Source of the DNA: Ostreococcus lucimarinus
Lineage: Eukaryota
Direction: 5' to 3' (one strand)
DNA length: 64,000 nucleotides
Assembly (NCBI GenBank): GCA_000092065.1
Contig: CP000589.1
Positions 1-64,000 of the stretch are shown piece after piece (positions within the stretch are counted from its first letter, which is position 1; each line of letters begins with the position of its first letter). The notes under the pieces were generated by a model. It ran no database searches, was not told the origin of the DNA, and was given only the letters and a program-made list of their open reading frames with translations. Made by a program: the position numbers and the translations under genes.

Positions 1-2452
1 CCCGTGTTTTCTCAGAGAATGGTGGCGCCGTGTTGTCGCCACCAGTGGATTGTGTCTGTCCAGGCAAGTAGTTTGCGTTAGCAGGTACGAGCGCGCCGAA
101 CGGCTCGTAGTTCTTCAGAAGCCTCTCTAACTGTTCTGGACTTGCGTGTGTTGGAATCGGGGGATGATACAAACCCAAACGCCCTTTCGACATCAACTCG
201 CTCTTCTCGCACTGGTACATGCGACACAGGAATGCTGTGCGAACTCGTCGTGATCGAGTCTCTGTTACTTCTGGCGATTGTGTGACTCGCATTTCGGGCA
301 TCTCGTGGTCTGTTTTATCGTCCGTCGACCCGCCGTGTAGACCCGCGTTTTTAACGAAAGAAACATCATCTGTGGAATTCGCGAGCTGAGTCTGCGCAAT
401 ACACAATCGCCTGATTCTTCGAATGGGAATGAGAGCGACCGCCCAGATACCAATGTTCGCCCAGAGTGTGGTAGAGATTCCGTCATCAAAGCGATAAAAC
501 ACAAGACAGCCAAACAGGATTTGCAGCAGGTTGATCACTCGAGCAGTAATCGTGATGCCGAAGGAGTCCTCGCGGAGTTTCGGCGGCGCCGTGGTGAGAT
601 ACAAACCTTGGTACTTTTTGCTCCAGTACAGCACGAATATCCCAAAGACGCCTACGGCGTAACTCACGGGAAGTGCCGGCGCGTAAATTGCCGATAGACC
701 GAGAATCTTGAGCAACTCGGCGTACGAACGCGCCAGCTGGAAAGCTGGAGGTTGCACAAGACTCTCTTGCATCGACAACGTCTTCGACATTGGGGCGAGT
801 ATTTTCACTTGGATAATGTGTTTGATGTTCATGTTCCTTAAAGGTAACAAGAGAACGTTGAACACTTGCAAATAGAACGCATATTCGACGAAACCACCGG
901 GAACGTACCAGTTACACACACCATCTGCCTTCGACGAGCATCGATTGGTGATGATCGGAACGACGACGTAGTTGAGCAAGTTAACAAACGTCAACGTCGC
1001 GATCAGCATGTTTGTCTCAATCGTTTTCGTCTTATAAACCTCAAGTTGCGCGAGATAAACCGTCAATCGATCCAGCAAACCGTTAATGATAACCACTACG
1101 AGTGACGTGGAAGATGCGACGAGTTGCAGTCTGATGGACGAAGTCGTCGAAGCCGTAGATTGGAAAGCGACCTCGTTCGTAATGGTTTCGAGTTGATTAC
1201 TACGCAAGACCTCGAAAACGTACTGAATAACGCCTCCAACGCACAAAGCGCCCGCGAGCACGAACTTCGCCCCGATGGCGGTAGCCACAACCTCCCAGTT
1301 ACTGTCTCGTCGACGAAGGTGCTGCCAGTTGATATCGCTCGGTTCGGGCGCGCGAGTGACGATGAGTCGACGTCCGTTAAAGTCTGGTGAATGTTTGCCG
1401 GTGCATCGATCGATGATCGATTCTCCGTAATCGCCGCAGTGATCTTCGCAACAGTTGATCGCGTGCTGCTCGTAATTGAACGTCACCACGGCGCTCCCCA
1501 GATGCGAGTTGCCGTTTTCCCCGAGCGCCACGACCTTCGCCTTGAGTTCGGCAATTTTTGCATCCAACTTTACTAACGCTTCTCGCGTTGGTTTCGTACC
1601 TTTGAGTGCGATCATTCGATACAATTGTCGACGCAATAAGATGGATTTATTGATCTTCTCGTCCATGTTCGCGCCTTCGTTGTCATCGAGAATCGCCTGA
1701 ATTTCGTTTCTTCGCTGCACGGCGTTTTTGATTTCTCTCTCCATAGTCACGAGTCGTCGAGTGTTCGTAAGATGACAAACAGAAACAACCTCGCCGTAAT
1801 GCGAGAAAAAATCCGCGATTTGCTGTCGAGTCCACTCGTTCCCTTTTCCGAGCCCGGTGACGAGCACCGAGTAGTCGCTCGCGGTCACCACACTCGACTT
1901 GATGATCGCCGCCGCCGTCGCGCGATTACGAGTGTAAAACATGTCAAAGAGTAAAAACACCACAGTCACGACGATTGAAACCGCCTGAAACTCCTTAGGC
2001 GTTTTATTCACAGTGGCGGCGACCCGAGGTACGCAACACACCGCGGTCTGCGTCGTCGTCAGCACCTTCTCGAGCGTGCACGGATAGTGCGTCTGGCACG
2101 CATTCGTCGCGTCAAACGTCCCGATCGCTCCTTCGTAATCGCATCGCATCGGGCAGTTATAAAAACTCGCCAACGTCGGGACTCCACACCTCGACCCTTG
2201 ACTCGTGCTCAGCACAAAGCCGCCCGTCTCGTACGTCCTCGCGCACGTCGTCGTCGCGTCGGCTCCCGCCGTCGCGTCCCACCCCGTCACCGCGTACGAC
2301 GCCGTGAACGCCCTATCCGTCACGTTCGTCGTCAACGAGTACGCGTTGATTCCCGCGAGCACCACCGCGAGCAAACCGAACTGCAGCACCGTGTCCAGGT
2401 ACAGCGCCAGCGACACGCTGCTCGCGCCCACGCGTCTGTGACTCGCCGTCAT
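1..2452 (-). CDS. CSC1/OSCA/TMEM63-family (DUF221, RSN1_7TM) stress-gated calcium-permeable cation channel; 5'-complete, 3' end runs off the window start (>=817 aa)
   Basis: My own minus-strand translation. It is absent from the ORF track because no stop codon lies inside the window. ATG at 2452..2450 and open to position 1. N-terminal TM helix (VSLALYLDTVLQFGLLAVVLAGINAY). Cytosolic RRM-like domain with family signatures SDYSVLVTGLGKG and TRAPEPSDINWQHL, then about 7 hydrophobic helices (e.g. LSAIYAPALPVSYAVGVFGIFVLYW, LQILFGCLVFYRF). Cys-rich predicted external loop between TM1 and TM2. Confidence 0.6.
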   Translation of the reverse strand, partial: MTASHRRVGASSVSLALYLDTVLQFGLLAVVLAGINAYSLTTNVTDRAFTASYAVTGWDATAGADATTTCARTYETGGFVLSTSQGSRCGVPTLASFYNCPMRCDYEGAIGTFDATNACQTHYPCTLEKVLTTTQTAVCCVPRVAATVNKTPKEFQAVSIVVTVVFLLFDMFYTRNRATAAAIIKSSVVTASDYSVLVTGLGKGNEWTRQQIADFFSHYGEVVSVCHLTNTRRLVTMEREIKNAVQRRNEIQAILDDNEGANMDEKINKSILLRRQLYRMIALKGTKPTREALVKLDAKIAELKAKVVALGENGNSHLGSAVVTFNYEQHAINCCEDHCGDYGESIIDRCTGKHSPDFNGRRLIVTRAPEPSDINWQHLRRRDSNWEVVATAIGAKFVLAGALCVGGVIQYVFEVLRSNQLETITNEVAFQSTASTTSSIRLQLVASSTSLVVVIINGLLDRLTVYLAQLEVYKTKTIETNMLIATLTFVNLLNYVVVPIITNRCSSKADGVCNWYVPGGFVEYAFYLQVFNVLLLPLRNMNIKHIIQVKILAPMSKTLSMQESLVQPPAFQLARSYAELLKILGLSAIYAPALPVSYAVGVFGIFVLYWSKKYQGLYLTTAPPKLREDSFGITITARVINLLQILFGCLVFYRFDDGISTTLWANIGIWAVALIPIRRIRRLCIAQTQLANSTDDVSFVKNAGLHGGSTDDKTDHEMPEMRVTQSPEVTETRSRRVRTAFLCRMYQCEKSELMSKGRLGLYHPPIPTHASPEQLERLLKNYEPFGALVPANANYLPGQTQSTGGDNTAPPFSEKTR

Positions 2453-2937
2453 CGAAAATCGCCGCGCGCTCGACGGCACCTGCACGCCGCGATGATCGAC
2501 GTCGTACTCCAGCACGCCCGCGCGCGCGTGCGCCCGCCTCGCGGCGGTCATCGCCGCGTCCGCGCGCGCCACCGGTCCGTCCTCGAGCGCGCCGAACGTC
2601 GTCGCCGCGCGCGACGTCGCGCGCGTCGCCCGGCGCTCGACCGCGCGCAGCTCCACGACGTCGGCGTCCGCGCCGTCGACGACGACGACGTCCGCGACGT
2701 CGTCCGTCGCCGCGGCCGTCGCCATGTCGACGCGCGTCGATCGGTGTCGTCGGCACACGACCGCGCGCGGCGATGCGACGATGCGCGCGACGCGCGCTCG
2801 AGCGCGCGACGCGCGCGGCGACGGCGACGACGCGTCGAGGACGCGCGTCGTCGTCGGGCGACGCGCCGTCGAAGGCGACGAAGGCGACGACGACGACGCG
2901 CGACGACGGCGGGACGGAGAATCCGCTGCGCGGGGTG

Positions 2938-3360
2938 ATGTTCCCGTGGGAGCGCGCGGTGCTGCACAGCGAGCGCTGGGCGGGGGAGCTGAAGCCGTGG
3001 CAGAAGGCGTACTGGGCGGCGTTCGCGCTGGGGTGCGCGTTCGTCGTCGGCGCGCGGGCGAAGCGGTATCACGACGATCAGGAGAGCGAAGAAGCGCGAC
3101 GGCGAACGATGGAGGCGAATAAACGCGCGCTGCGGGGCGCGCTCGAGGGGAGGAGTTTCATCGGCGCGAGCGGGGAGGACGAGGAGGACGAGGACGAAGA
3201 CCCGTTCGATGGGATGAGCCCGGAGGAAATCGAGGCGTTGGTGAAACGAGAGGCGGGACCGAGCGGGGACGTGTACGACGGGATGACGCCGGAGGAGATT
3301 AACGAGCACGAGGAAAAGTTTCGCGGGAAGGGAAATTTGACGTGGAAGACGAAGGCGTGA
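2938..3360 (+). CDS. small hypothetical membrane protein with acidic C-terminal tail (140 aa)
   Basis: First ATG (2938) inside track ORF 2773..3360. One TM helix (AYWAAFALGCAFVVGA) then Glu/Asp-rich tail (GEDEEDEDEDPFDGMSPEEIEAL). High GC3. AT-rich 3' flank with TGTAA. Confidence 0.35.
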   Translation: MFPWERAVLHSERWAGELKPWQKAYWAAFALGCAFVVGARAKRYHDDQESEEARRRTMEANKRALRGALEGRSFIGASGEDEEDEDEDPFDGMSPEEIEALVKREAGPSGDVYDGMTPEEINEHEEKFRGKGNLTWKTKA

Positions 3361-3397
3361 GCGCGACGCGGGTGTTTCGCTCGCGCGGCTGGTGTGT

Positions 3398-3402
3398 TGT
3401 AA
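3398..3402 (+). promoter_or_regulatory. TGTAA putative polyadenylation signal 38 nt after the stop at 3360
   Basis: gtgtTGTAAtctagttctatttctattctaatctaaa, AT-rich 3' spacer. Confidence 0.2.
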
Positions 3403-3458
3403 TCTAGTTCTATTTCTATTCTAATCTAAACGCGGCGCGCGCTGTGCGCGCGCTGAAT

Positions 3459-4394
3459 TCAACGCGCCCCGTTCGCGTTGAGCTCGCGCGCGAGCTCGCG
3501 CAGCCGCCGCTCGCGATCGCAATCGCGCCAACAGTCTGCGCATTCGCACGAGCCGCCGTATTCGCGCGGAACTGAGCTCAAATCAGCCTCGCGTTTCACC
3601 TTGCTCGTAAATTCATCGAGCGTGCTGCAGACGACGATTTGTTTCAGCGTGCGCTCGGAGATGAGCGGCTTGCAAGTATTGAAAATGAATGCGAAACTCG
3701 CCGGCGGGTGCACGATGTAAATTTTGTGAATGCGCTCGACGAAGGCGCGCTTGGACACTTGAGACATGACGCGCAAAAAATCGAACACCTCGAAACCGAT
3801 ATCATTCATACCAAGTCGACTCATATCGACGATTCGAATCGTCTTGCCGCGGGGCCACGGTCTGGTGTCGATATGTTCGAATAAAAACGTCATCACGAAG
3901 GACACGTGTTCGACGACGGCGTGCACGGGATCGTCATCTGGTCTTCCTATCTCCTCCGCCTCTCGCCGGACCGCGTCGAGCAAATGTCCAAACTGTCCCG
4001 GCTTTTCTATCTGTATCGAGCACGCGTTCTGACCTTTGCCCGTCATGTGAAACGCGTGCGGATAGTATCGCTTGATGATTTTAAAGTACGGCTTCGGCGT
4101 GCGCAAAATGAAATCGATATCGAACCGCTCGCGCCACTCCGCGAACAACCGCGCCTTCTCCACGCGCCTCTCTGGATCGTCCGTCGAGCGCAGGATTCGA
4201 TCTGGGATCCCGTCGACGTCCACCGCGATCGCTCTGACCTCGTCCGCGTTCGCCGTCGCCTTTGGCGTCCTCGCCTTGGCGACGCTTTTGGAGAACACCA
4301 CGCGCAGCGCGCGGACCACCGCGGCGAGCGCGTTCGAGAAGAACCGCAAAATCATGATTCCTAGCACGAAGACGACGTGCGTGATGGACTGCAT
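3459..4394 (-). CDS. SEC14-like phosphatidylinositol/phosphatidylcholine transfer protein (CRAL-TRIO domain) with hydrophobic N-terminus
   Basis: CRAL-TRIO signatures YYPHAFHMTGKGQN, IEKPGQFG, IVDMSRLGMNDIGFEVFDF, IYIVHPPASFAFIFNTCKPLISERTLKQIVV. ATG confirmed at 4394..4392. Confidence 0.7.
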   Translation of the reverse strand: MQSITHVVFVLGIMILRFFSNALAAVVRALRVVFSKSVAKARTPKATANADEVRAIAVDVDGIPDRILRSTDDPERRVEKARLFAEWRERFDIDFILRTPKPYFKIIKRYYPHAFHMTGKGQNACSIQIEKPGQFGHLLDAVRREAEEIGRPDDDPVHAVVEHVSFVMTFLFEHIDTRPWPRGKTIRIVDMSRLGMNDIGFEVFDFLRVMSQVSKRAFVERIHKIYIVHPPASFAFIFNTCKPLISERTLKQIVVCSTLDEFTSKVKREADLSSVPREYGGSCECADCWRDCDRERRLRELARELNANGAR

Positions 4395-4617
4395 GGCGAC
4401 TGCGATGTTTCTGACGCCGGTGCGGAATGTGACCGAGCGCGGTGCTTCGACGCGCGCGCGCGCGCAGAACGCGCGCGCGCAGAACGCGCGCGCGCGTCGA
4501 TGCCGACGCGCGGATGCGCCGCGGTCGTCGGCGCGTTTCGCGAGCTCGGTCGATTCGGCGGTGCGCGCGCCGCGCAGTGGCGACGCGGTTCGCGCGCTAT
4601 CGACTGTTTCTATTCTA

Positions 4618-6021
4618 TTACAAGTACGCTTTACGAGCTCGAAGCGCGCCCACGACGGATGGCTTGAACCCGGTAGGCTGCGCGTCGAGCTTTTGCACCA
4701 CCATGATCTTTTCTTTCAACGACGCGAGCCTGATTCGACCGCAAAACTCTTCGAGACGCTTGCGAATGGAGGCTTCGATGGACTCTCGTTCGCGAGCGTC
4801 GGCGGCGACGTACGCCGTCGCCGTCGTTCCGGCGAAGGCGTCGAGCGGAGCGTTGCGAAGATACGCCGACGCCGCGCCGGTGGGATCGGATATCTGAATC
4901 TTTACTCGCCATAGCGGCGGGCGGGCATCCTCTTGAACTTCTAACCTCCCAGTCCTCGTTATCCACGCGTGCACGGTGGCCATCGCGGATTTATCGTCGA
5001 GCGACGCTCGCGCCGCCCGTAAACATCCGAGGTACGTCCACAGCCCTTTTACCGCGCTCTCGTTCACGCGTTGCACCAACGCCATCGTACGATCGTCTAA
5101 CGCGGGCGCAGACGACGACGGCACAGACGATCGTTCGCGACTGGAGAAAATCGGTTCGCCCGACGCTTGAAGGCTCGATCGCGTCGATCGCCGCGGAGAC
5201 GCGACCGCGCCCATCGCCCTCGCGTCGCCCGCGAGCGCGTCGTCCTCGCCGCCGATCTCCAAAATATCCACCACTTGTGAGTCTGGCACGACCCCGCGCG
5301 CCGCATTCGGCGTCACCACCACCCTCGGCGCCGCGCCCTCGACGTCCCTCGCGCCGTCGAGCGCGCGCGCCTCGTTCGCCTCCTCCTCCCACGCCGCGCG
5401 CGTCGCCGCCTTCACGCGATCGCCCTCTCCCACCCCAGGTCGATTCGGCGCTTCAAACACCGCCATCGCTCGCGTTCTCGCGCGCTCTAACCGTTCCACG
5501 ACCCCCCCCAACAGTTCCGTCGTCGCTCGTTCCAGCCAAATCGTTCCGTCTTCGCCGACGTACGGATCCGTCAGCGCGATTTTCGCCCCCGCTCGCATCC
5601 CCTCTCCGCTCAGCCGCGGCACCGCTTCGTACTCCACCGCGAACATCCTTCGCGCGCCGTCCGTCAGGCTCAGCGTCAGGCATCGCTGCGCGTGCGATCG
5701 TCGACACTGTTCGTCCGCGCGTCGTCGTCGCGCGTCGCGCCCGACGTCTCGCCACTCATCCATCTGCACCACGAATCGTCCTCGCGCGCGCGCGCCCGCG
5801 ACGCGCGGCGCGCGCGACAGTCCCCCGCCCAGCGCGCAGACGTTAAAGTCGCTTCGCAGCGCCGCGCTCGCGCACGCGCGCGTCGTCGTCGCCGTCGCCG
5901 GCGTCGCGACGTCCATCGCGCGCGCGACGACGTCGCGCCACGCCTCGCGCGTCTCCGGCCATCCCGCGGCGTCGCGCGCGAGCCACGCGTCGAGGGCGTC
6001 GCGCGACGTCGCGCGCGCCAT
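4618..6021 (-). CDS. hypothetical protein, possibly RMI1 (RecQ-mediated genome instability 1: DUF1767 + OB folds)
   Basis: C-terminal 467 aa of track ORF 4618..6846; the upstream 275 aa are Arg-rich GC-frame artefact. First ATG at 6021. Trp-spaced N-domain (DALDAWLARDAAGWPETREAW). OB-like segment RCLTLSLTDGARRMFAVEYEAVP resembles the RMI1 OB1 motif MLMLQLTDGIVQIQGMEYQP; second OB-like LWRVKIQISDPTGAASAYL. Motif recall only. Confidence 0.4.
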   Translation of the reverse strand: MARATSRDALDAWLARDAAGWPETREAWRDVVARAMDVATPATATTTRACASAALRSDFNVCALGGGLSRAPRVAGARARGRFVVQMDEWRDVGRDARRRRADEQCRRSHAQRCLTLSLTDGARRMFAVEYEAVPRLSGEGMRAGAKIALTDPYVGEDGTIWLERATTELLGGVVERLERARTRAMAVFEAPNRPGVGEGDRVKAATRAAWEEEANEARALDGARDVEGAAPRVVVTPNAARGVVPDSQVVDILEIGGEDDALAGDARAMGAVASPRRSTRSSLQASGEPIFSSRERSSVPSSSAPALDDRTMALVQRVNESAVKGLWTYLGCLRAARASLDDKSAMATVHAWITRTGRLEVQEDARPPLWRVKIQISDPTGAASAYLRNAPLDAFAGTTATAYVAADARERESIEASIRKRLEEFCGRIRLASLKEKIMVVQKLDAQPTGFKPSVVGALRARKAYL

Positions 6022-6071
6022 CGCGTCGCGCGTCGCGTCGCGTCGCGTCGTCGTCGGTCGTCGCGAAGTGC

Positions 6072-6095
6072 GGCGAAAGTTTAAACTTTGGCGCA
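6072..6095. promoter_or_regulatory. 14-bp perfect palindrome AAAGTTTAAACTTT overlapping an E2F-consensus TTTGGCGC in a divergent promoter
   Basis: Read directly: ggcgAAAGTTTAAACTTTGGCGCag at 6072..6095, the only AT-rich island in an otherwise CpG-saturated 130-bp spacer between ATGs at 6021 (-) and 6151 (+). Confidence 0.3.
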
Positions 6096-6150
6096 GCTGT
6101 CGGCACACGCGCGCGCGCGCCGGCGACGCACCGGACGCCGCGCGCGCGCG

Positions 6151-6783
6151 ATGCGCGTCGCGACGCTCGCGCGCGGCGCGGCGCGGCGCGGCGCGGCGTC
6201 GGCGCGCGCGCGCACGACGTACGCGACGAACGAGGACGACGCGCTGTCGAATCTGCTCACGCCGAGACAAAAACTGCGCCGCGCCGCGCTGCTGGCGCTG
6301 ACGACGTGCGCGGCGGGGGCGTACGTGTCGTACTTTGCGACACCGATCGTCGCGGACGGGAGCGCGCGGTCGTGCGCGGCGCTGACGCGGTCGAGGGATG
6401 GGTTCATGGCGCGCGCGGGCGCGGCGCGGGCGCGCGCGATGTGGGCGTTGGGCGACGTCGGGAACGCGCGAGGCGCGCTTCTGGCGAACGACGCGCTGGG
6501 AGCGTGCGTGGAGACGGCGTGCCGACGAGGGATGGACGCGAGGGCGCGCGAGGCGGCGAGCGCGATGTTGAGGGACGCGTGCGAGGACGCGCGCGGAATC
6601 GAGGCGCTGCGACGGTGGAGGACGACGTTGGAGACGTGCGCGCGAGAGCGCGGCGACGGCGAGCGACGAGAGTGGTGGTGGACGAGGACGCGTGCGACGA
6701 GCGGCGAGGACGCGGGCGATGGCGGAGGGTTGGACGCGACGCGCGCGAACGTGGCGGCGACGTTGGAGAAGTTGCGATCGTGA
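6151..6783 (+). CDS. hypothetical protein (210 aa), basic N-terminus plus one TM helix
   Basis: Track ORF 6088..6783 starts at TTG; first ATG at 6151. Coding-like GC3. TM segment ALLALTTCAAGAYVSYFATPIV. No recognisable domain. Confidence 0.3.
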   Translation: MRVATLARGAARRGAASARARTTYATNEDDALSNLLTPRQKLRRAALLALTTCAAGAYVSYFATPIVADGSARSCAALTRSRDGFMARAGAARARAMWALGDVGNARGALLANDALGACVETACRRGMDARAREAASAMLRDACEDARGIEALRRWRTTLETCARERGDGERREWWWTRTRATSGEDAGDGGGLDATRANVAATLEKLRS

Positions 6784-6897
6784 GGCGGTTCGCCAAACGG
6801 CGCGAGGGCGCGGCGGCGATCGGTAGGTTCGCCTTCGGACAGCCATTCCGGTGTATGATTATTAACTAAACTGTGTTCTAAGTGCTAAGTACGCGCG

Positions 6898-8187
6898 CTA
6901 TTTGCTCTCGACGCGCGCGCGTCGCTCCTCGAACGTCGCCTCGGTGGGTCTGTCGCTCAGGCGCTGGTGACGAGATTTCGCAACGCTCACGTTTCCCGCG
7001 CACGTCACGGCTGCGAGTTCGCGCGCGAGCGCAGAGCCATCGCGATCGTTGGCACTCGCAGCGCGCGTACGGTGCGCGCGCGAGCGCGCCAGATGCGCCC
7101 AAATTTCCTCTTGAATCGCCGCGCGAACGCGTTGCGCGTGCATCTGGCCGGCGACGTGCGTCTCGAGTTGCGCCAACGCGCTGTCGCTCACGTGCATGCG
7201 CTCGGCATCCAAACGCGCCTTGTCGTACCCACTTCGCCAAAGTAAAAGCGCGTGCTCGGGCGCCATCGGGTACTGCGGCTTTCTCGGCGTGCGTTCGAGA
7301 TCGAGCAACTCGGTCACGACGGTCGGAGATTCGTGACCGAGACCAACCATAAATAACACAGACGCCATGCACCGCACTTGATGCCACAAGAATGCGGTGC
7401 CTCGAACGTTGATGTACATCAGTTTTCCATCGTGCGACTCCTCGATCGTGCACTCGAGCACGTTTCGCGTGAAACTCTTTACGTTTTCCGCGTCCATGCG
7501 ACAAAAGTTTCTAAAATCGTGCACACCCTCAAACGCGCGCGCGGCCTCGCGCATGGCGCCCAAGTCTAATCCATTCGTCTTTTCAAAGAAGTATTTGTAC
7601 TGGCGCCACTCGCAATCGAACCGGGCGTTCAACTCATCATCCACCGGCGCCCATCCCAACGCTCGCACGTCGTTCGGCAGCGCGCGGTTCAGCAGCGCCA
7701 CGTAATCTAATTCCTCATCCACGCCTTCCGCCCCGTTCGAGCGCGCGCGCAGCGTCACAATTTGTCCCAATCCCGACACTCCGCGATCGGTGCGACCGCA
7801 CCGCGCGTAATCCGCGACTTTGAACACGTCGCGCGCGCTCTCCACGAGCTTCGTCTTCGCCAACGCGTCGAACAGCGCCTGTTCCACCGTCCGCGGCGCC
7901 GCCGCGTTCGCCGCGCCCTGGCTCGCGAAACCGTGATAATCCCATCCCAGGTAGCACACGTGCAGGGCGATCTTGCGCGCGGCGTGCTTGCTGAAGTCGA
8001 ACGCGCGATGTTTCGAGACGCCTCGGGCCGGCGGCGTCGGCGGCGAACGAAGCGCCGCGACGCGCGCGGCGATGCGCTCGACTCGACGCGGGTCGAGCGA
8101 CGCGGCGGTGCTATCGCTCGTCGACGCCGCGAGGCACTCGGCCTCGATGTCGTCGAGCGCGCGCTCGATGTCGTCGAGCGCGCGCAT
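6898..8187 (-). CDS. PUS3: tRNA pseudouridine synthase, TruA/Pus3 (Deg1) family
   Basis: TruA motifs RKIALHVCYLGWDYHGFASQ, RCGRTDRGVSGLGQIVTL (catalytic Asp), HDFRNFCRMD, GTAFLWHQVRCMASVLFMVG. ATG at 8187..8185. Confidence 0.8.
   Translation of the reverse strand: MRALDDIERALDDIEAECLAASTSDSTAASLDPRRVERIAARVAALRSPPTPPARGVSKHRAFDFSKHAARKIALHVCYLGWDYHGFASQGAANAAAPRTVEQALFDALAKTKLVESARDVFKVADYARCGRTDRGVSGLGQIVTLRARSNGAEGVDEELDYVALLNRALPNDVRALGWAPVDDELNARFDCEWRQYKYFFEKTNGLDLGAMREAARAFEGVHDFRNFCRMDAENVKSFTRNVLECTIEESHDGKLMYINVRGTAFLWHQVRCMASVLFMVGLGHESPTVVTELLDLERTPRKPQYPMAPEHALLLWRSGYDKARLDAERMHVSDSALAQLETHVAGQMHAQRVRAAIQEEIWAHLARSRAHRTRAASANDRDGSALARELAAVTCAGNVSVAKSRHQRLSDRPTEATFEERRARVESK
8144..8185. 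repeat. perfect 21-bp tandem duplication (2 copies) in the first codons of PUS3
   Basis: tcgatgtcgtcgagcgcgcgc appears twice, head-to-tail (8144..8164, 8165..8185), encoding the duplicated peptide ALDDIER-ALDDIE. Confidence 0.8.
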
Positions 8188-8265
8188 CGAGAAGTGCGGC
8201 GTCGCGACGCGCTCGTTCGCGGCTTCACGATTCCATTACCTAACGCGCGTTCTACGAAAGCGCGG

Positions 8266-9450
8266 CTAAAATCTCGCTAAAATCTCGAGGAGAATCGGTT
8301 GGACTTTCTTCCGACTCGCCTTGACGTCGAGCTGCGCGCGCGCGGATTTGAACACGCCGAAGTCGTTTTCGGGAAGACGCAGCGGCGCGAGCGGCGTTCG
8401 CTCGCCCAAGTCGCGCATGACGGCTTCGAGCTCGATCGAGCACGCGCTCGATTTCGTGACATCGATCTGACGCGCGAACGCGCCGTCGGCGTCGGCGTCT
8501 TCGAACGAGGACATCATAAATAACACGTCGATGCGCCGCGCGTCGACGAAGGCGACGATTTCATCGTTGACGGATGAAGCGTCCTGTCGCGCCAGCAAAT
8601 CCTGAAACCGCACGCCGAACGACGCGATGCCGACCTCGAGCGACCCCATCGTCCACTGCTTGTAATCTTTCGCCAAGAGTTGCGCGCACGAAAACGAGCT
8701 CTGATCGTGACGCGCGCGAGAGAGCGATTCGTACTCCGCTCGCGTCGCGTCCTCGTCCCATCCCAAAATATCTCGCAGCGATTCCGCAGCGGCAAAGTCC
8801 ACGGGTGCCGCCCGCGTCGTCGTCGCGTCCAGCATTCTCGTGTCCAACACGATCGCTCCCAGAAGCAAACGCGCGACGTCTCGCGCGACGCCCTCGTCCG
8901 CGGCTTTCGCCACGACGTCCCTGTACACCAAACTCGAGCACGATCCGATCAACTCGATGACCCTATCCGCCCGTTCCGCGTACATCCCCGAATCCTCGTG
9001 ATGATCAATCACCCGAACCACGCGCGCTTGCCACGCGTCCGGAAACAACCGCGCGCTCAGCGCGTTATGATCCACCAACGTCACGCTTCGCGGCGTCGCC
9101 TTCGTCGCCGCCGCCGCGACGTCCTCCGCGCACGTCAAATCGCCCAACTTCACCCCCGCGTTCGCCAGCGCCAAGACCACGTCGGGTCGTAATTTCAGTT
9201 CTTCCCTCGCGCACGACACGATCGGCACCGCGCGCGTTTCGCGCTCGCCATCGTCGCGTCCGCGCTTCGCGCTCGCCGCTCGCGCCGTCGCCACCGCGCA
9301 CGCCACCGAGTCCAAATCGCACGCCTCGTTCCCCACGCTCACGTCGCACGCCCCCGGATCGCGCGCGAACGCCTCCTTGGCGTCGCGCAGGAACGTTCGC
9401 AGCGCGTTCGCCTCGCGCGCGCCGTCGTCGACGTTCGCGCGCGTCGCCAT
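8266..9450 (-). CDS. DHH/DHHA2 phosphoesterase, exopolyphosphatase PPX1 / prune-like
   Basis: DHH motifs VGNEACDLDSVACAVA and VIDHHE. DHHA2-like C-terminal half. ATG at 9450..9448. Confidence 0.75.
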   Translation of the reverse strand: MATRANVDDGAREANALRTFLRDAKEAFARDPGACDVSVGNEACDLDSVACAVATARAASAKRGRDDGERETRAVPIVSCAREELKLRPDVVLALANAGVKLGDLTCAEDVAAAATKATPRSVTLVDHNALSARLFPDAWQARVVRVIDHHEDSGMYAERADRVIELIGSCSSLVYRDVVAKAADEGVARDVARLLLGAIVLDTRMLDATTTRAAPVDFAAAESLRDILGWDEDATRAEYESLSRARHDQSSFSCAQLLAKDYKQWTMGSLEVGIASFGVRFQDLLARQDASSVNDEIVAFVDARRIDVLFMMSSFEDADADGAFARQIDVTKSSACSIELEAVMRDLGERTPLAPLRLPENDFGVFKSARAQLDVKASRKKVQPILLEILARF

Positions 9451-9469
9451 TCGTTCGTTCGTTCGTTCG
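9451..9469. repeat. (TTCG)n microsatellite at a divergent promoter
   Basis: tcgttcgttcgttcgttcg immediately 5' of the DHH-phosphoesterase ATG (9450), followed by a (CG)n run. Confidence 0.7.
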
Positions 9470-9681
9470 CGCGCGCGTCTCGCGCGCGCGCGCGCGCCGA
9501 CGCGCCGAAGCGCGACGGTCGAGGACGCGCGCGCGCGCGTGGTCGCCGTCGCGCCCGCGCGCGCGCGTCGCGTTCGCGTCCGCGCGACGCCGCGCGCGTG
9601 AGTGCGGTCGTCGCCTCACACATCGCGACTCGCCGCGCGCGCCGCGCCGCGCCGCGCCGCGCGACGCGCGCGAGCGACGAC

Positions 9682-11283
9682 ATGACCGTCGCGCGCGACG
9701 CCGACGCGCGCCCGCGCGCGCGCGCGGCGACGGAGAGCCTGAAGCGGGCGCAAGAGGCGATTTGGGAAATCTTAGCCTCGGCCGATTCGAGCGACGACGA
9801 CGACGCGTCGAGCGACGCGCCGGACGAATCGATCGCGCGCGAGCGGTCGACGTTCGATATCGCGTCGCCCGCGGGAGCGGCGCGGGAAGGCGCGCGCGAG
9901 GCGGGGACGGGGACGCCGGTGGGCGCGCGACTGGACGCCGCGGCGCTGGCGCTGGAGCGGCGGCGCGCGGAGGCGCTGGACGCGGCGGCGAGCGATGAAC
10001 GCGCGGCGGCGATGGAACTGAGAGAGGCGCGAGAGGCGTTGGAGCGCGCGCAGACGACGGGGCGAGGGCTGGAGGCGCTGGAACGCGCGGTGGCGGAGAG
10101 GGATTTGGAGATATTTAAGCGGGACGACGAGTTGCGAGCGCTCAGAGAGGAAGTCGGGCGGTTGCGGACGCGCGAGGACGACGCGGGAGAGACGATGATG
10201 GTGAGCGCGTCGATAGCGGATGCGAATACGCGCGCGGCGAACGCGGAGGAGGGCGCGAGGGCGATGCGTGAGGCGCTGAAGGACGCGGAGACGAAGAACG
10301 CGCGCGAACGCGCGGCGCTCATGGATGAGCTTCGCGAGTCGCGCGCGCTGGCGGCCAAACACGCGAGAGAGGCGCACGCGCGCGAGGAGGCGAACGCGTC
10401 GAGCAGTGGACGCATCGATGAGGTGGTTTTCATGAGGAAAGAGCTGGACGCGATGGCGAAGAAGGTATCCATCGCCGAAGCCGTTGCCGAGAAGCTCGAA
10501 AGAATCGTCGCCCAAAAATCAGAAGAGGTGTTCAACGCAACGCAAGAGCGAGACGCGCTGCGAAAGAAGCTGAAGACGACGAGCGAGACGATAGATTCGC
10601 TGGAGCGCGAGTGGCTTGAGTTCAATCGCCAAGGTCTGAGCGCGCAAAAAGCGCTGAGCGCCGAAAACGAAGAGCTACACAAGATTGTCGACGACTTGAA
10701 ATCCGCCGAAAAAGATGGCTTCGCCGAAGCCGCGGGCGAAATAGAAGAGTTGAAGGCGCGATTGCGGACGTTTGAGAGCGAATCTGGCGTATCCAACAGA
10801 AGTGTCGATAGAAATCTCGCGCGCGAGTCCATCACATCCTTGAGATCCAAGGTGCGCGAGCTCAAGGGCGACATCGAAGCCAAGGACGCCCAAATCGAAG
10901 ACTTGCGAAACGCGCTGTCGCAAAAGTCCATCATCGAAGCCGTGAACGCGGAGAAGGATGCCGTCATCACCGCGCTGCAAGCACAAATCAACGCGAGTAA
11001 CTCTGCCGCACCTCGATCGGATTCTGAATTCGCCGTGTCCACGCAGAACGACGGCGATATCGACGTCTTGGATGAGTTACAAACCGTCGCGAAGACGCTT
11101 CGTCGAGAAAACGCGGGGCTGCGGCGAGAACTCGAAGACGTCGACCCGGACGTTCTAGAAGAGTGCATCGCGCTGAGTCGACGCGTGACGGCTCAAAACT
11201 CTCTACTCGCGAGCTACGAGGAGCGCTTGGTGCGCTACACCGACCAACTAGGGATTCCGTTCACGCCCGAGGCGCGCCCGTAG
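9682..11283 (+). CDS. long coiled-coil protein (533 aa), function unknown
   Basis: Track ORF 9598 starts at GTG; first ATG 9682. Heptad-rich Glu/Lys/Ala/Leu sequence throughout (LERAQTTGRGLEALERAVAERDLEIFKRDDELRALREEVGRLR...). The antisense ORF 9339..11168 is a Ser-rich artefact. Confidence 0.4.
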   Translation: MTVARDADARPRARAATESLKRAQEAIWEILASADSSDDDDASSDAPDESIARERSTFDIASPAGAAREGAREAGTGTPVGARLDAAALALERRRAEALDAAASDERAAAMELREAREALERAQTTGRGLEALERAVAERDLEIFKRDDELRALREEVGRLRTREDDAGETMMVSASIADANTRAANAEEGARAMREALKDAETKNARERAALMDELRESRALAAKHAREAHAREEANASSSGRIDEVVFMRKELDAMAKKVSIAEAVAEKLERIVAQKSEEVFNATQERDALRKKLKTTSETIDSLEREWLEFNRQGLSAQKALSAENEELHKIVDDLKSAEKDGFAEAAGEIEELKARLRTFESESGVSNRSVDRNLARESITSLRSKVRELKGDIEAKDAQIEDLRNALSQKSIIEAVNAEKDAVITALQAQINASNSAAPRSDSEFAVSTQNDGDIDVLDELQTVAKTLRRENAGLRRELEDVDPDVLEECIALSRRVTAQNSLLASYEERLVRYTDQLGIPFTPEARP

Positions 11284-11348
11284 CTTTCGTCGGCGTCGGC
11301 GTAGCCGTGTTGTAACCGCCCTCCATCGCGCGGCGCACCTCGCGCGCC

Positions 11349-12623
11349 ATGGCGAACAACCGAAACGCATCGCCGACTCGAGTCGAAGGAACAATCGCGC
11401 GCGACCGCGGCGACGTGTCGTCGCGCGCGACCGCGACCTCGAGCGCGTCCGCGCGCGACGCGAAGGTCGCCGCCGCCGGCGCTCGAATGCGCGACGTCGC
11501 CGAGGCCGACGACGCGCCGCCGAGGCCGTGGCGACCGGACGACGACGGCGCGGGCGGTGATGACGCGCGCGCGGACGTCGACGACCCGGACGAGTGGTTG
11601 CGCGGACAACTCGCGGGCATGCCCATCGAGAAGGATTACCCAGAGCTCGTCGACGCCGCCGTGCGGTGCATGGGCGAGTGGAAGAAGCGCATGCCGAAGA
11701 GCGTGTGGTTGCGCGTGACGAAATCGGGAAGGTTAGCGAAGGAACTGAACGAGTCCGCGCCGGTGCTGGCGAAAACGATGGAGTACGTGCGGGATATAGA
11801 TGTGCGGACGCCGAGCGAACGCGTCGTCGTCGTGGACTTGTGCTCGGGATTCGGATACCTGGCGATGTTTCTTTCTGAGATTTTGCCAAAGGAGAAAGTG
11901 GCGGAGATCGTGCTGGTTGATAAGATGTGGAGCATGATGAACCGGACACCTAAGCCGCATCACATCTCGTGGAGTCACATTTACGGTGAAGGCGATTGGA
12001 AGTACGATTGGCCAATTGAACTGTCGACGCGAAAAGTTGATTTAAAGGATTACGCCCAGGTGAATCAGATGAGCGTGCACTTGTTCTCACGTTGGAACGG
12101 ACCGTTCATCGTGCTTGGAATCCATCTGTGCGGTACGCTTTCCATCAAAGCGGTGGAAATGTTCAACAAAAACTCCAACGTGAAGCACTTGATTTTGAAG
12201 CCCTGTTGTCTTCCCGATTGGTCGTGGACGTACCGCGCCGAAAGCGGATACTTCCCGCCCGTGGGCGCGCATAAACACTTGATCCCGACGAAGGCGGTGT
12301 GTAGCAAAGGGAAATGGAAGAAAAACAAATGGATTGGCCCACCGCGATCGCATTTGAAGATAAAGTTTGAGTCCTGGAACGATCACTTGTGTCGATCGAT
12401 CAACGACGAAGACGGCAATATTTCGACAAGCTTGCAGGAAATTCAGGTGCAAGCGAGCCACTTTCAAAACCTCTTCATATTCGGCGATCGCCAGCGTATC
12501 CGAAAGTGCCACGTCCGCGAGGCAACGGGCGTCGAATTTCCGACGCCAAGCGGCGTCGACGCCAAACGCTGGTCTCCGACGGGAACCGGCTACGGCACGC
12601 ACACACGAACGCTAGCGAACTAG
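11349..12623 (+). CDS. class I SAM-dependent methyltransferase, Methyltransf_32 (METTL25/RRNAD1-like) family
   Basis: Motif I VVVVDLCSGFGYLAMFLS and the family-typical GIHLCGTLS motif. ATG at 11349. The exact start is uncertain because the upstream gene ends only 66 bp away. Confidence 0.55.
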   Translation: MANNRNASPTRVEGTIARDRGDVSSRATATSSASARDAKVAAAGARMRDVAEADDAPPRPWRPDDDGAGGDDARADVDDPDEWLRGQLAGMPIEKDYPELVDAAVRCMGEWKKRMPKSVWLRVTKSGRLAKELNESAPVLAKTMEYVRDIDVRTPSERVVVVDLCSGFGYLAMFLSEILPKEKVAEIVLVDKMWSMMNRTPKPHHISWSHIYGEGDWKYDWPIELSTRKVDLKDYAQVNQMSVHLFSRWNGPFIVLGIHLCGTLSIKAVEMFNKNSNVKHLILKPCCLPDWSWTYRAESGYFPPVGAHKHLIPTKAVCSKGKWKKNKWIGPPRSHLKIKFESWNDHLCRSINDEDGNISTSLQEIQVQASHFQNLFIFGDRQRIRKCHVREATGVEFPTPSGVDAKRWSPTGTGYGTHTRTLAN

Positions 12624-12670
12624 AATGTGAAACGAACAAAACATTAGCTGAAATCGACAACGCTACTCCG

Positions 12671-13333
12671 CTACGACTGAAAAATCTCGGGCTTTAAAAT
12701 CCCAACGAACGGCAACTCGCGGTACTTCCCTCGATAATCCAACCCGTACCCCACGACGAATTCGTCCGGACACATGAACGCCGCCGCGATTTTCATATCC
12801 TTTTCCCGCATCCACTTCGCGCACGCCTCGTCCCGTCTCGCCTGTTTATCCATCAACGCGATGACCGCCACCTCCTCCGCCCCTCTCGCGTACAATTCCT
12901 TCGCCAACGCCACCACCGTCTTCCCCGTATCGATTATATCCTCGATTATCACGCACCGTTTCCCTCGCACCGTCGCCTCGCTCGGCGCGTGCGCCGTCTT
13001 CGCCTCGCCGCTCACCGTTCCGTCCCCGTACGACGCGCACGTCGCGCACGCGATCACCGGTCGATCGTACGGTCGATCGAGCTCCGCGCGCAGCGTCCGC
13101 TGCGTGACGTACGTCTGTCGCAGCAAATCGCTCGCGAACATCATCGCGCCCGTCGTCACCGGGACGAAGACTGAAAACTCATTCATTCGCATCACGACGA
13201 GCGCCGCGAGCGTCTCGAGCGCGCCCTCGATGGCGGTCGCGTCGAAGAGCACGGACGCGACGTCCGGGTCGTCCACGGGGAGCCCCGCGACGCGCGGGAC
13301 GCGATCGGCGGCGTCCGGGATGCGATCGGACAT
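12671..13333 (-). CDS. hypoxanthine-guanine phosphoribosyltransferase (PRT type I)
   Basis: PRPP-binding motif VIIEDIIDTGKTV and C-terminal DEFVVGYGLDYRGKYRELPFVGILKPE. First ATG at 13333. The rest of track ORF 12671..13798 is antisense to the next gene. Confidence 0.75.
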   Translation of the reverse strand: MSDRIPDAADRVPRVAGLPVDDPDVASVLFDATAIEGALETLAALVVMRMNEFSVFVPVTTGAMMFASDLLRQTYVTQRTLRAELDRPYDRPVIACATCASYGDGTVSGEAKTAHAPSEATVRGKRCVIIEDIIDTGKTVVALAKELYARGAEEVAVIALMDKQARRDEACAKWMREKDMKIAAAFMCPDEFVVGYGLDYRGKYRELPFVGILKPEIFQS

Positions 13334-13370
13334 CGGCAGTGAGTGACGCGCCGACGGCCGCGCGAGCGCG

Positions 13371-14369
13371 ATGGCGACCGAGCTCGCGAGCGCCGAGGCG
13401 TACGACGCGTGGATCGCGGCGAACGCGCGCGGGATCGTGCACTTCTGGGCGCCGTGGTGCGAGCCGTGCGCGGCGATGGACGTGCTGCTGGAGACGCTCG
13501 CGAAAAGGCACCCGGACGTGGCGATCGCGAGGTGCGACGCGGAGGCGGTGGAGGCGGTCGCGGCGCGCGAAAACGTGAGCGCGGTGCCGTTCTTCGTGTT
13601 CGCGCGCGATGGAAGACGCGTGGACGCGGTGGAGGGAGCGGACGCGGCGACGGTGACGAATAAGACGCGACAGTACTTTCCGGCGAACGCGAACGCGACG
13701 ACGACGACGAACGCGGCGATGGCGAAGGCGAGCGGGACGACGGATTTAAAGACGCGATTGAAGAGCCTGATCGAATCGCAGCCCGTGGTGTTGTTCATGA
13801 AGGGTCACCCCGAAGAGCCGAAGTGTGGGTTCAGTCGTAAAGTCGTCGACGCGTTGGCGGCTGCGAATGTGAAATTCGGTTCGTTCAACATCTTAGCCGA
13901 CGAGGAGGTGCGGCAAGGGCTGAAAGAACACGCCGATTGGCCGACGTATCCGATGTTGTTCGTCGACGGTGAGTTTGTCGGTGGATGCGACATCGTCTTG
14001 GAGATGGCGGAGGCGGGCGAGCTCGCCGAGGCGTGCGCGGCGTCGAACGGCAAAGTGAAGAACGCTCTGGACGAGCGCATCAAGAGCATGCTCGGCGCGC
14101 AAGACGTCATCCTGTTCATGAAGGGATCGCGCGAGGCGCCGCGATGCGGCTTTTCCGCAAAAGTCGTCAGCGCGTTGAACGCGACTGGCGTCGACTACGA
14201 AACGTTTGACATTCTCGGCGACGAACCGATTCGTCAGGGACTCAAGGCGTATTCCAATTGGCCCACGTACCCGCAACTGTACTACAAATCCGAACTCATC
14301 GGCGGATGCGACATCATTCTCGAGCTCGCCGAATCCGGCGAACTCGCGAGCGAGCTCGGCGTTAAATAG
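13371..14369 (+). CDS. GRX3: Grx3/PICOT-type multidomain monothiol glutaredoxin: thioredoxin domain plus two CGFS glutaredoxin domains
   Basis: Trx motif WAPWCEPC. Two Grx modules with CGFS active sites (KGHPEEPKCGFSRKVV; KGSREAPRCGFSAKVV) and WPTYPQLY motifs. ATG at 13371. Confidence 0.85.
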   Translation: MATELASAEAYDAWIAANARGIVHFWAPWCEPCAAMDVLLETLAKRHPDVAIARCDAEAVEAVAARENVSAVPFFVFARDGRRVDAVEGADAATVTNKTRQYFPANANATTTTNAAMAKASGTTDLKTRLKSLIESQPVVLFMKGHPEEPKCGFSRKVVDALAAANVKFGSFNILADEEVRQGLKEHADWPTYPMLFVDGEFVGGCDIVLEMAEAGELAEACAASNGKVKNALDERIKSMLGAQDVILFMKGSREAPRCGFSAKVVSALNATGVDYETFDILGDEPIRQGLKAYSNWPTYPQLYYKSELIGGCDIILELAESGELASELGVK

Positions 14370-14447
14370 CAGGCGTCGTCGCGACGATGCGTATTATATC
14401 TCTCTCTCCACACTAAAACTCCCTACGTCGCGCTACGTCGCGTCCGC

Positions 14448-15047
14448 CTAAACTACTCCCTCCTCGCTCTCGCGCGCGAAAATCATGTGCGTGCTCTCGT
14501 CCTCATCGTAATTCAAAGCTTCAAAGAATCCGACCAACCGTCTCGGCGCGCGAACGCCGACGTCGTAAATCTCCCGCTCTCTCAACGTCTCACCGAGCGC
14601 GCGCACGATCGCGCCGCCCACTCCCCTCCCTCGCCACTCCTCTCGCACGCACACGCGCTCCACCGTCGCGACGAACGCCCCGTCGGACGCGCACGCCGCG
14701 TATCCGACCAACGCGCCGCTCTCCCTCGCGAACGCCCCCGCGAACGTTCGCTGCGCCTCGGGCGCCGCGATCGCCCGCTCGATCGCGCGCGCGTCCCACG
14801 TCGACGCGCGCGCGTCCTCGCACGCCGCCATCGCGTCCACGACCGCGCGCGCGCGCAGCTCCGCCTCCGTCAGCGCGCGACACTCGACGAGCGCGAGCGC
14901 CTCGCGGTGTCGTCTTCGCGCGCGCGCCGCGCCGTCGTCGCGCGCGAGACCGAGCCAGCGCGCGAGCGACGCGCGCGGCGGCGTCCTCGCGCGCGCGCGC
15001 CGCGCGCGCGCTGCGCCGCGCGCGTCGAGCGCGCGCGCCGCGCGCAT
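14448..15047 (-). CDS. GNAT-family N-acetyltransferase
   Basis: Acetyl-CoA motif A VREEWRGRGVGGAIVRAL. 199 aa from the first ATG (15047). The remainder of track ORF 14448..15746 is artefact. Confidence 0.6.
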   Translation of the reverse strand: MRAARALDARGAARARRARARTPPRASLARWLGLARDDGAARARRRHREALALVECRALTEAELRARAVVDAMAACEDARASTWDARAIERAIAAPEAQRTFAGAFARESGALVGYAACASDGAFVATVERVCVREEWRGRGVGGAIVRALGETLREREIYDVGVRAPRRLVGFFEALNYDEDESTHMIFARESEEGVV

Positions 15048-15221
15048 GTCTGCCGAGCCCCCCTCGACGAATCTCGACGAATCGGCGACGCGCGGCGCCG
15101 CACAGCGCGACGCCGTCCATCCCTCGCGGTCACCCGCGGTCGCGCGCGCGTCGCGCGTCGCGCGGCGAACGGCGAACGGCGCCGCGGCGACGAGACGCGG
15201 CGGCGCGGGACGAATCTTCGC

Positions 15222-15262
15222 GCGAAACGAAACGAATCGAATCGAATCGATCGCGAACGATC
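15222..15262. repeat. (CGAAA/CGAAT)n pentanucleotide microsatellite in the GNAT / Ca-ATPase divergent promoter
   Basis: cgaaacgaaacgaatcgaatcgaatcgatcgcgaacgatcg about 40 bp upstream of the Ca-ATPase ATG. Confidence 0.7.
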
Positions 15263-15293
15263 GACGACGCGCGCCGACGCGGAGTCGCGCGCG

Positions 15294-18200
15294 ATGACGG
15301 GCGTGAACGCGGCGACGTTCGAGGCGTGGGTGACGGATCGAGACGGGAAGGCGCTCGCGAGCGCGGGCGGCGTCGACGCGATCGCGGCGGCGCTCGGATG
15401 CGATCTGAAGCGCGGTCTGTGCGATCGCGCGTGGGCGTCGGAGGAGCGAAAGGAGAGCTACGGGGTGAATGAGTTCGAATATCCGCCGCCGAAGTCGTTC
15501 TGGGAGCTGTGTAAGGACGCGCTCGGGGACCTGACGGTGCGGATCCTGATCGCGGCGAGCGTGGTGTCGCTCGCGGTGGGCGCGGGGATGAAGAGTCATC
15601 GCGAGGAGTACGGGTACTTGGAGGGGATCGCGATCGTACTCGTCGTTTTCGTCGTCGTGTTCTTGCAAGCGTTCATCGATTACGCCAAGGAGATGAAGTT
15701 TCGACAGTTGAACTCGGTCAAGGATAATTATCAAGTCAAAGTGCATCGCGACGGGAAGAGCGTGGCGGTGCCGGCGGGTGAAATCATGGTCGGTGATTTG
15801 GTGGAGCTCGCGGCGGGGGATAAAGTTCCGGCCGACGCTCTGTTCGTCGAGGGCTCTAAATTTAAGGCGAACGAGGCGGCGATGACGGGCGAACCCATCG
15901 ACATTTCCAAGTCGCGCGAAAAAGACCCTTGGGTGCTTTCGGGGACGTCCATCTCCGAGGGATCGGGTAAGGCGTTGATCATTGCCGTCGGCTCAAGATC
16001 GCAATGGGGCGTCATCCTGAAGACGTTGATCGTCGAACCGAGCGATACGCCGCTTCAGGAGCGGCTCGAGCGACTCGTCCTCCTCATCGGTAACTTCGGC
16101 ATCGGCGCCGCTGTGCTGACTTTCCTCGCGAGCATGATTCGCTGGATCGCCGACAGCGCCAAGAGTGGAAAATGGGACGGTACGCTCGTCCTCGAGTTTC
16201 TCATCAACGCCGTGACGATCGTCGTGGTCGCGATTCCGGAGGGTTTGCCTCTTGCAATTACTCTCGGCTTGGCGTTCGCCATGCGAAAAATGATGGCGGA
16301 CCAGAATCTCGTGCGTCGCTTGGAGGCGTGTGAAACCATGGGAAGCGCCACGCAGCTCAACGCAGACAAAACCGGTACGTTGACACAGAACAGGATGACG
16401 GTCACCGCGTGCTGGCTCGGCGGCAAAGTTTGCGAGCAAGTTCCGCCACCGAGCGTGAGCGAAACCTTCTCGGACACGCTCTGCCAATCCATGGCGGTTA
16501 ACTCTGACGCCAACTTGAGCTACAAAGATAACGGCACGGTGGAACACCTCGGCAGTAAAACTGAGTGTGCCTTGCTTCAGCTCGTCGAGCAGATGCAGCC
16601 GCCTACCGACGACACGCAGACGTACATTAAGCTTCGCGAAAAGTTTCCCGTTGCGCAACTGTACCATTTTACTTCGGCGCGTAAGCGTATGTCCACCGCC
16701 ATTTCGAATGGCTCGGGCACGCGTTTGCACGTCAAGGGTGCGTCTGAGATTGTCGTCAAGCTGTGTACGAAGATGATGGGCGCGGATGGCAAGGTTTCGT
16801 CTCTCACAACGCCCATGCTCAAGGAGGCAGAGGCGGCGATTGAAGCCTTTGCGCGTCAAGGTTTGCGCACGCTGTGCATCGCGTACACCGATCTCGGGAA
16901 GTCACCGAGTAGTCTCGGTGAAACGCCGCCGGAGAGCGATCTCACGTTGCTCGGAATCATGGGCATCAAGGATCCGATTCGCCCCGAAACTGCCGAAGCG
17001 GTGCGCTTGCTACGCGGCGCGGGCGTGACGGTCCGTATGGTCACCGGCGATAACGCCATCACCGCCGAAGCTATCGCGCGAGAGGCAGGTATTCTCGAAG
17101 ATGGCGATGATGGTCTCGTGCTTGAGGGTCCAGATTTCCGTAAGATGTCTGATGCGGAGAAGGAAGCCATCGCCATGCGCATTCGCGTCCTCGCGCGTTC
17201 CTCGCCGTCTGACAAGTTGGTTCTGTGCAACTTGCAAAGAAAACTCGGTGAGGTGGTCGCCGTGACGGGGGACGGTACCAACGACGCTCCGGCACTCAAA
17301 GATGCGGACGTCGGGTTCGCCCTCGGCATCGCTGGCACCGAAATTGCGAAGGAGGCGTGCGACATTGTCATTCTCGATGACAACATCAAGTCCATGGCCA
17401 AGGCCGTGCTTTGGGGTCGTAACGTCTACCAATCGATTCGCAAATTTTTGCAGTTTCAACTCGTCGTCAACGTCGTGGCGGTCAGCTTGAACTTGATCGC
17501 CGCCATCGCGGGCATCAAAGAGCTGCCGCTCGCTGCGGTTCCATTGCTATGGGTGAACATGATCATGGACTCGATGGGCGCCCTCGCGCTCGCCACGGAG
17601 CCTCCGTCACCGGAGCTCATGAAGCGTAAGCCTTTCGGGCGCACGGCGCCTCTCATCAATAAACACATGTGGCGCAACATCATCGGCGTGTCCGTGTATC
17701 AATTGACCGTGTGCATGGTTTTCATGTTCGACGGGAAGAGGCTCCTCGACATTCCGTGCAAGTACGTCGCGGCGTCGGGATCAGTGGCGGCGCACTACGA
17801 TTGCCATCATCAAACGTTGGAGCTGAATGGTTTCATATTCAACGCATTTGTCTTCATGCAAGTGTTTTCTGAAATCAATTCTCGACGCATCGCCGATGTG
17901 AATGTCTTCGCGAACATTCACAACTCGCCCATTTTCTGCGGCATCATCGCGCTCACCGTCGGTGTGCAAGTGCTCTTCATTCAAGCCGTCGGCGGCACCG
18001 TAGTTGGTCCGGCGATCGGATTTGTTGAGCAAAACACAAAGGAGTGGATCACCGCGATCATTCTCGGTGTCATCATCCTCCCCGTGGGCGTAGTCACGAG
18101 ACTGTTACCCTTGAAATGGTTCCCCGGGATCACGGATGAAGAGAGCAACGCGCGCGCCATGGCGGAAGGCCACGCTCGTGTGGCTGCGGCGCAAGCCAGA

Positions 18201-18449
18201 GTGACGAGCGAAGCCAAGGACGTCGCCATCAGCATGCCATCCATGGACCGCCGTGCGTCCATGGAGCGACGTGGTTTGGCCGGTATCACCGAAAAAGTCG
18301 TCGGCTCGCGTTTGAGCTCTCGTCAAAGTCGTCTCTCCGACGTCTCGGATTCGAGCGCGCCCATTCGACGAGAAAAGTCATTTAAAGTCTTCGCGCACGC
18401 CGTCATCGCGGCGAACAGGCTTCAGCAAAAGCCCGGCGCCAGCAAGTAA
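15294..18449 (+). CDS. P-type IIB plasma-membrane-type Ca2+-ATPase (PMCA/ACA) with a 120-aa C-terminal tail
   Basis: DKTGTLT phosphorylation site. KDPIRPETAEAVRLLRGAGVTVRMVTGDN. VTGDGTNDAPALKDADVGFALGIAGTEIAKEACDIVILDDN. 10 TM helices. N-terminal GGVDAIAAALGCDLKRGL motif typical of type IIB pumps. First ATG 15294; track start 14487 lies in an artefactual extension. Confidence 0.9.
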   Translation: MTGVNAATFEAWVTDRDGKALASAGGVDAIAAALGCDLKRGLCDRAWASEERKESYGVNEFEYPPPKSFWELCKDALGDLTVRILIAASVVSLAVGAGMKSHREEYGYLEGIAIVLVVFVVVFLQAFIDYAKEMKFRQLNSVKDNYQVKVHRDGKSVAVPAGEIMVGDLVELAAGDKVPADALFVEGSKFKANEAAMTGEPIDISKSREKDPWVLSGTSISEGSGKALIIAVGSRSQWGVILKTLIVEPSDTPLQERLERLVLLIGNFGIGAAVLTFLASMIRWIADSAKSGKWDGTLVLEFLINAVTIVVVAIPEGLPLAITLGLAFAMRKMMADQNLVRRLEACETMGSATQLNADKTGTLTQNRMTVTACWLGGKVCEQVPPPSVSETFSDTLCQSMAVNSDANLSYKDNGTVEHLGSKTECALLQLVEQMQPPTDDTQTYIKLREKFPVAQLYHFTSARKRMSTAISNGSGTRLHVKGASEIVVKLCTKMMGADGKVSSLTTPMLKEAEAAIEAFARQGLRTLCIAYTDLGKSPSSLGETPPESDLTLLGIMGIKDPIRPETAEAVRLLRGAGVTVRMVTGDNAITAEAIAREAGILEDGDDGLVLEGPDFRKMSDAEKEAIAMRIRVLARSSPSDKLVLCNLQRKLGEVVAVTGDGTNDAPALKDADVGFALGIAGTEIAKEACDIVILDDNIKSMAKAVLWGRNVYQSIRKFLQFQLVVNVVAVSLNLIAAIAGIKELPLAAVPLLWVNMIMDSMGALALATEPPSPELMKRKPFGRTAPLINKHMWRNIIGVSVYQLTVCMVFMFDGKRLLDIPCKYVAASGSVAAHYDCHHQTLELNGFIFNAFVFMQVFSEINSRRIADVNVFANIHNSPIFCGIIALTVGVQVLFIQAVGGTVVGPAIGFVEQNTKEWITAIILGVIILPVGVVTRLLPLKWFPGITDEESNARAMAEGHARVAAAQARVTSEAKDVAISMPSMDRRASMERRGLAGITEKVVGSRLSSRQSRLSDVSDSSAPIRREKSFKVFAHAVIAANRLQQKPGASK

Positions 18450-18596
18450 TCACTCCTTCTTGAGTTTCGTGTTCTAGTACATCAGTCAATTTTTATACCA
18501 CGCAATTTCCAGTCCGAGCTCTCGCGTCTCTGACGACAACTGTTTCCGCCCAACCGTCTGTTTCTGATTCCCGCATTCCGAGGCGGGCGACGCGGC

Positions 18597-20120
18597 ATGC
18601 GCGTCCCCGCGCGCGATGGGATCAAGCGCGTAATCATCATCGCCTTCTTCTTCGCCGCATCCGCCGTGGAATTCGGCACGTATCCCGTCGCGTCCGTCGT
18701 CGAGTTTCGCGTGCAGGCGCCCAGATTTCCGACGAGTTCGCACCGGAAAAGCTTTCTGAGCGCGCGCGCGCGCGAGCGAGCCACCGCGACGGCATCCGCG
18801 ACGCGATTCGGAGAAGCGTTCGGGTATTCGTGGACCGTAGAGGCGCGTACGCGCGAGACGGACGGTCGGAATGAGGTGGAGGTACGGGCGGCGAGAACGC
18901 GAGGACTCGGGCTGACGTCGACGCGAATGTTCGCGTTCACGGTCGTGACGCGCACGGGAGTATCTGCGCAAAGCATGCGAGATAGACTTGTCGGGACGAG
19001 CGGGCGCGAATTGCCGACGTCGGCGCACATTGAGCAGTCGCTGGTGGAGTCGACGCTGTCGACGGCGGAGTTGACGAAGATCCCGGGGGCGTCTGGGGAA
19101 CATGGCGATGTAGACCTCGTGATACGCGTGCGTTTGTGGAGTAATCCGTTTCACGTGGTGTTCAAGGACGAGGTGTACGATGTGGCGACGATTTTGGGGT
19201 TGACGACGTACGCCAGCGTGTTAATTTTACGCGGGCTGTCTGAGTTGCGAGACGAACGCGAGAGGCGCCGAGCGGCGAGGAAAGTTCGATTGATGCGTTC
19301 GGAGATTGCGCAATTAGAATCAGTGGCGAACGAAAAGGCGGACAAGCTGCGCATCTTGTCGGCTATTGCACGAGTCCCATTTGTCGCGGTGTTTGAGACG
19401 GTTCAAATTCCAATGAGAGTCGTCGACTGGACCGCGTCTGCCATCTCTGACATTCTCATCGAGACGGCAAATTTGGTGCTGATTGTCATCTTACTTTTGA
19501 TGCCCCCGTCGCGCGAAAACGCGCCGATGGCTTCAAGCGAGAATCACGCGAAGCAGGCGACGGGTTCGAAGCATAATCGAAAACATCGTCAAAGACCGCC
19601 GCGCTCGCCGAAACGCAGAAGTGAACTCGACCCCAAGAGCGAGCACGCTCGTAAAGAGTCGATGGACATATTACTGAAACGTTTCGTCATTGCCGAGGAA
19701 GACATGGACGAGGAACGTCAGCGCGCGGCGAAAGATGCGATCGGTCATGCCCAGGCGCAGATGCGCGCGAAAATGAAGCGCGATCGAATCACCGACATGC
19801 GGCTGAGAGATTCAAAGCAGCGTGAAGGTGAAGATTTCGCGGCGGAACTTTTCGCCAATGTCCCAGGCTTATCCGTAGGCACGCGCGACATGAGACCAAT
19901 GTCGTCATCTTCATCGGACACGCACGAGCGCCAGGCGAGCTGGGAGCTGCACAATCGTCAAAAAAGCTTAATTCACCACATGCTGCAAGAAATCGACGGT
20001 TTGGAACTGCCGCCGGATTCCAAAACAACCGTACCGATCGAAGAACCGGTGACGCCGAAGAGCTCGCACACCAAAAATCCAAGCTTTGCTCGCGTATGGA
20101 ATGCCCCGACGGGGTTCTAG
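18597..20120 (+). CDS. hypothetical protein (507 aa), no recognisable domain; possible lineage-specific gene
   Basis: Uninterrupted ORF with strong GC3 bias, flanked by an AT-rich upstream spacer. Hydrophobic N-terminus (VIIIAFFFAASAV), one internal TM (LVLIVILLLM), charged Lys/Arg/Glu/Asp-rich C-half. Confidence 0.35.
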   Translation: MRVPARDGIKRVIIIAFFFAASAVEFGTYPVASVVEFRVQAPRFPTSSHRKSFLSARARERATATASATRFGEAFGYSWTVEARTRETDGRNEVEVRAARTRGLGLTSTRMFAFTVVTRTGVSAQSMRDRLVGTSGRELPTSAHIEQSLVESTLSTAELTKIPGASGEHGDVDLVIRVRLWSNPFHVVFKDEVYDVATILGLTTYASVLILRGLSELRDERERRRAARKVRLMRSEIAQLESVANEKADKLRILSAIARVPFVAVFETVQIPMRVVDWTASAISDILIETANLVLIVILLLMPPSRENAPMASSENHAKQATGSKHNRKHRQRPPRSPKRRSELDPKSEHARKESMDILLKRFVIAEEDMDEERQRAAKDAIGHAQAQMRAKMKRDRITDMRLRDSKQREGEDFAAELFANVPGLSVGTRDMRPMSSSSSDTHERQASWELHNRQKSLIHHMLQEIDGLELPPDSKTTVPIEEPVTPKSSHTKNPSFARVWNAPTGF

Positions 20121-20232
20121 CCGCCTACCGGCGCATGTATTCTATCATTTATTTCTTGTCATTTTTTCCATGCCCGACATCTCGCCCGACGTGTGCCTCC
20201 CCGCGCTCCGGCGGCACTCATCCTCGCGCGAC

Positions 20233-21246
20233 ATGAGACTTCGCGTGCGCACGCCCGACGGGGCGCAGCACGTTATCGACGCCGACGACGATTGCACGTG
20301 CGGTGCGCTCAAACGCGTCATTCAAGACGCCACCGGCGTCGAAACGCGCGCGCAAAAGTGGAAACTCGGTTTCCCACCGGTCGACGTTGACGTGGACGAT
20401 GAAGCCGCGTTGTGCGCATCGTTGGGCGTACGCGGAGGCGAGACGCTCGCCGTGACGGCGATTGCACTCGAAGACGCGGCGGTGGCGAGTTCTGACGCGA
20501 TGGCGGCGGCGCCGACGACGTACGCGAGCATGGCAAACATGGACGAAGACGAGGCGTTCGCGCGAGCGCTGGCGATGAGCATGAACGAAGGAGTCGACGG
20601 CATCTCGACGTCTACGAGTGATTTCATACGACTGGAGGACATGCACGCAATCAGGCGAGTGATCGCGAGTGACAATAGCTGTTTATTCAACGCCGTCGGG
20701 TACTGTTGCGAGAAGTCTCTTCGCGAGTCGACTCGGCTGAGGAAAGTCATCGTGGACGCCATACGCGCCGATCCGGCGACGTTCGACGAGGCGTTTTTAG
20801 GAAAAGCCCCGACGGAATACGCAGACTGGATTTCCAAGCCGAACAGTTGGGGTGGCCAAGTGGAGCTGTTCATTCTCGCCAAGGCGTTGCGCGTGGAAAT
20901 CGCGGCGTACGACATTCAAACCGAACGCTGCGACGTCTACGGCCAAGACGCCGACTACGAAGACCGTATCATGGTCATTTACGACGGTTTACACTACGAT
21001 TCCATCGTGTTAAACCCATCTTCCATCGGTGCTGACGTCGAGAAAGACGTTTCCCGCGTCCCCGCGTCGACGCCCGCGCTCGCCTCCGTCGCCGCTCTCG
21101 TCCGCTCGCAGCACGCAGCCAAAAAGTTCACCGACACCGCCAATTTCTCTCTCCGCTGTCTCGTCTGCCAGAAAGGTCTCACCGGCCAAGCCGAGGCCGT
21201 GGCGCACGCGAAATCAACCGGGCACGCCAACTTCGGCGAGTATTAA
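20233..21246 (+). CDS. OTU1: OTU-domain deubiquitinase OTU1/YOD1 (UBX-like N-domain, OTU core, C-terminal C2H2 zinc finger)
   Basis: Catalytic DNSCLFNAVGYC. WGGQVELFILAKALRVEIAAYD. DGLHYDSIV (His). C-terminal finger CLVCQKGLTGQAEAVAHAKSTGH. Track start 20086 is TTG; ATG 20233 gives the UBX-like start MRLRVRTPDG. Confidence 0.8.
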   Translation: MRLRVRTPDGAQHVIDADDDCTCGALKRVIQDATGVETRAQKWKLGFPPVDVDVDDEAALCASLGVRGGETLAVTAIALEDAAVASSDAMAAAPTTYASMANMDEDEAFARALAMSMNEGVDGISTSTSDFIRLEDMHAIRRVIASDNSCLFNAVGYCCEKSLRESTRLRKVIVDAIRADPATFDEAFLGKAPTEYADWISKPNSWGGQVELFILAKALRVEIAAYDIQTERCDVYGQDADYEDRIMVIYDGLHYDSIVLNPSSIGADVEKDVSRVPASTPALASVAALVRSQHAAKKFTDTANFSLRCLVCQKGLTGQAEAVAHAKSTGHANFGEY

Positions 21247-21490
21247 CCGCGTCGCCTCTTCACGTATGCCTTTCAGTGCGATGTCAATTAGAGCGGTTTT
21301 TGAAATTCTTTTCTTCTGTCCTTCGCGTCGCCATTCGCCGCCGCGCGAACGCCGAACCGCACACGTCCGCGCCTTCGCGCCGACGCACGCGCACCGTCAC
21401 CGCGCATCGCGCGCTCCACCGGCGCGCGCGAGCGTCCGCGCGATTCCGCGACGCGCGCGATCGATCTCCCGCCGAGCGACAGGTTGCAGA

Positions 21491-21514
21491 TTTGAAAATC
21501 GCGCGCGCGAAAAC
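21491..21514 (-). promoter_or_regulatory. E2F-like element TTTTCGCGCGCG about 80 bp upstream of the SMC3 ATG
   Basis: Plus strand gatttgaaaatcgcgcgcgcgaaaacg; the minus strand reads TTTTCGCGCGCGCGATTTTC, matching the E2F consensus TTTSSCGC. Confidence 0.25.
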
Positions 21515-21591
21515 GCACGGCGACGCGACGACGCGGGACGCGGGCGACGTCGTAGAGCGAAGACACCGCGCGGTTGAACGCGCCGAGCGCG

Positions 21592-24500
21592 ATGCACATC
21601 AAACAAGTGATCGTCGAAGGGTTTAAAACCTACCGCGAACAGACGGTGGTGGATTTCGACGACGGGTTGAATTGCATCGTCGGCGCCAACGGGTCGGGAA
21701 AATCAAACTTGTTTCACGCGATTCGGTTCGTGCTGAGCGATGTGTTCGGGAATTTGCGAGCCGAAGAGAGACAGAGACTGTTGCACGAGGGAGCGGGGCA
21801 CGCGGTGATGTCGGCGTACGTGGAGATTGTGTTCGATAACGCCGACGGACGCTTGCCGGTGGAGCGGGAGGAGGTGCGCCTGCGAAGAAATATTGGTTTG
21901 AAGAAGGATGAATATTATCTCGACAAGAAGCACGTGACGCGCGCTGAAGTGGTTAACTTACTCGAGAGCGCTGGTTTCAGCCGAACGAACCCTTATTACG
22001 TCGTACAACAAGGGAAAATTATGAAGATGGCGACGATGCAAGACGAGGAGCGTTTGGACTTATTGAAGGAGATCGGGGGCACGAGCGTCTTCGAGGCGAA
22101 GCGCAAAGAGTCCCTTAAGGGCTTGGACGAGACTAAATCGAAGCGAGAACAAGTGCAAGAGACCGTTGAGTTCATCGAAAGCCGTCTGGCGGAGCTCGAT
22201 GAGGAGAAAGACGAGTTGCAAAAGTATACCGACTTGGACAAGACGCGACGGTCTTTGGAGTACACCATTTACGAGCAAGACTTGAGTGATGCGAGAAGCA
22301 AATTGGATGAGATTGAGCAACAACGAAGCGCGACGAACGAGTCGAGCCGCGTGGATGACGACAAAATGAACACGATGAGTGAAAACTTGCGCACGCATGA
22401 AAAGGAGCTCAAGGATAGCTCGCGCGCCGCCGCGCAACTGAAGCGCGAGCTCACGACGGCGGAGGAAGAGTTGCGCGGCATCGTCGCCCGACGAACCACC
22501 GCTGAGCTGGACGTGAAAGATTTGCGCGAAACGATTCAAACCGGCGAAGAGTCGTTGGCCGGTATCGCAGGTCAAAAGACGGATGTCGAAAAGGCGACGT
22601 TGGAGACGCAAAAGAAGCTCGACGCTGTGCGTGAAAAGTATAACGCCGAAGTTGCCGTGGAAGAAGCCAAGGATCGTGAAATCGCCGAGATCGAACGTCG
22701 CTCACAAAGCTTGTACCAAAAGCAAGGTCGCAGCGAACGTTTTAAGACGAAGGGTGAACGCGATACGTGGTTGAAGAGCCAAATCAAAGACGCCACCGCG
22801 ACGAAGAAACAAAAGACGAAGGAGGTGGAGACGCTCGAAAATGACTTGAAGGAAATTCGCGCCACGCAATCCAGTGACGAGAAGGACCGCGCTTCCATGG
22901 AAGCCGAACTCATCGTTGAAGAAGAAAAGTTGGCGGATTTCGAGGCGCAGTACAAGAAGGCGATGACGGAGCGAAACGAGGCCCAGAACGCTCGCAAGGA
23001 TCTTCAGCGCAAAGACAACGAGGTCGACAACTCGCTGGCGTCTTGCGAAGAGGAAGTGAAGAAGCGAGACAAGCAGCTCGAGTTTTCTATGCCTCGTGAC
23101 CTTCAACGTGGTATGGCTGCCGTTCAGCGTATCGTCAAGGAACACAACATCGAAGGCGTGCACGGCCCTCTCATCGAGCTCATGGAGACTGACGAGCGAT
23201 TTCACAGCGCTATCGAAGCCAGCGCGGGTAATCAGCTCTTTCACATCGTCGTCGATCATGATGAGATTGGTAGTCGAGTCATCGAGTTCTTGAACAAAGA
23301 GAAAGGTGGTCGTGTTACGTTTTTGCCGCTCAATCGCATGAACCCACCGAACGTTACATACCCCGAAGGCAGTGATGCCTTTCCTCTTCTCTCAAAGCTC
23401 AAGTACGACGCAAAATTTGACGCCGCGTTCAAGCAAGTCTTTGCGCGTGTTTTGATTTGTCGGAACATTGACGTCGCCGTTTCCAAGGCGCTTTCTTCGC
23501 AACTCAACTGTGTCACCATGGATGGGGACACCGTGAGCAACAAAGGTTCCATGAGTGGTGGTTACCAAGACACGAGCCGAAGCCGAATCGCCGCCATGAC
23601 GGCGCTGCGCGAATTGAACGTTAACCGTGATGATCTCAAAGAAACCAGCGCTGGCGTGAAAAAGTCTCTCCAAGCTGCGGAACAAAAGATGTCAGCCGTT
23701 CTCGGTGATATCAGTCGACTCGAGTCGCAAAGACGTCACAGTGCTCAGCGTGTGGATCGATTAAAGCATGAGTTGCGCTTCTACGGAGACACGGGCACGC
23801 GAGCCAGCTCTCTTCTTGAACAGACGGAAAAGAGCATCGCCGTTATGCGAGCTGATATCGAACAAGTGGACACACACATCGCCGATCTGACTAGTGAGAT
23901 CGGTTCGAGTCTGGACGCAACCTTGAGTCAAGCTGAAGTTCAAGAGCTTGAAAAGCTCACCTCTCACGCGACGACGCTCAAGCAAGAAAAAGTCACCATC
24001 GCCGCTCGCCGACTCGACGTGTACACGCAGTTGAGCGAACTCCAGACGGCTCTCGAAACCAACCTGAACCGCCGTGCGAAACGCATCGCCCTGACGTCTG
24101 GCGAACTTGACATCAACAGCTTACGCGCCGAGCTCGCCAAGCTCGAAGGTCAGTTGAAGACGGTGCAAAACGACGAAGCCATCGTGCGTAAAAACTACGA
24201 CGGCATCGCGGAAAAGCTTCGAACGGTGCAAGCGAATATTGAAGCGGCGAATACAGAGATTGAAAAGCTTCGAGCGTTCAAAGAGTCGATGAGCTCGTCT
24301 TTAGGCGAACGTGAAAAGGTCATGGAAACTCTCATGTCCAAGGCTGCGACGCTGTCGCAAAAGCGCGAAGCACTTCAGAAGAAGATTCGAGAACTCGGCT
24401 CGCTTCCATCCGACGCCTTCGACCGTTACCGCGGTGAGTCGCTCAAATCCCTGCACAAGCTGTTGAGCAAAACGAACAACCAGCTGTCCAAGCTCGGTCA

Positions 24501-25221
24501 CGTTAACAAGAAAGCGCTCGACCAATACCAGCAGTTTACCGAACAGCGAGAAGAGCTCGAGAAGCGTCGTTCCGAAATTAACAAGGCGTTTGACAGCATC
24601 ACTCAACTCATCGATCATTTAGATCACAAGAAGGATGAAGCGATCGAACGTACTTTCAAACAGGTCAGCATGAATTTCAAGGACGTCTTCCATCGACTCG
24701 TCCCCGGTGGCCGCGGTGAACTCGTCATGCAACGCAAGCGCGCGGCGAACCGGGACCCGGAGGAAGAGGGCGAACCGGCGGCTAATCCGACCACGTTCAG
24801 CGAGAAGTATAGCGGCGTGAAGATCAAGGTGAGCTTCGGACAAGGTGAAACTATGCAGATGAAGCAGTTGTCTGGCGGGCAAAAGACTGTCGTCGCTGTT
24901 GCGCTCATCTTTGCCATTCAACGCTGCGATCCGATGCCGTTTTACCTCTTCGACGAAATCGACGCCGCGCTCGACCCGCAGTACCGCACCGCCGTGGCGC
25001 ACATGGTCAAAGGTCAGGCGAACAATAAGACGCAATTCATCGCCACGACTTTCCGTCCAGAAATCGTGAAAGAAGCGACTTGCATTCAAGGCGTGTCTCA
25101 CTCTCACAAGGTGTCCACAGTTCAAAAGGTCGCCTTGGAGGAAGCTCTCCAATTTGTTGGCGAAGACACCGCGCAAGTGCAACAAGTCGCTCCGACCGAA
25201 CGCGGTCCCCCGACGCCGTAG
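21592..25221 (+). CDS. SMC3: structural maintenance of chromosomes protein 3 (cohesin SMC3)
   Basis: N-terminal Walker A MHIKQVIVEGFKTYREQTVVDFDDGLNCIVGANGSGKSN...IRFVLSD. Long coiled coils. Hinge. C-terminal signature LSGGQKTVVAVALIFAIQRCDPMPFYLFDEIDAALD. Track start 21574 is TTG; ATG 21592. Confidence 0.9.
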   Translation: MHIKQVIVEGFKTYREQTVVDFDDGLNCIVGANGSGKSNLFHAIRFVLSDVFGNLRAEERQRLLHEGAGHAVMSAYVEIVFDNADGRLPVEREEVRLRRNIGLKKDEYYLDKKHVTRAEVVNLLESAGFSRTNPYYVVQQGKIMKMATMQDEERLDLLKEIGGTSVFEAKRKESLKGLDETKSKREQVQETVEFIESRLAELDEEKDELQKYTDLDKTRRSLEYTIYEQDLSDARSKLDEIEQQRSATNESSRVDDDKMNTMSENLRTHEKELKDSSRAAAQLKRELTTAEEELRGIVARRTTAELDVKDLRETIQTGEESLAGIAGQKTDVEKATLETQKKLDAVREKYNAEVAVEEAKDREIAEIERRSQSLYQKQGRSERFKTKGERDTWLKSQIKDATATKKQKTKEVETLENDLKEIRATQSSDEKDRASMEAELIVEEEKLADFEAQYKKAMTERNEAQNARKDLQRKDNEVDNSLASCEEEVKKRDKQLEFSMPRDLQRGMAAVQRIVKEHNIEGVHGPLIELMETDERFHSAIEASAGNQLFHIVVDHDEIGSRVIEFLNKEKGGRVTFLPLNRMNPPNVTYPEGSDAFPLLSKLKYDAKFDAAFKQVFARVLICRNIDVAVSKALSSQLNCVTMDGDTVSNKGSMSGGYQDTSRSRIAAMTALRELNVNRDDLKETSAGVKKSLQAAEQKMSAVLGDISRLESQRRHSAQRVDRLKHELRFYGDTGTRASSLLEQTEKSIAVMRADIEQVDTHIADLTSEIGSSLDATLSQAEVQELEKLTSHATTLKQEKVTIAARRLDVYTQLSELQTALETNLNRRAKRIALTSGELDINSLRAELAKLEGQLKTVQNDEAIVRKNYDGIAEKLRTVQANIEAANTEIEKLRAFKESMSSSLGEREKVMETLMSKAATLSQKREALQKKIRELGSLPSDAFDRYRGESLKSLHKLLSKTNNQLSKLGHVNKKALDQYQQFTEQREELEKRRSEINKAFDSITQLIDHLDHKKDEAIERTFKQVSMNFKDVFHRLVPGGRGELVMQRKRAANRDPEEEGEPAANPTTFSEKYSGVKIKVSFGQGETMQMKQLSGGQKTVVAVALIFAIQRCDPMPFYLFDEIDAALDPQYRTAVAHMVKGQANNKTQFIATTFRPEIVKEATCIQGVSHSHKVSTVQKVALEEALQFVGEDTAQVQQVAPTERGPPTP

Positions 25222-25328
25222 ATACGCACGTTAGAGAAACATTGATGCGAATGACTGTATAGATGAACCCATAGTGATACCAGTATAATGAGAAACTAAA
25301 CCATGTTACAAGTGAGCGCTACGTGATG

Positions 25329-26387
25329 CTAGTTGCTAATTTTGCTCGCTTGGAGTCGTTTTTTAATCGTGCAGTTCGCGATGAGCGCATCTAAGTCGTC
25401 CTTCCATCCCAGCATTGAGCACAGCTCGGCGACGCCGTCGTCGCACTGACCCAAGAACAACGCGTCACGATAATTTGTCGCCTCATCAAAGTCAAATCCC
25501 GTGCCCCGACCGAGCCCAGCCATCCGATATAATTTCGTGACGCGCGTGTTCTGCGCCTCGCCGCAACGTTCGAGATTAATCAAGAGCCTCGGTACGTGCT
25601 CCTTCGGCCTTTCGATCAAACCGGCGAACGGATGGACGACTAAACTCGTTCCGATGACGATGAGCAAGTCGCACACCTCGAAGTCTTTTTGCGCGCACTC
25701 GAAGAATCGACGCGGAAGATTTTCGCCAAAAAACACGATATCCGGCTTGACAAACTCGCCACATTTGGCGCACGTCATCGGCGTTCCCGCACGACACGCT
25801 CTCTCCACTTCGTAGATGTTGGCGTCGTGTCCATTCAAACACTTCGCGCTGTCGAAATTACCGTGTGCGGCGACGACTTTATCCTTCGGCAGCCCCGTGG
25901 CGCACTCCAACGAATCGATGTTTTGCGTAAAGCATCGCCGCAACAGCCCGCGGTCGTGCAACAGCTTAATGAAATAATGCGTCGGCGTCGGGGCGTAGAG
26001 CCCCGGATACAGATCCTTCGCGAGCTTATAAAACGCCTCGGGCTTCTCCCTAAAGTACCCAAGCTCGAAAATCGCCTGCGGATACGGCAAATCGTACTCG
26101 CCCAATCGCGCGTACAACCCGCGCTCGCTTCGAAAATCCGGTATCCCCGCGCTCACCGATATCCCCGCTCCCGTCATCACCACCACGTTTTTCACCCCGC
26201 CGCGCTCGATGTGCTTCGCGATCCCGCGAAGATCGAACGTTTCGAGCGCCGTCGCCGCCGCCGCCGCGCTCGACTCGCCGAGTCGCTCCGCCGCCAGGCG
26301 TTCCATGAGCTCCAGCATCTCCGTCGACTCCCGACCGAACCCGTACCCCGACGACGACGACGACGACCCGCTCGACGATGTTTCCGA

Positions 26388-26428
<41 letters not shown>

Positions 26429-26561
26429 GCGCGCCGCCGTCGGCCCCGCGCGAGGCATCGACACCGTCGCGCGCCGCGCTCGCGTCGTCCGCGCCCGCGT
26501 CCGCGCGCCGCGCGCGCGCGCGCGCCTCGTCGTCGTCGCGCGCCTCGTCGTCGTCGCCCAT
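25329..26561 (-). CDS. NAD-dependent protein deacetylase, class I sirtuin (SIRT2/Hst2-like) with acidic poly-Asp/Ser N-terminal extension
   Basis: Sirtuin motifs GAGISVSAGIPDFRS, TQNIDSLE, Zn-ribbon CAKCGEF. Start uncertain (ATG 26561 or 26624) because RPN7 starts at 26656 on the other strand. N-terminus contains [11 protein letters not shown] encoded by a (GTC)n tract. Confidence 0.85.
26393..26426. repeat. (GTC)n trinucleotide repeat (with (GAC)6 at 26349..26366) encoding poly-Asp on the minus-strand sirtuin gene
   Basis: gtcgtcgtcgtcgtcgtcgtcgtcgtcgtcgtc read directly; translates to [11 protein letters not shown] in the sirtuin N-terminal extension. Confidence 0.8.
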
Positions 26562-26655
26562 CGCGCCGCGCGTCGTCGCGTCCTCGCCGGTCAATGCCGT
26601 CGCGCCGGCCGCGCCGCGCCACATCGACGCGCGCGCCGACCGCGCCGCCGACGCC

Positions 26656-27879
26656 ATGGGCGCGGACGTCGAGATGCGCGACGACGCGGACGCGACGACG
26701 GCGATCGCCGACGCGGACGCGGACGAGACGGCGCTCGACACGTCGCGCGACGACGACGTCGACCTCGCGCAGAAGATTTTCGATCTCGAGCTCGCCGAGG
26801 GCGCGCGCGACGAGACGGCGGCGGTGATGGCGATCGTCGAGCGACGGAACATGGCGGCGACGTACGCGACGCTGTGCGAGCGGTTCGCGTGGCGCGCGGA
26901 CGCGGCGCTGACGGCGAAGATGGCGGACGCGAACGCGAAGCGGTTGGGAGAGATCGAAGCGAAGATCGAAGACGCGAAGGAAAATCTCGGGGACGTGGAG
27001 ATACGGGACGCGATGTGCGAGCGGGCGGAGTTTTACGCGAGCGTGGGGGAGATGGAGAAGAGCGAACGGGCGTACGAGGAGACGGAGGCGAAGACGGCGT
27101 CGATCGGGCAAAAGATGGACTGCGCGTTCGCGCTGATGCGCGCGCGGTTTTCGAGGTTGGAGCTGCACGAGGTGAAGAAATTGATCGAAAAGATTAAGGA
27201 TATGCTGGATCAACCGGGCGGGGGGGATTGGGAACGAAAGAACCGGTTGAAGGTGTACGAAGGGTTGCACGCGGTGGCGACGAGGAATTTTGAAACGGCG
27301 ACAAAGCTGTTTTTGGACTCGTTGAGCACGTTCACGTCGTACGAGCTGTTGTCGTACGATGATTTCGTGTTCTACACCGTCGTCTGCGCCGTGGTTTCGC
27401 TGCCGCGCACCGAACTCAAGGCGAAGGTGATCGATTCGCCCGAGGTGTTGAGCGTGCTCAACCGATTGCCCGGTCTCGGCGACTTTTTAAACGCCCTGCA
27501 CAAGTGTGATTATCGCACCTTCATGTCGGCGTTCCCCGTCGTCGCCGCGCAAGTGGAAAAGTCGGTGTGGATGAATCCCCATTTCAGGTACTTTTTGCGC
27601 GAGGTGCGCGTCGTGGCGTACGCGCAATATTTGCAAAGCTACAAGAGCGTGACGGTGAAGAGCATGGCGGATAGTTTCAACGTGAGCGAAGACTTTATCG
27701 ATCGCGAGCTCTCGCACTTCATCGTTTCTGGTAGATTGAACTGCAAGATTGACAAGGTTTCGGGGGTGTTACAAACCAACCGACCGGACTTGAAGAACTC
27801 GCTGTACCAAACTTTGATCAAGGACGGCGACGCACTGTTGAACAACGTATCCAAACTCTCTCGAGTGATAGATCTTTAG
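26656..27879 (+). CDS. RPN7: 26S proteasome regulatory (lid) subunit RPN7 / PSMD6 (PCI domain)
   Basis: Collinear with PSMD6: GGDWERKNRLKVYEGLHAVATRNFETATKLFLDSLSTFTSYEL...HFRYFLREVRVVAYAQYLQSYKSVTVKSMADSFNVSEDFIDRELSHFIVSGRLNCKIDKVSGVLQTNRPDLKNSLYQTLIKDGDALLNNVSKLSRVI. ATG 26656 inside track ORF 26209. Confidence 0.9.
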   Translation: MGADVEMRDDADATTAIADADADETALDTSRDDDVDLAQKIFDLELAEGARDETAAVMAIVERRNMAATYATLCERFAWRADAALTAKMADANAKRLGEIEAKIEDAKENLGDVEIRDAMCERAEFYASVGEMEKSERAYEETEAKTASIGQKMDCAFALMRARFSRLELHEVKKLIEKIKDMLDQPGGGDWERKNRLKVYEGLHAVATRNFETATKLFLDSLSTFTSYELLSYDDFVFYTVVCAVVSLPRTELKAKVIDSPEVLSVLNRLPGLGDFLNALHKCDYRTFMSAFPVVAAQVEKSVWMNPHFRYFLREVRVVAYAQYLQSYKSVTVKSMADSFNVSEDFIDRELSHFIVSGRLNCKIDKVSGVLQTNRPDLKNSLYQTLIKDGDALLNNVSKLSRVIDL

Positions 27880-28095
27880 ACGCGCGCCGGTGACGATTTG
27901 ACCACCTTGGCGATTTTAAATCAACCGTTTTCAAGCCATCAGACGAATTCTCCGCGCGCCGAAATCGGGCGTCTCTCAAACCAAGTCGCTTTTCGCGCGA
28001 ACGACGCGCGGGCGACGCTTTTTGTCACCGAAATTCAGCCTAAACCACCGCCCGCCTTCACTCCGCCGCGCAGCGCGCGTCGCGACTCGATCGCG

Positions 28096-29031
28096 ATGTA
28101 CGATGACAGCGACAGCGACAGCGACATCGCCTACGTCAGGCACGTCTTGCGGTACATGTACCCAGGATCGACGCCGAAAAACGGCCGAGTCATCGTGTTG
28201 CCGGCTGGGACGCTCGGCGACGGGAAGTACGGCGACGAGGAAATCGACGGCGAGTTCTGCGTCGCGCTCCTGATGGACGACGGCGTGAACGTCGATCGAT
28301 GGAGGGTGCGCGTGTACGATAACTCGTTCGACGGTTGGCGTTTACTCGGCGTTGGGATCACGAGCTTGTGTTGGAACCACGTCGGACCGTCGCTGCGCAG
28401 GTGCGAGCTACAGCTCGAGGAAAAGCCGCAGCCGGCGTCGACGTCGGCGATGGATGCGTTGGACTTGAACACGTGCCGAGCGCCGGCGGTGGGAGAGCAG
28501 AACGGTTATTTTGGCATAGGCATCTACAACGGAAAGAATACGCAGAATCTGGGCACGCTGTGGAGAAGCGCGTATCAACTGGGCGCGGCGTTCGCCTTCG
28601 TCATCGGGCGTCGATTCAAAAAAGAAGCGAGCGACACGCCAAAGTCATGGACACAGATTCCAACGTTTGAATACAGCGATTGGGATGATTTCGTGCGTAA
28701 ATCGCCCGTCAGTGCGGTGTGGGTCGGCGTTGAGATGGGCGGTACCCCGCTCGAAAATTTTGAGCACCCGCGAAACGCCGTGTACATACTCGGCAGCGAA
28801 GACACTGGGTTGAACACGACGATGCTTCGAGCATGTCAGCACCACATCGCATTACCAACCACTGGTACGCGGAGTCCGAGTTTCAACGTCGCCGTCACGG
28901 GCGCAATCATAATGTACGACCGCGAGCTCAAAAGGCGAGCCGCCGCGGCGAAGCTCGCCGCGCTCCCGACGCAAAATCGTCGAGACGGCATAGACAGCGT
29001 GAAACCACTCAAGTCGAGCGCCTCGCATTAG
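28096..29031 (+). CDS. SPOUT-class RNA 2'-O-methyltransferase, SpoU/TrmH family
   Basis: C-terminal SpoU knot motifs GYFGIGIYNGKNTQNLGTLWRSAYQLGAAF, VYILGSEDTGL, SFNVAVTGAIIMYD. Track start 27898 is TTG; first ATG 28096. Confidence 0.65.
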   Translation: MYDDSDSDSDIAYVRHVLRYMYPGSTPKNGRVIVLPAGTLGDGKYGDEEIDGEFCVALLMDDGVNVDRWRVRVYDNSFDGWRLLGVGITSLCWNHVGPSLRRCELQLEEKPQPASTSAMDALDLNTCRAPAVGEQNGYFGIGIYNGKNTQNLGTLWRSAYQLGAAFAFVIGRRFKKEASDTPKSWTQIPTFEYSDWDDFVRKSPVSAVWVGVEMGGTPLENFEHPRNAVYILGSEDTGLNTTMLRACQHHIALPTTGTRSPSFNVAVTGAIIMYDRELKRRAAAAKLAALPTQNRRDGIDSVKPLKSSASH

Positions 29032-29336
29032 TCTTTTTTAGCCTGTTTATAGTCTGTCATTCACGCTTCGTTCGCCCTCGCGTCGCGCCCTCGCGCCGCG
29101 CCGCGCCGCGCCCGGCGCGCCGGCGAGTTGGATAAGTGCGCGCCGAGAGCCTTATCCGTACTTCGCGACGTCCGACGCCGCCCCGAAGGACTTCTGCGCG
29201 CCCGACGCGACGCGCGGGCGTCCAAGACGTGCGTTAGGGGCGTCTGGCGCGCCGCCGATCGCGCGCGCGTCGCGCGTCGCGCGCGAAGGCGTCGTAAAGC
29301 CGCGTGCGCGCGGCCGCCGCGACGTCGACGCGCGCG

Positions 29337-32126
29337 ATGTCGTGCCCGTTCGGCCACGATCGAGCGCCCGCGGCCGTCGCGACGGTGGACGACGATGACA
29401 TCACGAAAGTAATCGTCACCGACGGCGAGCGAGGGACGAAGCGACGGGCGGTGGAGGAGGCGACGAGGGAGGAAGACAAACCAGAGACGCCGAGGGCTGA
29501 CCCCGCGGCGCTCGAGGCGGCGCTCGAGGAGGAACGAGCGCGCAGAAAGCGCGCGGAGAACGAGTTGATGAGCTTGAAGGCGATGTATAGACAGTGCAAG
29601 GCGATGTCGACGGTGCAGAAGGATATCGCGGTGAAGGAATTAGCGATGGACTCGTGCGCGGAGGGTATCACCATCGCGGACTTTACGCAGCCGGACCAGC
29701 CGTTGATTTACGCAAACGTGGGATTCGAGGTAATGACGGGATACAGCGTGCAGGAGACCGTAGGGCACAATTGTCGATTCTTACAAGGGCCGGGGACGGA
29801 TCAAAACGAACTCAACAAGCTTCGGAATGCGATTAAGAAGGGCGAGGCGGTGACGGTGGTGTTGAAGAACTACAAAAAGTCTGGCGAAGAGTTTATGAAT
29901 CAGTTGTCGCTCACGCCAATTCGTGACGCAGACGGACAAGTGATGTACTACGTGGGAATCCAATCCGATGTCACCGAGCTGTTTAAGCGACGCGATGACG
30001 AGCTGAACGCGCTAAAAATGATGGCACGCGCCGAGGCGGCGACAGAAGCCAAGTCGAGATTTTTAGCGCACATGTCGCACGAGATTCGCACGCCTTTGAA
30101 TGGGCTCATCGCCGTGGGGCAATTATTAGAAGACACAAATTTGGATCGGTTGCAAAGGGAGTACGTATCTACGGTACGTACGAGTGGGGAAACGTTGCAA
30201 GCGCTCATCAGCGATATTCTTGACTTCAGCCGGGTCGAGGCAGATAAGCTCGTGCTCCAGTGCGAACCGTTCCACCCAGAGGTAGTCATCGGCAACGTTA
30301 TGGAGATAACAGCCATGCAGTCAGCGAAGAAGAAGATAAACATCGGTTACCACGTGGATATCGGGGTGCCCAAAATCGTCATGGGTGACGCGATGCGCTT
30401 GCAACAAGTGTTGCTGAATTCCATCAGTAACGCCATCAAGTTCACCGACGCAGGCAACATCATGATTCGACTTTACCTCGGCAGAGAGGACACGACGGAA
30501 GTCGCGAGGCAAGCGTTCTTGGAAGATGGCGAAGAAACGCACCACGCCAAGATGGTTCGCTCCTATTCCGCCGGTTCGCTCGCGTCGACACAAAAGGACT
30601 GGCTCGCGCCTCTCAAGTGCTTCCTGCACATGTGCCCGCATTTCTCGGGCAAGTTGAGCGAAGGTGGGAACAAGCCGACGGATGATATGACATCGGATAA
30701 TGAATCCTGGTTTTTGCACTTTTACGTCAAGGACACGGGCATGGGGTTAGATCAAAGCACAATTCATAAGATCTTTCAATCGTTTCAGCAGGTTGAAACG
30801 GGGGCGACGCGCAAATACGACGGCACTGGTCTCGGCTTGGCGATTTCGCGCAAATTGTGTGAAGCGATGGGCGGAACGATGTGGGCCGAAAGTCAAGGGC
30901 TCGGCAAGGGGTCGACTTTCCATTTTTGTATTAAGTGTAAGGCGGTTTCGGAGGATTGGATGAAAGAGAACCAAAAATCGCGCAAGCAACTCGCGAGCGG
31001 GGCGGAGTCGCTCCGGCAGCTCGAGCGCGATTTGAGCGTAGATTATGCGGCGCATTTCAAAAGACCAGGCGAAAAGCTGAGCGTGGTTCTTTACGACGAA
31101 TCTGACATGCTGCGGAGCACGTTGTCCGTGGTGTTGAAGCGATGGGGATTTGCCGTGACGGTTTACGGCAACGCGAAAGATCTCGTCGGTTACATGAGCA
31201 AAGCGATGGATGGTGAAGTTACCGATGTCGCCATTATCGCTGAGTTGAGCAACAACGCCGTAGATTTCATTTATGACTGGGCAAAAGGCAGAGGTTTGCT
31301 GAACGGAGTGAGCGCGGGGCAAGGAAACACGTTCAGTATCCAGTCAAGTGGAGATGACAAACGCCGTTCCAGCGACACGAGCAAGCTTCCACCTTTTGTC
31401 CTTTCGACTTGGCCAGTGGTGCAATCAACCGGCTTTGACACGTCGGACCCTCGGTGTGCGTGGGCAAAGGATAGCGTAGAGGGAACGGAGTCGAGCATTG
31501 ATTCCGTCAAGGGAACCGCCGTTCGAGATTTCTTCTCCTCCATACGATCGCATCTAATTTCGAGACCGGTGCGACACAACAGACTTCGTCGTACTCTCGA
31601 GACGGTTCTTGACGAAAAGGCTCATCACGCCGACGCCGCGGACACTGCGCGTACGGATAGTCCGACGCGAGCGTCTGGGTGCACTCGACGGAAGGTCGAT
31701 TTCGAAGATGGTGTCTCTGGCCAACATGTCTCTGGCCAACATTTGCGAATCTTACTTGCAGAGGATCATCCCGTGAACATGAAGGTCGCAAAAGCTGTGT
31801 TGAGCCGCCTCGGGCACTCCGACGTCACTGGGGCGAAGGATGGGGCGGACGCGTTGGCCAAGGTGCAGGCTGACCCCGCGGGACTCGACGCGTTCGACAT
31901 CGTTCTCATGGACTTACACATGCCAATCATGGGCGGTATCGAGTGTACGCAGCAGTTGCGAAAGCTTTACCCAGACTGCAAGGTGCCAATCATCGCCGTC
32001 ACGGCGGACGCTATCGAAGAGAGCAGACAAGAGTGCTTCGATGCGGGCTTCGATTCGTACCTCACGAAGCCTTTCAGAATCGAACAAATCCAAAAGGCAA
32101 TTCGTACGTTTTGTAAACTTCAGTAA
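29337..32126 (+). CDS. LOV-HK: LOV-domain hybrid histidine kinase (LOV-HK blue-light photoreceptor): LOV/PAS, HisKA, HATPase_c, receiver
   Basis: LOV flavin-binding signature GHNCRFLQGPGTD (photoactive Cys). H-box HMSHEIRTPLNG. ATP-lid G-boxes (GLGLAISRKLCEAMGG). C-terminal REC domain (ILLAEDHPVNMKV...VLMDLHMPIMGG...TKPF). Track start 29304 is GTG; ATG 29337. Confidence 0.85.
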   Translation: MSCPFGHDRAPAAVATVDDDDITKVIVTDGERGTKRRAVEEATREEDKPETPRADPAALEAALEEERARRKRAENELMSLKAMYRQCKAMSTVQKDIAVKELAMDSCAEGITIADFTQPDQPLIYANVGFEVMTGYSVQETVGHNCRFLQGPGTDQNELNKLRNAIKKGEAVTVVLKNYKKSGEEFMNQLSLTPIRDADGQVMYYVGIQSDVTELFKRRDDELNALKMMARAEAATEAKSRFLAHMSHEIRTPLNGLIAVGQLLEDTNLDRLQREYVSTVRTSGETLQALISDILDFSRVEADKLVLQCEPFHPEVVIGNVMEITAMQSAKKKINIGYHVDIGVPKIVMGDAMRLQQVLLNSISNAIKFTDAGNIMIRLYLGREDTTEVARQAFLEDGEETHHAKMVRSYSAGSLASTQKDWLAPLKCFLHMCPHFSGKLSEGGNKPTDDMTSDNESWFLHFYVKDTGMGLDQSTIHKIFQSFQQVETGATRKYDGTGLGLAISRKLCEAMGGTMWAESQGLGKGSTFHFCIKCKAVSEDWMKENQKSRKQLASGAESLRQLERDLSVDYAAHFKRPGEKLSVVLYDESDMLRSTLSVVLKRWGFAVTVYGNAKDLVGYMSKAMDGEVTDVAIIAELSNNAVDFIYDWAKGRGLLNGVSAGQGNTFSIQSSGDDKRRSSDTSKLPPFVLSTWPVVQSTGFDTSDPRCAWAKDSVEGTESSIDSVKGTAVRDFFSSIRSHLISRPVRHNRLRRTLETVLDEKAHHADAADTARTDSPTRASGCTRRKVDFEDGVSGQHVSGQHLRILLAEDHPVNMKVAKAVLSRLGHSDVTGAKDGADALAKVQADPAGLDAFDIVLMDLHMPIMGGIECTQQLRKLYPDCKVPIIAVTADAIEESRQECFDAGFDSYLTKPFRIEQIQKAIRTFCKLQ
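31712..31741. repeat. perfect 15-bp in-frame tandem duplication inside LOV-HK (linker before the receiver domain)
   Basis: gtctctggccaacat x2 (31712..31726, 31727..31741) encoding HVSGQ-HVSGQ. Confidence 0.8.
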
Positions 32127-32208
32127 ACAGGCGAGATACATGGAAATGACTAGCATTAATCTCAATTCTGGTTGCAATCTACACTACAGTACACTCGGTT
32201 TGGGGAAT

Positions 32209-33765
32209 TTATTCACTGTCCGAAGACGACTCGGCGAGGAGCGCTTCCTCGTCGGCGCGGCGTCTTGGTTGCGTCGTTCCCGAGGGCCTGAACAGCCGAC
32301 CGCACGTGCGCTTCAACCAAGCAATGAACGTCAATGTCATCGGAACACGAACAGCGGACGCGGTGTCTCCGTTTACGGTCGTGTCGTTTTGCACCGGCGC
32401 CATCACCGCCGCGAGCGCGTGCGCGCCCTCGTGAGGCATCTCCTCCAAGACAATCTTTAACGCGCAGGTCAAGGGCACACCCAGCACCGCCCCAGCGGCT
32501 CCCCAAACCGAGTACCAGAACACAAGCGCGAGCAAGACCGTGACTTCATTCAAATCTAGTCCTTTGCGATATACCACCGGCCCTATCAAATCTCCGACTA
32601 AAAACGAAACCAAGTTTGGAATGATCGATCCTGCGACGCGCTGGCGTTCCGTCAAATCCGGCAGCAGCACGATCATTGGCAAAGGCAGGATCGACGCCAC
32701 GATGGATCCTAAAGTCGGAATGAAGAAGAGCCAGAACGAAACGATCGCCACGGCGATCGCCAGCGGCCACGGCACACCGCACAGTCCCAGCAACGATCCC
32801 ACGGAAAGCGCCCGCACGACGGCAATTTGCACCATGATGGAAACGAACCGCCGCGTCGCCTTGTGAATTCGTCTCGCCACGAGCGAACGCGCCCTCGATA
32901 ACTCTCGGCGCGGTGCGAGCAAGAACAAAGTGTAGAACAGCATGAGCATGATATCTTGCATGTAGTGAAACACTCCTACGCCGAGCGTCTCCCAAAACTC
33001 TTCATCCTTCAGCGTGGCTTCGATGTTCGCCAACAAACGCGCCCATGCCTCCTCCGCAACGTCATCTTTCTTGAACACGCGCTTCGCCATCTCGCTCATG
33101 CTTCGTCCTAAGTCATTAATTCGACTCGTGAACCTCGAATTCCAGTCGGGGTCGTTCCAGTGCACCAAGAAGTACACGCGCCCGAGATATAACGCCCACA
33201 CCAACGTCCCGAACACCGCGCACACAACCACTAGCGCCAGCACGATCGCCACGATCCTCGGTACCGTGAACACTCGCGGACAGCACAATCGCAATCGATT
33301 CCTTCGCAATGTTTCGCGCTGATACGCCGCGTCGCTCACGAAATCAACTAGCGGTCGCAGCAGCAGCGCCGCTCCGGTCGCCGTCACCAACGGTCTCAGC
33401 AAATACGCCAGCACCTGGAGCAACCAACAGGCGCACGCGCTCGCGATGACGGCCACACCCATGGTGATCACCGTGACGTCTCGCGCGCTCGCCGTGTGGT
33501 GTCCAGGGGCGAATATCGGGCTCGGGCTTAAATTCTCGTTGAAATTGAATGGCCGAGACGGCGACGGCGTGTCGTCGCTCTCGCGCGGCGCCGACGTCGA
33601 TGTCGGGAAGGCAAACTCGTCGTCATCGTGCGCCGCGCTGGCGCGCGCGCCAGGGGCGGTACCGCCGCGCCGGGGCATCGCGCGCGGTCGTTTGAGGACA
33701 AAGGCTAATCTTTGCGCGAGTCTTTTTGAGCTGGACGAGCTGGATGCGACGCGGCTATTGACCAT
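32209..33765 (-). CDS. AI-2E family (UPF0118/PerM-like) integral membrane transporter
   Basis: About 8 TM helices and C-terminal family motif LLALVFWYSVWGAAGAVLGVPLTCALKIV. Ser/Pro-rich N-terminus. ATG at 33765..33763. Confidence 0.55.
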   Translation of the reverse strand: MVNSRVASSSSSSKRLAQRLAFVLKRPRAMPRRGGTAPGARASAAHDDDEFAFPTSTSAPRESDDTPSPSRPFNFNENLSPSPIFAPGHHTASARDVTVITMGVAVIASACACWLLQVLAYLLRPLVTATGAALLLRPLVDFVSDAAYQRETLRRNRLRLCCPRVFTVPRIVAIVLALVVVCAVFGTLVWALYLGRVYFLVHWNDPDWNSRFTSRINDLGRSMSEMAKRVFKKDDVAEEAWARLLANIEATLKDEEFWETLGVGVFHYMQDIMLMLFYTLFLLAPRRELSRARSLVARRIHKATRRFVSIMVQIAVVRALSVGSLLGLCGVPWPLAIAVAIVSFWLFFIPTLGSIVASILPLPMIVLLPDLTERQRVAGSIIPNLVSFLVGDLIGPVVYRKGLDLNEVTVLLALVFWYSVWGAAGAVLGVPLTCALKIVLEEMPHEGAHALAAVMAPVQNDTTVNGDTASAVRVPMTLTFIAWLKRTCGRLFRPSGTTQPRRRADEEALLAESSSDSE

Positions 33766-33800
33766 CGGCTAAGCATGCTAATAAATACGACTACACTTCG

Positions 33801-34805
33801 CTACGGCACGCATCCGACGCGCTCGAGGTACAACACGTGCGAATATAAAACAACGGGCTCGAACGCGACTTGAGAAGCCGCGCCGACGCGAGGGACGGGG
33901 GCGCCGTTTGGATTGGCGGCGTCCGACGCCGTGTACTTCAACGCGTCGTTAGGCTGTAAATATCCCGCCGTACTGAGCGTCGCCTTGACGCGATTCACCA
34001 CTTTAACTCCTGTGACACCGATGCGCGGCTCACCGGCGCTCGCGCCGTCGACGCCGTCGACGTCCGGCAGAGGCGTGAACGTCCACACGTGCGTGTAATC
34101 CGTCGGCACCATTCTCGCGACTCCGTACGAAGTCGAGTATCCCAGCGTCACCTGCCTCAACGATTCGAGCGCGAAGAACGTCCCATCCGACTCCCTCGTC
34201 TCGCTGTCTCGCGCGTTCGTGAACAACTCGATCCTTTCGGCGTTATTACTCGCGCCGCGCTTCAATCGAATCGTCGTTCGATTCGCGTCTCTCCGCGCGT
34301 CGTACTCCACCGCCTCCACCGCGCCCTCGCCGACGTACGCGTCCACGATTTCCCTTAAATTAAATCCACGATCTTCGATCACGTCACCGCCGTCCCGCGC
34401 GAATCGCATTCTGTACTCCGTCTTTCCCTCGCGTCCCACGTCTGGCGCGTACGCCAGCGACAGCTTTTGAAACCCCGGCGTCGTCGCCTCTCGCGCCACC
34501 GCCTCGCGCGCGACGACCGCGCTCGGAAACTCGTATCCCGCGAAGTCGATCGTCGCGCGCCACTCGCCCTCGAGCCAATCCGGGTACGCTTGCGCGCGCG
34601 GTCGTCCACCGTTGAAGACTGGCTTGTTCAGCCGCTTGACCCGCAGGTCGTCGATGAGCGACGATTTCGCCTCGGCGCGACGCGCGCGCGCGAGAAGCGG
34701 CGCGCAGACGGTGGCGACGACCACCGCGCGTCGATCGACGCGCGCGCTGGGGCGCGCGGGCGCGACGTCGCGCGCGGACGGCGGTGCGAACGGCACCGTC
34801 GGCAT
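33801..34805 (-). CDS. conserved hypothetical protein (334 aa), no recognised domain
   Basis: First ATG 34805 within track ORF 33801..35255. Coding-like composition, mixed beta-rich sequence (TEYRMRFARDGGDVIEDRGFNLREIVDAYVGEG...). Upstream part of the ORF is artefact. Confidence 0.4.
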   Translation of the reverse strand: MPTVPFAPPSARDVAPARPSARVDRRAVVVATVCAPLLARARRAEAKSSLIDDLRVKRLNKPVFNGGRPRAQAYPDWLEGEWRATIDFAGYEFPSAVVAREAVAREATTPGFQKLSLAYAPDVGREGKTEYRMRFARDGGDVIEDRGFNLREIVDAYVGEGAVEAVEYDARRDANRTTIRLKRGASNNAERIELFTNARDSETRESDGTFFALESLRQVTLGYSTSYGVARMVPTDYTHVWTFTPLPDVDGVDGASAGEPRIGVTGVKVVNRVKATLSTAGYLQPNDALKYTASDAANPNGAPVPRVGAASQVAFEPVVLYSHVLYLERVGCVP

Positions 34806-34867
34806 CGCGACCGCGCGTCGATGTGACGCGGCGCGCGCGTCACGCGGCGACGCGCGGCGCGTTCCAG

Positions 34868-35788
34868 ATGACGGACGCGTGGACGACGAAACTGCGCGCG
34901 ACGCGACAGCTCGTGAACGAGCTGCGCGCGGACGTGGGCGCGGTGCGCGCGACGAATGCGTCGAGCGAGCGCGACGGCGATCCGACGACGAAATCTTCCG
35001 AGACGGCGCGCGCGCGCGCGCTGGCGCTCGCGCGACGGAAGCTGAACCGACTGGATGACTTGCTGGACGTGCTGGACGATTGCGCGCGCGAGGGCGCGCG
35101 CGATGACGCGGAGATCGAGGCGCGAGAGCGGACGGTGGAGGAATTTCAGCGCGAGGCGCGGCGACTGCGCGGCGACGTCGCGAAGGCGACGGAGACGCGA
35201 ACGACGACGAGCGCGACGACGACGACGGCGACGACGACGAGGGAGTTGGGGGCAAACGTGAGCGCGCTGGGGGCGGCGATCGGTAAGGGAGTGAGCGATG
35301 CGGCGACGAGCGTGAGTAACGCGGCGGGGGGGTTGGTGGCGAGCGCGAGTCGCGCGGCGGAATCCGTGCCGGCGCTGGAACGCGCGGCGACGATGGTGAT
35401 TCCCTCGAGGAAGGACGAGGAGAGTCGAGCGACGCGAGCGATGGACACGCGCGAGCTCATCGAACATCAAACGGCGCAGATTCGAGGGCAAGATGACGCG
35501 TTAGAGGGGTTGGACAAATTGGTCGAAAACTTGAAGACGACGAGCGAGGCGATTCACGGCGAAGTCGTGCTGCAGGCGAAATTGGTGGAGGATTTAGAAG
35601 CGGATTTCTCGCACACGAGCGATAGAATGAAAAAGTTACGCAAGCAGGGATTCAAACTTGCCGGTGAGAAGAACGAGGAAGAGCGAGAGAGGCTCGATCG
35701 GAACGAAGTCATCGAGGAGATGCGAGCGAAGCTTGGTCGCGAGCAGCGCGCGGCGGAGAGCGCCGACGGCGGTTGCGTGGTACAATGA
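34868..35788 (+). CDS. Q-SNARE (syntaxin-6/8-like, Qc-type) lacking a transmembrane anchor and ending in a CaaX box (CVVQ)
   Basis: C-terminal SNARE heptad motif with zero-layer Gln (IHGEVVLQAKLVEDLEADFSHTSDRMKKLRKQ). N-terminal helical domain MTDAWTTKLRATRQLVNELRADV. No hydrophobic tail; last four residues are C-V-V-Q. Track start 34784 is GTG; ATG 34868. Confidence 0.6.
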   Translation: MTDAWTTKLRATRQLVNELRADVGAVRATNASSERDGDPTTKSSETARARALALARRKLNRLDDLLDVLDDCAREGARDDAEIEARERTVEEFQREARRLRGDVAKATETRTTTSATTTTATTTRELGANVSALGAAIGKGVSDAATSVSNAAGGLVASASRAAESVPALERAATMVIPSRKDEESRATRAMDTRELIEHQTAQIRGQDDALEGLDKLVENLKTTSEAIHGEVVLQAKLVEDLEADFSHTSDRMKKLRKQGFKLAGEKNEEERERLDRNEVIEEMRAKLGREQRAAESADGGCVVQ

Positions 35789-35794
35789 CTCGTT

Positions 35795-35799
35795 GTAAT
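35795..35799 (+). promoter_or_regulatory. TGTAA putative polyadenylation signal 7 nt after the SNARE stop; a minus-strand TGTAA (ttaca at about 35808..35812) serves the convergent CPSF73 gene
   Basis: UGUAA is the poly(A) signal in chlorophyte algae (established for Chlamydomonas; assumed here). It sits in a 58-bp AT-rich convergent spacer. Confidence 0.25.
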
Positions 35800-35846
35800 T
35801 CATCTAATTTACACAAAACTGGCTACTGATTCTTCTCAAATCTACG

Positions 35847-38186
35847 TCACGCAAACTTGGTGCTCGAAGCCGACAGCGAGTGTACCGCGTGCGCGTACGC
35901 CGCGTCGCCGATGGCTTCATCGATTCGCGAAACCGTCGTCTCCACGCGTTGTTTCAACGCGTCGTTATCACACAAAACCGTACGCGTGCGGTACTCAAGC
36001 ACGGCATCGATACCGTCGATGTTCAGACTCAACGTTGCTTTTTTCTCATTCACCTTGAGCTCGCCGAACTGAGCGGAGAGCATGGCTGCGACGACGCGCA
36101 GGCGCCACTTCTCCGCGGAAGTCTCGTCCTTCTTCTTGATGGCGTCGCGTAATCCAGCCTCGGCTTCCTTTAATGCTTCTGGTTCACTTTCGAGCTGTAA
36201 GATTGCGCTCAGCGTCGCGTCGACGATCATGTCCGTCAAAGGATCGCTATTCCATTCGATGACGACATGTTCGACGCCGGTGATTTCGTCCGCGAAGCGC
36301 TTGCGTATCGTCACCATGCCGTCGTTGATGGACAAACCATCCGCCTTGTCGACGTCAAACTTGTCTTCGCCCTCGCGCGCTTCAACTTCAGACGGTTCTG
36401 TCTTCGCTTTCTTCGCGCGACTCGTCGTTGCCTTCTTCTTCGGCGCCGCTTTCTTCTTCGCGGCCGGCTTATTTGCCTCCTCCTCTGCGTCTTCCTCCTC
36501 TTCTTCGTCCTCCTCTGGCGCGAGCGTGGAGACGACGTGCAAGCCTTCGAAAAGAGCTTCGAGTGCGAACCGCAGCGTGCTGATCGGGATCTTACTCGGC
36601 ACAAGCTGACGCTGCGTCACTAAAGACGTTCGTAGCTTGGTGTAGTTGTTCACGTCTTCCGGGGCGATGAGCATGGTGCCGAAATCTTTTTGAACCAGCA
36701 CTCCGGCGACGTGGTCGCCCTCTTCGATTTCTTGCTCGGCTAACAAACCGGTGATTTTGGCGATGCGCTCGCCTTTGTGAATGATCTCGACCGGTTGGCA
36801 GTTCTTGGGCGTGTAGACGCTCATCTTTTTATCATCCGCCGCCGCCTTGTTGTCCAACGCGCGCTTCAATCGACCCATCTCCCCCGCTTCGCCGTGGACC
36901 AGAATGACGTGCGGCGGCGCCAAGGCGTCCAAAAACGCCTGAGTCTGCGGGTAATCCGCGTGCGCGCTAAACGAAATGGCATCGACAGACATGTTGAGCT
37001 GCAACTCTCGTCCGTCTCGTGCGATGATTTTGTTAACATCACTCAAAATTTCGCGCGCCAAAGTGCCTTGTACGGCGAAATCGGCGATGATTACACCATT
37101 CTTCGGATCTTCGCACCACGACTCGAAGAGTTCGCGAGACAAACCGCTTTGCAACATCGACGGCGTCGCGAGAACGACGCACGGACCGACGTCGTCCAAC
37201 TCACTCGATTTGCTGACGTGCTTAACATGATTGAACACGAACGGATTCGCCTCCTCGAACGCCGCCTTCATGTCCGAGTTCAACACGTTGATGTACGTTT
37301 GGTAAATCGTCATCGCTTTGCGCGCAAGCGCCGACGCTTGATAAATTGGCACACGCTGCAAATCCGGATTTTGCGCCCAAAAGTCCTCTAAAATCAGCAA
37401 CAACTCTTGCGCGCGACCGAGCGCGACGACGGGAAGCAAAACTCGCCCTCCCCGACGCAAAATCGTCTGCACTTTCTCCGTAAACCGAATCTCCCGCTCC
37501 TCCCGCGGCGAGTGCGGCGACACCCCGTACGTCGACTCCACGATCACCACGTGCGGCGGAATCGCCGGGACGTCCGCCGCGGGCAGGTGTCTATCCGCGA
37601 TTCTGGAGTAATCTCCCGTATACAGCACGCGCAACCCCCCAATATCGACGTTAAACATGCACGCCCCCAGCACGTGCCCCGCTCGATACGGCGTCACCTT
37701 GACCCCGTCCACGTCCACCTCTTGATGAAAATCAATCACCTCAATCTTCTTCATCGACGCCTCCAGGTCCTTCTCTCCGAACAACTGTTCGCTCGGCTCT
37801 TGATTCTTCAGCAATCGACAGAAATCTTGCATGAGCATGTGATATATCGCCTTCGTCGGGTGCGTCATGAAGATTCGTCCATTGAAATCCGTCCTTCCGC
37901 ACAAAAACGGCACCGCGGCGCAGTGATCGAGATGAAAGTGCGTCACGAACAGCGCGTCGACGTCGGCGAGATCGATCTCATCAAAGTACGGCAGCGACGC
38001 GAGGCCGGCGTAGCCGGGATGGATGCCGCAGTCGAACATGAGCGTCTTTTGTTTGTAGCGCGCGATCACGCAACTTCGACCGACTTCGCTCCCGGCGCCG
38101 AGCGGGATGATCTCCAGCAAGTCACCGGCGTGCGCGTCGTCGTCGGGCATCGTCGGCTGCGGCACCGCGGGCGCGAGCGAGGTCAT
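35847..38186 (-). CDS. CPSF3: cleavage and polyadenylation specificity factor 73-kDa endonuclease (CPSF73/CPSF3), metallo-beta-lactamase + beta-CASP, long acidic/basic C-terminal tail
   Basis: LEIIPLGAGSEVGRSCV. HFHLDHCAAVPFL (HxHxDH). YTGDYSR. ATPSMLQSG. SFSAHADYPQTQAFL. VHGEAGEM. First ATG 38186; upstream 130 aa of track ORF are artefact. Confidence 0.9.
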   Translation of the reverse strand: MTSLAPAVPQPTMPDDDAHAGDLLEIIPLGAGSEVGRSCVIARYKQKTLMFDCGIHPGYAGLASLPYFDEIDLADVDALFVTHFHLDHCAAVPFLCGRTDFNGRIFMTHPTKAIYHMLMQDFCRLLKNQEPSEQLFGEKDLEASMKKIEVIDFHQEVDVDGVKVTPYRAGHVLGACMFNVDIGGLRVLYTGDYSRIADRHLPAADVPAIPPHVVIVESTYGVSPHSPREEREIRFTEKVQTILRRGGRVLLPVVALGRAQELLLILEDFWAQNPDLQRVPIYQASALARKAMTIYQTYINVLNSDMKAAFEEANPFVFNHVKHVSKSSELDDVGPCVVLATPSMLQSGLSRELFESWCEDPKNGVIIADFAVQGTLAREILSDVNKIIARDGRELQLNMSVDAISFSAHADYPQTQAFLDALAPPHVILVHGEAGEMGRLKRALDNKAAADDKKMSVYTPKNCQPVEIIHKGERIAKITGLLAEQEIEEGDHVAGVLVQKDFGTMLIAPEDVNNYTKLRTSLVTQRQLVPSKIPISTLRFALEALFEGLHVVSTLAPEEDEEEEEDAEEEANKPAAKKKAAPKKKATTSRAKKAKTEPSEVEAREGEDKFDVDKADGLSINDGMVTIRKRFADEITGVEHVVIEWNSDPLTDMIVDATLSAILQLESEPEALKEAEAGLRDAIKKKDETSAEKWRLRVVAAMLSAQFGELKVNEKKATLSLNIDGIDAVLEYRTRTVLCDNDALKQRVETTVSRIDEAIGDAAYAHAVHSLSASSTKFA

Positions 38187-38317
38187 CGCGCGCGCGCGAC
38201 TGGCGATGCGCGCGCGAATGCGCGCACGAGTCGGTGGGTCGGTCGCCGCGGCGACGGCGGCGCGGGGCGAACGAACGACGCGAGACGGGGCGAAACGCGA
38301 CGATGGATTGAAATCGG

Positions 38318-40081
38318 TCAATCGTCGGTGAAAAATATGTCCTGGACGTGCGCGAGCGCGCGCCGGAGCTTGGTGACGTCGGCGAGGGCGTGCGCGCGCT
38401 CGATGTGGACGAGCTCGCGAGACGCGCGGAGCGCGTCGTTTTCGCGCTCCAGGCGACGGTTTTCCTCGGCGTAGCGCGAGAGGAGGCGCTCGACCTCGCT
38501 GACGCGCGTGATGACGTCGGAGGTGTGGTAGATGGAGTTGGAGACGCGCCGCTGGCGCGAGGATGGGGTTGGGCAAATGGCGGTGGAGGCGTCGGCGGCG
38601 CGCGTCAACGCGGCGATTCGACGGCGAAGCGCGCAGTTTTCTGCCCTCAATTCGTCCACGAGCGCGTCGGGAGACGCGCGCGCGTCGATGGTTTCGGTGG
38701 TGCGAGATGTGTTCGACTCGGGAATGTTCACTATGGACGTCACGCGCGCGGCGTATTGAAGCGTGCGGATGGTCTCTTCCACGTGTCGCTCGTTGGCAGA
38801 GCAGCAGGCGATCATGAGCGTCAGAGAGCGACCGCCGAGCGAATCCATCAAAAGTTTCGTGAGCTTGCTGTCGCGATACGGCACGTGTGGTGTCGTGGCT
38901 TTGGCATCTCGCGATTCGTCGGCGAGAATCGATATCACTTTGCCGAGCGCGAAAAGACTCTTGTTGATCAGGCTCGTCTCTCGCGAACCGGCGTCTTCGC
39001 TCCCGCTGTGCTTTAAACGTTCGCTCCCAGCCAAATCCACGAAAGTCATTTTCCCGCGCGTGATCTCCACATCTCCGGAATCATCGCAAGAAGCGCCGAC
39101 GTCATCGTCGCGATCACCACCACCGTTCGCGCGCGGCGCTCCAAAGTAGCGCTCGACGTGCACGGTGAGCACGGCGTGCGAGCGCGAGCTCTCGGCGTTC
39201 ATCTTGTGCGATCGCACGCGGCGTCTGGCGGCGCCCTCGCGCACGCAATCCAAAGCTTCGCCGGCGTTCGCGCACTCCCGTCGCGAGAGATTTGGAACAT
39301 AGAACCCATCACGGCTTCGCCAACGCACGCGAAGCGATTTCGACGACTCGTCCGCCAGCAAATCGATGACTTTCTCCTTGTAAATCTCGTAACTCGTGAC
39401 GGAGACGACGACCTTCGTCGGCGCCTTTTCCCCACCACCCGCAGCCTCGCGCCCGAGCGCGTCGAACAAGTACTCGATCGAGCGCCCAATAAGACCATCG
39501 TCCGATCCGACGTCATTCATCGTCGGCGACGAGGTCGACGCCGTCTCGACGTCGTCGCGCGTCGACGACGCGCTCTCGCTCGCCCCGCGTCGCGCCCCCG
39601 CGCGTCCCAACATCGTGTACGTCTTTCCGCTACCAGTCTGCCCGTACGCGAACACGGCGCTCGCGTACCCATCCAACGTCTTCATCAACAACGCCTTCAC
39701 CCCCGACACGTCGAAGAACGCGTCCTGCGTCGTCCGCGTCCCCGCGCACGGCCCTCGAAACGCCACCTTTTCCCGCTCCGCCGCGCCGCGCCGTCGTCTC
39801 GTTCGTCCTCCTCCCGCGACGCGCACCGCGCGTCCGTCCGCGCTCACCGCGCTCGGTCCATCCCCAGGGCGCACTCGCACGACGACGCGCACGCGATCGA
39901 CGCCCTCGCGCGCGTCCTCGCGCGCGTCCTCGCGCGCGTCCTCCTCCTCGCGCGTCCGTTCGGTCCTCGCCGTCGCGTCTTCCTCGCTTTCCGCGTCGCC
40001 GTCCGCCGCCGTCGTCGCGCCGTCGACGCGATCGACGCGCGATTCTTCCTCGTCCTCGCCGTCCCGCGTCGCGTCGTCCAT
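38318..40081 (-). CDS. kinesin motor protein (N-terminal motor, coiled-coil tail)
   Basis: Intact P-loop AYGQTGSGKTYTM. Switch I NAESSRSHAV. Switch II VDLAGSER. Neck HVPYRDSKLTKLL. ATG at 40081..40079. Confidence 0.85.
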   Translation of the reverse strand: MDDATRDGEDEEESRVDRVDGATTAADGDAESEEDATARTERTREEEDAREDAREDAREGVDRVRVVVRVRPGDGPSAVSADGRAVRVAGGGRTRRRRGAAEREKVAFRGPCAGTRTTQDAFFDVSGVKALLMKTLDGYASAVFAYGQTGSGKTYTMLGRAGARRGASESASSTRDDVETASTSSPTMNDVGSDDGLIGRSIEYLFDALGREAAGGGEKAPTKVVVSVTSYEIYKEKVIDLLADESSKSLRVRWRSRDGFYVPNLSRRECANAGEALDCVREGAARRRVRSHKMNAESSRSHAVLTVHVERYFGAPRANGGGDRDDDVGASCDDSGDVEITRGKMTFVDLAGSERLKHSGSEDAGSRETSLINKSLFALGKVISILADESRDAKATTPHVPYRDSKLTKLLMDSLGGRSLTLMIACCSANERHVEETIRTLQYAARVTSIVNIPESNTSRTTETIDARASPDALVDELRAENCALRRRIAALTRAADASTAICPTPSSRQRRVSNSIYHTSDVITRVSEVERLLSRYAEENRRLERENDALRASRELVHIERAHALADVTKLRRALAHVQDIFFTDD

Positions 40082-40177
40082 CGGCGCGTCGCGTCGCGCG
40101 CGTCAAACAGAGCGGGAAGACGAACGGACAGTTTCGCGTCTCCGTCGGTCGCGCTATGTTTAGCGCGCGTTTTTTAG

Positions 40178-41167
40178 ATGGATGATTTTCAACCGCGAAT
40201 TCGCGACAAAACGCGCCCCGCGCGGGTCGTCGCGCGCGTCGCCATGCGCGATCGCACGGCGCAGTTCGCGACGATGTGCGCGGCGTCGACCGCGACCGTC
40301 GCGCGCGTCGACGACGTCGACGTCGGCGCGCGCGTGAAGGAAACGCGGGCGAATGCGCGGGCGAATGCGAAAGTCGCGACGTGCGAGACGGTGCGCGCGT
40401 ACGCGCGGACGGCGGCGATCGCGCTGGAGGCGACGCGGACGTACGTGGAGGAACACCGCGGACGGTACAAGGGCGCGAGCGATCGGGAGAGGGACGCGTT
40501 CGAGGCGGAGACGTCGGAATCCATCAGGGAGTGTCAGCGGTGCGTGGCGAGCGCGAGAGACGCGGTGGAAAACGCGCGGGACGGCGGGGCGCTGGCGCGG
40601 GCGCCGCAGTGCGCGGCGCACTTGCACGGGATCGGGTTGATTTTGAGTGAGTCGCTGAACGACGTGGCGAGGGCGTTCGATAAGGTGCGAGAGACGAGGT
40701 TCGCGGCGACGCTGGAACGCGCCGAACGCGAGCGTCAACGGAAGCGCGCGGCGACGAGGGCGAGATACGACGACGCGGGGACGGGTGCGTCGGGAGCGGA
40801 CGACGATGGCGTCGCGCGCGCGGTACGCGTCGAGGGGGTGGAGATGAGGCAAGAGCAAGTGCACGCGGAGCGGCAGGATGGATTGGAGGAGGAGTTGACG
40901 CAGTTGCTCGATGAGGTGCGAATGGCGGAGAAGAACGTCATCGAGATGTCGGCGTTGAGTTCGTTGTTCGCCACGCACGTACAAGCGCAGGCGGAGCAGA
41001 TAGAGTCACTTTACCAAGACGCCATCGAGAGTTCGCGGCATTTAGACATGGGCAACGTGGAGATGAAGAAAACCATCGCGCGAAAGGGAAGCGCGCAGCG
41101 CTACGTCGCGTTGATTTTGCTCGTCGCCACGCTCGGGCTGTTGTTCCTCGATTGGTACTCGGGATGA
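40178..41167 (+). CDS. tail-anchored Qa-SNARE, syntaxin-18/Ufe1-like
   Basis: C-terminal SNARE motif (LFATHVQAQAEQIESLYQDAIESSRHLDMGNVEMKK) followed by a single C-terminal TM (YVALILLVATLGLLFLDWY). N-terminal region reminiscent of the Syntaxin-18 N domain. ATG at 40178. Confidence 0.5.
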   Translation: MDDFQPRIRDKTRPARVVARVAMRDRTAQFATMCAASTATVARVDDVDVGARVKETRANARANAKVATCETVRAYARTAAIALEATRTYVEEHRGRYKGASDRERDAFEAETSESIRECQRCVASARDAVENARDGGALARAPQCAAHLHGIGLILSESLNDVARAFDKVRETRFAATLERAERERQRKRAATRARYDDAGTGASGADDDGVARAVRVEGVEMRQEQVHAERQDGLEEELTQLLDEVRMAEKNVIEMSALSSLFATHVQAQAEQIESLYQDAIESSRHLDMGNVEMKKTIARKGSAQRYVALILLVATLGLLFLDWYSG

Positions 41168-41418
41168 CGCGGGCGGGATCAACGCATAGCAAACGTGTAG
41201 CGCGAAGCATTCGCACGATCACCGCGCCGCACGCGCGATCCATCCTTCGCTCGCGCGGTCGATTCCGTTCGTTTCGTTCGCCGCCGACGCCTCGCGCGCG
41301 ATGTCGCGGTCCGCCCTATCCACGGACCTAGGCGAGATGGCGCGGGTGTAATACATAGTAAATTTTTAGGGCTAACAATTCGTACATCTACTGCGCTACT
41401 CGTGTGATCTATGTTTCG

Positions 41419-42525
41419 CTAGTGCGTCCGCTCGGCGGACATCACGTCGTTGAACGATTCCGGCGGCTCCGTCGCGAATGTCAACGTCTCCTCCTCAAAC
41501 GGCATGACGAGCTCGAGGGCGTGTAAGAACATCCTATACGAATCGGTATCGTCAGAGTACGCCATATCGCCCAAAATTGGATGCCCCGAATGCATCAAGT
41601 GCAAACGAATCTGGTGTCGCCGACCGGTGACGGGCCTGCACTCCAAGCGACTCACCTCGACGCCGCGATTGGCGCCGTCGAGCGTGCAGTAGCCGCGTTG
41701 CAACACTTTAAAGCTCGTCTCGCTCGCCTTTCCGTTTTCTTCGTCCACGCGTTCGCGAAATCCCTTCACGTCCGTCGGATCTTTCCCGAGTTTCGCGTTC
41801 ACCGTCCATTCGTCCTCCTTCGGCCAACCGAAGACGACGGCTAAATACTTCTTCTTCGCCAGGCGATCGCGAAACAATTTCGCCGCGTTCCCCGCGGCTT
41901 CTCGCGTGTGCGCCGTGAGCACCACTCCGCTCGTCGCCGTGTCCAGCTGATGACAAAACCGATGGTGCTTACCCGGATACTTCAAGTTCAACCAATCCTC
42001 GCAGCTCGCGTCGCCGTCCCATCGCGGCGTGAACCGCGTCTTCTCCACTCGATTTCCATCCGCGTCGTTCTCCATCCATCCTCGAGGCGTGTCCAGCCGC
42101 ACCGCGAACGGTTTATTCACCGCGACGTACCCTCGCTTTTCGCACTCGTACACGGTTTCGTATTTCCGTTCGAGCACGCCCGGCTGTCGCAGCGCGCACG
42201 CCGTCGCCGTCTCGTCCCCGAGCTCGCCGCGTCGCTCCAAAAATTCCAAGTACGACATTCTCGGCGCGATCTCCGTCGCCACGTCGTACGTTTGCGCGCG
42301 CGGGTGTTCGCGGAGCATCGCGTCGACGTCTTCGGCGCGCGCGCCGCGAGAGACGAGGCACTCGCGCGCGGTTTCGCCGTCGCGCGCGCCGGCGGCTCGA
42401 ACGCTGACCCAAGGCTGCGGGTCGTGTTTCATGACGCGTCGCGCGCGTTTGGACGCGCGCGCGGCCGAAGACGCGAGTCTGGCGCGAGCGAAGCGTTCGG
42501 TTCGCCTGGCGAGGGCGATTCGCAT
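41419..42525 (-). CDS. RluA-family pseudouridine synthase (RPUSD-like) with organellar-type N-terminal presequence
   Basis: Catalytic motif HQLDTATSGVVL and GRRHQIRLHLMHSGHPILGD. ATG at 42525..42523. Confidence 0.8.
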   Translation of the reverse strand: MRIALARRTERFARARLASSAARASKRARRVMKHDPQPWVSVRAAGARDGETARECLVSRGARAEDVDAMLREHPRAQTYDVATEIAPRMSYLEFLERRGELGDETATACALRQPGVLERKYETVYECEKRGYVAVNKPFAVRLDTPRGWMENDADGNRVEKTRFTPRWDGDASCEDWLNLKYPGKHHRFCHQLDTATSGVVLTAHTREAAGNAAKLFRDRLAKKKYLAVVFGWPKEDEWTVNAKLGKDPTDVKGFRERVDEENGKASETSFKVLQRGYCTLDGANRGVEVSRLECRPVTGRRHQIRLHLMHSGHPILGDMAYSDDTDSYRMFLHALELVMPFEEETLTFATEPPESFNDVMSAERTH

Positions 42526-42594
42526 CGAGCGCGGCGCGGAATGCGGCGCGGCGCGGCGCGCGCGGAGAGCGCTCGGCGGCGCGCGGCGTCGCTA

Positions 42595-43578
42595 TTAAAA
42601 ATTAAACGCGGTGCTCCCCGCGCTGTCGGGAGTGCCGCGTTGGACTATGCCGGATATCGGAGGACTCGGGAAATCGTCTTCGTCGGGCGTGGCGTAACCG
42701 TCGTCGCTCGCCGCGGGCGACGGCGAACGCTCGGACGACGGCGCGACCGGAGCGACGTCCGCGCCGAGCAGCGCGCGCTCGGCGACCGCCATGAACTCGC
42801 GCGGATCGACGCCAGATAATTTATTCATCTCCCGAACCATTTCGGCGAGCATGACGCACTCGGCTTCGACGAGCGCGAGTCGCTCGCCTCGCTCGGCGGA
42901 TTCTCGTTCGCTCGCCTCGAGCGCGCGCGCCGTCTTTCTACACGTTTCCCGCGTCGACGCCGCGCGCGCGAGCCGCTTTTCCAGCTCGAGCGCGTCGTCT
43001 CGCAGACGCCGCTCGTTCGCGCGCATCGACTCGATCGTCTCGCGCTGCGTCTCGCACTCCACTTTCAGCGCCGCGCGTTCGCCGAGCGTCTCCGTCAACC
43101 GTTTTCGCAGCGCCAGCTTTTCCTCCGCCTCCGCGTCCGCGATCGCCTCCGCCTTCCCAAGCGCCCCTCTGAGCTCTTTCTCTCGATCCTCCAGCGCGCG
43201 CATCTCCTCGCGCGCCGTCTTCAATCGCGCCTCGAGCGCCGCGATCCTCTCGAGCGCTCGCGCGTCGTCGCCGTCGTCGCGCGTCGCCGTCGACGCGTCC
43301 GCGCGCGTCTCCTCGCGCGCCCTTCGCGTCGTCGACGCCGTCGCGCGCACCGTCGCTCGCACGCGCGCGTGTCGCAGCGCGCGATTCTCGCGCCGCAGCG
43401 TCTCGCACTCTCGCCGCAGCGCCGTCGTCTCGCCGTCGCTCGCCCGCGCGTTCGTCGTCGCCGTCGTCGTCGCGCGGTCGTCGTCGCCGTCGCGCATCTG
43501 TCGCAGCGCGCGCTCGAGCGCCGCGCTGCTCGCGCCGCGCGGCAGCCCGAATCGCGCGCGCAGGTCCTCGACCGACAT
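42595..43578 (-). CDS. coiled-coil protein (327 aa), unknown function
   Basis: First ATG 43578 (MSVEDLRARFGLPRG...). Continuous heptad coiled coil (LRRECETLRRENRALRHARV...LEDREKELRGALGKAEAIADAEAEEKLALRKRL...). The rest of track ORF 42595..44307 is artefact. Confidence 0.4.
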   Translation of the reverse strand: MSVEDLRARFGLPRGASSAALERALRQMRDGDDDRATTTATTNARASDGETTALRRECETLRRENRALRHARVRATVRATASTTRRAREETRADASTATRDDGDDARALERIAALEARLKTAREEMRALEDREKELRGALGKAEAIADAEAEEKLALRKRLTETLGERAALKVECETQRETIESMRANERRLRDDALELEKRLARAASTRETCRKTARALEASERESAERGERLALVEAECVMLAEMVREMNKLSGVDPREFMAVAERALLGADVAPVAPSSERSPSPAASDDGYATPDEDDFPSPPISGIVQRGTPDSAGSTAFNF

Positions 43579-43702
43579 ATCGCTCGCGCGCGACGCCGAG
43601 ACGCGCGCGACGCGCGATAGACGCGACGCGACGCGTCGCGAGCTGTCGCGATGCGATTTGAATTCGCAAAAGTCATTCGAATCGACACTCCGCGTCGCGC
43701 GC

Positions 43703-45172
43703 ATGCGACGCGCGCGCGCGACGCGCGATGCGTTCGCGCGCGACGCGTCGTCGCGCGGTCGTCGCGACGCGCCGCGCGCGCGCGACGTCGCGGGCGTCGT
43801 CGAGTCGCCGTACGTCGTGCGGTTCAACTTTAATCGCGACGACCGCGGCGCGGCGCTCGCGATCGGCGACGAGCGCGGGCGCGCGACGATCGCGCGCGCG
43901 AGCGTGTCGCAGCGCGACGACGGGCGGCGGCGCGCGACGGCGATCGCGGCGCACGAGAACGCGGTGTACGACGTCGCGTGGACGCGCGACGACGCGCGGG
44001 TGCTCACGGCGAGCGCGGATCGCGCGGTGGCGATGTTCGACGCGGAGACGGGACGGATGCTGGCGAAAATGATGGGACACGGCGCGAGCGTGAAAGCCGT
44101 GGCGACGGCGCCGACGCAGCGGGAGGTGTTCGCGAGCGGAGGACGGGACGGGCGGTTGATTCTGAGCGACGCGCGGACGAGGCGGGGCGCGGCGAACGAG
44201 GCGGAGGACGCGGACGCGGGCGAAGTGACGCCGACGCGGACGGTGCGACGGGCGCACAGGGCGCCGGGGGCGGGGACGCGGGCGAGCGCGGCGCTGCACA
44301 GCGTCACGTCGGTGGCGTTCGATGGGTCGGGGAGCGTCGTGCTGAGCTCGGGAGGGTCGGACGGGTTGGTGAAAATGTGGGACGCGCGGAAGATGAAGGG
44401 CGCGATAGGAGTTTTAGAGGACGAGCGCGAGGACGCGTTCGTGCGAGGTTCGTTCTACGATGTCGGATTGGGCGCGCGGTTCGGCGGTGAGGGCGCGCGC
44501 GCGACGCGGGCGTCGCGAGGGATCTCCGGGATCGCCGTCGATCCGACGTCGTCGCGCGTCGTCGTTTCGTATCTCGACGACCACATGGCGATGTTTGACG
44601 CGAACGATCCGCGAGGGAAGCCGCTGCGACACTTCGTCGGTCACAGGTCGAGATCGTATTACATCAAGCCGACGTTTTCGCCCGACGGCGATCGCGTCGC
44701 GTGCGGCTCGCTGGACAACGACGTGCACGTGTGGGACGTCCGCGACGCGAGCGCGCCGTCCGTCGCGCTCGATGGTCACACCGCGAGCGTGAGCTGCGTG
44801 CACTGGTCGCCGACGGATCCTCACGCCCTTGCGTCGTGTTGCGACGACGGCGAAATCAGACTGTGGCGCTTTGACGGCGCGCGAAAGCCCAGCGTCCGCG
44901 CTCGCGTCGACTCGCGAGCCAAGCGCCCGGCGCCGCCGTTGCACCCGAACATCCTCCGCGCCCTCGGGCGCGCGCCCACCTTCGACGACTCCGCCTCGGC
45001 GGACCACGACATCGCCATCCCCGGCGCCTTCGCGCCCGCGTCTCCGTCGGCGCCGACGCGCGTCCTCGCCGCCGACGTCCCGCCCGCGAAGCGTCGCGAG
45101 CGCGTCGAGCCATCGCCGCGCCGCCCGTTTCGCGACGTCGCCAACGTCCGCGGCCGACGCGCGCTTTCCTAG
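43703..45172 (+). CDS. WD40-repeat protein, possibly CDT2/DTL (DCAF2) substrate receptor of CRL4
   Basis: Seven WD-like repeats (AHENAVYDVAWTRDD...LTASADRAVAMFD; GHGASVKAVA; LSSGGSDGLVKMWD; GHTASVSCVHWSP...CCDDGEIRLWRF). First ATG 43703 inside track ORF 42791. CDT2 assignment by motif resemblance only. Confidence 0.55.
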   Translation: MRRARATRDAFARDASSRGRRDAPRARDVAGVVESPYVVRFNFNRDDRGAALAIGDERGRATIARASVSQRDDGRRRATAIAAHENAVYDVAWTRDDARVLTASADRAVAMFDAETGRMLAKMMGHGASVKAVATAPTQREVFASGGRDGRLILSDARTRRGAANEAEDADAGEVTPTRTVRRAHRAPGAGTRASAALHSVTSVAFDGSGSVVLSSGGSDGLVKMWDARKMKGAIGVLEDEREDAFVRGSFYDVGLGARFGGEGARATRASRGISGIAVDPTSSRVVVSYLDDHMAMFDANDPRGKPLRHFVGHRSRSYYIKPTFSPDGDRVACGSLDNDVHVWDVRDASAPSVALDGHTASVSCVHWSPTDPHALASCCDDGEIRLWRFDGARKPSVRARVDSRAKRPAPPLHPNILRALGRAPTFDDSASADHDIAIPGAFAPASPSAPTRVLAADVPPAKRRERVEPSPRRPFRDVANVRGRRALS

Positions 45173-45433
45173 CCCTCAGCGCGTCGCGAGGTCGCGACGA
45201 ACCACCATCGCGCGCGCGTCCACGCGCGCGTTTCGAGCGCGAACGCGCGCGCGACGCGTCGAATCGACCCCCCGTAGCGCGTCGGGACTCGCGAAATCTC
45301 TCGAGTTCGTTGAAACGACAAAAAAATCTCTCTTCGTTCAAACCGTCGCGCGCGCCGATCGTCACCGCGCGCCGCGCGCCGCGCCGCGCCGCGCTCGACG
45401 CGAGAAGCGAACGCGCGTCGATTTCGCCGCGCC

Positions 45434-47910
45434 ATGGCGCTGCTCGAGCGCGCGCGAAGCGAACTGGACGCCCTCGAGCGCTCCGTCGCCGAAGGGGACA
45501 CCGCGCGCGCGACGCGCGACGACGACGACGCGACGCCGGCGAAACGCTCGACGACGGCGACGCCCGATCCGTGGACGCGAGCGGCGCCGGATGACGCGCG
45601 CGCGACGCGCGCGGGGCTGACGGTGAAGACGAAGACGCGAGGGGACGGCGAGGGACGGCGGGACGCGACGACGACGACGTTCGCGGAGGCGCTGGCGGAA
45701 GAGTTGAAGGACGCGCGAGGGAATCCCGCGACGCCGGCGTCGAGGGACGTGAGCGATGTGCCGTTGCACGATGCGGTGAAACGGGCGGACGCGGAGGCGG
45801 TGCGAACGATGGTGAGACGAGCGACGGAGGGGGGCGCGAGACGAGAGCCGTCGTGGCCGCCGAGCAAAGCGGCGTTGAATCGAATAGATTCGCTCGGCGA
45901 TTGCAGAAGCGCGCCGCGAGGAGTGGACGCGAAGAATGCGAACGGAGACACCGCGCTGGCGGTGGCGTGCGCGCTGGAGGATGGGAAGGCGTGCGAAGAG
46001 ATGGTGAAGATTTTGGTGGACGCCGGCGCGGACGCGAGCGCGCTTTCAAACGGAATGGCGCCGGTGCACTGGGCGTGCGCGCTAGGGCATCGCGACGCGC
46101 TCGCGTGCATGGTCGACGCGTCGTCGACGTCAATCGTGAATCTTCGTGCCGAAGATGGGTCGACGCCGTTGCTCGTGGCGGCGGAACACGGTAAAATCGA
46201 AGTCATACGATGGTTGCTCGAGCGCGGCGACGTCGACGCGATGGCGAGAAACGCGCATGGACGCGACGTACTCGGCGCGCTCGGCGCGAAGATGCGTCGA
46301 CAGAGTCAATCGGCGAGGAGTGAGTTACGTGCGGAGATATTTGAACTCATTCCTTCGCTGCGTTTGGCGTTTTTGTCCCATCCTGATTGCGAAGAACACG
46401 TGTCGTTCAAGCCACATCAAGAGAGCCCCGAGCGCATAGTCGCCATTCTCGCCGAGTTGCAGCGCGTGATCGACCGCGGTGAACTCGCAATGGGAGAGCT
46501 AGATAAGACATGCACGTTCGGCGCCGCCGAACCGTCGGATATCCTCCGAGCGCACGATGAGAATTACGTCCGCGTGTTGGCCGAACTCAGCGATCGCGTC
46601 GGGCAAACGCCCATCGCGTTCACGCCGTACTGTCAAAACCATAACGGCGTGCCAGAAAAACTACAAAAACCCGCGGAGAACAGTGACACATTCTTTTCAC
46701 CGGGCACGTTGCAAGCGGCGCTTAGAGCTGCGGGCGGGGTCATTCACGCCGTGGATAGAGTCTTGGATGGGAAGAATAGGAGCGCTTTCGTATGCTGTCG
46801 CCCGCCCGGTCATCACGCCGGGATCAACGGCGCCACGGAAGGCGCGCCGTCGAGCGGCTTTTCCATTTTGAACAACGCCATGATCGGTATGTGCGCACTT
46901 TGCGCGAGCGACGCGAGCGATCGATTTTTCTTGAAACGGACGCACACGCATAACCGCGGCGCTTCTACGACACGCGTCGCGGACATGATGCGCGTCCTAC
47001 ATCGACGTCCACTTTCAATGACAGAGAGTTCTGAGCGTGGCTCTGCTGACAGATACGGGTGGTACATTTCGCGCGACTCGACTAACTGACTGACGCTGAC
47101 GTTCACAACGCAGGCGCTTTGCACGCCATCGACGTTCGCAAATGCATGCGGGTCGCCGTGGTTGATTTCGACGTGCATCACGGGAACGGCACCGAAGAAA
47201 TCGCCAGGCATTGGCTCACGAAGCAGCGCGCGAGAGACGACTATCACCGGCACAAATCTCCTGACTTGTTCTTCGCGTCGATTCACTTGGCGGATGATGG
47301 AACGTCTTCGGGCATGCTTCCATTCTACCCGGGCAGCGGCGTGCAGGATGATTTGATGAACAATATCGTCAATGTCGTCGTCCCACCGATGTGGCTCGCC
47401 AAGGGCGCAAGCGCCACGGCACACGCGGAAACCGGCGAGCGCGCTCGGAAAAAAACAAAACGCTTCGCTGACTCTGAAGATGCCGCCGCCGCGCCGCCGC
47501 CGAAGACCATCGCCATTGAACCCGAGCAGCAACAAGGTGGGCGCCTAGAGTGGATGAAGGCGTTTCGAGAGCGCTTGATTCCCGCTCTCAGGGCGTTCGG
47601 TCCTGAGCTCATAATCGTGTCCGCGGGATTCGACGCGGCGGCTTCGGACGTAGGAAACTTGGGCGTCGATCCGCGTCGAAACACGAGGCACCAAGGCGCT
47701 AACCTTCGCGCTGAAGACTACGAGGACATGACGAAGTTGCTCGTAAACGTGTCGAACGTTTGCGATGGGCGAGTTGTATCTATTTTAGAAGGGGGCTACG
47801 GACACTTGATGAGCGTCGGAAAATCGAGCGACGGCGCGCAAAATGCGTTGACGCTCGGTAGAGACGTCTTCGCCAAATGCGTCAAAGCGCACGTCCAGGC
47901 GCTCATCTGA
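45434..47910 (+). CDS. ankyrin-repeat + class II-type histone deacetylase (HDAC/HDAH) fusion; two exons, join(45434..46886,47114..47910)
   Basis: N-terminal ankyrin repeats (GDTALAVACALEDGKACEEMVKILVDAGADA...GSTPLLVAAEHGKIEVIRWLLERG). The HDAC domain is split between track ORFs 45434..47089 and 47119..47910. Exon 1 ends ...RPPGHHAGINGATEGAPSSGFSILNNAMI-G; exon 2 gives ALHAIDVRKCMRVAVVDFDVHHGNGT...SAGFDA...EGGYG. Splicing restores the canonical HDAC spacing between the FN box and the DxDxHHG motif. Confidence 0.8.
46887..47113 (+). other. spliceosomal intron (227 nt, phase 1, GTATGT...CAG) in the ankyrin-HDAC gene
   Basis: Canonical donor GGTATGT at 46886/46887, CTAAC/CTGAC branch-like motifs at -25 to -10, acceptor CAG at 47111..47113. 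An unspliced read-through would lose the HHG catalytic motif and hit a stop at 47089. Confidence 0.7.
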
Positions 47911-47927
47911 TGTTGTACTTTTCACTC

Positions 47928-47932
47928 TGTAA
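47928..47932 (+). promoter_or_regulatory. TGTAA putative polyadenylation signal 18 nt after the ankyrin-HDAC stop
   Basis: ctctgTGTAAataacg in a 63-bp AT-rich convergent spacer. Confidence 0.25.
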
Positions 47933-47973
47933 ATAACGTATCTTGTATTGTACACACGCAGCTCGTGTTGTTA

Positions 47974-49386
47974 TTAATTTGACACGTTCGCACGCAGCGT
48001 CTGGATCTCACGCGCGAACGCTTCACCGATGTAGTCGGCGTCCGGCGTCGCGTCTGGGTCGACGACTAACGTTAGGCGAAGGTTACCGGCGTAACTGAAC
48101 ACGCTTACTTGATTGACGAGGTTCGAACACGCAAAAACAATATCGCGCACGCGAGAGCCCATTAATAAAATCGGTTCCGTCGGCCCCGGGACGTTGGTGA
48201 AGACCATACTGTGCCGAGACATGTAATCGAAGACGACTTGACGCTGCACGTCGGGACCCGCCGTGGCAACGACTTCGTTCAACGCGCGGGTGACGTACGG
48301 TTCAGGCGATCGCTTCATAAAGTTGCAAACCTTTTGCGCCTTTGACAGGCGCTCGGCAGCACTCATGACACCCATGGGAAACGTCAAAGAGACAAACGTC
48401 CAGGAATTTGTCAGCGCGCCGACGACGCGATTGGGGAAAGCGTACGGCGTCGCCGCGCGAATGAGCGGCTTCTTCGCCGCGCTCTTATCGCCCATCTCTT
48501 CCAGGTACTGCTGAATCGCCCCCGCCAAAGCAGCGACGACGATGTCGTTCACCGTACACCCGCTGCCGTTTTTAATCTTCTTAACATCTTCCATGGGTAT
48601 CGGCGGACACACAACGACGCGCCGCTTGCCTGAAAACGCATACGGCGGACGCGACCCTTTAAACGTGGTCTTCGTGTCATACGGCCCCGCCGCGGTGAAC
48701 ACAGCCTTCAACGCGCCGTAAATGCACACGAAAATAAACGTGATGAACGCCCAAATAACAGCTAAAACGGATTTGTGCGCCTTGGCCGCGCGCCGCTTGA
48801 AATCCAACAAACGCATGTCGCCCCCGTCGAGCGCCGTGGACACCTTTTTCAAAACATCCACGAGCGCGATCCCATCCCCGATCGCGTGGCTCACTCGAAA
48901 CATCACCACCGGTGGTTCTGGGCTCGTTTTCGCGTCCCCATCCCACGCCGCGCTCGTCTTCTTCCGCGTCACCACGACGCAGTCCCACAGCGGCGACTCC
49001 GCGTCGAACGGTTTCAGCGTCGCCTCGTTCATCACCCTCGCCAGCTCCCTCGCGCTCTCCACCTCAACGCGCGCGAACCGTTTCATCACATCGTACCCTC
49101 CCCCCTCGATCACCTCCCATCGCAATCGCCGCAGCGTCTTTTCGCTCTTCGCGTTCGCCGGTCGCGCTCGGCTCCGCAGCTCGGGAAACGCCTCCAGCTT
49201 CTCCGCGAACGTCCTGACGTCCTCGTCCGTCGGCGCGCGCTCGAGATAAAACGTCGAGACGAGCGGGAAGTCCGGCGCGTTCGCCTTGCGCGGGAACGCG
49301 CCGCCCGGTCCGCGCAGCGTCGCGCGCGCGAGCGTTTCCGTGAGCGTGTTCATCGCCATCGTCGTCGTCGTCGTCGTCGTCGTCAT
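47974..49386 (-). CDS. wax ester synthase/diacylglycerol acyltransferase (WS/DGAT, WSD1-like O-acyltransferase)
   Basis: Acyltransferase active-site region [13 protein letters not shown] (HHxxxDG-type), TM segment, C-terminal DUF1298-like region ([16 protein letters not shown]). First ATG 49386 ([13 protein letters not shown], poly-Thr from a (GTC)n tract). Confidence 0.65.
49361..49384. repeat. (GTC)8 repeat encoding poly-Thr at the N-terminus of the WS/DGAT gene (minus strand)
   Basis: gtcgtcgtcgtcgtcgtcgtcgtc; minus-strand codons ACG x8 give [10 protein letters not shown]. Confidence 0.8.
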
Positions 49387-49577
49387 CGCGCGTCCGCGTC
49401 GCGCGCGCGCGGCGATCGAACCCGTCCCTCGCGCGTCGTTCGCGCGCGTCGTCGCCGCGTCGTCGCGCGCGAGAGTGGCGCGCGCGCGGCGCGCGCGCGG
49501 CGACCGTTGCCGCAGATTGACGCGCGGCGAACGCGCGACGAACGCGCGCGATGGCGACCGCGGTCGCGGCGGCGGTG

Positions 49578-49675
49578 CGCGACGCGCGACGCGCGCGACG
49601 CGCGACGCGCGACGCGCGACGGCGCGCGACGGCGACGGCGCGACGCGACGCGACGCGACGCGATCGCGACGATCG
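49578..49675. repeat. GC-only heptamer-like tandem repeats (GCGACGC/GCGCGAC)n in the WS/DGAT / RPT3 divergent promoter
   Basis: gcgacgcgcgacgcgcgcgacgcgcgacgcgcgacgcgcgacggcgcgcgacggcgacggcgcgacgcgacgcgacgcgacgcgatcgcgac, with no A/T for about 100 bp. Confidence 0.6.
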
Positions 49676-49726
49676 AAACGATCGTCGAGTCGACGTCGCG
49701 ACGCCGACGCGCGACGACGCGACGCG

Positions 49727-50980
49727 ATGGAACGACTGACGACGACGCGCGCGGTGTGCGATGACGCGCAGATGCCGGCGACGCACGCGAACGCGAGCGG
49801 GGCGACGACGACGAGCGAGGGATCCTCGACGACGACGGATCTGTACGCGCGACTCAAGTCGCTTCAACGCGAACTGGAGCTGGTGGAGATTCAAGAGGAG
49901 TACATCAAGGATGAACAAAAGAACTTGAAGATTGAATTGCTCAGGGCGCAGGAAGAGGTGAAGCGGATACAGAGCGTGCCGTTGGTGATTGGACAGTTTT
50001 TGGAGATGGTGGACGCGGAGACGGGGATCATATCGTCGACGACGGGGTCGAATTATTACGTGCGGATTTTGTCGACGCTGAACCGGGAGCTGTTGAAACC
50101 GTCGAGCTCGGTGGCGTTGCACAGACATTCGAACGCGCTGGTGGAGATTTTACCTCCCGAGGCGGATTCGTCGATTTCTTTGTTGAGCGACGCGGAACGG
50201 CCGGATGTGAAGTACAGCGACATCGGGGGGGCGGATGTGCAAAAGCAAGAGATTCGCGAGGCGGTCGAGCTTCCGTTGACGCACTTCGATTTGTATAGGC
50301 AGATTGGAATCGATCCACCGCGTGGGGTCTTGCTGTACGGACCACCCGGGACGGGGAAAACGATGTTGGCCAAGGCGGTGGCGCACCACACCACGGCGGC
50401 GTTTATTCGCGTCGTCGGGAGCGAGTTCGTGCAGAAGTACCTCGGCGAAGGGCCGAGAATGGTGAGAGATGTGTTTCGATTGGCGAAGGAAAACGCCCCA
50501 GCGATCATCTTCATCGACGAGGTCGATTCCATCGCGACTGCGCGTTTCGACGCGCACACCGGCGCGGATCGTGAGGTGCAGCGTATTTTGATGGAGCTCT
50601 TGAACCAAATGGACGGATTCGATCAAACGGTCAACGTCAAAGTAATCATGGCGACGAACCGTGCGGATACCCTCGATCCGGCGTTATTGCGCCCCGGTCG
50701 TCTCGATCGAAAGATTGAGTGCCCGCATCCCGATCGTCGTCAAAAGCGTTTGGTGTTCCAGGTGTGCGTGAACAAGATGAGCCTCAGCGACGAAGTAGAT
50801 TTGGAGGATTACGTCAGTCGACCGGACAAGATCTCCGCCGCGGACATTCGCTCCATCTGCCAAGAAGCCGGGTTGCAAGCCGTTCGGAAGAATCGATACG
50901 TGGTTTTACCGAAAGACTTTGAAGTCGCGTACAAGACGAACGTGCGCAAACCTGACAACGACTTTGAATTTTACCGATAG
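49727..50980 (+). CDS. RPT3: 26S proteasome regulatory (base) AAA-ATPase subunit RPT3 / PSMC4
   Basis: Near-collinear with PSMC4: [23 protein letters not shown], Walker [67 protein letters not shown], Walker B, and C-terminal ...DNDFEFYR (PSMC4 ends ...EHEFYK). Track start 49286 is TTG; ATG 49727. Confidence 0.95.
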
Positions 50981-51162
50981 ACGAGATGGTTTAGTTTTTG
51001 CTAGCGATCGGGCGGCGGTCAACGGCTGTAGTAAAATTTCCTCATATTGAACATGAACAATACATTCCTGTAACTCTCGTACGGTTATTCAGACACTCGC
51101 GCCGTCGCGTTGGCAAACGCGCCGACGCGGGCGAGCGATTTCAATCATAACACCGGAACGCC

Positions 51163-53187
51163 TCAAGCGCCCGCGGGACGAGCTGACGAGCAACGGAAAC
51201 ACGTCTGGCGCGAACTGAAGCAATGCGCGGAACAGCTCCCACAGATCCAATCCCCACTTCTGAAGTTTTCCGTCTGCGGACCGCCGTCGCGAGAACCTTC
51301 GGACTGCGGCGGAGCTTCGTTGCCCGTCTTCGCGTTGCTGCACTTGAAACAATGATCACGCGACTGAAAATTGTGCGCGGAACAGCTCCCACAGATCCAA
51401 TCCCCAGCACGAAACACGCCAGCTCCCGGACCACCCGCTTCCGAGCTCGCCTTGGACGTCCCGCCCGGCGGCGAAAAGCTCCCTTCCGCGCCTTCGTCTT
51501 TGCCTCTTTTACATCGAAAGCACGAATTTCGGCTCGCGAAGCAATGCGCGTTGCATCGAGCACACGTCCAATCGCCCGGTCGCCGCGCTCCTTGCGGCGC
51601 AGGCACCTCTGAAGACGTCGCCGCCGGAAAATTCTCCTGCGCCGGCGCGCCACCGGCGACGCGTAACCCCAACCACGCAAACGTCAGCGTTAGGTACGGC
51701 GTCCCCGACGGCGCGTTCACGTTGGCGATGGGATCAAGGTGCAAAGCCAATGGAGCGATACGCAACAACCCACTCGCGGCATCGACGCCGCGCTCGCGCA
51801 CCGAACCGACCACGACGCAACTCCCAGTGTTGCTGTGACCCATGGCGCCTACGACGGCTTGATTCACCGGCGCACACACCAAACGCACGTTCGCTCCTTG
51901 GTTCGAAACGACGACCGGCGTGCTTTCGATATCAGCCAACAGGTGCGTGTCCTGCACGATCTCCAACCGAGCCCCTTTGCTCAATCGCGCGCCGAGCTCA
52001 GCCGCGAGACTTGTGCCGTACGGATTCGCCACGCGATCCAACATTGACAAAAACCGCGCCGACCCGACGTTGGCGAGCGTCGATTGCATCATGTTCACCA
52101 GAGGCGCCAAACGCTGCGACCAAGCCGCGGCGTTTTGAGGACGCACGGCGTGTCCACCCGTCAGACTCGTGCATAAAATTCCCGAACCCTCCGCCCCAGA
52201 CGTGAGTTGTTGAAACACGCTGAGTAGTTGCTCGGGCGTCTCCACTTGCATCGATGCCACACCGCCGCCACCGTGCGGCGTCGGGTGCGAAGACACACCT
52301 GCAGCCGCACGCTGCGCGAAGGACCCGCCCGGCGGCGTCGGCGGCGGAACAGCCGCCACGGGCGTGACGGTGGGACCCACCGCCGCTGGTGCCGCCGCTG
52401 AGTGCGCCTTCATCGCCCCGATCGCGCTCGCGTACGAAGGCGGCGCCGCAGCCGCCGCAGGCGCCATAGCCGCTCGCTGCGGTGGCGGCGTGCTCGGCAT
52501 CGGAGGCGCCACCGGCGCCGCGGGCGCCGCCGCGCCGACGCTCGCCGAAGCCGGCGCCGCGCCGAACGCCGCCGTCCCGCTCGAAGCCGCGCCGGACCCG
52601 AAGCCACCACCCCCAGTGGAAAACGACGACACGCTTTCAAACCCACCGAACCCACCACCCAAGCCGAGCCCTAACCCGAGGTTCAACCCGAGCCCCGGCC
52701 CGAGGCCCCCGCCCAAGCCGCCGCCGTCGCCCGCGCCGCTCATCCCCGTCAGCGCGATTTGCGGATTCGGAAACGGATGCGCCTCCTCGCTCAACTGCAC
52801 GCTCACGCATCGCAGCTCCGGCAGCAGCGTCCGCTGTCCCGCGAGGGACTCAGACAACCACGCCGCGAACCCCGCGGCGTCCGTCCCCGCGAACCGCCCC
52901 AGCGTAATCAGTTGCTGATCGGGCCGCTGACTCGCGTAATACGTATCCGCCCCCGGCAACGCCGCGCTCAGCGCCTGCGCGATCCTCAACGACGCGGGAC
53001 AATCGATCCCGACCAACACGCACCCATTCTGCATCACTTTACACTTCGGCAACACTCGCCCGGACGCCGGTCCGTGCGCGCTCGCCACGCGCCGCAGCGC
53101 CTCCGTCACGCCTTCGCCTCCCAAGCCCGTGCCTTCGAGCCCAGACACGAGCGCCACGTGCGGCGGCGCGCATCCCATCCCTATCAT
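51163..53187 (-). CDS. Gly-rich low-complexity protein with three C-terminal RanBP2-type zinc fingers (putative RNA-binding protein)
   Basis: Three ZnF_RBZ units: GDWTCARCNAHCFASRNSCFRC, GDWICGSCSAHNFQSRDHCFKC, GDWICGSCSAHCFSSRQTCFRC. Long GGLGGGLGPGLGLNLGLGLG tract. First ATG 53187 (track ORF start 53364 is GTG). Confidence 0.7.
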   Translation of the reverse strand: MIGMGCAPPHVALVSGLEGTGLGGEGVTEALRRVASAHGPASGRVLPKCKVMQNGCVLVGIDCPASLRIAQALSAALPGADTYYASQRPDQQLITLGRFAGTDAAGFAAWLSESLAGQRTLLPELRCVSVQLSEEAHPFPNPQIALTGMSGAGDGGGLGGGLGPGLGLNLGLGLGLGGGFGGFESVSSFSTGGGGFGSGAASSGTAAFGAAPASASVGAAAPAAPVAPPMPSTPPPQRAAMAPAAAAAPPSYASAIGAMKAHSAAAPAAVGPTVTPVAAVPPPTPPGGSFAQRAAAGVSSHPTPHGGGGVASMQVETPEQLLSVFQQLTSGAEGSGILCTSLTGGHAVRPQNAAAWSQRLAPLVNMMQSTLANVGSARFLSMLDRVANPYGTSLAAELGARLSKGARLEIVQDTHLLADIESTPVVVSNQGANVRLVCAPVNQAVVGAMGHSNTGSCVVVGSVRERGVDAASGLLRIAPLALHLDPIANVNAPSGTPYLTLTFAWLGLRVAGGAPAQENFPAATSSEVPAPQGARRPGDWTCARCNAHCFASRNSCFRCKRGKDEGAEGSFSPPGGTSKASSEAGGPGAGVFRAGDWICGSCSAHNFQSRDHCFKCSNAKTGNEAPPQSEGSRDGGPQTENFRSGDWICGSCSAHCFSSRQTCFRCSSARPAGA

Positions 53188-53268
53188 CGAGTCCGCGGTC
53201 CCGCGCGTCGTCAGTCGTCCGAGATCGCGCGCGCGCGTTCGATTCTTTCGCCAATTCTCAAAACTCGC

Positions 53269-53310
53269 GATCGCATCATCGATCGCATCATCGCGCTTCT
53301 CGCGCTTCTC
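53269..53310. repeat. two adjacent perfect tandem duplications (12-bp x2, then 9-bp x2) in the ZnF / TYW divergent promoter
   Basis: gatcgcatcatc gatcgcatcatc (53269..53292) followed by gcgcttctc gcgcttctc (53293..53310). Confidence 0.8.
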
Positions 53311-53595
53311 CCGTCGTCTCGCGCGTCCTTCGTCGCGCGAGCGCCGCGCGAGACGCGCACGCACCCGCTCGCGGTTCGCTCTGCGCGATGAACTGCCCCT
53401 CGAACGCGCTGCCGCGGTGCCACTGCAGCGCCTGCGCGAGATGCGACACCGCGTGTTCGCTCACGTCGTCGAAGCGCAGGCGCGCGTACGCGTGCGCGCC
53501 GAGCGCGTCGCTCGACATCGCGCGTCGCGCGTCCTCGCGGCGCGGTGCTCGCGCGTTCGCGCGTCGCGCTGTGCGGCGTCGGCACTCTCGCGCGC

Positions 53596-56500
53596 ATGGC
53601 GACGTTCGACGCGCGCAAGGCGCTCGAGCGCGACGCCGTCGTGCTCGGCGACGCCGAGGCGAGCGCGAGGGATCGCAGTCGCGCCGGACGCGTGGACGCG
53701 CGGTGCGAGGCGATCGTGCGCGAGGTGTTCGCGTCGGATGATTTCTTCACGACGAGCTCGTGCTCGGGACGCGTGAGCGTGTTCGCGGAGCGCGGACGCG
53801 GGAAGCGCGAGGGCAAGGGCGAGGGCGGGACGTGGGCGTACGTGTCGCACGAACCGGCGCTGGGCGAGGCGGTGGCGGCGGCGGTGCGCGCGCACGCGGG
53901 GGAGGGGGAGGAGGGCGACGGCGACGGCGAAGGCGGCGGCTGGGCGAAACCGACGCTGACGCTGCGGTTTGAACCGTTCATATTAGCGGTCGAGGCGCGG
54001 GATTTAGACGCGGGAGAGGCGTTCGTGCGGTGCGCGCGAGAGTGTGGGTACAGGGAGAGCGGGATCACGGCGAGTGAGAAACGGGTGATTTGCGCGGCGC
54101 GATGTCAGCTTCGGTTGGACGCGCCGGTGGTGGTGGACGGCGAACGCTTGGTGAGCGATGAGGGGTTGGAGACGCTCGTGCGGTTGGCGAACGAGAAGTT
54201 TCAAGTGAACGCCGATCGAATGGAGCGGTTTCGGGAGGCTTTTAACGCGATGTGCGCGAAGAGGGCGGCCGCGAAGGCGGGGCCGAGCGACGAAGGAGGC
54301 GCGCTCAAGTGCGTCGAGGCAAAGAAGCAAGTCGCGAAGGCTGTGAAAGACGCGCTGAAGCGGGGTGGGTGGTTAGATAACGCCCGTAGATCTGCGACGA
54401 AGAAGAACGACGTGGGTGACGTGGAGTGCGTGATTTTACCCATCAAGCGCGGCGCGGAGACGGCGATTTCCTCAACCGTGACTTCGGACGCAAAGCTCGT
54501 GTTGGCGGCGATTGAAGCGGGAGACGTCGTCGTGTGCGACGACAGCGGGCACGTAAACGGTGGTCTTGGTCTGATGTCTGCGAAGAAGACGCAGAATCCA
54601 GTGACGCAAATGAAACAAGAAGTGGCGGCGATGCTTGAGGCCAAAGGCTTAAATGTCAACTTGGCGCAAGAAGCGCCGACGCGCTGGGAAAAGTTGGGTG
54701 ATTTGGTGTTGCTTCCCGCGAACGCGTTTACGGCGAGCGACTTTAGCGCGTTCGGTGCCGAGTTGTACGCCTGTGTGGCGCGAGTTCTCGGCGCATCGCG
54801 CGTTGCGCGCCAAGCGCCGGTGAGCCAAGGGCCAAAGCGCGAATCTCGCGCGGTGATGCTTTACCCCGAAGGTGCCGATGGTTGGGTCGAGACGAAAGAG
54901 CTCGGCGTAACGTATGGATTAGATGTCACGAAAGTTATGTTTAGCAGTGGTAACGGCACGGAGAAAAACCGCATGGGCGCGGTCGGCGCAAACGGCGAAA
55001 CCGTCGTGGACCTGTTCGCTGGCATCGGTTACTACACTTTGCAGTTACTCAAGAACGCGGGCGCGGCCAAGGTGTACGCGTGTGAGTGGAACCCTAATAG
55101 TTGCGAAGCCTTGCGTCATAATCTGCGCGTGAACGGCGTGGAGTCACGGTGTGAAGTGTTAGAGGGCGACAATCGTCGAACCGCGCCGACGGGCGTCGCC
55201 GATCGCGTCTTACTAGGATTGCTCCCGCACGCTGAGATGTCGTGGGAAACCGCGATTAAAGCGCTGAAACCGAAAGGTGGGGTATTACACGTGCACTCAA
55301 ACGTTAACAGTGGCGATGAGGACGAGTGGATGGTGCGTTTGGTGAGCGAGCTGAAGTCACTGGCCGAGACGAACGGTCGCGGCGATTTAGACATCGTCGT
55401 GGAACACCTCGAGCGCGTGAAATGGTACGGTCCGCGCATTCGACACGTCGTGTGTGACGTTCGCTGTACCAGTCGAACGCATAAAGATGACCTCGCCGCG
55501 ACGCGAAATATGGCCCCGAAAAGCGCTGTCTTGGCGAGACAACCTGCGAGGACGTCGGGAACGAATGTGAGACGCGTTCATCGTCCGTTGCCCGCGGACT
55601 TCAAGAACACGATCGCCGCGCAGCGCGTCCCGGCTGTCATCAGTGGACTCGATATCGGCCAAGCGCCGTGGACGTGGACGCCAAGTTATCTGGCTTCCCT
55701 CGACGGCGTTCCAGAGAAGCTTGTGAGCGTTCACGTCAGTCGTGATCCCAAGCTGGACTTCGTGCGCAAAAACTTCAAATACGTCGTGATGCCTTTTGGT
55801 GAACTACTGGCGAAAGTGAACGATGCGAGCGATGACAATTTCTACTATTTGCGAAGCATTGGGGAGAATCCGCGAAAAGAGCCGGCGCACGCGCTTCTAC
55901 AATTCCCATCGTTTGCGCGCGATTTGAAACTTCCGAGCGAGTTTTGGGGATCCGAAGACAACTACTTCAGCGCCGTCGTTCGCGTGAGCAGTGGCGATTT
56001 ACAGCTCTGGACGCATTATGACGCCATGGATAACATGTTGATTCAGCTTCATGGCGAGAAGCGTGTGCTTCTGTTCCCACCGTCCGTGTCAGGCGACTTA
56101 TATCTTGAAGGTTCGTCATCCGTCGTCCGCGACGTGGACGATCACGATCGAGAATCGTTCCCACGATTCGCGCGCGCTCGAAAAGCGGCGTTGGAAGTCA
56201 TCTTACAACCAGGTGACGTATTGTACATCCCCGCGCTTTGGGCGCACCACGTCACCGCCTTGCACGGCCCGTCGATTGCGCTCAACGTATTTTTCCGACA
56301 CCTCCCCACGAGTGGATACCCATCGAAAGATTTGTACGGGAACGCCGACCCAATCGCGGCTGCGAGTGCGCTCAAATCAATAAACTCCGCGATCGAATCC
56401 TTGAAAGAGTTGCCGCTAGATTACCGTGTATTTTACGCTGGCGTCGCAGCGGCGAGACTGGAGAGTGAGCTTGGCGTCGAATCCGCTCGAAGAGCGCTTG

Positions 56501-56631
56501 CAACGGTGAACGACGACACGCCGAAATCGCGCGGGATGAATTCGCGCGCAACAAAAGGTACAGGCGTGGTCGGCACAGTCTTATCTGCTCTTGCATGCCT
56601 GCTCATTACACGCCGCGCTTCGCGGAAGTGA
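53596..56631 (+). CDS. trifunctional tRNA wybutosine biosynthesis protein: TYW3 + TYW2 (Trm5-like) + JmjC hydroxylase (TYW5-like) fused in one 1011-aa ORF
   Basis: N-terminal TYW3/DUF207 signature DFFTTSSCSGRVSVF. Central TYW2/Met-10 MTase (ETVVDLFAGIGYYTLQLL, VYACEWNPNSCEALRHNLRVNGV, GDNRRTAPTGVADRVLLGLLP, LHVHSNV). C-terminal JmjC/cupin with Fe ligands (LWTHYDAMDNMLIQLHGEKRVLLFPP...LYIPALWAHHVTAL). Track start 53545 is GTG; ATG 53596. Confidence 0.75.
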   Translation: MATFDARKALERDAVVLGDAEASARDRSRAGRVDARCEAIVREVFASDDFFTTSSCSGRVSVFAERGRGKREGKGEGGTWAYVSHEPALGEAVAAAVRAHAGEGEEGDGDGEGGGWAKPTLTLRFEPFILAVEARDLDAGEAFVRCARECGYRESGITASEKRVICAARCQLRLDAPVVVDGERLVSDEGLETLVRLANEKFQVNADRMERFREAFNAMCAKRAAAKAGPSDEGGALKCVEAKKQVAKAVKDALKRGGWLDNARRSATKKNDVGDVECVILPIKRGAETAISSTVTSDAKLVLAAIEAGDVVVCDDSGHVNGGLGLMSAKKTQNPVTQMKQEVAAMLEAKGLNVNLAQEAPTRWEKLGDLVLLPANAFTASDFSAFGAELYACVARVLGASRVARQAPVSQGPKRESRAVMLYPEGADGWVETKELGVTYGLDVTKVMFSSGNGTEKNRMGAVGANGETVVDLFAGIGYYTLQLLKNAGAAKVYACEWNPNSCEALRHNLRVNGVESRCEVLEGDNRRTAPTGVADRVLLGLLPHAEMSWETAIKALKPKGGVLHVHSNVNSGDEDEWMVRLVSELKSLAETNGRGDLDIVVEHLERVKWYGPRIRHVVCDVRCTSRTHKDDLAATRNMAPKSAVLARQPARTSGTNVRRVHRPLPADFKNTIAAQRVPAVISGLDIGQAPWTWTPSYLASLDGVPEKLVSVHVSRDPKLDFVRKNFKYVVMPFGELLAKVNDASDDNFYYLRSIGENPRKEPAHALLQFPSFARDLKLPSEFWGSEDNYFSAVVRVSSGDLQLWTHYDAMDNMLIQLHGEKRVLLFPPSVSGDLYLEGSSSVVRDVDDHDRESFPRFARARKAALEVILQPGDVLYIPALWAHHVTALHGPSIALNVFFRHLPTSGYPSKDLYGNADPIAAASALKSINSAIESLKELPLDYRVFYAGVAAARLESELGVESARRALATVNDDTPKSRGMNSRATKGTGVVGTVLSALACLLITRRASRK

Positions 56632-56683
56632 GACGCGACTCAGCTCAGCCTAGAATGATGAATAGATCTATATAGCTACCTAT

Positions 56684-57520
56684 CTAGCGCGTACTCGCCT
56701 TCAAAATATCGATAATGTGCTTCAAGAGCACTGGTGTCGTCTCTGGAATTCCACCCATGATCGGGAAATCGCTCAACAACCCTTTACCTCTGTAGTAATT
56801 CTCCACCGGAATCGTCGACTTTTTGTACACCTCCAATCGCGCGCGAACGACTTCCTCCGTGTCGTCCGGTCTTTGGGTGAGCTTAGCGAAGCACTCCTGC
56901 GGTGGATTCAGCGGAGGCATAATAATCGTTTGCTCTCCCGCCTTTTCGCTTCTGATGTCGGCGATATTAAACGACTTCCCGCACTCCCCGCACTCTCTCC
57001 GTCCGCAGCACTTTTCCACCAAAATGTCCTCGCGAAGCGTCAAATTCAACACCTGCGTCACTTCCACCATCGTGCTAAGCGTCTCCGCCTGCGGCACCGT
57101 TCGAGGGAATCCATCTAACAAAAATCCTCGCTCACCCTCCGCCTCGCCGCGCTTGACGCGCTTGTCGAGGATATCCAGCACCAACGCGTCCGGGACGAGT
57201 TCGCCTCGCGCCGCGATGGCTTTCATCTCCTTCCCGAGCGCCGTCTCCCCCTTGATCTCCGCGCGAACGAGATCACCCATGGATATGTGCGGCACGCCCA
57301 TCTGCTTCGCCATTCTCGACGCGTACGTGCCCTTGCCGACGCCGGGAGCGCCCAAGAAGACCCAGTTTAGCTTTTTGCCTTGCTCGAGCACGCCGTCGCA
57401 CGTCGACGCGAGTTCGTCGCGCAGCGCGTCCACGGCAGCGCCCGTGGCGTCGAACGGGGTCGAGGCATACTTTCTAGAGAGCGCACGCGCGGTGACGACG
57501 GAAAGACGCCGCGCGAACAT
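56684..57520 (-). CDS. adenylate kinase (long type with LID domain) carrying an organellar transit-like N-terminus
   Basis: P-loop GAPGVGKGT. NMP-binding GDLVRAE...GELVPD. LLDGFPRT. LID with CGRRECGECGKSF. ATG at 57520..57518. Confidence 0.9.
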   Translation of the reverse strand: MFARRLSVVTARALSRKYASTPFDATGAAVDALRDELASTCDGVLEQGKKLNWVFLGAPGVGKGTYASRMAKQMGVPHISMGDLVRAEIKGETALGKEMKAIAARGELVPDALVLDILDKRVKRGEAEGERGFLLDGFPRTVPQAETLSTMVEVTQVLNLTLREDILVEKCCGRRECGECGKSFNIADIRSEKAGEQTIIMPPLNPPQECFAKLTQRPDDTEEVVRARLEVYKKSTIPVENYYRGKGLLSDFPIMGGIPETTPVLLKHIIDILKASTR

Positions 57521-57772
57521 GATGGGCGCGGGAAAGATTATGGCGACTCGCTCGGCGGCTCGGGGCCACGAAACATCCGGGACGAACGCGCGGGACGCCG
57601 GCCGCGCGCCGGCGTCGGCCGCGCGCCTTGAGTGGACAACTGGGGACGCTGATGTTACAAACGAATAATGAACAATGAATATTGGCGAGGCGCGCGCGAC
57701 GGTTCGCGCGGCTCGAAAGAATGACGAATATTAGCGCCGCGCTCGCGACTGGCGAAAAACGCCGATTCGACG

Positions 57773-58429
57773 TCACCCCTCGGCGCTCGACGCCACGAGC
57801 ACCGAAGCGTCGCCGCCCTGACTTTTACCATCGTCGCTCGCGCTCACGACGTGGCTCATGTACGCGTTCCACGCGACGCCCGCGGCGTTGAGAAACAAAA
57901 TCCTCCCCGCTCGCGGCACGTACGCGAAATTGAACGCGTTCGCGAACGGCCAATAGCACGTGCCGCTGATGAACGTCTCCGCCGCCTTATCCCTAAACCT
58001 ATCGTACGCCGCCGTCATCGTCTCCCCCTCCAGCGCGCTCATGAAGAAGAAAAACCCAGCCGTGTACGTCGGGAACAGCACCGTGTGTCCGACGGCGACT
58101 TTCCTCGCCACCGTCGCCGCGTTCGTCGACGCCCCCATCGCGCGCTCGAGCGCGCGAAACGCCACGTGAAAGAACGGTCCGTGCAGCGCCGCGCCGACGA
58201 CGAAGAATCTCGCCGTGCGTTCGAAATCGTGTTCGAATCCCGCGCGCGCGTCGCGCGCCGTCGCCCGCGGCGCGTCATCTTTCGTCTTCAACCCTCGTCG
58301 CGACGCGGACGCGCGCGGCGCCGTCCCGCGCGCGTCCTCGCCCTCGCGCGCCGCGCGCGCCTGCAGCGCCTGGCACAGGACGTCACCGAGCGACATGACG
58401 CTCGCGGACGTCATCGCGGCGCGAAGCAT
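57773..58429 (-). CDS. Mpv17/PMP22-family membrane protein
   Basis: Family motifs GPFFHVAFRALE, FISGTCYWPFANAFNFAYVPRAGRILFLNAAGVAWNAYMS. First ATG 58429. Upstream track ORF sequence is artefact. Confidence 0.75.
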   Translation of the reverse strand: MLRAAMTSASVMSLGDVLCQALQARAAREGEDARGTAPRASASRRGLKTKDDAPRATARDARAGFEHDFERTARFFVVGAALHGPFFHVAFRALERAMGASTNAATVARKVAVGHTVLFPTYTAGFFFFMSALEGETMTAAYDRFRDKAAETFISGTCYWPFANAFNFAYVPRAGRILFLNAAGVAWNAYMSHVVSASDDGKSQGGDASVLVASSAEG

Positions 58430-58495
58430 GGCGATCGCGACGCGCCCGCGAGTGGCGACACCGGCGGCACTCCTCGACGGCCGGCGCGCGCGAGC

Positions 58496-59359
58496 ATGCG
58501 CGTCGTCGGCGTCGACGCGCGCGCGACGACGCGCGCGATCGTCTTCGGCGACCGCGCGACGCCGCGACGGCCCGCGCGCCCGCGCGCGCGCGGCGGGGCG
58601 GCGGCGAACGCGCGGACGCGGCGCGCGGTGACGCGGCGACGCGACGCGCGCGCGCGCGCGACGAACGACGAGGACGACGAGGCGGAGGACGACGAGGACG
58701 CGTCGACGACGCCGCGACGCGCGGGCGCGGACGCGAGCGATCCCGCGCGCGCGCGCGCGGAGGGGGACGCGTACGTCCAGGACAAGCTCGAGCGCGAGCT
58801 CAGGCTGCGAGGGAAAATATATCGCGCCGAACGCGAATTGGAAGAGAAAAAGGAAGAGATCGCGGACATGGGGGAGACGAATAAGAACACGATCGACGCG
58901 GAGGCGGATCTGGTGCGCGATCGGGCGTCGCTGGAGATCGGAATGGTGGCGGGTGAGCTGGACGCGGAGCTGGCGGCGCTCGCGGACGAGGCGCAGGCGG
59001 CGAGAGAGCGAAACGCGAGAGTGAAGAAAGAGATCGAAGAATTGGCGGAAGAGTTGCTCGGGAGCGGACAGAGGGTGAATAATGATTCGAAACCCGCGCC
59101 TGGGTCGCTGTCGGAGCTGAAGATGAAGGCGGTGGAGGCGGAGGCGGACGCGGTGGATAAACGCATGCAGGCGACGCTGCAGGACACGCAACGCGCGACG
59201 ACGTACACGATGGTGCTGCTGCTTCTGAGTTTCTTAGGGTTTACCCTCGTCGCCGAGGGCGCGTACGATAAGTTTGCCGCCGTCGCGGGTGCGTTCGCGC
59301 TCGTCGCGTATCAATCGCGCGCCGAGTTGCAGGCGAAGAGCAAAGGCAAGCAGCGGTGA
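58496..59359 (+). CDS. coiled-coil protein with single C-terminal TM helix (tail-anchored?), unknown function
   Basis: ATG 58496 within track ORF 57851. Coding-like coiled coil from about 58740 (KLERELRLRGKIYRAERELEEKKEEIADM...), C-terminal TM TYTMVLLLLSFLGFTLVAEGAY. The GC-hyper-rich first 80 codons may be 5' UTR; start uncertain. Confidence 0.35.
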   Translation: MRVVGVDARATTRAIVFGDRATPRRPARPRARGGAAANARTRRAVTRRRDARARATNDEDDEAEDDEDASTTPRRAGADASDPARARAEGDAYVQDKLERELRLRGKIYRAERELEEKKEEIADMGETNKNTIDAEADLVRDRASLEIGMVAGELDAELAALADEAQAARERNARVKKEIEELAEELLGSGQRVNNDSKPAPGSLSELKMKAVEAEADAVDKRMQATLQDTQRATTYTMVLLLLSFLGFTLVAEGAYDKFAAVAGAFALVAYQSRAELQAKSKGKQR

Positions 59360-59461
59360 CGCGACGTCAACGAAATGATGCGGTGTTGATACACTACTAA
59401 AACTATAGCCGCGGCGCGATTTGTGACGCAAACAACGATGTTCACGCGCCGAAATGTTCTC

Positions 59462-60208
59462 TCACCCGTACGGCGACGAATTCGCCCTGAACTGCATCGC
59501 CGTCGAGAGCTCTGGACACTTTTGACGAAAACCGAGCCGTTCGTACAACCCGACAACCTTGTTTTCCGAATACAACCCCACGTTGCAAATGTCTTCCTCT
59601 AAAATTTTATCCACGATGCGTTCCATCAACCCTTGCCCTATGCCGTGTCGTTGCCACGCCGGCGACACGACGACGTCCCACACCGTCGCGTGAAACGTCC
59701 CGTCGCTCGTCGCTCGCGCGAATCCCACCACCTCCCCCTCCTTCGCGAACCGACTGTCTCGCGTCGTCGTCACCCACAGCGCGAGGTATGAATTATCCAC
59801 CGCCTTTTGCAGCTTATCGCACGCCCTGGAGCTGAATCCGACGGACACGAACAGCGCGTTCAGGCGCTCGAAGTCTCGCGACGGCGCCGCGACGGCGTCG
59901 TCAAAGTCAAACCGCAGTCCCATCTCCGCGAAGTACGCGTCCGGTCTCGACAGCTCCCGGCGGAGCGTTTCGGCTTTTCGCGTCGCGCGCGAGGCGTCGA
60001 GCGCGCCCAGGACGCCGTCGCTATCGTCGGCGCGTCGACGATCGGCTTCGGTCATTCGGTTCGGGGCGTCGGGGACGTTCAGAAACGGGTTCCACTTCGC
60101 CGGGAACGCGCGCGAGGGCGCCGCGCGACGTCGGCGCGCGCGCGCGCGGTGTCGACCGCGCGTCGACGTCGACGCGGGCGATGGAAGACGCGCGACGGGC
60201 GCGGACAT
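59462..60208 (-). CDS. GNAT-family acetyltransferase (NSI/SNAT-like) with plastid-transit-like N-terminus
   Basis: Motif A VWDVVVSPAWQRHGIGQGLMERIV. Arg/Ser/Ala-rich N-terminus MSAPVARLPSPASTSTRGRHR. ATG at 60208..60206. Confidence 0.7.
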   Translation of the reverse strand: MSAPVARLPSPASTSTRGRHRARARRRRAAPSRAFPAKWNPFLNVPDAPNRMTEADRRRADDSDGVLGALDASRATRKAETLRRELSRPDAYFAEMGLRFDFDDAVAAPSRDFERLNALFVSVGFSSRACDKLQKAVDNSYLALWVTTTRDSRFAKEGEVVGFARATSDGTFHATVWDVVVSPAWQRHGIGQGLMERIVDKILEEDICNVGLYSENKVVGLYERLGFRQKCPELSTAMQFRANSSPYG

Positions 60209-60345
60209 GTCCCGTCTCGTCGAGGCGCGTTTTGACGCGACGCGACGCCGCGATACCGCGCGTGACTACACGTGCTATCTCGACGACGCCGTCGCGGCGT
60301 CGACGATCGTTTAGAGTGCCTAACTATTCGCGCGCTCTCGCGCGA

Positions 60346-60885
60346 TCACGACGCTTTCTTCGACCTCGATCGCGTCGTTCGCGTCCTCGACTTCGCCTCG
60401 GCGTCCGCCGCGGCGTCCCCGCGTTCGCGAAACATCCGCGCCGTCACCTCCGCCTGCGAGATGTCCCGAAACAGCGGAATCGACGACCGCAACCCCTCGT
60501 CTAAATCGAACGTCTCGTTCGCGCGTCTGCCACCGTCCAGGACGTACTCGCTCGGGTCCGGGTCCGTCGCCCCGAACGTCGTCGCCGCGTCGTCCGGCGT
60601 CGACATCAAGTTCAAGCACTCGTACCCGACGAACGCGTACAGGCAGCTCGCGATGAGCCACATCGGCAGCGCGCGCGCGTAGTGCCTCGCCGCCGCGCCC
60701 GACGGCGCGCCGAGCCGCTCGAGCGCCGCTTCGCTCGCGAAGACGCCGACGAGCCAGAGCGCGAACGCGAGCGTCGTGAGCGCCATGCCGGCGAATCCGT
60801 ACGCCTCGCTCGGCGAGACGTCGCGAAGTTCGTCGTCGTCGCGCGCGTCGTCGCGCGGCGCGCGCGCGCGTCGTCCGCGCGGCAT
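60346..60885 (-). CDS. small hypothetical membrane protein (179 aa)
   Basis: First ATG 60885 in track ORF 60346..61710 (the rest is antisense to ECT). Two TM helices (MALTTLAFALWLVGVFA; ALPMWLIASCLYAFVGY), basic C-terminal tail. Confidence 0.3.
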   Translation of the reverse strand: MPRGRRARAPRDDARDDDELRDVSPSEAYGFAGMALTTLAFALWLVGVFASEAALERLGAPSGAAARHYARALPMWLIASCLYAFVGYECLNLMSTPDDAATTFGATDPDPSEYVLDGGRRANETFDLDEGLRSSIPLFRDISQAEVTARMFRERGDAAADAEAKSRTRTTRSRSKKAS

Positions 60886-60981
60886 GACGCGTCGCGATGT
60901 GAATCGCGATGCGAATCGACGCGACGCGACGCGACGGCAGAAGCGCGCGCGGTCGCGGCGTCGGTCGACGCGCGCGACGCG

Positions 60982-62157
60982 ATGGCGCACGTCTTCGTCG
61001 CGGGCGCGTTGGTCGGGTACGGCGTCGCGCGCGCGCGGCGTCGCGCGCGCGCCGGCGGCGACGACGCGGGCGATGTCGACGACGCCCCGCGCGCGACGAA
61101 AACCGACGACGACGCGCCGAAGAAGCGCCCGATCGTCGTCTACATGGACGGATGCTTCGACACGATGCACTACGGACACGCGAACGCGCTGCGACAGGCG
61201 CGGGCGTGCGGGGATAAGCTGCTGGTGGGGGTGGTGAACGACGCGGAGATTCGACGGTGCAAAGGACCGCCGGTGTGCGACGAACGAGAGCGCGTCGAGG
61301 CGGTGGAGGCGTGCAAATGGGTGGACGGTGTCATCACCGACGTGCCGTATGAAGTCACGGACGCGTTCACGGATGAGCTGTTCGCGAAGCACGAGGTGGA
61401 TTACGTGATACACGGCGACGACCCGTGCCTGTTGCCGGACGGCTCGGACGCGTACGCGTATCCGAAGCGGATCGGGAGGTACAAGGAGATAAAACGCACG
61501 GAGGGGGTGAGCACGACGGATATCGTTGGGAGATTGCTTCGAATGGGCGCGCGCGCGGCGGGTGAGGAGGTGAAGGAGGAAGAGGCGAAGGAGGCGACGT
61601 TTTGTACGACGTCGGCGCGCATCGCGCAGTTCGGGACGAACGCCGGCGTGCCGACGGATGCCAAGGTGGTGTACGTGCACGGCGCGTTCGATGTGTTTAA
61701 TCGTGGACATATTGATTTATTACGCCAGGCGAAGACTCGCGGTGATTTCGTGCTCGTCGGCGTGCACGCGGACGCGGAAGTGCGCGCGAGACGCGGCGCC
61801 GAACATCCGGTTTTGAACGAGAAGGAGCGCGCGTTGAGCGTCTTGGCGTGTAGATACGCCGACGAGGTCGTCATCGGTGCCCCGGCGATGATAACGAATG
61901 ACTTATTAACCACGTTCAACGTCAAGGTCGTCATCGCGGAGGATGACGAGCCGTACGCCGTCGGCGGCGTCGACGTCAACGCGCTCGCCGTCGAGCGCGG
62001 GTTGTACGAGCGCGTCCCTCGCCGACACGATTGCTCCGTGCTCGGCGTGGCGAAGCGCATCATGGAGAATCGCGCCGAGTTCGAGGCCAGAAACGCGCGA
62101 AAGACGAAATCCGAATCGGCGTATTACGCCGAGAAGAAGCACGTCGCCGAGTCTTGA
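60982..62157 (+). CDS. ethanolamine-phosphate cytidylyltransferase (ECT/PCYT2), tandem cytidylyltransferase domains with N-terminal membrane anchor
   Basis: Two HxGH motifs (CFDTMHYGHANAL; AFDVFNRGHIDLL) and RTEGVSTTDIVGRLL. N-terminal hydrophobic segment MAHVFVAGALVGYGVA. Track start 60682 is GTG; ATG 60982. Confidence 0.85.
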   Translation: MAHVFVAGALVGYGVARARRRARAGGDDAGDVDDAPRATKTDDDAPKKRPIVVYMDGCFDTMHYGHANALRQARACGDKLLVGVVNDAEIRRCKGPPVCDERERVEAVEACKWVDGVITDVPYEVTDAFTDELFAKHEVDYVIHGDDPCLLPDGSDAYAYPKRIGRYKEIKRTEGVSTTDIVGRLLRMGARAAGEEVKEEEAKEATFCTTSARIAQFGTNAGVPTDAKVVYVHGAFDVFNRGHIDLLRQAKTRGDFVLVGVHADAEVRARRGAEHPVLNEKERALSVLACRYADEVVIGAPAMITNDLLTTFNVKVVIAEDDEPYAVGGVDVNALAVERGLYERVPRRHDCSVLGVAKRIMENRAEFEARNARKTKSESAYYAEKKHVAES

Positions 62158-62295
62158 CACCCCCGCGGCGCGCGTTCGCCTCGCGCGCTCGACGTCTACA
62201 TTTAAACGATTGATTGATACGCTAAAATTACACGCATTCGACGATAAACTCACTCGCGCGCCACCCCCACCGTCGCCCTCCGCCTTCCTCGCGGC

Positions 62296-62664
62296 TCACG
62301 GAATCTGTCGATTATACGGTTGCGACCCCCCCAGCGCGGTTCGCTCCGCGCGCTCCGCCTTGACCCGCTCCACGATCGGCGTCAGGTAAAAATCAAACGG
62401 CGTCTGCGTCGCCTGCTCCTCCTTCGTCAGATACGAGTGTTTCATCGACAGATCGATCGCTCGCTTCAACCGCTGCGCGCGCATGTCCCGCTCCTCCGCC
62501 GTCAGCCGCTTCAGCGCCTCGCCGACGTCCAAGTCTTGGCCCTCGTCGAGCAGATCGTCGTATCGCAAGCCGTATTTCCGCAGTTCATCCCCCACCGTGC
62601 GTCGGTAGTTGACGGACATCGACTTGAGCATCGGTTCGAGCATCTTTCGCATCGCGCGCGACAT
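62296..62664 (-). CDS. QCR7: cytochrome b-c1 complex subunit 7 (14-kDa ubiquinol-cytochrome c reductase subunit, QCR7/UQCRB)
   Basis: QCR7-like GLRYDDLLDE...EALKRLTAEERDMRAQRLKRAIDLSMKHSYLTKEEQ. 122 aa from the first ATG (62664). Upstream part of track ORF is artefact. Confidence 0.65.
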   Translation of the reverse strand: MSRAMRKMLEPMLKSMSVNYRRTVGDELRKYGLRYDDLLDEGQDLDVGEALKRLTAEERDMRAQRLKRAIDLSMKHSYLTKEEQATQTPFDFYLTPIVERVKAERAERTALGGSQPYNRQIP

Positions 62665-62870
62665 GGCGCGCGTCGTCGTGTCGCGTCGCGTCGCCGGCGA
62701 TCGCGATCGCGGTCGAGTCTCGGTGTCGGTTCGAGTCACCACACGGATCATTACGTCGTTTGAGACTGTGTACCACACGGACGACGACCGCGCGACGCCG
62801 GACGCGACGCCGCGCGCGCCAGACGACGGCGCGCGGGCGACGGCGGCGCGCGAGGTCGCGCGCGCGCGCG

Positions 62871-64000
62871 ATGACGTCGTCGTCGATCGACGACGCGCTC
62901 GACGTGCGATATCGCTGCGTGGAGACGACGACGCGACGCGATGAAGATTCAAACGCGCGGGAAACGTCAACCGTCGCGACGCGCGATTTCGAACGCGCGC
63001 GCGCGCTGATGGCGCGCGTCGGACGACGAGGGGCGCGCGACGCGCGAACGATCGTCGAGGACGCGTCGACGGGAGATGGGCTCGCGCGGACGATCGCGGC
63101 GGCGGCGAAGCGAGGGATGGAGCGAGGCGAGGACTGCGCGACGATTTTCGCGCGAGGCGCGGGCGACGACGACGCGGACGCGGCGCGAGCGGTGCGGGAG
63201 ATGGGAGCGGTGGCGATGGTGGTGGATGCGATGGTGGAGTCGTGCGAGGGGATCGATCGGGGGAAGTGGGAGGTGAGCGCGACGTGCGTGGGGTGGTCGA
63301 CGAGGGAACGGGCGGGCGGCGGCGCGGTGGATTTGTTGGACGACGCGTCGGCGGGGGACGAGGGGGCGGGAGTCGGGCGAGGGATGACGGTGGTGCACGT
63401 GGAACGCGCGGAGGACGGAGTTGTGGCGTTTGAGAGCGCGATGGCGCGCGCGGATGAGGTGTTTCGCGAAGGTGCGTCGACGACGGGGCGGCACGCGGTG
63501 TTTACGTTACGCTTGAAGTTGTGGGCGGAGGCGACGACGGAGACGGATGACGAGAGCGGGCTCGCGAACGAGCCCACGGTGACGCGCGTGCACTTTGTGT
63601 TTTTGGCGCCGTACGTGCCGGCGCCGGGGGCGTTCGATGGGCGAGACAGTCGCTCGGTGGCGGCGCGCATCGAGTGCACAAAGTCGACGACGGCGATGAT
63701 GGCGGTGCTGCGCGGTTTGCGGCGAAATCAGGGGCAACGAGGGACGACATTTCGCAACTTGAACGCCTGGCGGGAATCACCCCTCACGCGTTTGATGTGG
63801 GCGAGCGGGATGTCGGAACTTCGAAGCGCCATGCTCATCGTTCTTTGCTCGGACGCGCTGCGATACGCCGTGGAGGGTGACGAAACGTCGCCTCTCGTGT
63901 TGGCACCCGGGACCGAGGGCGCGTTGAAATTCGCGTTACAACTCAAGGAACATTCGGATGATGGCGATCCCGCACCGAGAACGCGTGCGCCTCCGGTGCC
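62871..64000 (+). CDS. kinesin-motor-fold protein with degenerate nucleotide-binding motifs (putative pseudo-kinesin); 3' end runs off the window
   Basis: My own translation; no stop, so absent from the ORF track. Four kinesin landmarks in canonical order and spacing, each mutated. P-loop position CATIFARGAGDDDADAA (vs GTIFAYGQTGSGKT). Switch I GASTTGRHAVFTL (vs SSRSHAIF). Switch II VTRVHFVFLAPYVPAPG (vs LVDLAGSE). Neck-linker/alpha5 region FRNLNAWRESPLTRLMWASGMSELRSAMLIVLCS (vs [25 protein letters not shown]). ATG at 62871. Confidence 0.55.
   Translation, partial: MTSSSIDDALDVRYRCVETTTRRDEDSNARETSTVATRDFERARALMARVGRRGARDARTIVEDASTGDGLARTIAAAAKRGMERGEDCATIFARGAGDDDADAARAVREMGAVAMVVDAMVESCEGIDRGKWEVSATCVGWSTRERAGGGAVDLLDDASAGDEGAGVGRGMTVVHVERAEDGVVAFESAMARADEVFREGASTTGRHAVFTLRLKLWAEATTETDDESGLANEPTVTRVHFVFLAPYVPAPGAFDGRDSRSVAARIECTKSTTAMMAVLRGLRRNQGQRGTTFRNLNAWRESPLTRLMWASGMSELRSAMLIVLCSDALRYAVEGDETSPLVLAPGTEGALKFALQLKEHSDDGDPAPRTRAPPV

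What the first reader, a model, noticed from the sequence alone, without database searches (positions are those of the whole stretch)
53596..56631. Single-ORF fusion of three wybutosine-pathway enzymes (TYW3-TYW2-TYW5-like JmjC)
A continuous 1011-codon ORF contains, N- to C-terminal, a TYW3 domain (DFFTTSSCSGRV), a TYW2/Trm5-like aminocarboxypropyl/methyltransferase (VVDLFAGIGYYTL...VYACEWNPNSCEAL...LHVHSNV) and a JmjC/cupin domain with HxD...H iron ligands. The land-plant fusion I know of is TYW4-TYW2-TYW3 (kelch/LCMT-containing), and TYW5 is a free-standing JmjC hydroxylase in animals. A TYW3-TYW2-JmjC order would be a different architecture. It would imply that hydroxywybutosine-type chemistry (or a novel JmjC step) is physically channelled with the preceding steps in this lineage.
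Basis: partly seen in the sequence, partly recalled or inferred. Interest (0 to 1): 0.6.

Follow-up and report, generated by a model that had tools for sequence, protein, structure and literature searches.

The report
Known green-algal TYW3–TYW2–TYW5 fusion gene
This is a real single gene in the tiny marine alga Ostreococcus that joins three consecutive enzymes of the wybutosine tRNA-modification pathway, but the same fusion in green algae was published in 2010, so it is not new.

Summary
Window 53596-56631 (+) is one uninterrupted 1011-codon ORF. It encodes, in order, TYW3 (Pfam 3e-55), TYW2 (4e-34, plus its N-terminal domain) and a JmjC/Cupin_8 domain (4e-40). The JmjC domain is a clear TYW5 orthologue: human TYW5 matches at E=4e-71, JMJD5 and FIH only at about 1e-12. 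All iron, 2-oxoglutarate and TYW5-specific arginine residues are kept. The window most likely comes from Ostreococcus lucimarinus CCE9901.

The novelty claim fails. Iyer, Abhiman, de Souza and Aravind (NAR 2010, PMC2938197) described Tyw3+Tyw2 in one polypeptide with the JmjC domain at its C-terminus in chlorophyte algae. They used that fusion to help predict the wybutosine hydroxylase. I found the same domain order in dozens of relatives down to 39% identity, and in Coccomyxa and Chlorokybus. Bryopsis has it with a Kelch insert.

Two smaller points may be new. RefSeq represents this gene only by a 278-aa partial protein. Mamiellophyceae versions also carry a C-terminal hydrophobic tail that looks like a membrane anchor, which is untested. 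Enzyme activity, the final nucleoside and TYW1/TYW4 in this genome were not testable here.

The parts
53596..56631 (+). Complete 1011-codon ORF plus stop codon, encoding the TYW3-TYW2-TYW5 fusion protein
   Evidence: The identical protein occurs on two other assemblies.
53653..54246 (+). TYW3 module (aa 20-217), the N4-methyltransferase that converts yW-86 to yW-72
   Evidence: Pfam PF02676 3e-55. PDB Taw3 homologues PH1069 and AF2059 match. AF2 predicts a folded module with a long helix at aa 188-228.
53749..53772 (+). TYW3 signature (S/T)xSSCxGR, here T52-T-S-S-C-S-G-R59. The companion invariant residues are D34 (53695-53697) and H85 (53848-53850).
   Evidence: The motif is defined by Currie et al. 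2017. The residues are invariant or nearly invariant in a 24-sequence alignment.
54250..54312 (+). Short TYW3/TYW2 junction (aa 219-239), the place where relatives carry the TYW4-type Kelch propeller. There is no Kelch remnant here.
   Evidence: BLASTP to Bryopsis, Marchantia and Chlorokybus resumes at aa 239-240, after their Kelch domains. AF2 gives low pLDDT at aa 229-234.
54313..55467 (+). TYW2 module (aa 240-624): N-terminal domains plus a Rossmann-fold aminocarboxypropyl transferase that converts imG-14 to yW-86
   Evidence: Pfam PF25133 and PF02475. The best PDB matches are TYW2 PH0793 and MJ1557 at 3e-29, against 3e-18 for Trm5b. NCBIfam Taw2 scores 1e-34 against 2e-20 for Trm5b.
55009..55035 (+). 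SAM-binding glycine motif DLFAGIGYY (aa 472-480) of the TYW2 Rossmann fold
   Evidence: D472, A475, G476, G478 and Y479 are invariant.
54631..55464 (+). The part of the gene (aa 346-623) covered by RefSeq XP_001419563.1 / ABO97856.1, a 278-aa 'predicted protein, partial' of O. lucimarinus CCE9901
   Evidence: 278/278 residues identical
55468..55590 (+). TYW2/TYW5 linker (aa 625-665), predicted disordered
   Evidence: AF2 pLDDT is below 50 at aa 631-655. There is no Pfam hit.
55591..56475 (+). TYW5 module (aa 666-960): JmjC/Cupin_8 Fe(II)/2-oxoglutarate hydroxylase plus two C-terminal helices
   Evidence: Pfam PF13621 4e-40. Human TYW5 3AL5 matches at E=4e-71 and 243 bits, 44% identity over 279 aligned residues, against 52 bits for JMJD5. 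AF2 predicts helices at aa 920-937 and 941-958.
56014..56022 (+). Iron-binding H807-x-D809 of the TYW5 module. The third ligand, H884, lies at 56245-56247. The 2-OG contacts are Y751, N813 and K822. The TYW5-specific arginines are R753 (55852-55854) and R796 (55981-55983).
   Evidence: Human TYW5 residues from Kato et al. 2011, mapped through the alignment. All are at least 90% conserved.
56476..56556 (+). Spacer (aa 961-987) between the TYW5 helices and the terminal hydrophobic segment
   Evidence: AF2 pLDDT is below 50 at aa 972-994. The spacer is absent from non-Mamiellophyceae relatives.
56557..56628 (+). C-terminal hydrophobic segment GTGVVGTVLSALACLLIT (aa 988-1005) followed by the basic end RRASRK. 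This is a candidate tail anchor.
   Evidence: It holds the highest Kyte-Doolittle peak of the whole protein. AF2 predicts a helix at aa 992-1008 with low confidence. The feature is kept, with diverged sequence, in nearly all Mamiellophyceae-like relatives and is absent elsewhere.

Best explanation
The ORF is the Ostreococcus lucimarinus orthologue of the chlorophyte Tyw3+Tyw2+JmjC (TYW5) fusion gene. One polypeptide carries three catalytic modules on flexible linkers, and all three act on nucleotide 37 of tRNA-Phe. The reaction order is inferred from the yeast and human pathway. The TYW2 module transfers the aminocarboxypropyl group of SAM to imG-14, giving yW-86. The TYW3 module methylates N4, giving yW-72. 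[quoted passage not shown] Those are three consecutive steps. A separate LCMT-type enzyme would be needed to finish hydroxywybutosine. What is shown here is the continuous ORF, the three family memberships, TYW5 orthology, conservation of every tested catalytic residue, conservation of the fused ORF across relatives, and single transcripts in relatives. What is inferred is the enzymatic activities, any substrate hand-over between modules, and the final nucleoside.
For: The ORF and its domains are. TYW5 orthology rests on 243 bits to human TYW5 against 52 bits to JMJD5 and FIH. Residues Y751, R753, R796, H807, D809, N813, K822 and H884 match human Y106, R108, R149, H160, D162, N166, K175 and H235. 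The TYW3 signature T52-R59 with D34 and H85 is present. The middle module is closer to TYW2 than to Trm5. The same order is found in P0002, P0016, Coccomyxa P0038 and Chlorokybus P0046, and with a Kelch insert in Bryopsis P0043 and Coccomyxa P0040. Catalytic residues are invariant or nearly invariant across 24 relatives. A complete MMETSP transcript ORF (P0140, 1107 aa) aligns to window aa 11-962, and O. mediterraneus UniRef entries align to aa 120-1005. AF2 gives three confident modules joined by low-confidence linkers, with mean pLDDT 82 and pTM 0.40. The published description is in Iyer et al. 2010. The TYW5 substrate yW-72 is stated in Currie et al. 2017, citing Noma et al. 2010.
Against: There is no biochemical or nucleoside data for any green alga in the searchable literature. 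No transcript evidence was obtained for O. lucimarinus itself. TYW1 and a TYW4/LCMT partner were not found among the window's large ORFs, and the rest of the genome could not be searched. The basic residues on the C-terminal helices that Kato et al. propose for tRNA D-arm binding in human TYW5 are not kept, being S924, S931 and E934. One 96%-identical (DNA) assembly has the gene split by a 1-nt insertion at codon 665. The downstream part is still under purifying selection, with 11 synonymous against 3 non-synonymous codon differences.
Confidence: 0.9

Rival explanations
1. The ORF is continuous, but the modules are made or used as separate proteins, through internal promoters, internal initiation or proteolytic processing in the linkers. 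The 'fusion' would then have no channelling role.
For: The linkers at aa 229-234 and 631-655 are predicted disordered. In-frame ATGs exist near both boundaries, at M219 and M639. One related assembly has the gene called as two ORFs split at codon 665. Yeast enzymes each work alone in vitro, according to Currie et al. 2017 citing Noma 2006.
Against: The frame is kept open across both linkers in relatives down to 39% identity. A complete single transcript ORF exists in a 52%-identical relative. The split in L003 is one extra base. The downstream part there shows 11 synonymous against 3 non-synonymous changes, which fits an assembly error.
Confidence: 0.06
2. The JmjC domain is not a wybutosine hydroxylase. 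It would instead be a protein hydroxylase of the JMJD5/FIH/HSPBAP1 type, recruited for another purpose such as regulating the methyltransferases.
For: Cupin_8 is a broad family, and weaker matches to JMJD5, FIH and JMJD7 exist. The basic helix patch of human TYW5 is not conserved.
Against: The score to human TYW5 is about 190 bits higher than to any other solved JmjC protein. The two arginines that are specific to TYW5 and essential for activity, R108 and R149 (Asp and Leu in FIH), are kept as R753 and R796. Iyer et al. place the chlorophyte domain in the orthologous yW-hydroxylase cluster.
Confidence: 0.03
3. One or more modules are catalytically dead remnants, so the gene encodes fewer than three activities.
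For: Nothing specific was found. This is a general possibility for multi-domain fusions.
Against: Every catalytic or cofactor residue that could be checked is present and conserved across relatives. The comparison with L003 shows purifying selection in the TYW2 and TYW5 parts.
Confidence: 0.03

Closest known systems
Chlorophyte Tyw3+Tyw2+JmjC (yW hydroxylase) fusion described by Iyer, Abhiman, de Souza and Aravind, NAR 2010 (PMC2938197)
   Same: The three domains, their order and the single-polypeptide arrangement are the same. The lineage is also the same: chlorophyte algae, with Ostreococcus tauri listed among their alignment species.
   Different: Nothing differs in architecture. This is the O. 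lucimarinus orthologue. The C-terminal hydrophobic tail and the absence of Kelch specifically in Mamiellophyceae are not mentioned in the text I could read.
Human TYW5 (C2orf60; PDB 3AL5/3AL6)
   Same: It shares 44% identity over 279 aligned residues. The HxD...H iron ligands, the 2-OG contacts, the essential R108 and R149, and the two C-terminal helices are all present.
   Different: Human TYW5 is a free-standing 315-aa protein. The basic patch on its helix bundle is replaced here by S924, S931 and E934. It has no membrane tail.
Land-plant 'tRNA wybutosine-synthesizing protein 2/3/4' (e.g. Marchantia P0078, Oryza, Arabidopsis-type)
   Same: TYW3 is N-terminal and TYW2 C-terminal within one polypeptide. 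The TYW2 parts align from window aa 240 onward.
   Different: Land plants have a TYW4-type Kelch propeller between TYW3 and TYW2 and no TYW5 domain. Iyer et al. report loss of the hydroxylase in multicellular plants.
Four-module TYW3-Kelch-TYW2-TYW5 proteins of Bryopsis (P0043) and Coccomyxa (P0040, P0041, P0045)
   Same: The modules are the same and are collinear.
   Different: They have a Kelch propeller of about 300-700 residues at the TYW3/TYW2 junction. They lack the C-terminal extension and hydrophobic tail.
TYW4-JmjC fusions of some ascomycetes, choanoflagellates and kinetoplastids (Iyer et al. 2010)
   Same: The principle is the same: the yW hydroxylase domain is fused to another enzyme of the pathway.
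   Different: The partner is TYW4 (LCMT2 plus Kelch), not TYW3+TYW2.

Membership tests
TYW3/Taw3 methyltransferases (PF02676) | A profile match above the curated threshold over the whole domain | tested here: met
   187 bits against a cut-off of 27, profile positions 10-210 of 211. PDB Taw3 homologues match.
TYW3/Taw3 methyltransferases (PF02676) | The signature (S/T)xSSCxGR plus an invariant upstream Asp and downstream His (Currie et al. 2017) | tested here: met
   The residues are T52-T-S-S-C-S-G-R59, D34 (18 residues upstream, as in yeast D32/T50) and H85. They are invariant or nearly invariant in relatives.
TYW3/Taw3 methyltransferases (PF02676) | N4-methylation of yW-86 on tRNA-Phe | not testable with these tools
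   This needs an enzyme assay or complementation of a yeast tyw3 deletion.
TYW2/Taw2 aminocarboxypropyl transferases | The TRM5/TYW2 Rossmann domain plus the TYW2 N-terminal domain | tested here: met
   PF02475 scores 118 bits (cut-off 28). PF25133 scores 27.7 bits, exactly at its cut-off of 27.7.
TYW2/Taw2 aminocarboxypropyl transferases | Closer to TYW2/Taw2 than to the paralogous Trm5 m1G methyltransferases | tested here: met
   PDB TYW2 PH0793 and MJ1557 match at 3e-29 and 3e-27, against 3e-18 for Trm5b and 9e-12 for Trm5 MJ0883. NCBIfam Taw2 scores 1e-34 against 2e-20 for Trm5b. All of these are below the archaeal equivalog cut-offs, as expected for a eukaryote.
TYW2/Taw2 aminocarboxypropyl transferases | Transfer of the acp group, not the methyl group, from SAM to C7 of imG-14 | not testable with these tools
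   The TYW2 structure paper was not held, so acp-specific residues were not checked. An assay is needed.
TYW5 (yW-72 hydroxylase, JmjC/Cupin_8) | Membership of the TYW5 orthologous group rather than the JMJD5, FIH, JMJD7 or HSPBAP1 groups | tested here: met
   243 bits to human TYW5 against at most 52 bits to any other solved JmjC protein. No formal phylogeny was made.
TYW5 (yW-72 hydroxylase, JmjC/Cupin_8) | The Fe(II) triad HxD...H and the 2-OG contacts (Tyr, Asn, Lys) | tested here: met
   H807, D809, H884, Y751, N813 and K822 are present and at least 90% conserved.
TYW5 (yW-72 hydroxylase, JmjC/Cupin_8) | The TYW5-specific essential arginines R108 and R149, which recognise the yW-72 carboxylate | tested here: met
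   They are R753 and R796 here.
TYW5 (yW-72 hydroxylase, JmjC/Cupin_8) | A C-terminal two-helix domain used for dimerisation, with a basic patch for tRNA binding | tested here: inconclusive
   The helices are present, at aa 920-937 and 941-958, and the alignment runs through them. The three basic positions are S924, S931 and E934. Dimerisation was not tested.
TYW5 (yW-72 hydroxylase, JmjC/Cupin_8) | Hydroxylation of yW-72 on tRNA-Phe, with OHyW present in the organism | not testable with these tools
   No nucleoside data for green algae were found.
Chlorophyte Tyw3+Tyw2+JmjC fusion (Iyer et al. 2010) | The three domains in that order in one polypeptide, in a chlorophyte alga | tested here: met
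Land-plant TYW2/3/4 fusion | A TYW4-type Kelch propeller between TYW3 and TYW2 | tested here: not met
   There is no Kelch hit. The junction is only about 20 residues.
Tail-anchored membrane proteins | A single hydrophobic helix within about 30 residues of the C-terminus and no other membrane segment | tested here: inconclusive
   The protein has an 18-residue uncharged segment at aa 988-1005 followed by RRASRK. This is the top hydropathy peak of the protein, with a mean of 1.6 over 19 residues, which is only moderate. AF2 predicts a helix at aa 992-1008 with low pLDDT. The feature is conserved in related lineages. No dedicated transmembrane predictor or localisation data were available.

The most novel reading that the evidence does not exclude
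In Mamiellophyceae (Ostreococcus and its relatives) the three-enzyme wybutosine module has lost the Kelch domain and gained a C-terminal tail anchor of about 60 residues. If so, steps 3 to 5 of tRNA-Phe hypermodification would happen on the cytosolic face of a membrane. I found no report of this for any wybutosine enzyme fusion in the searchable literature. The end product might also differ from canonical OHyW if no TYW4-type partner exists.
Probability: 0.35. Interest if true: 0.35.

Novelty: already known. Interest (0 to 1): 0.13.

Why it matters
Three practical points remain. First, the RefSeq model for this O. lucimarinus gene is a 278-aa fragment and should be replaced by the 1011-aa protein. 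Second, the green lineage shows a mosaic of architectures that traces gain and loss of Kelch and TYW5: TYW3-TYW2, TYW3-TYW2-TYW5, TYW3-Kelch-TYW2-TYW5, Kelch-TYW2-TYW5 and TYW3-Kelch-TYW2. Third, a possible membrane anchor in Mamiellophyceae could be tested in the transformable O. tauri.

Tried and rejected
1. I looked for TYW1 and TYW4/LCMT in the window. Pfam scans of 20 large ORFs found only unrelated housekeeping genes.

2. I looked for a tRNA-Phe gene in the window to check G37 and found none.

3. The supplement of Iyer et al., which holds per-genome orthologue lists, is not held. The TYW2 structure paper (PMID 19717466) is not held either.

4. Literature searches for hydroxywybutosine or wybutosine in Chlamydomonas or Micromonas, for TYW5 in algae, and for tail-anchored wybutosine enzymes returned nothing relevant.

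5. I considered that aa 218-349 might be a degenerate Kelch remnant. I rejected this because aa 240 onward aligns with the post-Kelch TYW2 N-terminal region of Bryopsis and Marchantia.

6. I considered that the split gene in L003 shows a natural separation of TYW5. I rejected this as unlikely. It is a single extra C, removing it restores the full frame, and the downstream part is under purifying selection.

7. I considered an assembly chimera and rejected it, because the identical protein with the same neighbours occurs on two other assemblies.

8. The AF2 inter-domain arrangement is uninformative (pTM 0.40), so I make no claim about the geometry of any channelling.
Full report
**Observation.** Window 53545..56631 (+) is an open frame of 1028 aa counted from an upstream GTG. 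From the window's base composition, a stop-free run of that length has a probability of about 6e-14.

A Pfam scan gives four non-overlapping matches in one order:
- TYW3 (PF02676) at aa 20-217, 3e-55
- TYW2 N-terminal domain (PF25133) at aa 350-423
- TRM5/TYW2 methyltransferase (PF02475) at aa 433-571, 4e-34
- Cupin_8 (PF13621) at aa 666-905, 4e-40, with JmjC_2 inside it

The identical 1011-aa protein is encoded, with the same neighbours, on two independent public assemblies. The ORF is therefore not an artefact of this window.

**Organism.** RefSeq XP_001419563.1 (ABO97856.1) is a 'predicted protein, partial' of Ostreococcus lucimarinus CCE9901. It is 278/278 identical to aa 346-623 of the ORF. 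The window is therefore most likely from that genome or a near-identical strain. The public model found for this gene covers only the TYW2 core.

The surrounding genes are ordinary, densely packed nuclear genes. They include RMI1, a pseudouridine synthase, a P-type ATPase, SMC, SIR2, a LOV-type histidine kinase, CPSF73, a kinesin, a RanBP2-zinc-finger protein directly upstream on the other strand, and adenylate kinase directly downstream, convergent. None of the ORFs scanned is TYW1 or a TYW4/LCMT enzyme. There are no tRNA genes in the window.

**Identity of the three modules.**

*JmjC part.* It matches human TYW5 (PDB 3AL5) at E=4e-71 and 243 bits. The next solved JmjC proteins (JMJD5, FIH, JMJD7) reach at most 52 bits. 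Kato et al. 2011 list the functional residues of human TYW5. Mapped through the alignment, every one is present:
- Fe ligands H160, D162 and H235 correspond to H807, D809 and H884.
- 2-oxoglutarate contacts Y106, N166 and K175 correspond to Y751, N813 and K822.
- TYW5-specific arginines R108 and R149 correspond to R753 and R796. Mutating either abolishes hydroxylation, and they are Asp and Leu in FIH.

The two C-terminal helices that form the human dimer interface are present. The three basic positions proposed to bind the tRNA D-arm are S924, S931 and E934 here.

*TYW3 part.* It has the family signature (S/T)xSSCxGR as T52-R59, with the invariant Asp (D34) and His (H85) defined by Currie et al. 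2017.

*Middle part.* It is closer to archaeal TYW2/Taw2 structures (3e-29) than to Trm5 (3e-18 and weaker). NCBIfam ranks Taw2 models above Trm5b.

In an alignment of 24 relatives these residues are invariant or at least 90% conserved.

**Anatomy.** BLASTP against Bryopsis, Marchantia and Chlorokybus proteins shows that window aa 240-349 align with the TYW2 N-terminal region that follows their Kelch domain. The TYW3/TYW2 junction is therefore only about 20 residues (aa 219-239) and contains no Kelch remnant.

AlphaFold2 on the 24-sequence alignment gives three confidently folded modules with mean pLDDT 82. Low-confidence linkers lie at aa 229-234, 631-655 and 972-994, and a terminal helix is predicted at aa 992-1008. 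With pTM at 0.40, the relative arrangement of the modules is undetermined.

**Relatives and architecture.** A search of about 5.8 billion proteins found the same Pfam set in many proteins from 98% down to 39% identity, mostly from marine metagenomes. Named green algae are also among the hits. Explicit Pfam scans show the following orders:

| Architecture | Examples |
|---|---|
| TYW3-TYW2-Cupin_8 | P0002, P0016, Coccomyxa subellipsoidea C-169 (P0038), Chlorokybus (P0046) |
| TYW3-Kelch-TYW2-Cupin_8 | Bryopsis (P0043), Coccomyxa sp. Obi (P0040) |
| Kelch-TYW2-Cupin_8 | Edaphochlamys (P0055) |
| TYW3-Kelch-TYW2 | Marchantia (P0078) |

The NCBI name of Coccomyxa sp. Obi P0040 already reads 'probable tRNA wybutosine-synthesizing protein 5 at C-terminar half'. 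Chloropicon has TYW3-TYW2 only (P0099). The land-plant entries have Kelch but no LCMT domain and no cupin.

**Single transcript.** I found no transcript data for O. lucimarinus itself. In a 52%-identical relative, an MMETSP transcript with a complete ORF (P0140, 1107 aa) aligns to window aa 11-962. O. mediterraneus UniRef entries of 916 aa align to aa 120-1005. To my knowledge that accession series is transcriptome-derived.

One 96%-identical (DNA) metagenome contig (L003) has the gene called as two overlapping ORFs. The cause is a single extra C at codon 665, and deleting it restores a 1012-codon frame. The TYW5 part downstream differs from the window by 11 synonymous and 3 non-synonymous codons. 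It is still under purifying selection, so the split is most likely an assembly or sequencing error.

[quoted passage not shown] They used these fusions to predict that this JmjC family is the wybutosine hydroxylase.

[quoted passage not shown] It is marked as present in plants only in chlorophyte algae. Ostreococcus tauri is among the species of their alignment figure. They also state that in plants the Kelch domain of TYW4 lies between Tyw3 and Tyw2, and that multicellular plants lost the hydroxylase. Currie et al. 2017 repeat that plant TYW2, TYW3 and part of TYW4 form one fusion protein, taken as support for a multienzyme complex. The architecture in the finding is therefore already published for this lineage.

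**Mechanism.** The pathway comes from the yeast and human work as summarised in Currie et al. 2017. TYW2 converts imG-14 to yW-86. TYW3 converts yW-86 to yW-72. TYW5 hydroxylates yW-72 to OHyW-72. TYW4 then finishes OHyW.

The three fused modules thus catalyse three consecutive steps on the same nucleotide of the same tRNA. The gene order (TYW3, TYW2, TYW5) is not the reaction order (TYW2, TYW3, TYW5). The likeliest benefit is keeping tRNA-Phe bound while G37 is passed between active sites on flexible linkers, together with fixed stoichiometry. That benefit is an inference and was not tested. Loss of the basic helix patch of free-standing TYW5 would be compatible with tRNA affinity being supplied by the other modules, which is also an inference.

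**A detail outside the finding.** The protein ends with a spacer of about 27 residues, then an uncharged segment GTGVVGTVLSALACLLIT (aa 988-1005), then RRASRK. This is the strongest hydropathy peak in the protein.

The Ostreococcus-like relatives P0001-P0014 all have a 61-76-residue extension after the TYW5 'YRxFY' helix. The extension ends in an uncharged stretch of 12-22 residues followed by 2-4 basic residues, although the sequence itself is poorly conserved. Most of the more distant Mamiellophyceae-like relatives (P0016-P0037) also end in a hydrophobic stretch plus basic residues. In one subgroup (P0021-P0031) the stretch is short and weakly hydrophobic. Coccomyxa, Bryopsis, Chlorokybus and the Volvocales have only 10-31 residues after the helix and no such stretch.

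This looks like a lineage-specific tail anchor, but the hydrophobicity is moderate and I had no dedicated predictor. I found no report of it.

**Verdict.** The novelty claim is refuted by a 2010 paper and by the wide distribution of the architecture. Remaining value lies in correcting the truncated gene model and in the untested tail anchor.

Noticed in passing
window 56476-56628 (aa 961-1011 of the ORF): The protein has a C-terminal extension that ends in an 18-residue uncharged segment plus RRASRK, which is tail-anchor-like. The feature is kept, with diverged sequence, in nearly all Mamiellophyceae-like relatives. It is absent from Coccomyxa, Bryopsis, Chlorokybus and Volvocales homologues. 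I found no literature on it.
   Followed up: partly
window 54631-55464: RefSeq XP_001419563.1 (O. lucimarinus CCE9901, 'predicted protein, partial', 278 aa) covers only aa 346-623 of the 1011-aa ORF. The public gene model looks truncated at both ends.
   Followed up: yes
L003 3001-6040 (ENA ERZ10646527 contig_17894): In a 96%-identical (DNA) relative, one extra C at codon 665, in the TYW2/TYW5 linker, splits the gene into a 715-aa TYW3+TYW2 ORF and a 304-aa Cupin_8 ORF. Removing the base restores the frame. The downstream part shows 11 synonymous against 3 non-synonymous codon changes, so this is probably an assembly error.
   Followed up: yes
window 56365-56397 (S924, S931, E934): [quoted passage not shown] All active-site residues are conserved.
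   Followed up: partly
proteins P0038, P0040, P0043, P0045, P0046, P0049-P0059, P0055, P0078, P0099: The green lineage shows a mosaic of architectures: TYW3-TYW2 (Chloropicon), TYW3-TYW2-TYW5, TYW3-Kelch-TYW2-TYW5 (Bryopsis, several Coccomyxa), Kelch-TYW2-TYW5 (Edaphochlamys), TYW2-TYW5 of about 700-800 aa from unnamed metagenome organisms, and TYW3-Kelch-TYW2 (land plants). The Kelch-less Coccomyxa C-169 model (942 aa, 'partial') conflicts with Kelch-containing models from other Coccomyxa. It may be a gene-model artefact.
   Followed up: partly
window 56632-56683; L004 3487-3548: Adenylate kinase (56684-57520, minus strand) is convergent with the fusion gene, with only 52 bp between the two stop codons. 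The same neighbour and orientation are kept in a 52%-identical relative (L004), so the 3' ends must abut or overlap.
   Followed up: partly
window 29304-32126 (+): A 940-aa ORF with PAS_9 (LOV-like), HisKA, HATPase_c and receiver domains. This is a hybrid histidine kinase of the LOV-HK type, which I recall as already described in Ostreococcus.
   Followed up: no
window 51163-53364 (-): The divergent upstream gene encodes a protein with RanBP2-type zinc fingers near its C-terminus. Pfam scores one finger, and two more GDWxCxxC repeats are visible in the translation. It also has a long Gly/Ala/Pro-rich low-complexity stretch. Local GC reaches 71%, and several long spurious ORFs overlap it on both strands.
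   Followed up: no
window 9339-11168 (-) and 18597-20120 (+): Two long ATG-initiated ORFs (608 and 507 aa) have no Pfam match at E<=1e-5.
   Followed up: no
window 45434-47089 (+): This ORF combines ankyrin repeats with a histone-deacetylase domain. The domain matches only the first 135 of 298 profile positions, so the gene may continue past an intron or be truncated.
   Followed up: no

Follow-up and report, generated by a model that had tools for sequence, protein, structure and literature searches.

A putative kinesin-derived head without nucleotide-binding motifs, joined to a helical stalk, in Ostreococcus-type lineages

The window, i.e. the whole stretch of DNA analysed here, comprises 64,000 nucleotides of Ostreococcus lucimarinus (contig CP000589.1 of assembly GCA_000092065.1). 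The pseudo-kinesin gene lies at its very end. Its plus-strand frame is open from an ATG at 62871 to the window end, with 376 complete codons through 63998, and is missing from the ORF list because it runs past that end, as supposed in an earlier note on this DNA. Downstream extension on near-identical metagenome contigs (L001-L009) yielded the whole gene, encoding 904 aa. Window and contigs show two synonymous differences within the 1130 nt they have in common, and the gene caller picks the same start on the contigs. An internal start preceded by a 5' UTR was considered and rejected, as there is no conserved Met upstream of the β4 block and the indels found in the 5' part of the CDS keep the frame; those upstream of the CDS have lengths that are not multiples of three. 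An antisense ORF of 364 aa overlaps the same place; the DNA has a GC content of 66%, at which long ORFs arise easily.

The 904-aa protein is composed of a head of ~365 aa, a Pro-rich linker and a helical stalk of ~430 aa. The linker continues past the window end, where it is followed by the stalk and a C-terminal YVSPAWLHDNSWQ motif. In the collections queried, the protein is labelled just "hypothetical protein". The gene stands head-to-head with QCR7 (cytochrome bc1 subunit 7), a layout kept in all lineages, and the intergenic region between the two is presumed to be a bidirectional promoter. The gene order CTP-transferase / QCR7 / pseudo-kinesin / MutS is the same in every lineage. A second gene of the window, cited in the earlier note as a canonical kinesin with intact motifs, proved to be exactly that (Table 1).

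Table 1. Features of the locus with the kinesin counterparts proposed for the head elements, the basis of each assignment and the regional dN/dS
Feature	Position	Strand	Kinesin counterpart	Basis and details	dN/dS
Canonical KIF12-like kinesin gene	38318-40081	-		PF00225 E = 2.3e-82; GQTGSGKT, SSRSH, DLAGSE intact	
QCR7 gene	62296-62664	-		exact match to XP_001419785.1, O. lucimarinus CCE9901	
Divergent intergenic region, QCR7 / pseudo-kinesin gene	62665..62870	.		206 bp	
Pseudo-kinesin gene, 5' part	62871..64000	+		1130 nt, 376/904 codons	
α1 end + β3 equivalent MERGEDCATIFAR	63117..63155	+	LeGYnaTiFAYG	AF2 helix 68-85, strand 89-94	
Ex-P-loop GAGDDDAD	63156-63179 (residues 96-103)	+	GQTGSGKT	between β3-like strand and α2-like helix (AF2)	~1.7 (residues 95-108)
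α2 equivalent GAVAMVVDAMVES	63204..63242	+	GiIpRsi.ylF	hhalign vs dGiIpRSi.YLF; AF2 helix 102-124	0.22
β4 to DLL block KWEVSATCVG...AVDLLDD	63264..63344	+	f.V.vSy.EIYNE.v.DLL	hhalign	0.00 (residues 128-150)
Ex-switch I TTGRH, then β6 HAVFTLRLKLW	63480..63524 (TTGRH: 63480-63494, residues 204-208)	+	SSRSH	hmmsearch, hhalign	0.16
β7 + ex-switch II TRVHFVFLAPYVPAPG	63582..63629 (FLAPYV: 63600-63617, residues 244-249)	+	DLAGSE	hmmsearch: vsfvDLAGSE vs VHFVFLAPYV; 12/19 columns invariant	0.00
α4 equivalent ARIECTKSTTAMMAVLRGL	63663..63719	+	ET..INKSLftLGkVIsaL	hmmsearch, hhalign	0.05 (residues 256-285)
L12/α5 equivalent WRESPLTRLMWASGM	63768..63812 (RESPLTRLM: 63771-63797, residues 301-309)	+		BLASTP vs window kinesin, hmmsearch, hhalign	0.00
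β8 equivalent MLIVLCS	63831-63851 (residues 321-327)	+	tlMIaciSP	BLASTP, hmmsearch, hhalign	0.12
α6 equivalent TEGALKFALQLKE	63912..63950	+	EETlsTLrfA.RAk.I	AF2 helix 346-364; correspondence by position and pattern only, outside the significant alignments; 16/30 columns invariant	
Pro-rich motif PAPRTRxPPxPTPTK, start	63969..63998	+		conserved in alignments; continues past window end	

The strings from which a kinesin fold with degenerated motifs had been proposed (GAGDDDAD, TTGRH, FLAPYV, RESPLTRLM and MLIVLCS) were all located in the translation, and both direct reading and the HMM alignment uphold that all three nucleotide-binding motifs are lost. The ex-P-loop has neither the Lys nor the Ser/Thr of a Walker A motif. 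Of switch I, the His alone is kept, and other lineages display AAAHH, AAAYH, VADHH or AVERH at this site; hmmsearch and hhalign place SsRSH on TTGRH and siltvhv on AVFTLRL. FLAPYV replaces DLAGSE, whose Asp, Gly and Glu are gone in every lineage, and this replacement motif is itself nearly invariant. Upstream of the ex-P-loop, the best local hmmsearch matches of orthologues L019 and L014, which are marginal (iE 0.013-0.03), place VHGRDSAVFAL on leGyaatvfAY. The block that the earlier note termed 'neck/alpha5' is conserved, but corresponds to L12/α5-β8 and not to the neck; no neck-linker-like sequence was found after α6.

General sequence searches do not recognize the head as a kinesin. Pfam scans of the window protein and four family members at E<=10, and of three full-length proteins at E<=1, found no family, so that the PF00225 match sought as confirmation is absent even at the most permissive threshold. 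The protein falls outside PF00225 by gathering score (29.3 bits), our self-built kinesin HMM giving just 5.8-9.1 bits. Searches of the PDB with phmmer and a profile hmmsearch returned no kinesin and one weak unrelated match (2raf, E = 0.12). The self-built HMM, constructed from 57 motor domains and run with filters off and one sequence per run, nevertheless scored the window-identical L007 protein at E = 3e-4 (5.8 bits) and orthologues at up to 9.1 bits (E = 3e-5). Five of seven orthologues gave E = 3e-5 to 1e-3 in the correct register, with SRSH paired to TGRH, iNkSLltLG to CTKSTTAMM and the kinesin α5 block to WRESPLTRLM. In each of four orthologues, none of 1000 shuffled sequences reached the real score. 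The best BLASTP HSP between the pseudo-kinesin and the KIF12-like kinesin of the window covers α5-β8 (E = 0.046).

Profile-profile comparison with hhalign gave P = 0.017 over 195 colinear columns and P = 0.014 in a local run, at an hhalign probability of just ~3%. Reversed-profile nulls score 14-16 versus 25.8 for the real alignment, and one of 40 block shuffles equalled the real score, a null that is leaky because 15-column motif blocks survive the shuffling. Taken alone, the N-terminal third gives P = 0.18 against kinesin and is not colinear, whereas across the α4-L12-α5-β8 half the similarity is colinear by hmmsearch, shuffles and hhalign. At the ex-P-loop site, one lineage (L011/15/16/20, four contigs) carries GDDGGGKS-DWTM, a Walker A match with a chance expectation of ~0.7%; on its sequence, we regard this GDDGGGKS as a Walker A relic.

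Structure prediction points the same way. An AF2 model of the head, built from a five-sequence alignment, has a three-layer α/β/α architecture with its elements in kinesin order (α1-β3-loop-α2-β4-β5-α3-β6-β7-α4-α5-α6), albeit at low confidence (mean pLDDT 39.7) and with TM values to kinesins of 0.3-0.45. Foldseek of this model against the PDB yielded 176 matches at E<=1e-3 (best E = 9.4e-7), of which the best 50 are all kinesin motors; whole-PDB structure searches top out with kinesins only. With a single-sequence AlphaFold model (pLDDT 37.6), Foldseek gave nothing significant, kinesins still dominating the list. AF2 may use the same weak sequence signal, so the model adds evidence that is partly dependent on the sequence comparisons. 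Additionally, as the N-terminal third is near-neutral, the kinesin fold may have ceased to be complete. We assign kinesin homology and fold to the head with modest confidence.

Syntenic orthologues were found in ~7 Ostreococcus-type lineages by exhaustive phmmer and a metagenome pattern scan. Word-index searches with the head and with the family profile returned fragments from the same species only and missed the full-length orthologues. All full-length orthologues that were recovered, from six lineages, have an intact ORF of ~900 codons; the contigs of the seventh lineage (L026/P0003) are all truncated at the 5' end. No orthologues were found in Micromonas or Bathycoccus by phmmer at single-sequence sensitivity. 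In the comparison across orthologues that had been suggested, the motif loss recurs across Ostreococcus-type lineages, one of which keeps the Walker A match. Orthologue identity is ~55%, versus 47-50% for the neighbouring MutS, so that the gene has diverged no further than its neighbour.

Selection acts very unevenly along the head. Three independent species pairs give a dN/dS of 0.07-0.21 for residues ~128-365. Across residues 1-108, ex-P-loop included, the value rises to ~0.7-1.7. Variants within populations are less frequent in the conserved parts. Net charge is positive in one segment only, L11-α4-L12-α5 (+4 to +6 in six of the seven lineages), the head being acidic apart from it. Besides GDDGGGKS, the ex-P-loop site reads GADDDDAE in the close sister lineage L010, and GDDAFDAS or GTRGAAAE elsewhere. 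The earlier note had described an acidic P-loop unable to bind ATP: the loss of Lys and Ser/Thr stands, but the acidity is confined to the window species and L010, at a site that is drifting. Since it varies by lineage with a dN/dS of ~1 or more, the ex-P-loop is better seen as an unconstrained relic than as a re-engineered loop. Likewise, the near-neutral N-terminal ~108 residues indicate decay in this part of the head, against strong conservation of the remainder.

Downstream of the head, the Pro-rich motif has 10/20 invariant columns among six full-length lineage representatives. Its TPTK fits the [ST]-P-x-[KR] CDK consensus and may represent a putative CDK site. The stalk contains 2 Pro/Gly in total over residues 477-868, with ~40% charged residues, and its dN/dS is 0.05-0.15 in three independent species pairs. 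It gave no match to the PDB at E<=0.01, and a crude heptad score did not discriminate. Stalk fragments are auto-annotated in JGI as 'chromosome segregation ATPase'.

We consider it probable that the protein joins a catalytically inactive head of kinesin descent to a dimerising stalk and acts as a non-motile tether of microtubules or a partner, as a crosslinker or as a scaffold. The N-terminal ~365 residues would descend from a kinesin motor domain without retaining ATPase function. The nucleotide-pocket side (residues 1-108) would drift almost neutrally, while the sheet core and the ex-switch II/α4/L12/α5 side would be held under very strong purifying selection. The switch II/α4/L12/α5 side forms the tubulin-binding face of functional kinesins. 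By dimerising, the stalk may present two nucleotide-independent heads, which may bind microtubules, or another partner, statically via the conserved basic α4-L12-α5 surface. Microtubule binding by the head is inferred indirectly, from the constraint on the α4-α5 segment and its positive charge. Regulation could possibly proceed through the conserved PAPRTR..PTPTK linker motif.

Other readings of the locus differ in how much of this they deny. That the resemblance is a matter of chance, the head being a lineage-specific globular domain whose motifs and AlphaFold topology are artefacts of composition bias, would fit the lack of Pfam and PDB sequence matches, the low pLDDT and the poor hhalign probability. 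We hold it improbable, given that all shuffles stayed below the real score in each of four orthologues, that the alignments are colinear and in register, that PDB-wide structure searches are topped exclusively by kinesin-fold chains, and that the Walker A relic falls exactly at the predicted site. Hardly credible is the reading that a former kinesin gene is now an unexpressed pseudogene in decay. It could draw on the relaxed residues 1-108 and on the ease with which long ORFs, such as the antisense one, arise at this GC content, but it is at odds with the intact frame in six lineages, the always conserved synteny, CDS indels that are in-frame only, a divergence no greater than that of MutS and a dN/dS of 0.05-0.2 over ~700 codons in three independent pairs. 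The view that the gene was repurposed rather than left to decay is upheld by these dN/dS values, including those of the stalk, together with the synteny and the orthologues.

A kinesin-derived protein may also have left the microtubule altogether, its conserved surface (LAPYVPxPG, SPLTRLMW) now binding some other partner within a coiled-coil scaffold. The most invariant motifs are indeed new sequences that replace switch II and not retained kinesin residues, the canonical α5 Arg is not invariant (Arg301 at the 'YR' position is Gly in two lineages), and Smy1p, a kinesin-11 relative, is thought to be non-motile along microtubules (PMC3387196). The constrained region nonetheless coincides with the tubulin-binding elements α4/L12/α5 and is net positive in most lineages, and we rate this reading as doubtful, though worth keeping in view. 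It is unlikely, furthermore, that the stalk pairs with that of a catalytic Ostreococcus kinesin in the manner of Vik1/Cik1, the dead head serving as a second, nucleotide-independent foothold that tunes the motor; such a pairing would refine the tether reading rather than contradict it. The head is N-terminal here, whereas Vik1 and Cik1, in common with their kinesin-14 partner, carry it at the C-terminus. Comparison of the stalk with the tails of 120 fetched kinesins gave no meaningful similarity (best E = 0.031) and yielded no partner, and the kinesin of the same window has a tail of just ~130 aa.

The regional dN/dS map, combined with the Walker A relic, amounts to a natural dissection of the motor parts that are needed without ATP turnover. 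Kinesin inventories based on HMM scans can miss eroded members of this kind, which bears on minimal-cytoskeleton reasoning in picoeukaryotes. Ostreococcus is the smallest free-living eukaryote. Its spindle is reportedly built through a single nuclear tunnel (PMC3603444), and the head, if it still binds microtubules, is a candidate for a structural part of this spindle, the smallest known. As a speculation to which we give little weight, a kinesin remnant that is independent of ATP and specific to the genus may have been retained to serve structurally in this minimal microtubule apparatus, either crosslinking or anchoring statically or adding a Vik1-like second head to one of the few motors. 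On this speculation, the family would also represent a motor domain mid-erosion, with a Walker A motif left in one lineage, the nucleotide half drifting and the tubulin-face half frozen.

To our knowledge, few non-catalytic kinesin heads have been found (KIF26, Vik1/Cik1, Costal2), mostly in animals and yeast. Costal2 and KIF7 are scaffolds derived from kinesin-4. Unlike the Ostreococcus head, KIF7 keeps its nucleotide site (PDB entries represent AMPPNP and ADP states) and is recognisable as a kinesin-4. Vik1 and Cik1 are partners of the yeast kinesin-14 Kar3. Their motor homology domain resembles the Ostreococcus head in having a kinesin-like fold (predicted here) without any nucleotide-binding site, but the Ostreococcus protein lacks their C-terminal head position, its head being N-terminal and its stalk C-terminal. 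Kinesin-11 (KIF26A/KIF26B, Smy1p) shares an N-terminal kinesin-type head, a long tail and the loss of IFAYGQT and DLAGSE, a likeness drawn from motif loss and head position; divergence of the Ostreococcus sequence precludes a motor-domain tree. KIF26B has no ATPase activity, yet it is microtubule-associated (PMC3387196), and a similar behaviour is proposed for the Ostreococcus head. The Ostreococcus head differs from kinesin-11 in having no PF00225 match at E<=10 and a near-neutral N-terminal third, its tail is a continuous helical stalk, and its known distribution is restricted to Ostreococcus-type lineages. The parallel with Costal2 and KIF26 drawn in the earlier note holds for the kind of protein, a dead head, but the Ostreococcus head, which PF00225 fails to match, is probably the more eroded. 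The KIF12-like kinesin of the window, encoded in the same genome, likewise combines an N-terminal head with a helical tail, but this tail is short and its orthologues occur across eukaryotes.

From the ATG at 62871 (+), the reading frame meets no stop codon before the window ends (376 codons), and the five strings quoted in the earlier note (GAGDDDAD, TTGRH, FLAPYV, RESPLTRLM and MLIVLCS) were all found where expected. The gene is missing from the ORF listing because it runs off the window end, as that note had stated. Looking up the neighboring QCR7 protein yielded metagenome contigs with 2 synonymous differences from the window over the shared 1130 nt, on which the downstream extension called for was obtained: the full gene is a single 904-codon ORF. 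After a head of ~365 aa come a conserved Pro-rich motif (PAPRTRAPPVPTPTK), a linker of low complexity, a ~430-aa stalk and a conserved C-terminal end (YVSPAWLHDNSWQ). Between residues 477 and 868 the stalk contains 2 Pro/Gly, and ~40% of it is charged; being long, helical and highly conserved, it is consistent with a dimerizing coiled coil. Behind it, the motif Y[VT][ST]P[AS]WL.D.SWQ is kept in all lineages, has no Pfam or PDB match and may be a partner-docking peptide. Public records label the protein “hypothetical protein” and stalk fragments “chromosome segregation ATPase”; no Pfam domain was recorded or found by scanning. On L016 and L020, two contigs of one other lineage, the frame is open for ~130 codons further upstream (1051 aa), probably a spurious extension since the upstream sequence differs in the sister contigs L011 and L015.

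Coordinates of features (window nucleotides, residues of the pseudo-kinesin protein (aa), or named metagenome contigs) and regional dN/dS
Feature	Position or scope	Strand	Remark
Cytochrome bc1 subunit 7 (QCR7)	62296-62664	-	protein identical to XP_001419785.1, Ostreococcus lucimarinus CCE9901
Canonical KIF12-like kinesin	38318-40081	-	587-aa ORF, PF00225 E = 2.3e-82
GAGDDDAD	aa 96-103	+	located in translation
TTGRH	aa 204-208	+	located in translation
FLAPYV	aa 244-249	+	located in translation
RESPLTRLM	aa 301-309	+	located in translation
MLIVLCS	aa 321-327	+	located in translation
C-terminal motif	L001 7080-7130	-	past window end
MutS_III/MutS_V protein	L001 4443-6926	-	827 aa, past window end
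Extended frame	L016 864-4016		1051 aa
Extended frame	L020 3185-6337		1051 aa
Shadow ORF	62585-63679	-	364 aa, antisense
Shadow ORF	62609-62944	+	out of frame
Called shadow ORF	L001 9721-10002	-	93 aa, JGI contigs
dN/dS, first ~130 codons	per pair		0.93, 0.72, 0.80
dN/dS, rest of head	per pair		0.07, 0.09, 0.21
dN/dS, stalk	per pair		0.10, 0.05, 0.15
dN/dS, α1-β3	pooled		1.2
dN/dS, ex-P-loop (aa 95-108)	pooled		1.7
dN/dS, α2	pooled		0.22
dN/dS, β4	pooled		0.00
dN/dS, switch I-β6	pooled		0.16
dN/dS, β7/ex-switch II	pooled		0.00
dN/dS, L11-α4	pooled		0.05
dN/dS, α5	pooled		0.00
dN/dS, β8	pooled		0.12
dN/dS, α6	pooled		0.29
dN/dS, stalk	pooled		0.08-0.13

The PF00225 match by which the earlier note proposed to confirm the motor fold was not obtained for the head, and unbiased Pfam scans and PDB phmmer/hmmsearch gave no kinesin match. 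BLASTP against the window's own kinesin placed the best HSP on WRESPLTRLM..MLIVLC (E = 0.046). A directed kinesin HMM, built from 57 motor domains and searched against each sequence separately with every filter disabled, scored five orthologues at 9.1, 8.0, 7.9, 5.8 and 4.3 bits (E = 3e-5 to 1e-3); four orthologues were each shuffled 1000 times, and no shuffle reached the real score. Every alignment showed the expected register, with SRSH on xxxH, vsfvDLAGSE on VHFVxLAPYV, iNkSLltLGkvisaL on CTKSTTAMMAVLRGL, and WRESPLTRLM on the matching kinesin stretch. An hhalign comparison of the family and kinesin profiles covered α2 to β8 in 195 colinear columns (P = 0.017; local run P = 0.014, with reversed-profile nulls of 14-16 against a real score of 25.8). 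The N-terminal third alone showed no significant similarity to kinesin; its best local HMM matches in four orthologues were all colinear (β1, α1-β3, α2).

Structure prediction supported the proposed kinesin fold in the matches it returned, though with a poor AlphaFold2 head model (five input sequences, pLDDT only 39.7). The elements follow kinesin order: α1 68-85, β3 89-94, a loop, α2 102-124, β4 133-143, β5 173-177, α3 180-203, β6 207-218, β7 237-245, α4 260-285, α5 292-311 and α6 346-364. Foldseek against the whole PDB gave 176 matches at E ≤ 1e-3 (best E = 9.4e-7; 260-300 columns), the top 50 of which were all kinesin motors. Going by this model, the matches are not random, whereas a poor model should yield random ones; this evidence is not fully independent, as AlphaFold may draw on the same faint sequence signal. 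At the site homologous to the former P-loop, four contigs of one lineage (L011, L015, L016 and L020) read FWLR-GDDGGGKS-DWTM (GDDGGGKS-DWTM at aa ~153-165 of the trimmed ORF), which fits the Walker A pattern (GxxxxGK[ST]) and mirrors kinesin FAY-GQTGSGKT-YTM. The chance of such a match at this site across lineages is ~0.7%, and the Walker A relic is a further, independent point for kinesin origin. Formally this lineage has a Walker A, while both switch I and switch II are as dead as those of the other lineages.

An exhaustive phmmer search of 1.84 billion representative proteins returned only seven matches, all from the pseudo-kinesin family, and at phmmer sensitivity no relative was detected in Micromonas or Bathycoccus. 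In two of these records, P0006 and P0005, systematic substitutions (R to C or W, A to V, H to Y, P to L or F, T to M, S to L) point to assembled and translated C-to-T converted (bisulfite-type) reads, a probable database artefact rather than a variant allele. A metagenome scan gave 20 loci, representing ~seven lineages when pooled with the first six loci. Complete copies are all ~900-940 aa with identical architecture, and identity between lineages in the conserved domain is 50-97% (50-64% leaving out the close sister L010). The order CTP-transferase, QCR7 (-), pseudo-kinesin (+), MutS-like (+), with QCR7 and the pseudo-kinesin gene divergently transcribed, recurs wherever a locus has sufficient flanking sequence; the copies are therefore positional orthologues. 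Identity between the window's KIF12-like kinesin and the O. tauri orthologue is 64%, implying divergence of genus level or more among the lineages. This contrast gene proved to be a true kinesin, with GQTGSGKT, SSRSH and DLAGSE intact; its O. lucimarinus reference model (XP_001419776.1, “predicted protein, partial”, 343 aa) looks truncated, metagenome gene calls being 583 aa. The long shadow ORFs overlapping the pseudo-kinesin head, one of which is called as a gene on JGI contigs, are in all likelihood artefacts, stop codons being scarce in sequence of 66% GC; such ORFs are numerous throughout the window. G+C is 0.51-0.54 at window positions 1-2000 and 22001-26000 versus 0.58-0.71 elsewhere.

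The reported loss of all three nucleotide-binding motifs holds: the P-loop Lys and Ser/Thr, the switch I Ser-Ser-Arg and the switch II Asp, Gly and Glu are all replaced. Whether such a gene is repurposed or decaying was addressed by Nei-Gojobori dN/dS on three independent close pairs (L007/L010, L014/L019 and L011/L023). Small windows have wide errors; the contrast between halves is large and was seen in 3/3 pairs. Decay is specific to the nucleotide-pocket side of the head. In the rapidly evolving N-terminal part, indels are multiples of three, unlike those just upstream, so this part still codes for protein. Among eleven 904-aa variants, variable sites per 100 aa number 3.7 (residues 1-108), 1.2 (109-365) and 0.4 (stalk). 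At ~55% identity overall, the gene has diverged no further than the adjacent MutS gene, which diverges as quickly (47-50%, versus ~79% for QCR7 and CTP-transferase). Low dN/dS outside the N-terminal part (0.07-0.21 in the rest of the head, 0.05-0.15 in the stalk), in-frame indels, the polymorphism pattern and the MutS-like divergence together exclude a decaying pseudogene, in favor of the repurposing suggested earlier.

The tubulin-binding face of kinesins is formed by α4-L12-α5 with L11 and L8. In the pseudo-kinesin, constraint on the head is strongest in the L11-α4-L12-α5 segment, which is also the sole net-positive one (+4 to +6 in six of the seven lineages), the rest of the head being acidic. 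In the simplest model, a stalk-mediated dimer would present two nucleotide-independent heads, and these would hold on to microtubules by analogy with KIF26B, which lacks ATPase activity, has lost IFAYGQT and DLAGSE and retains microtubule association (PMC3387196). A second model, also by analogy, would make the head a Vik1/Cik1-like non-catalytic partner for a real motor (PMC4338441); the head-stalk polarity is, however, opposite to that of Vik1 and Cik1. The invariant replacement motifs LAPYVPxPG and SPLTRLMW could accommodate a new partner other than tubulin. The conserved linker TPTK fits the CDK consensus and, as a predicted site, suggests cell-cycle control.

We classify the protein as a kinesin-derived pseudo-motor that has eroded past HMM recognition and is so far found only in Ostreococcus-type lineages. 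Compared with the kinesin family, it fails both the sequence definition (PF00225) and all three catalytic-motif criteria, and it cannot be assigned to kinesin-11. The dead-kinesin concept is already known; what is new is an unannotated example with an unusually clean regional selection map, a Walker A relic surviving in one lineage, and a host that is the smallest free-living eukaryote, whose microtubule apparatus is very reduced (PMC3603444). By analogy, we infer that the protein would act like the known pseudo-kinesins.
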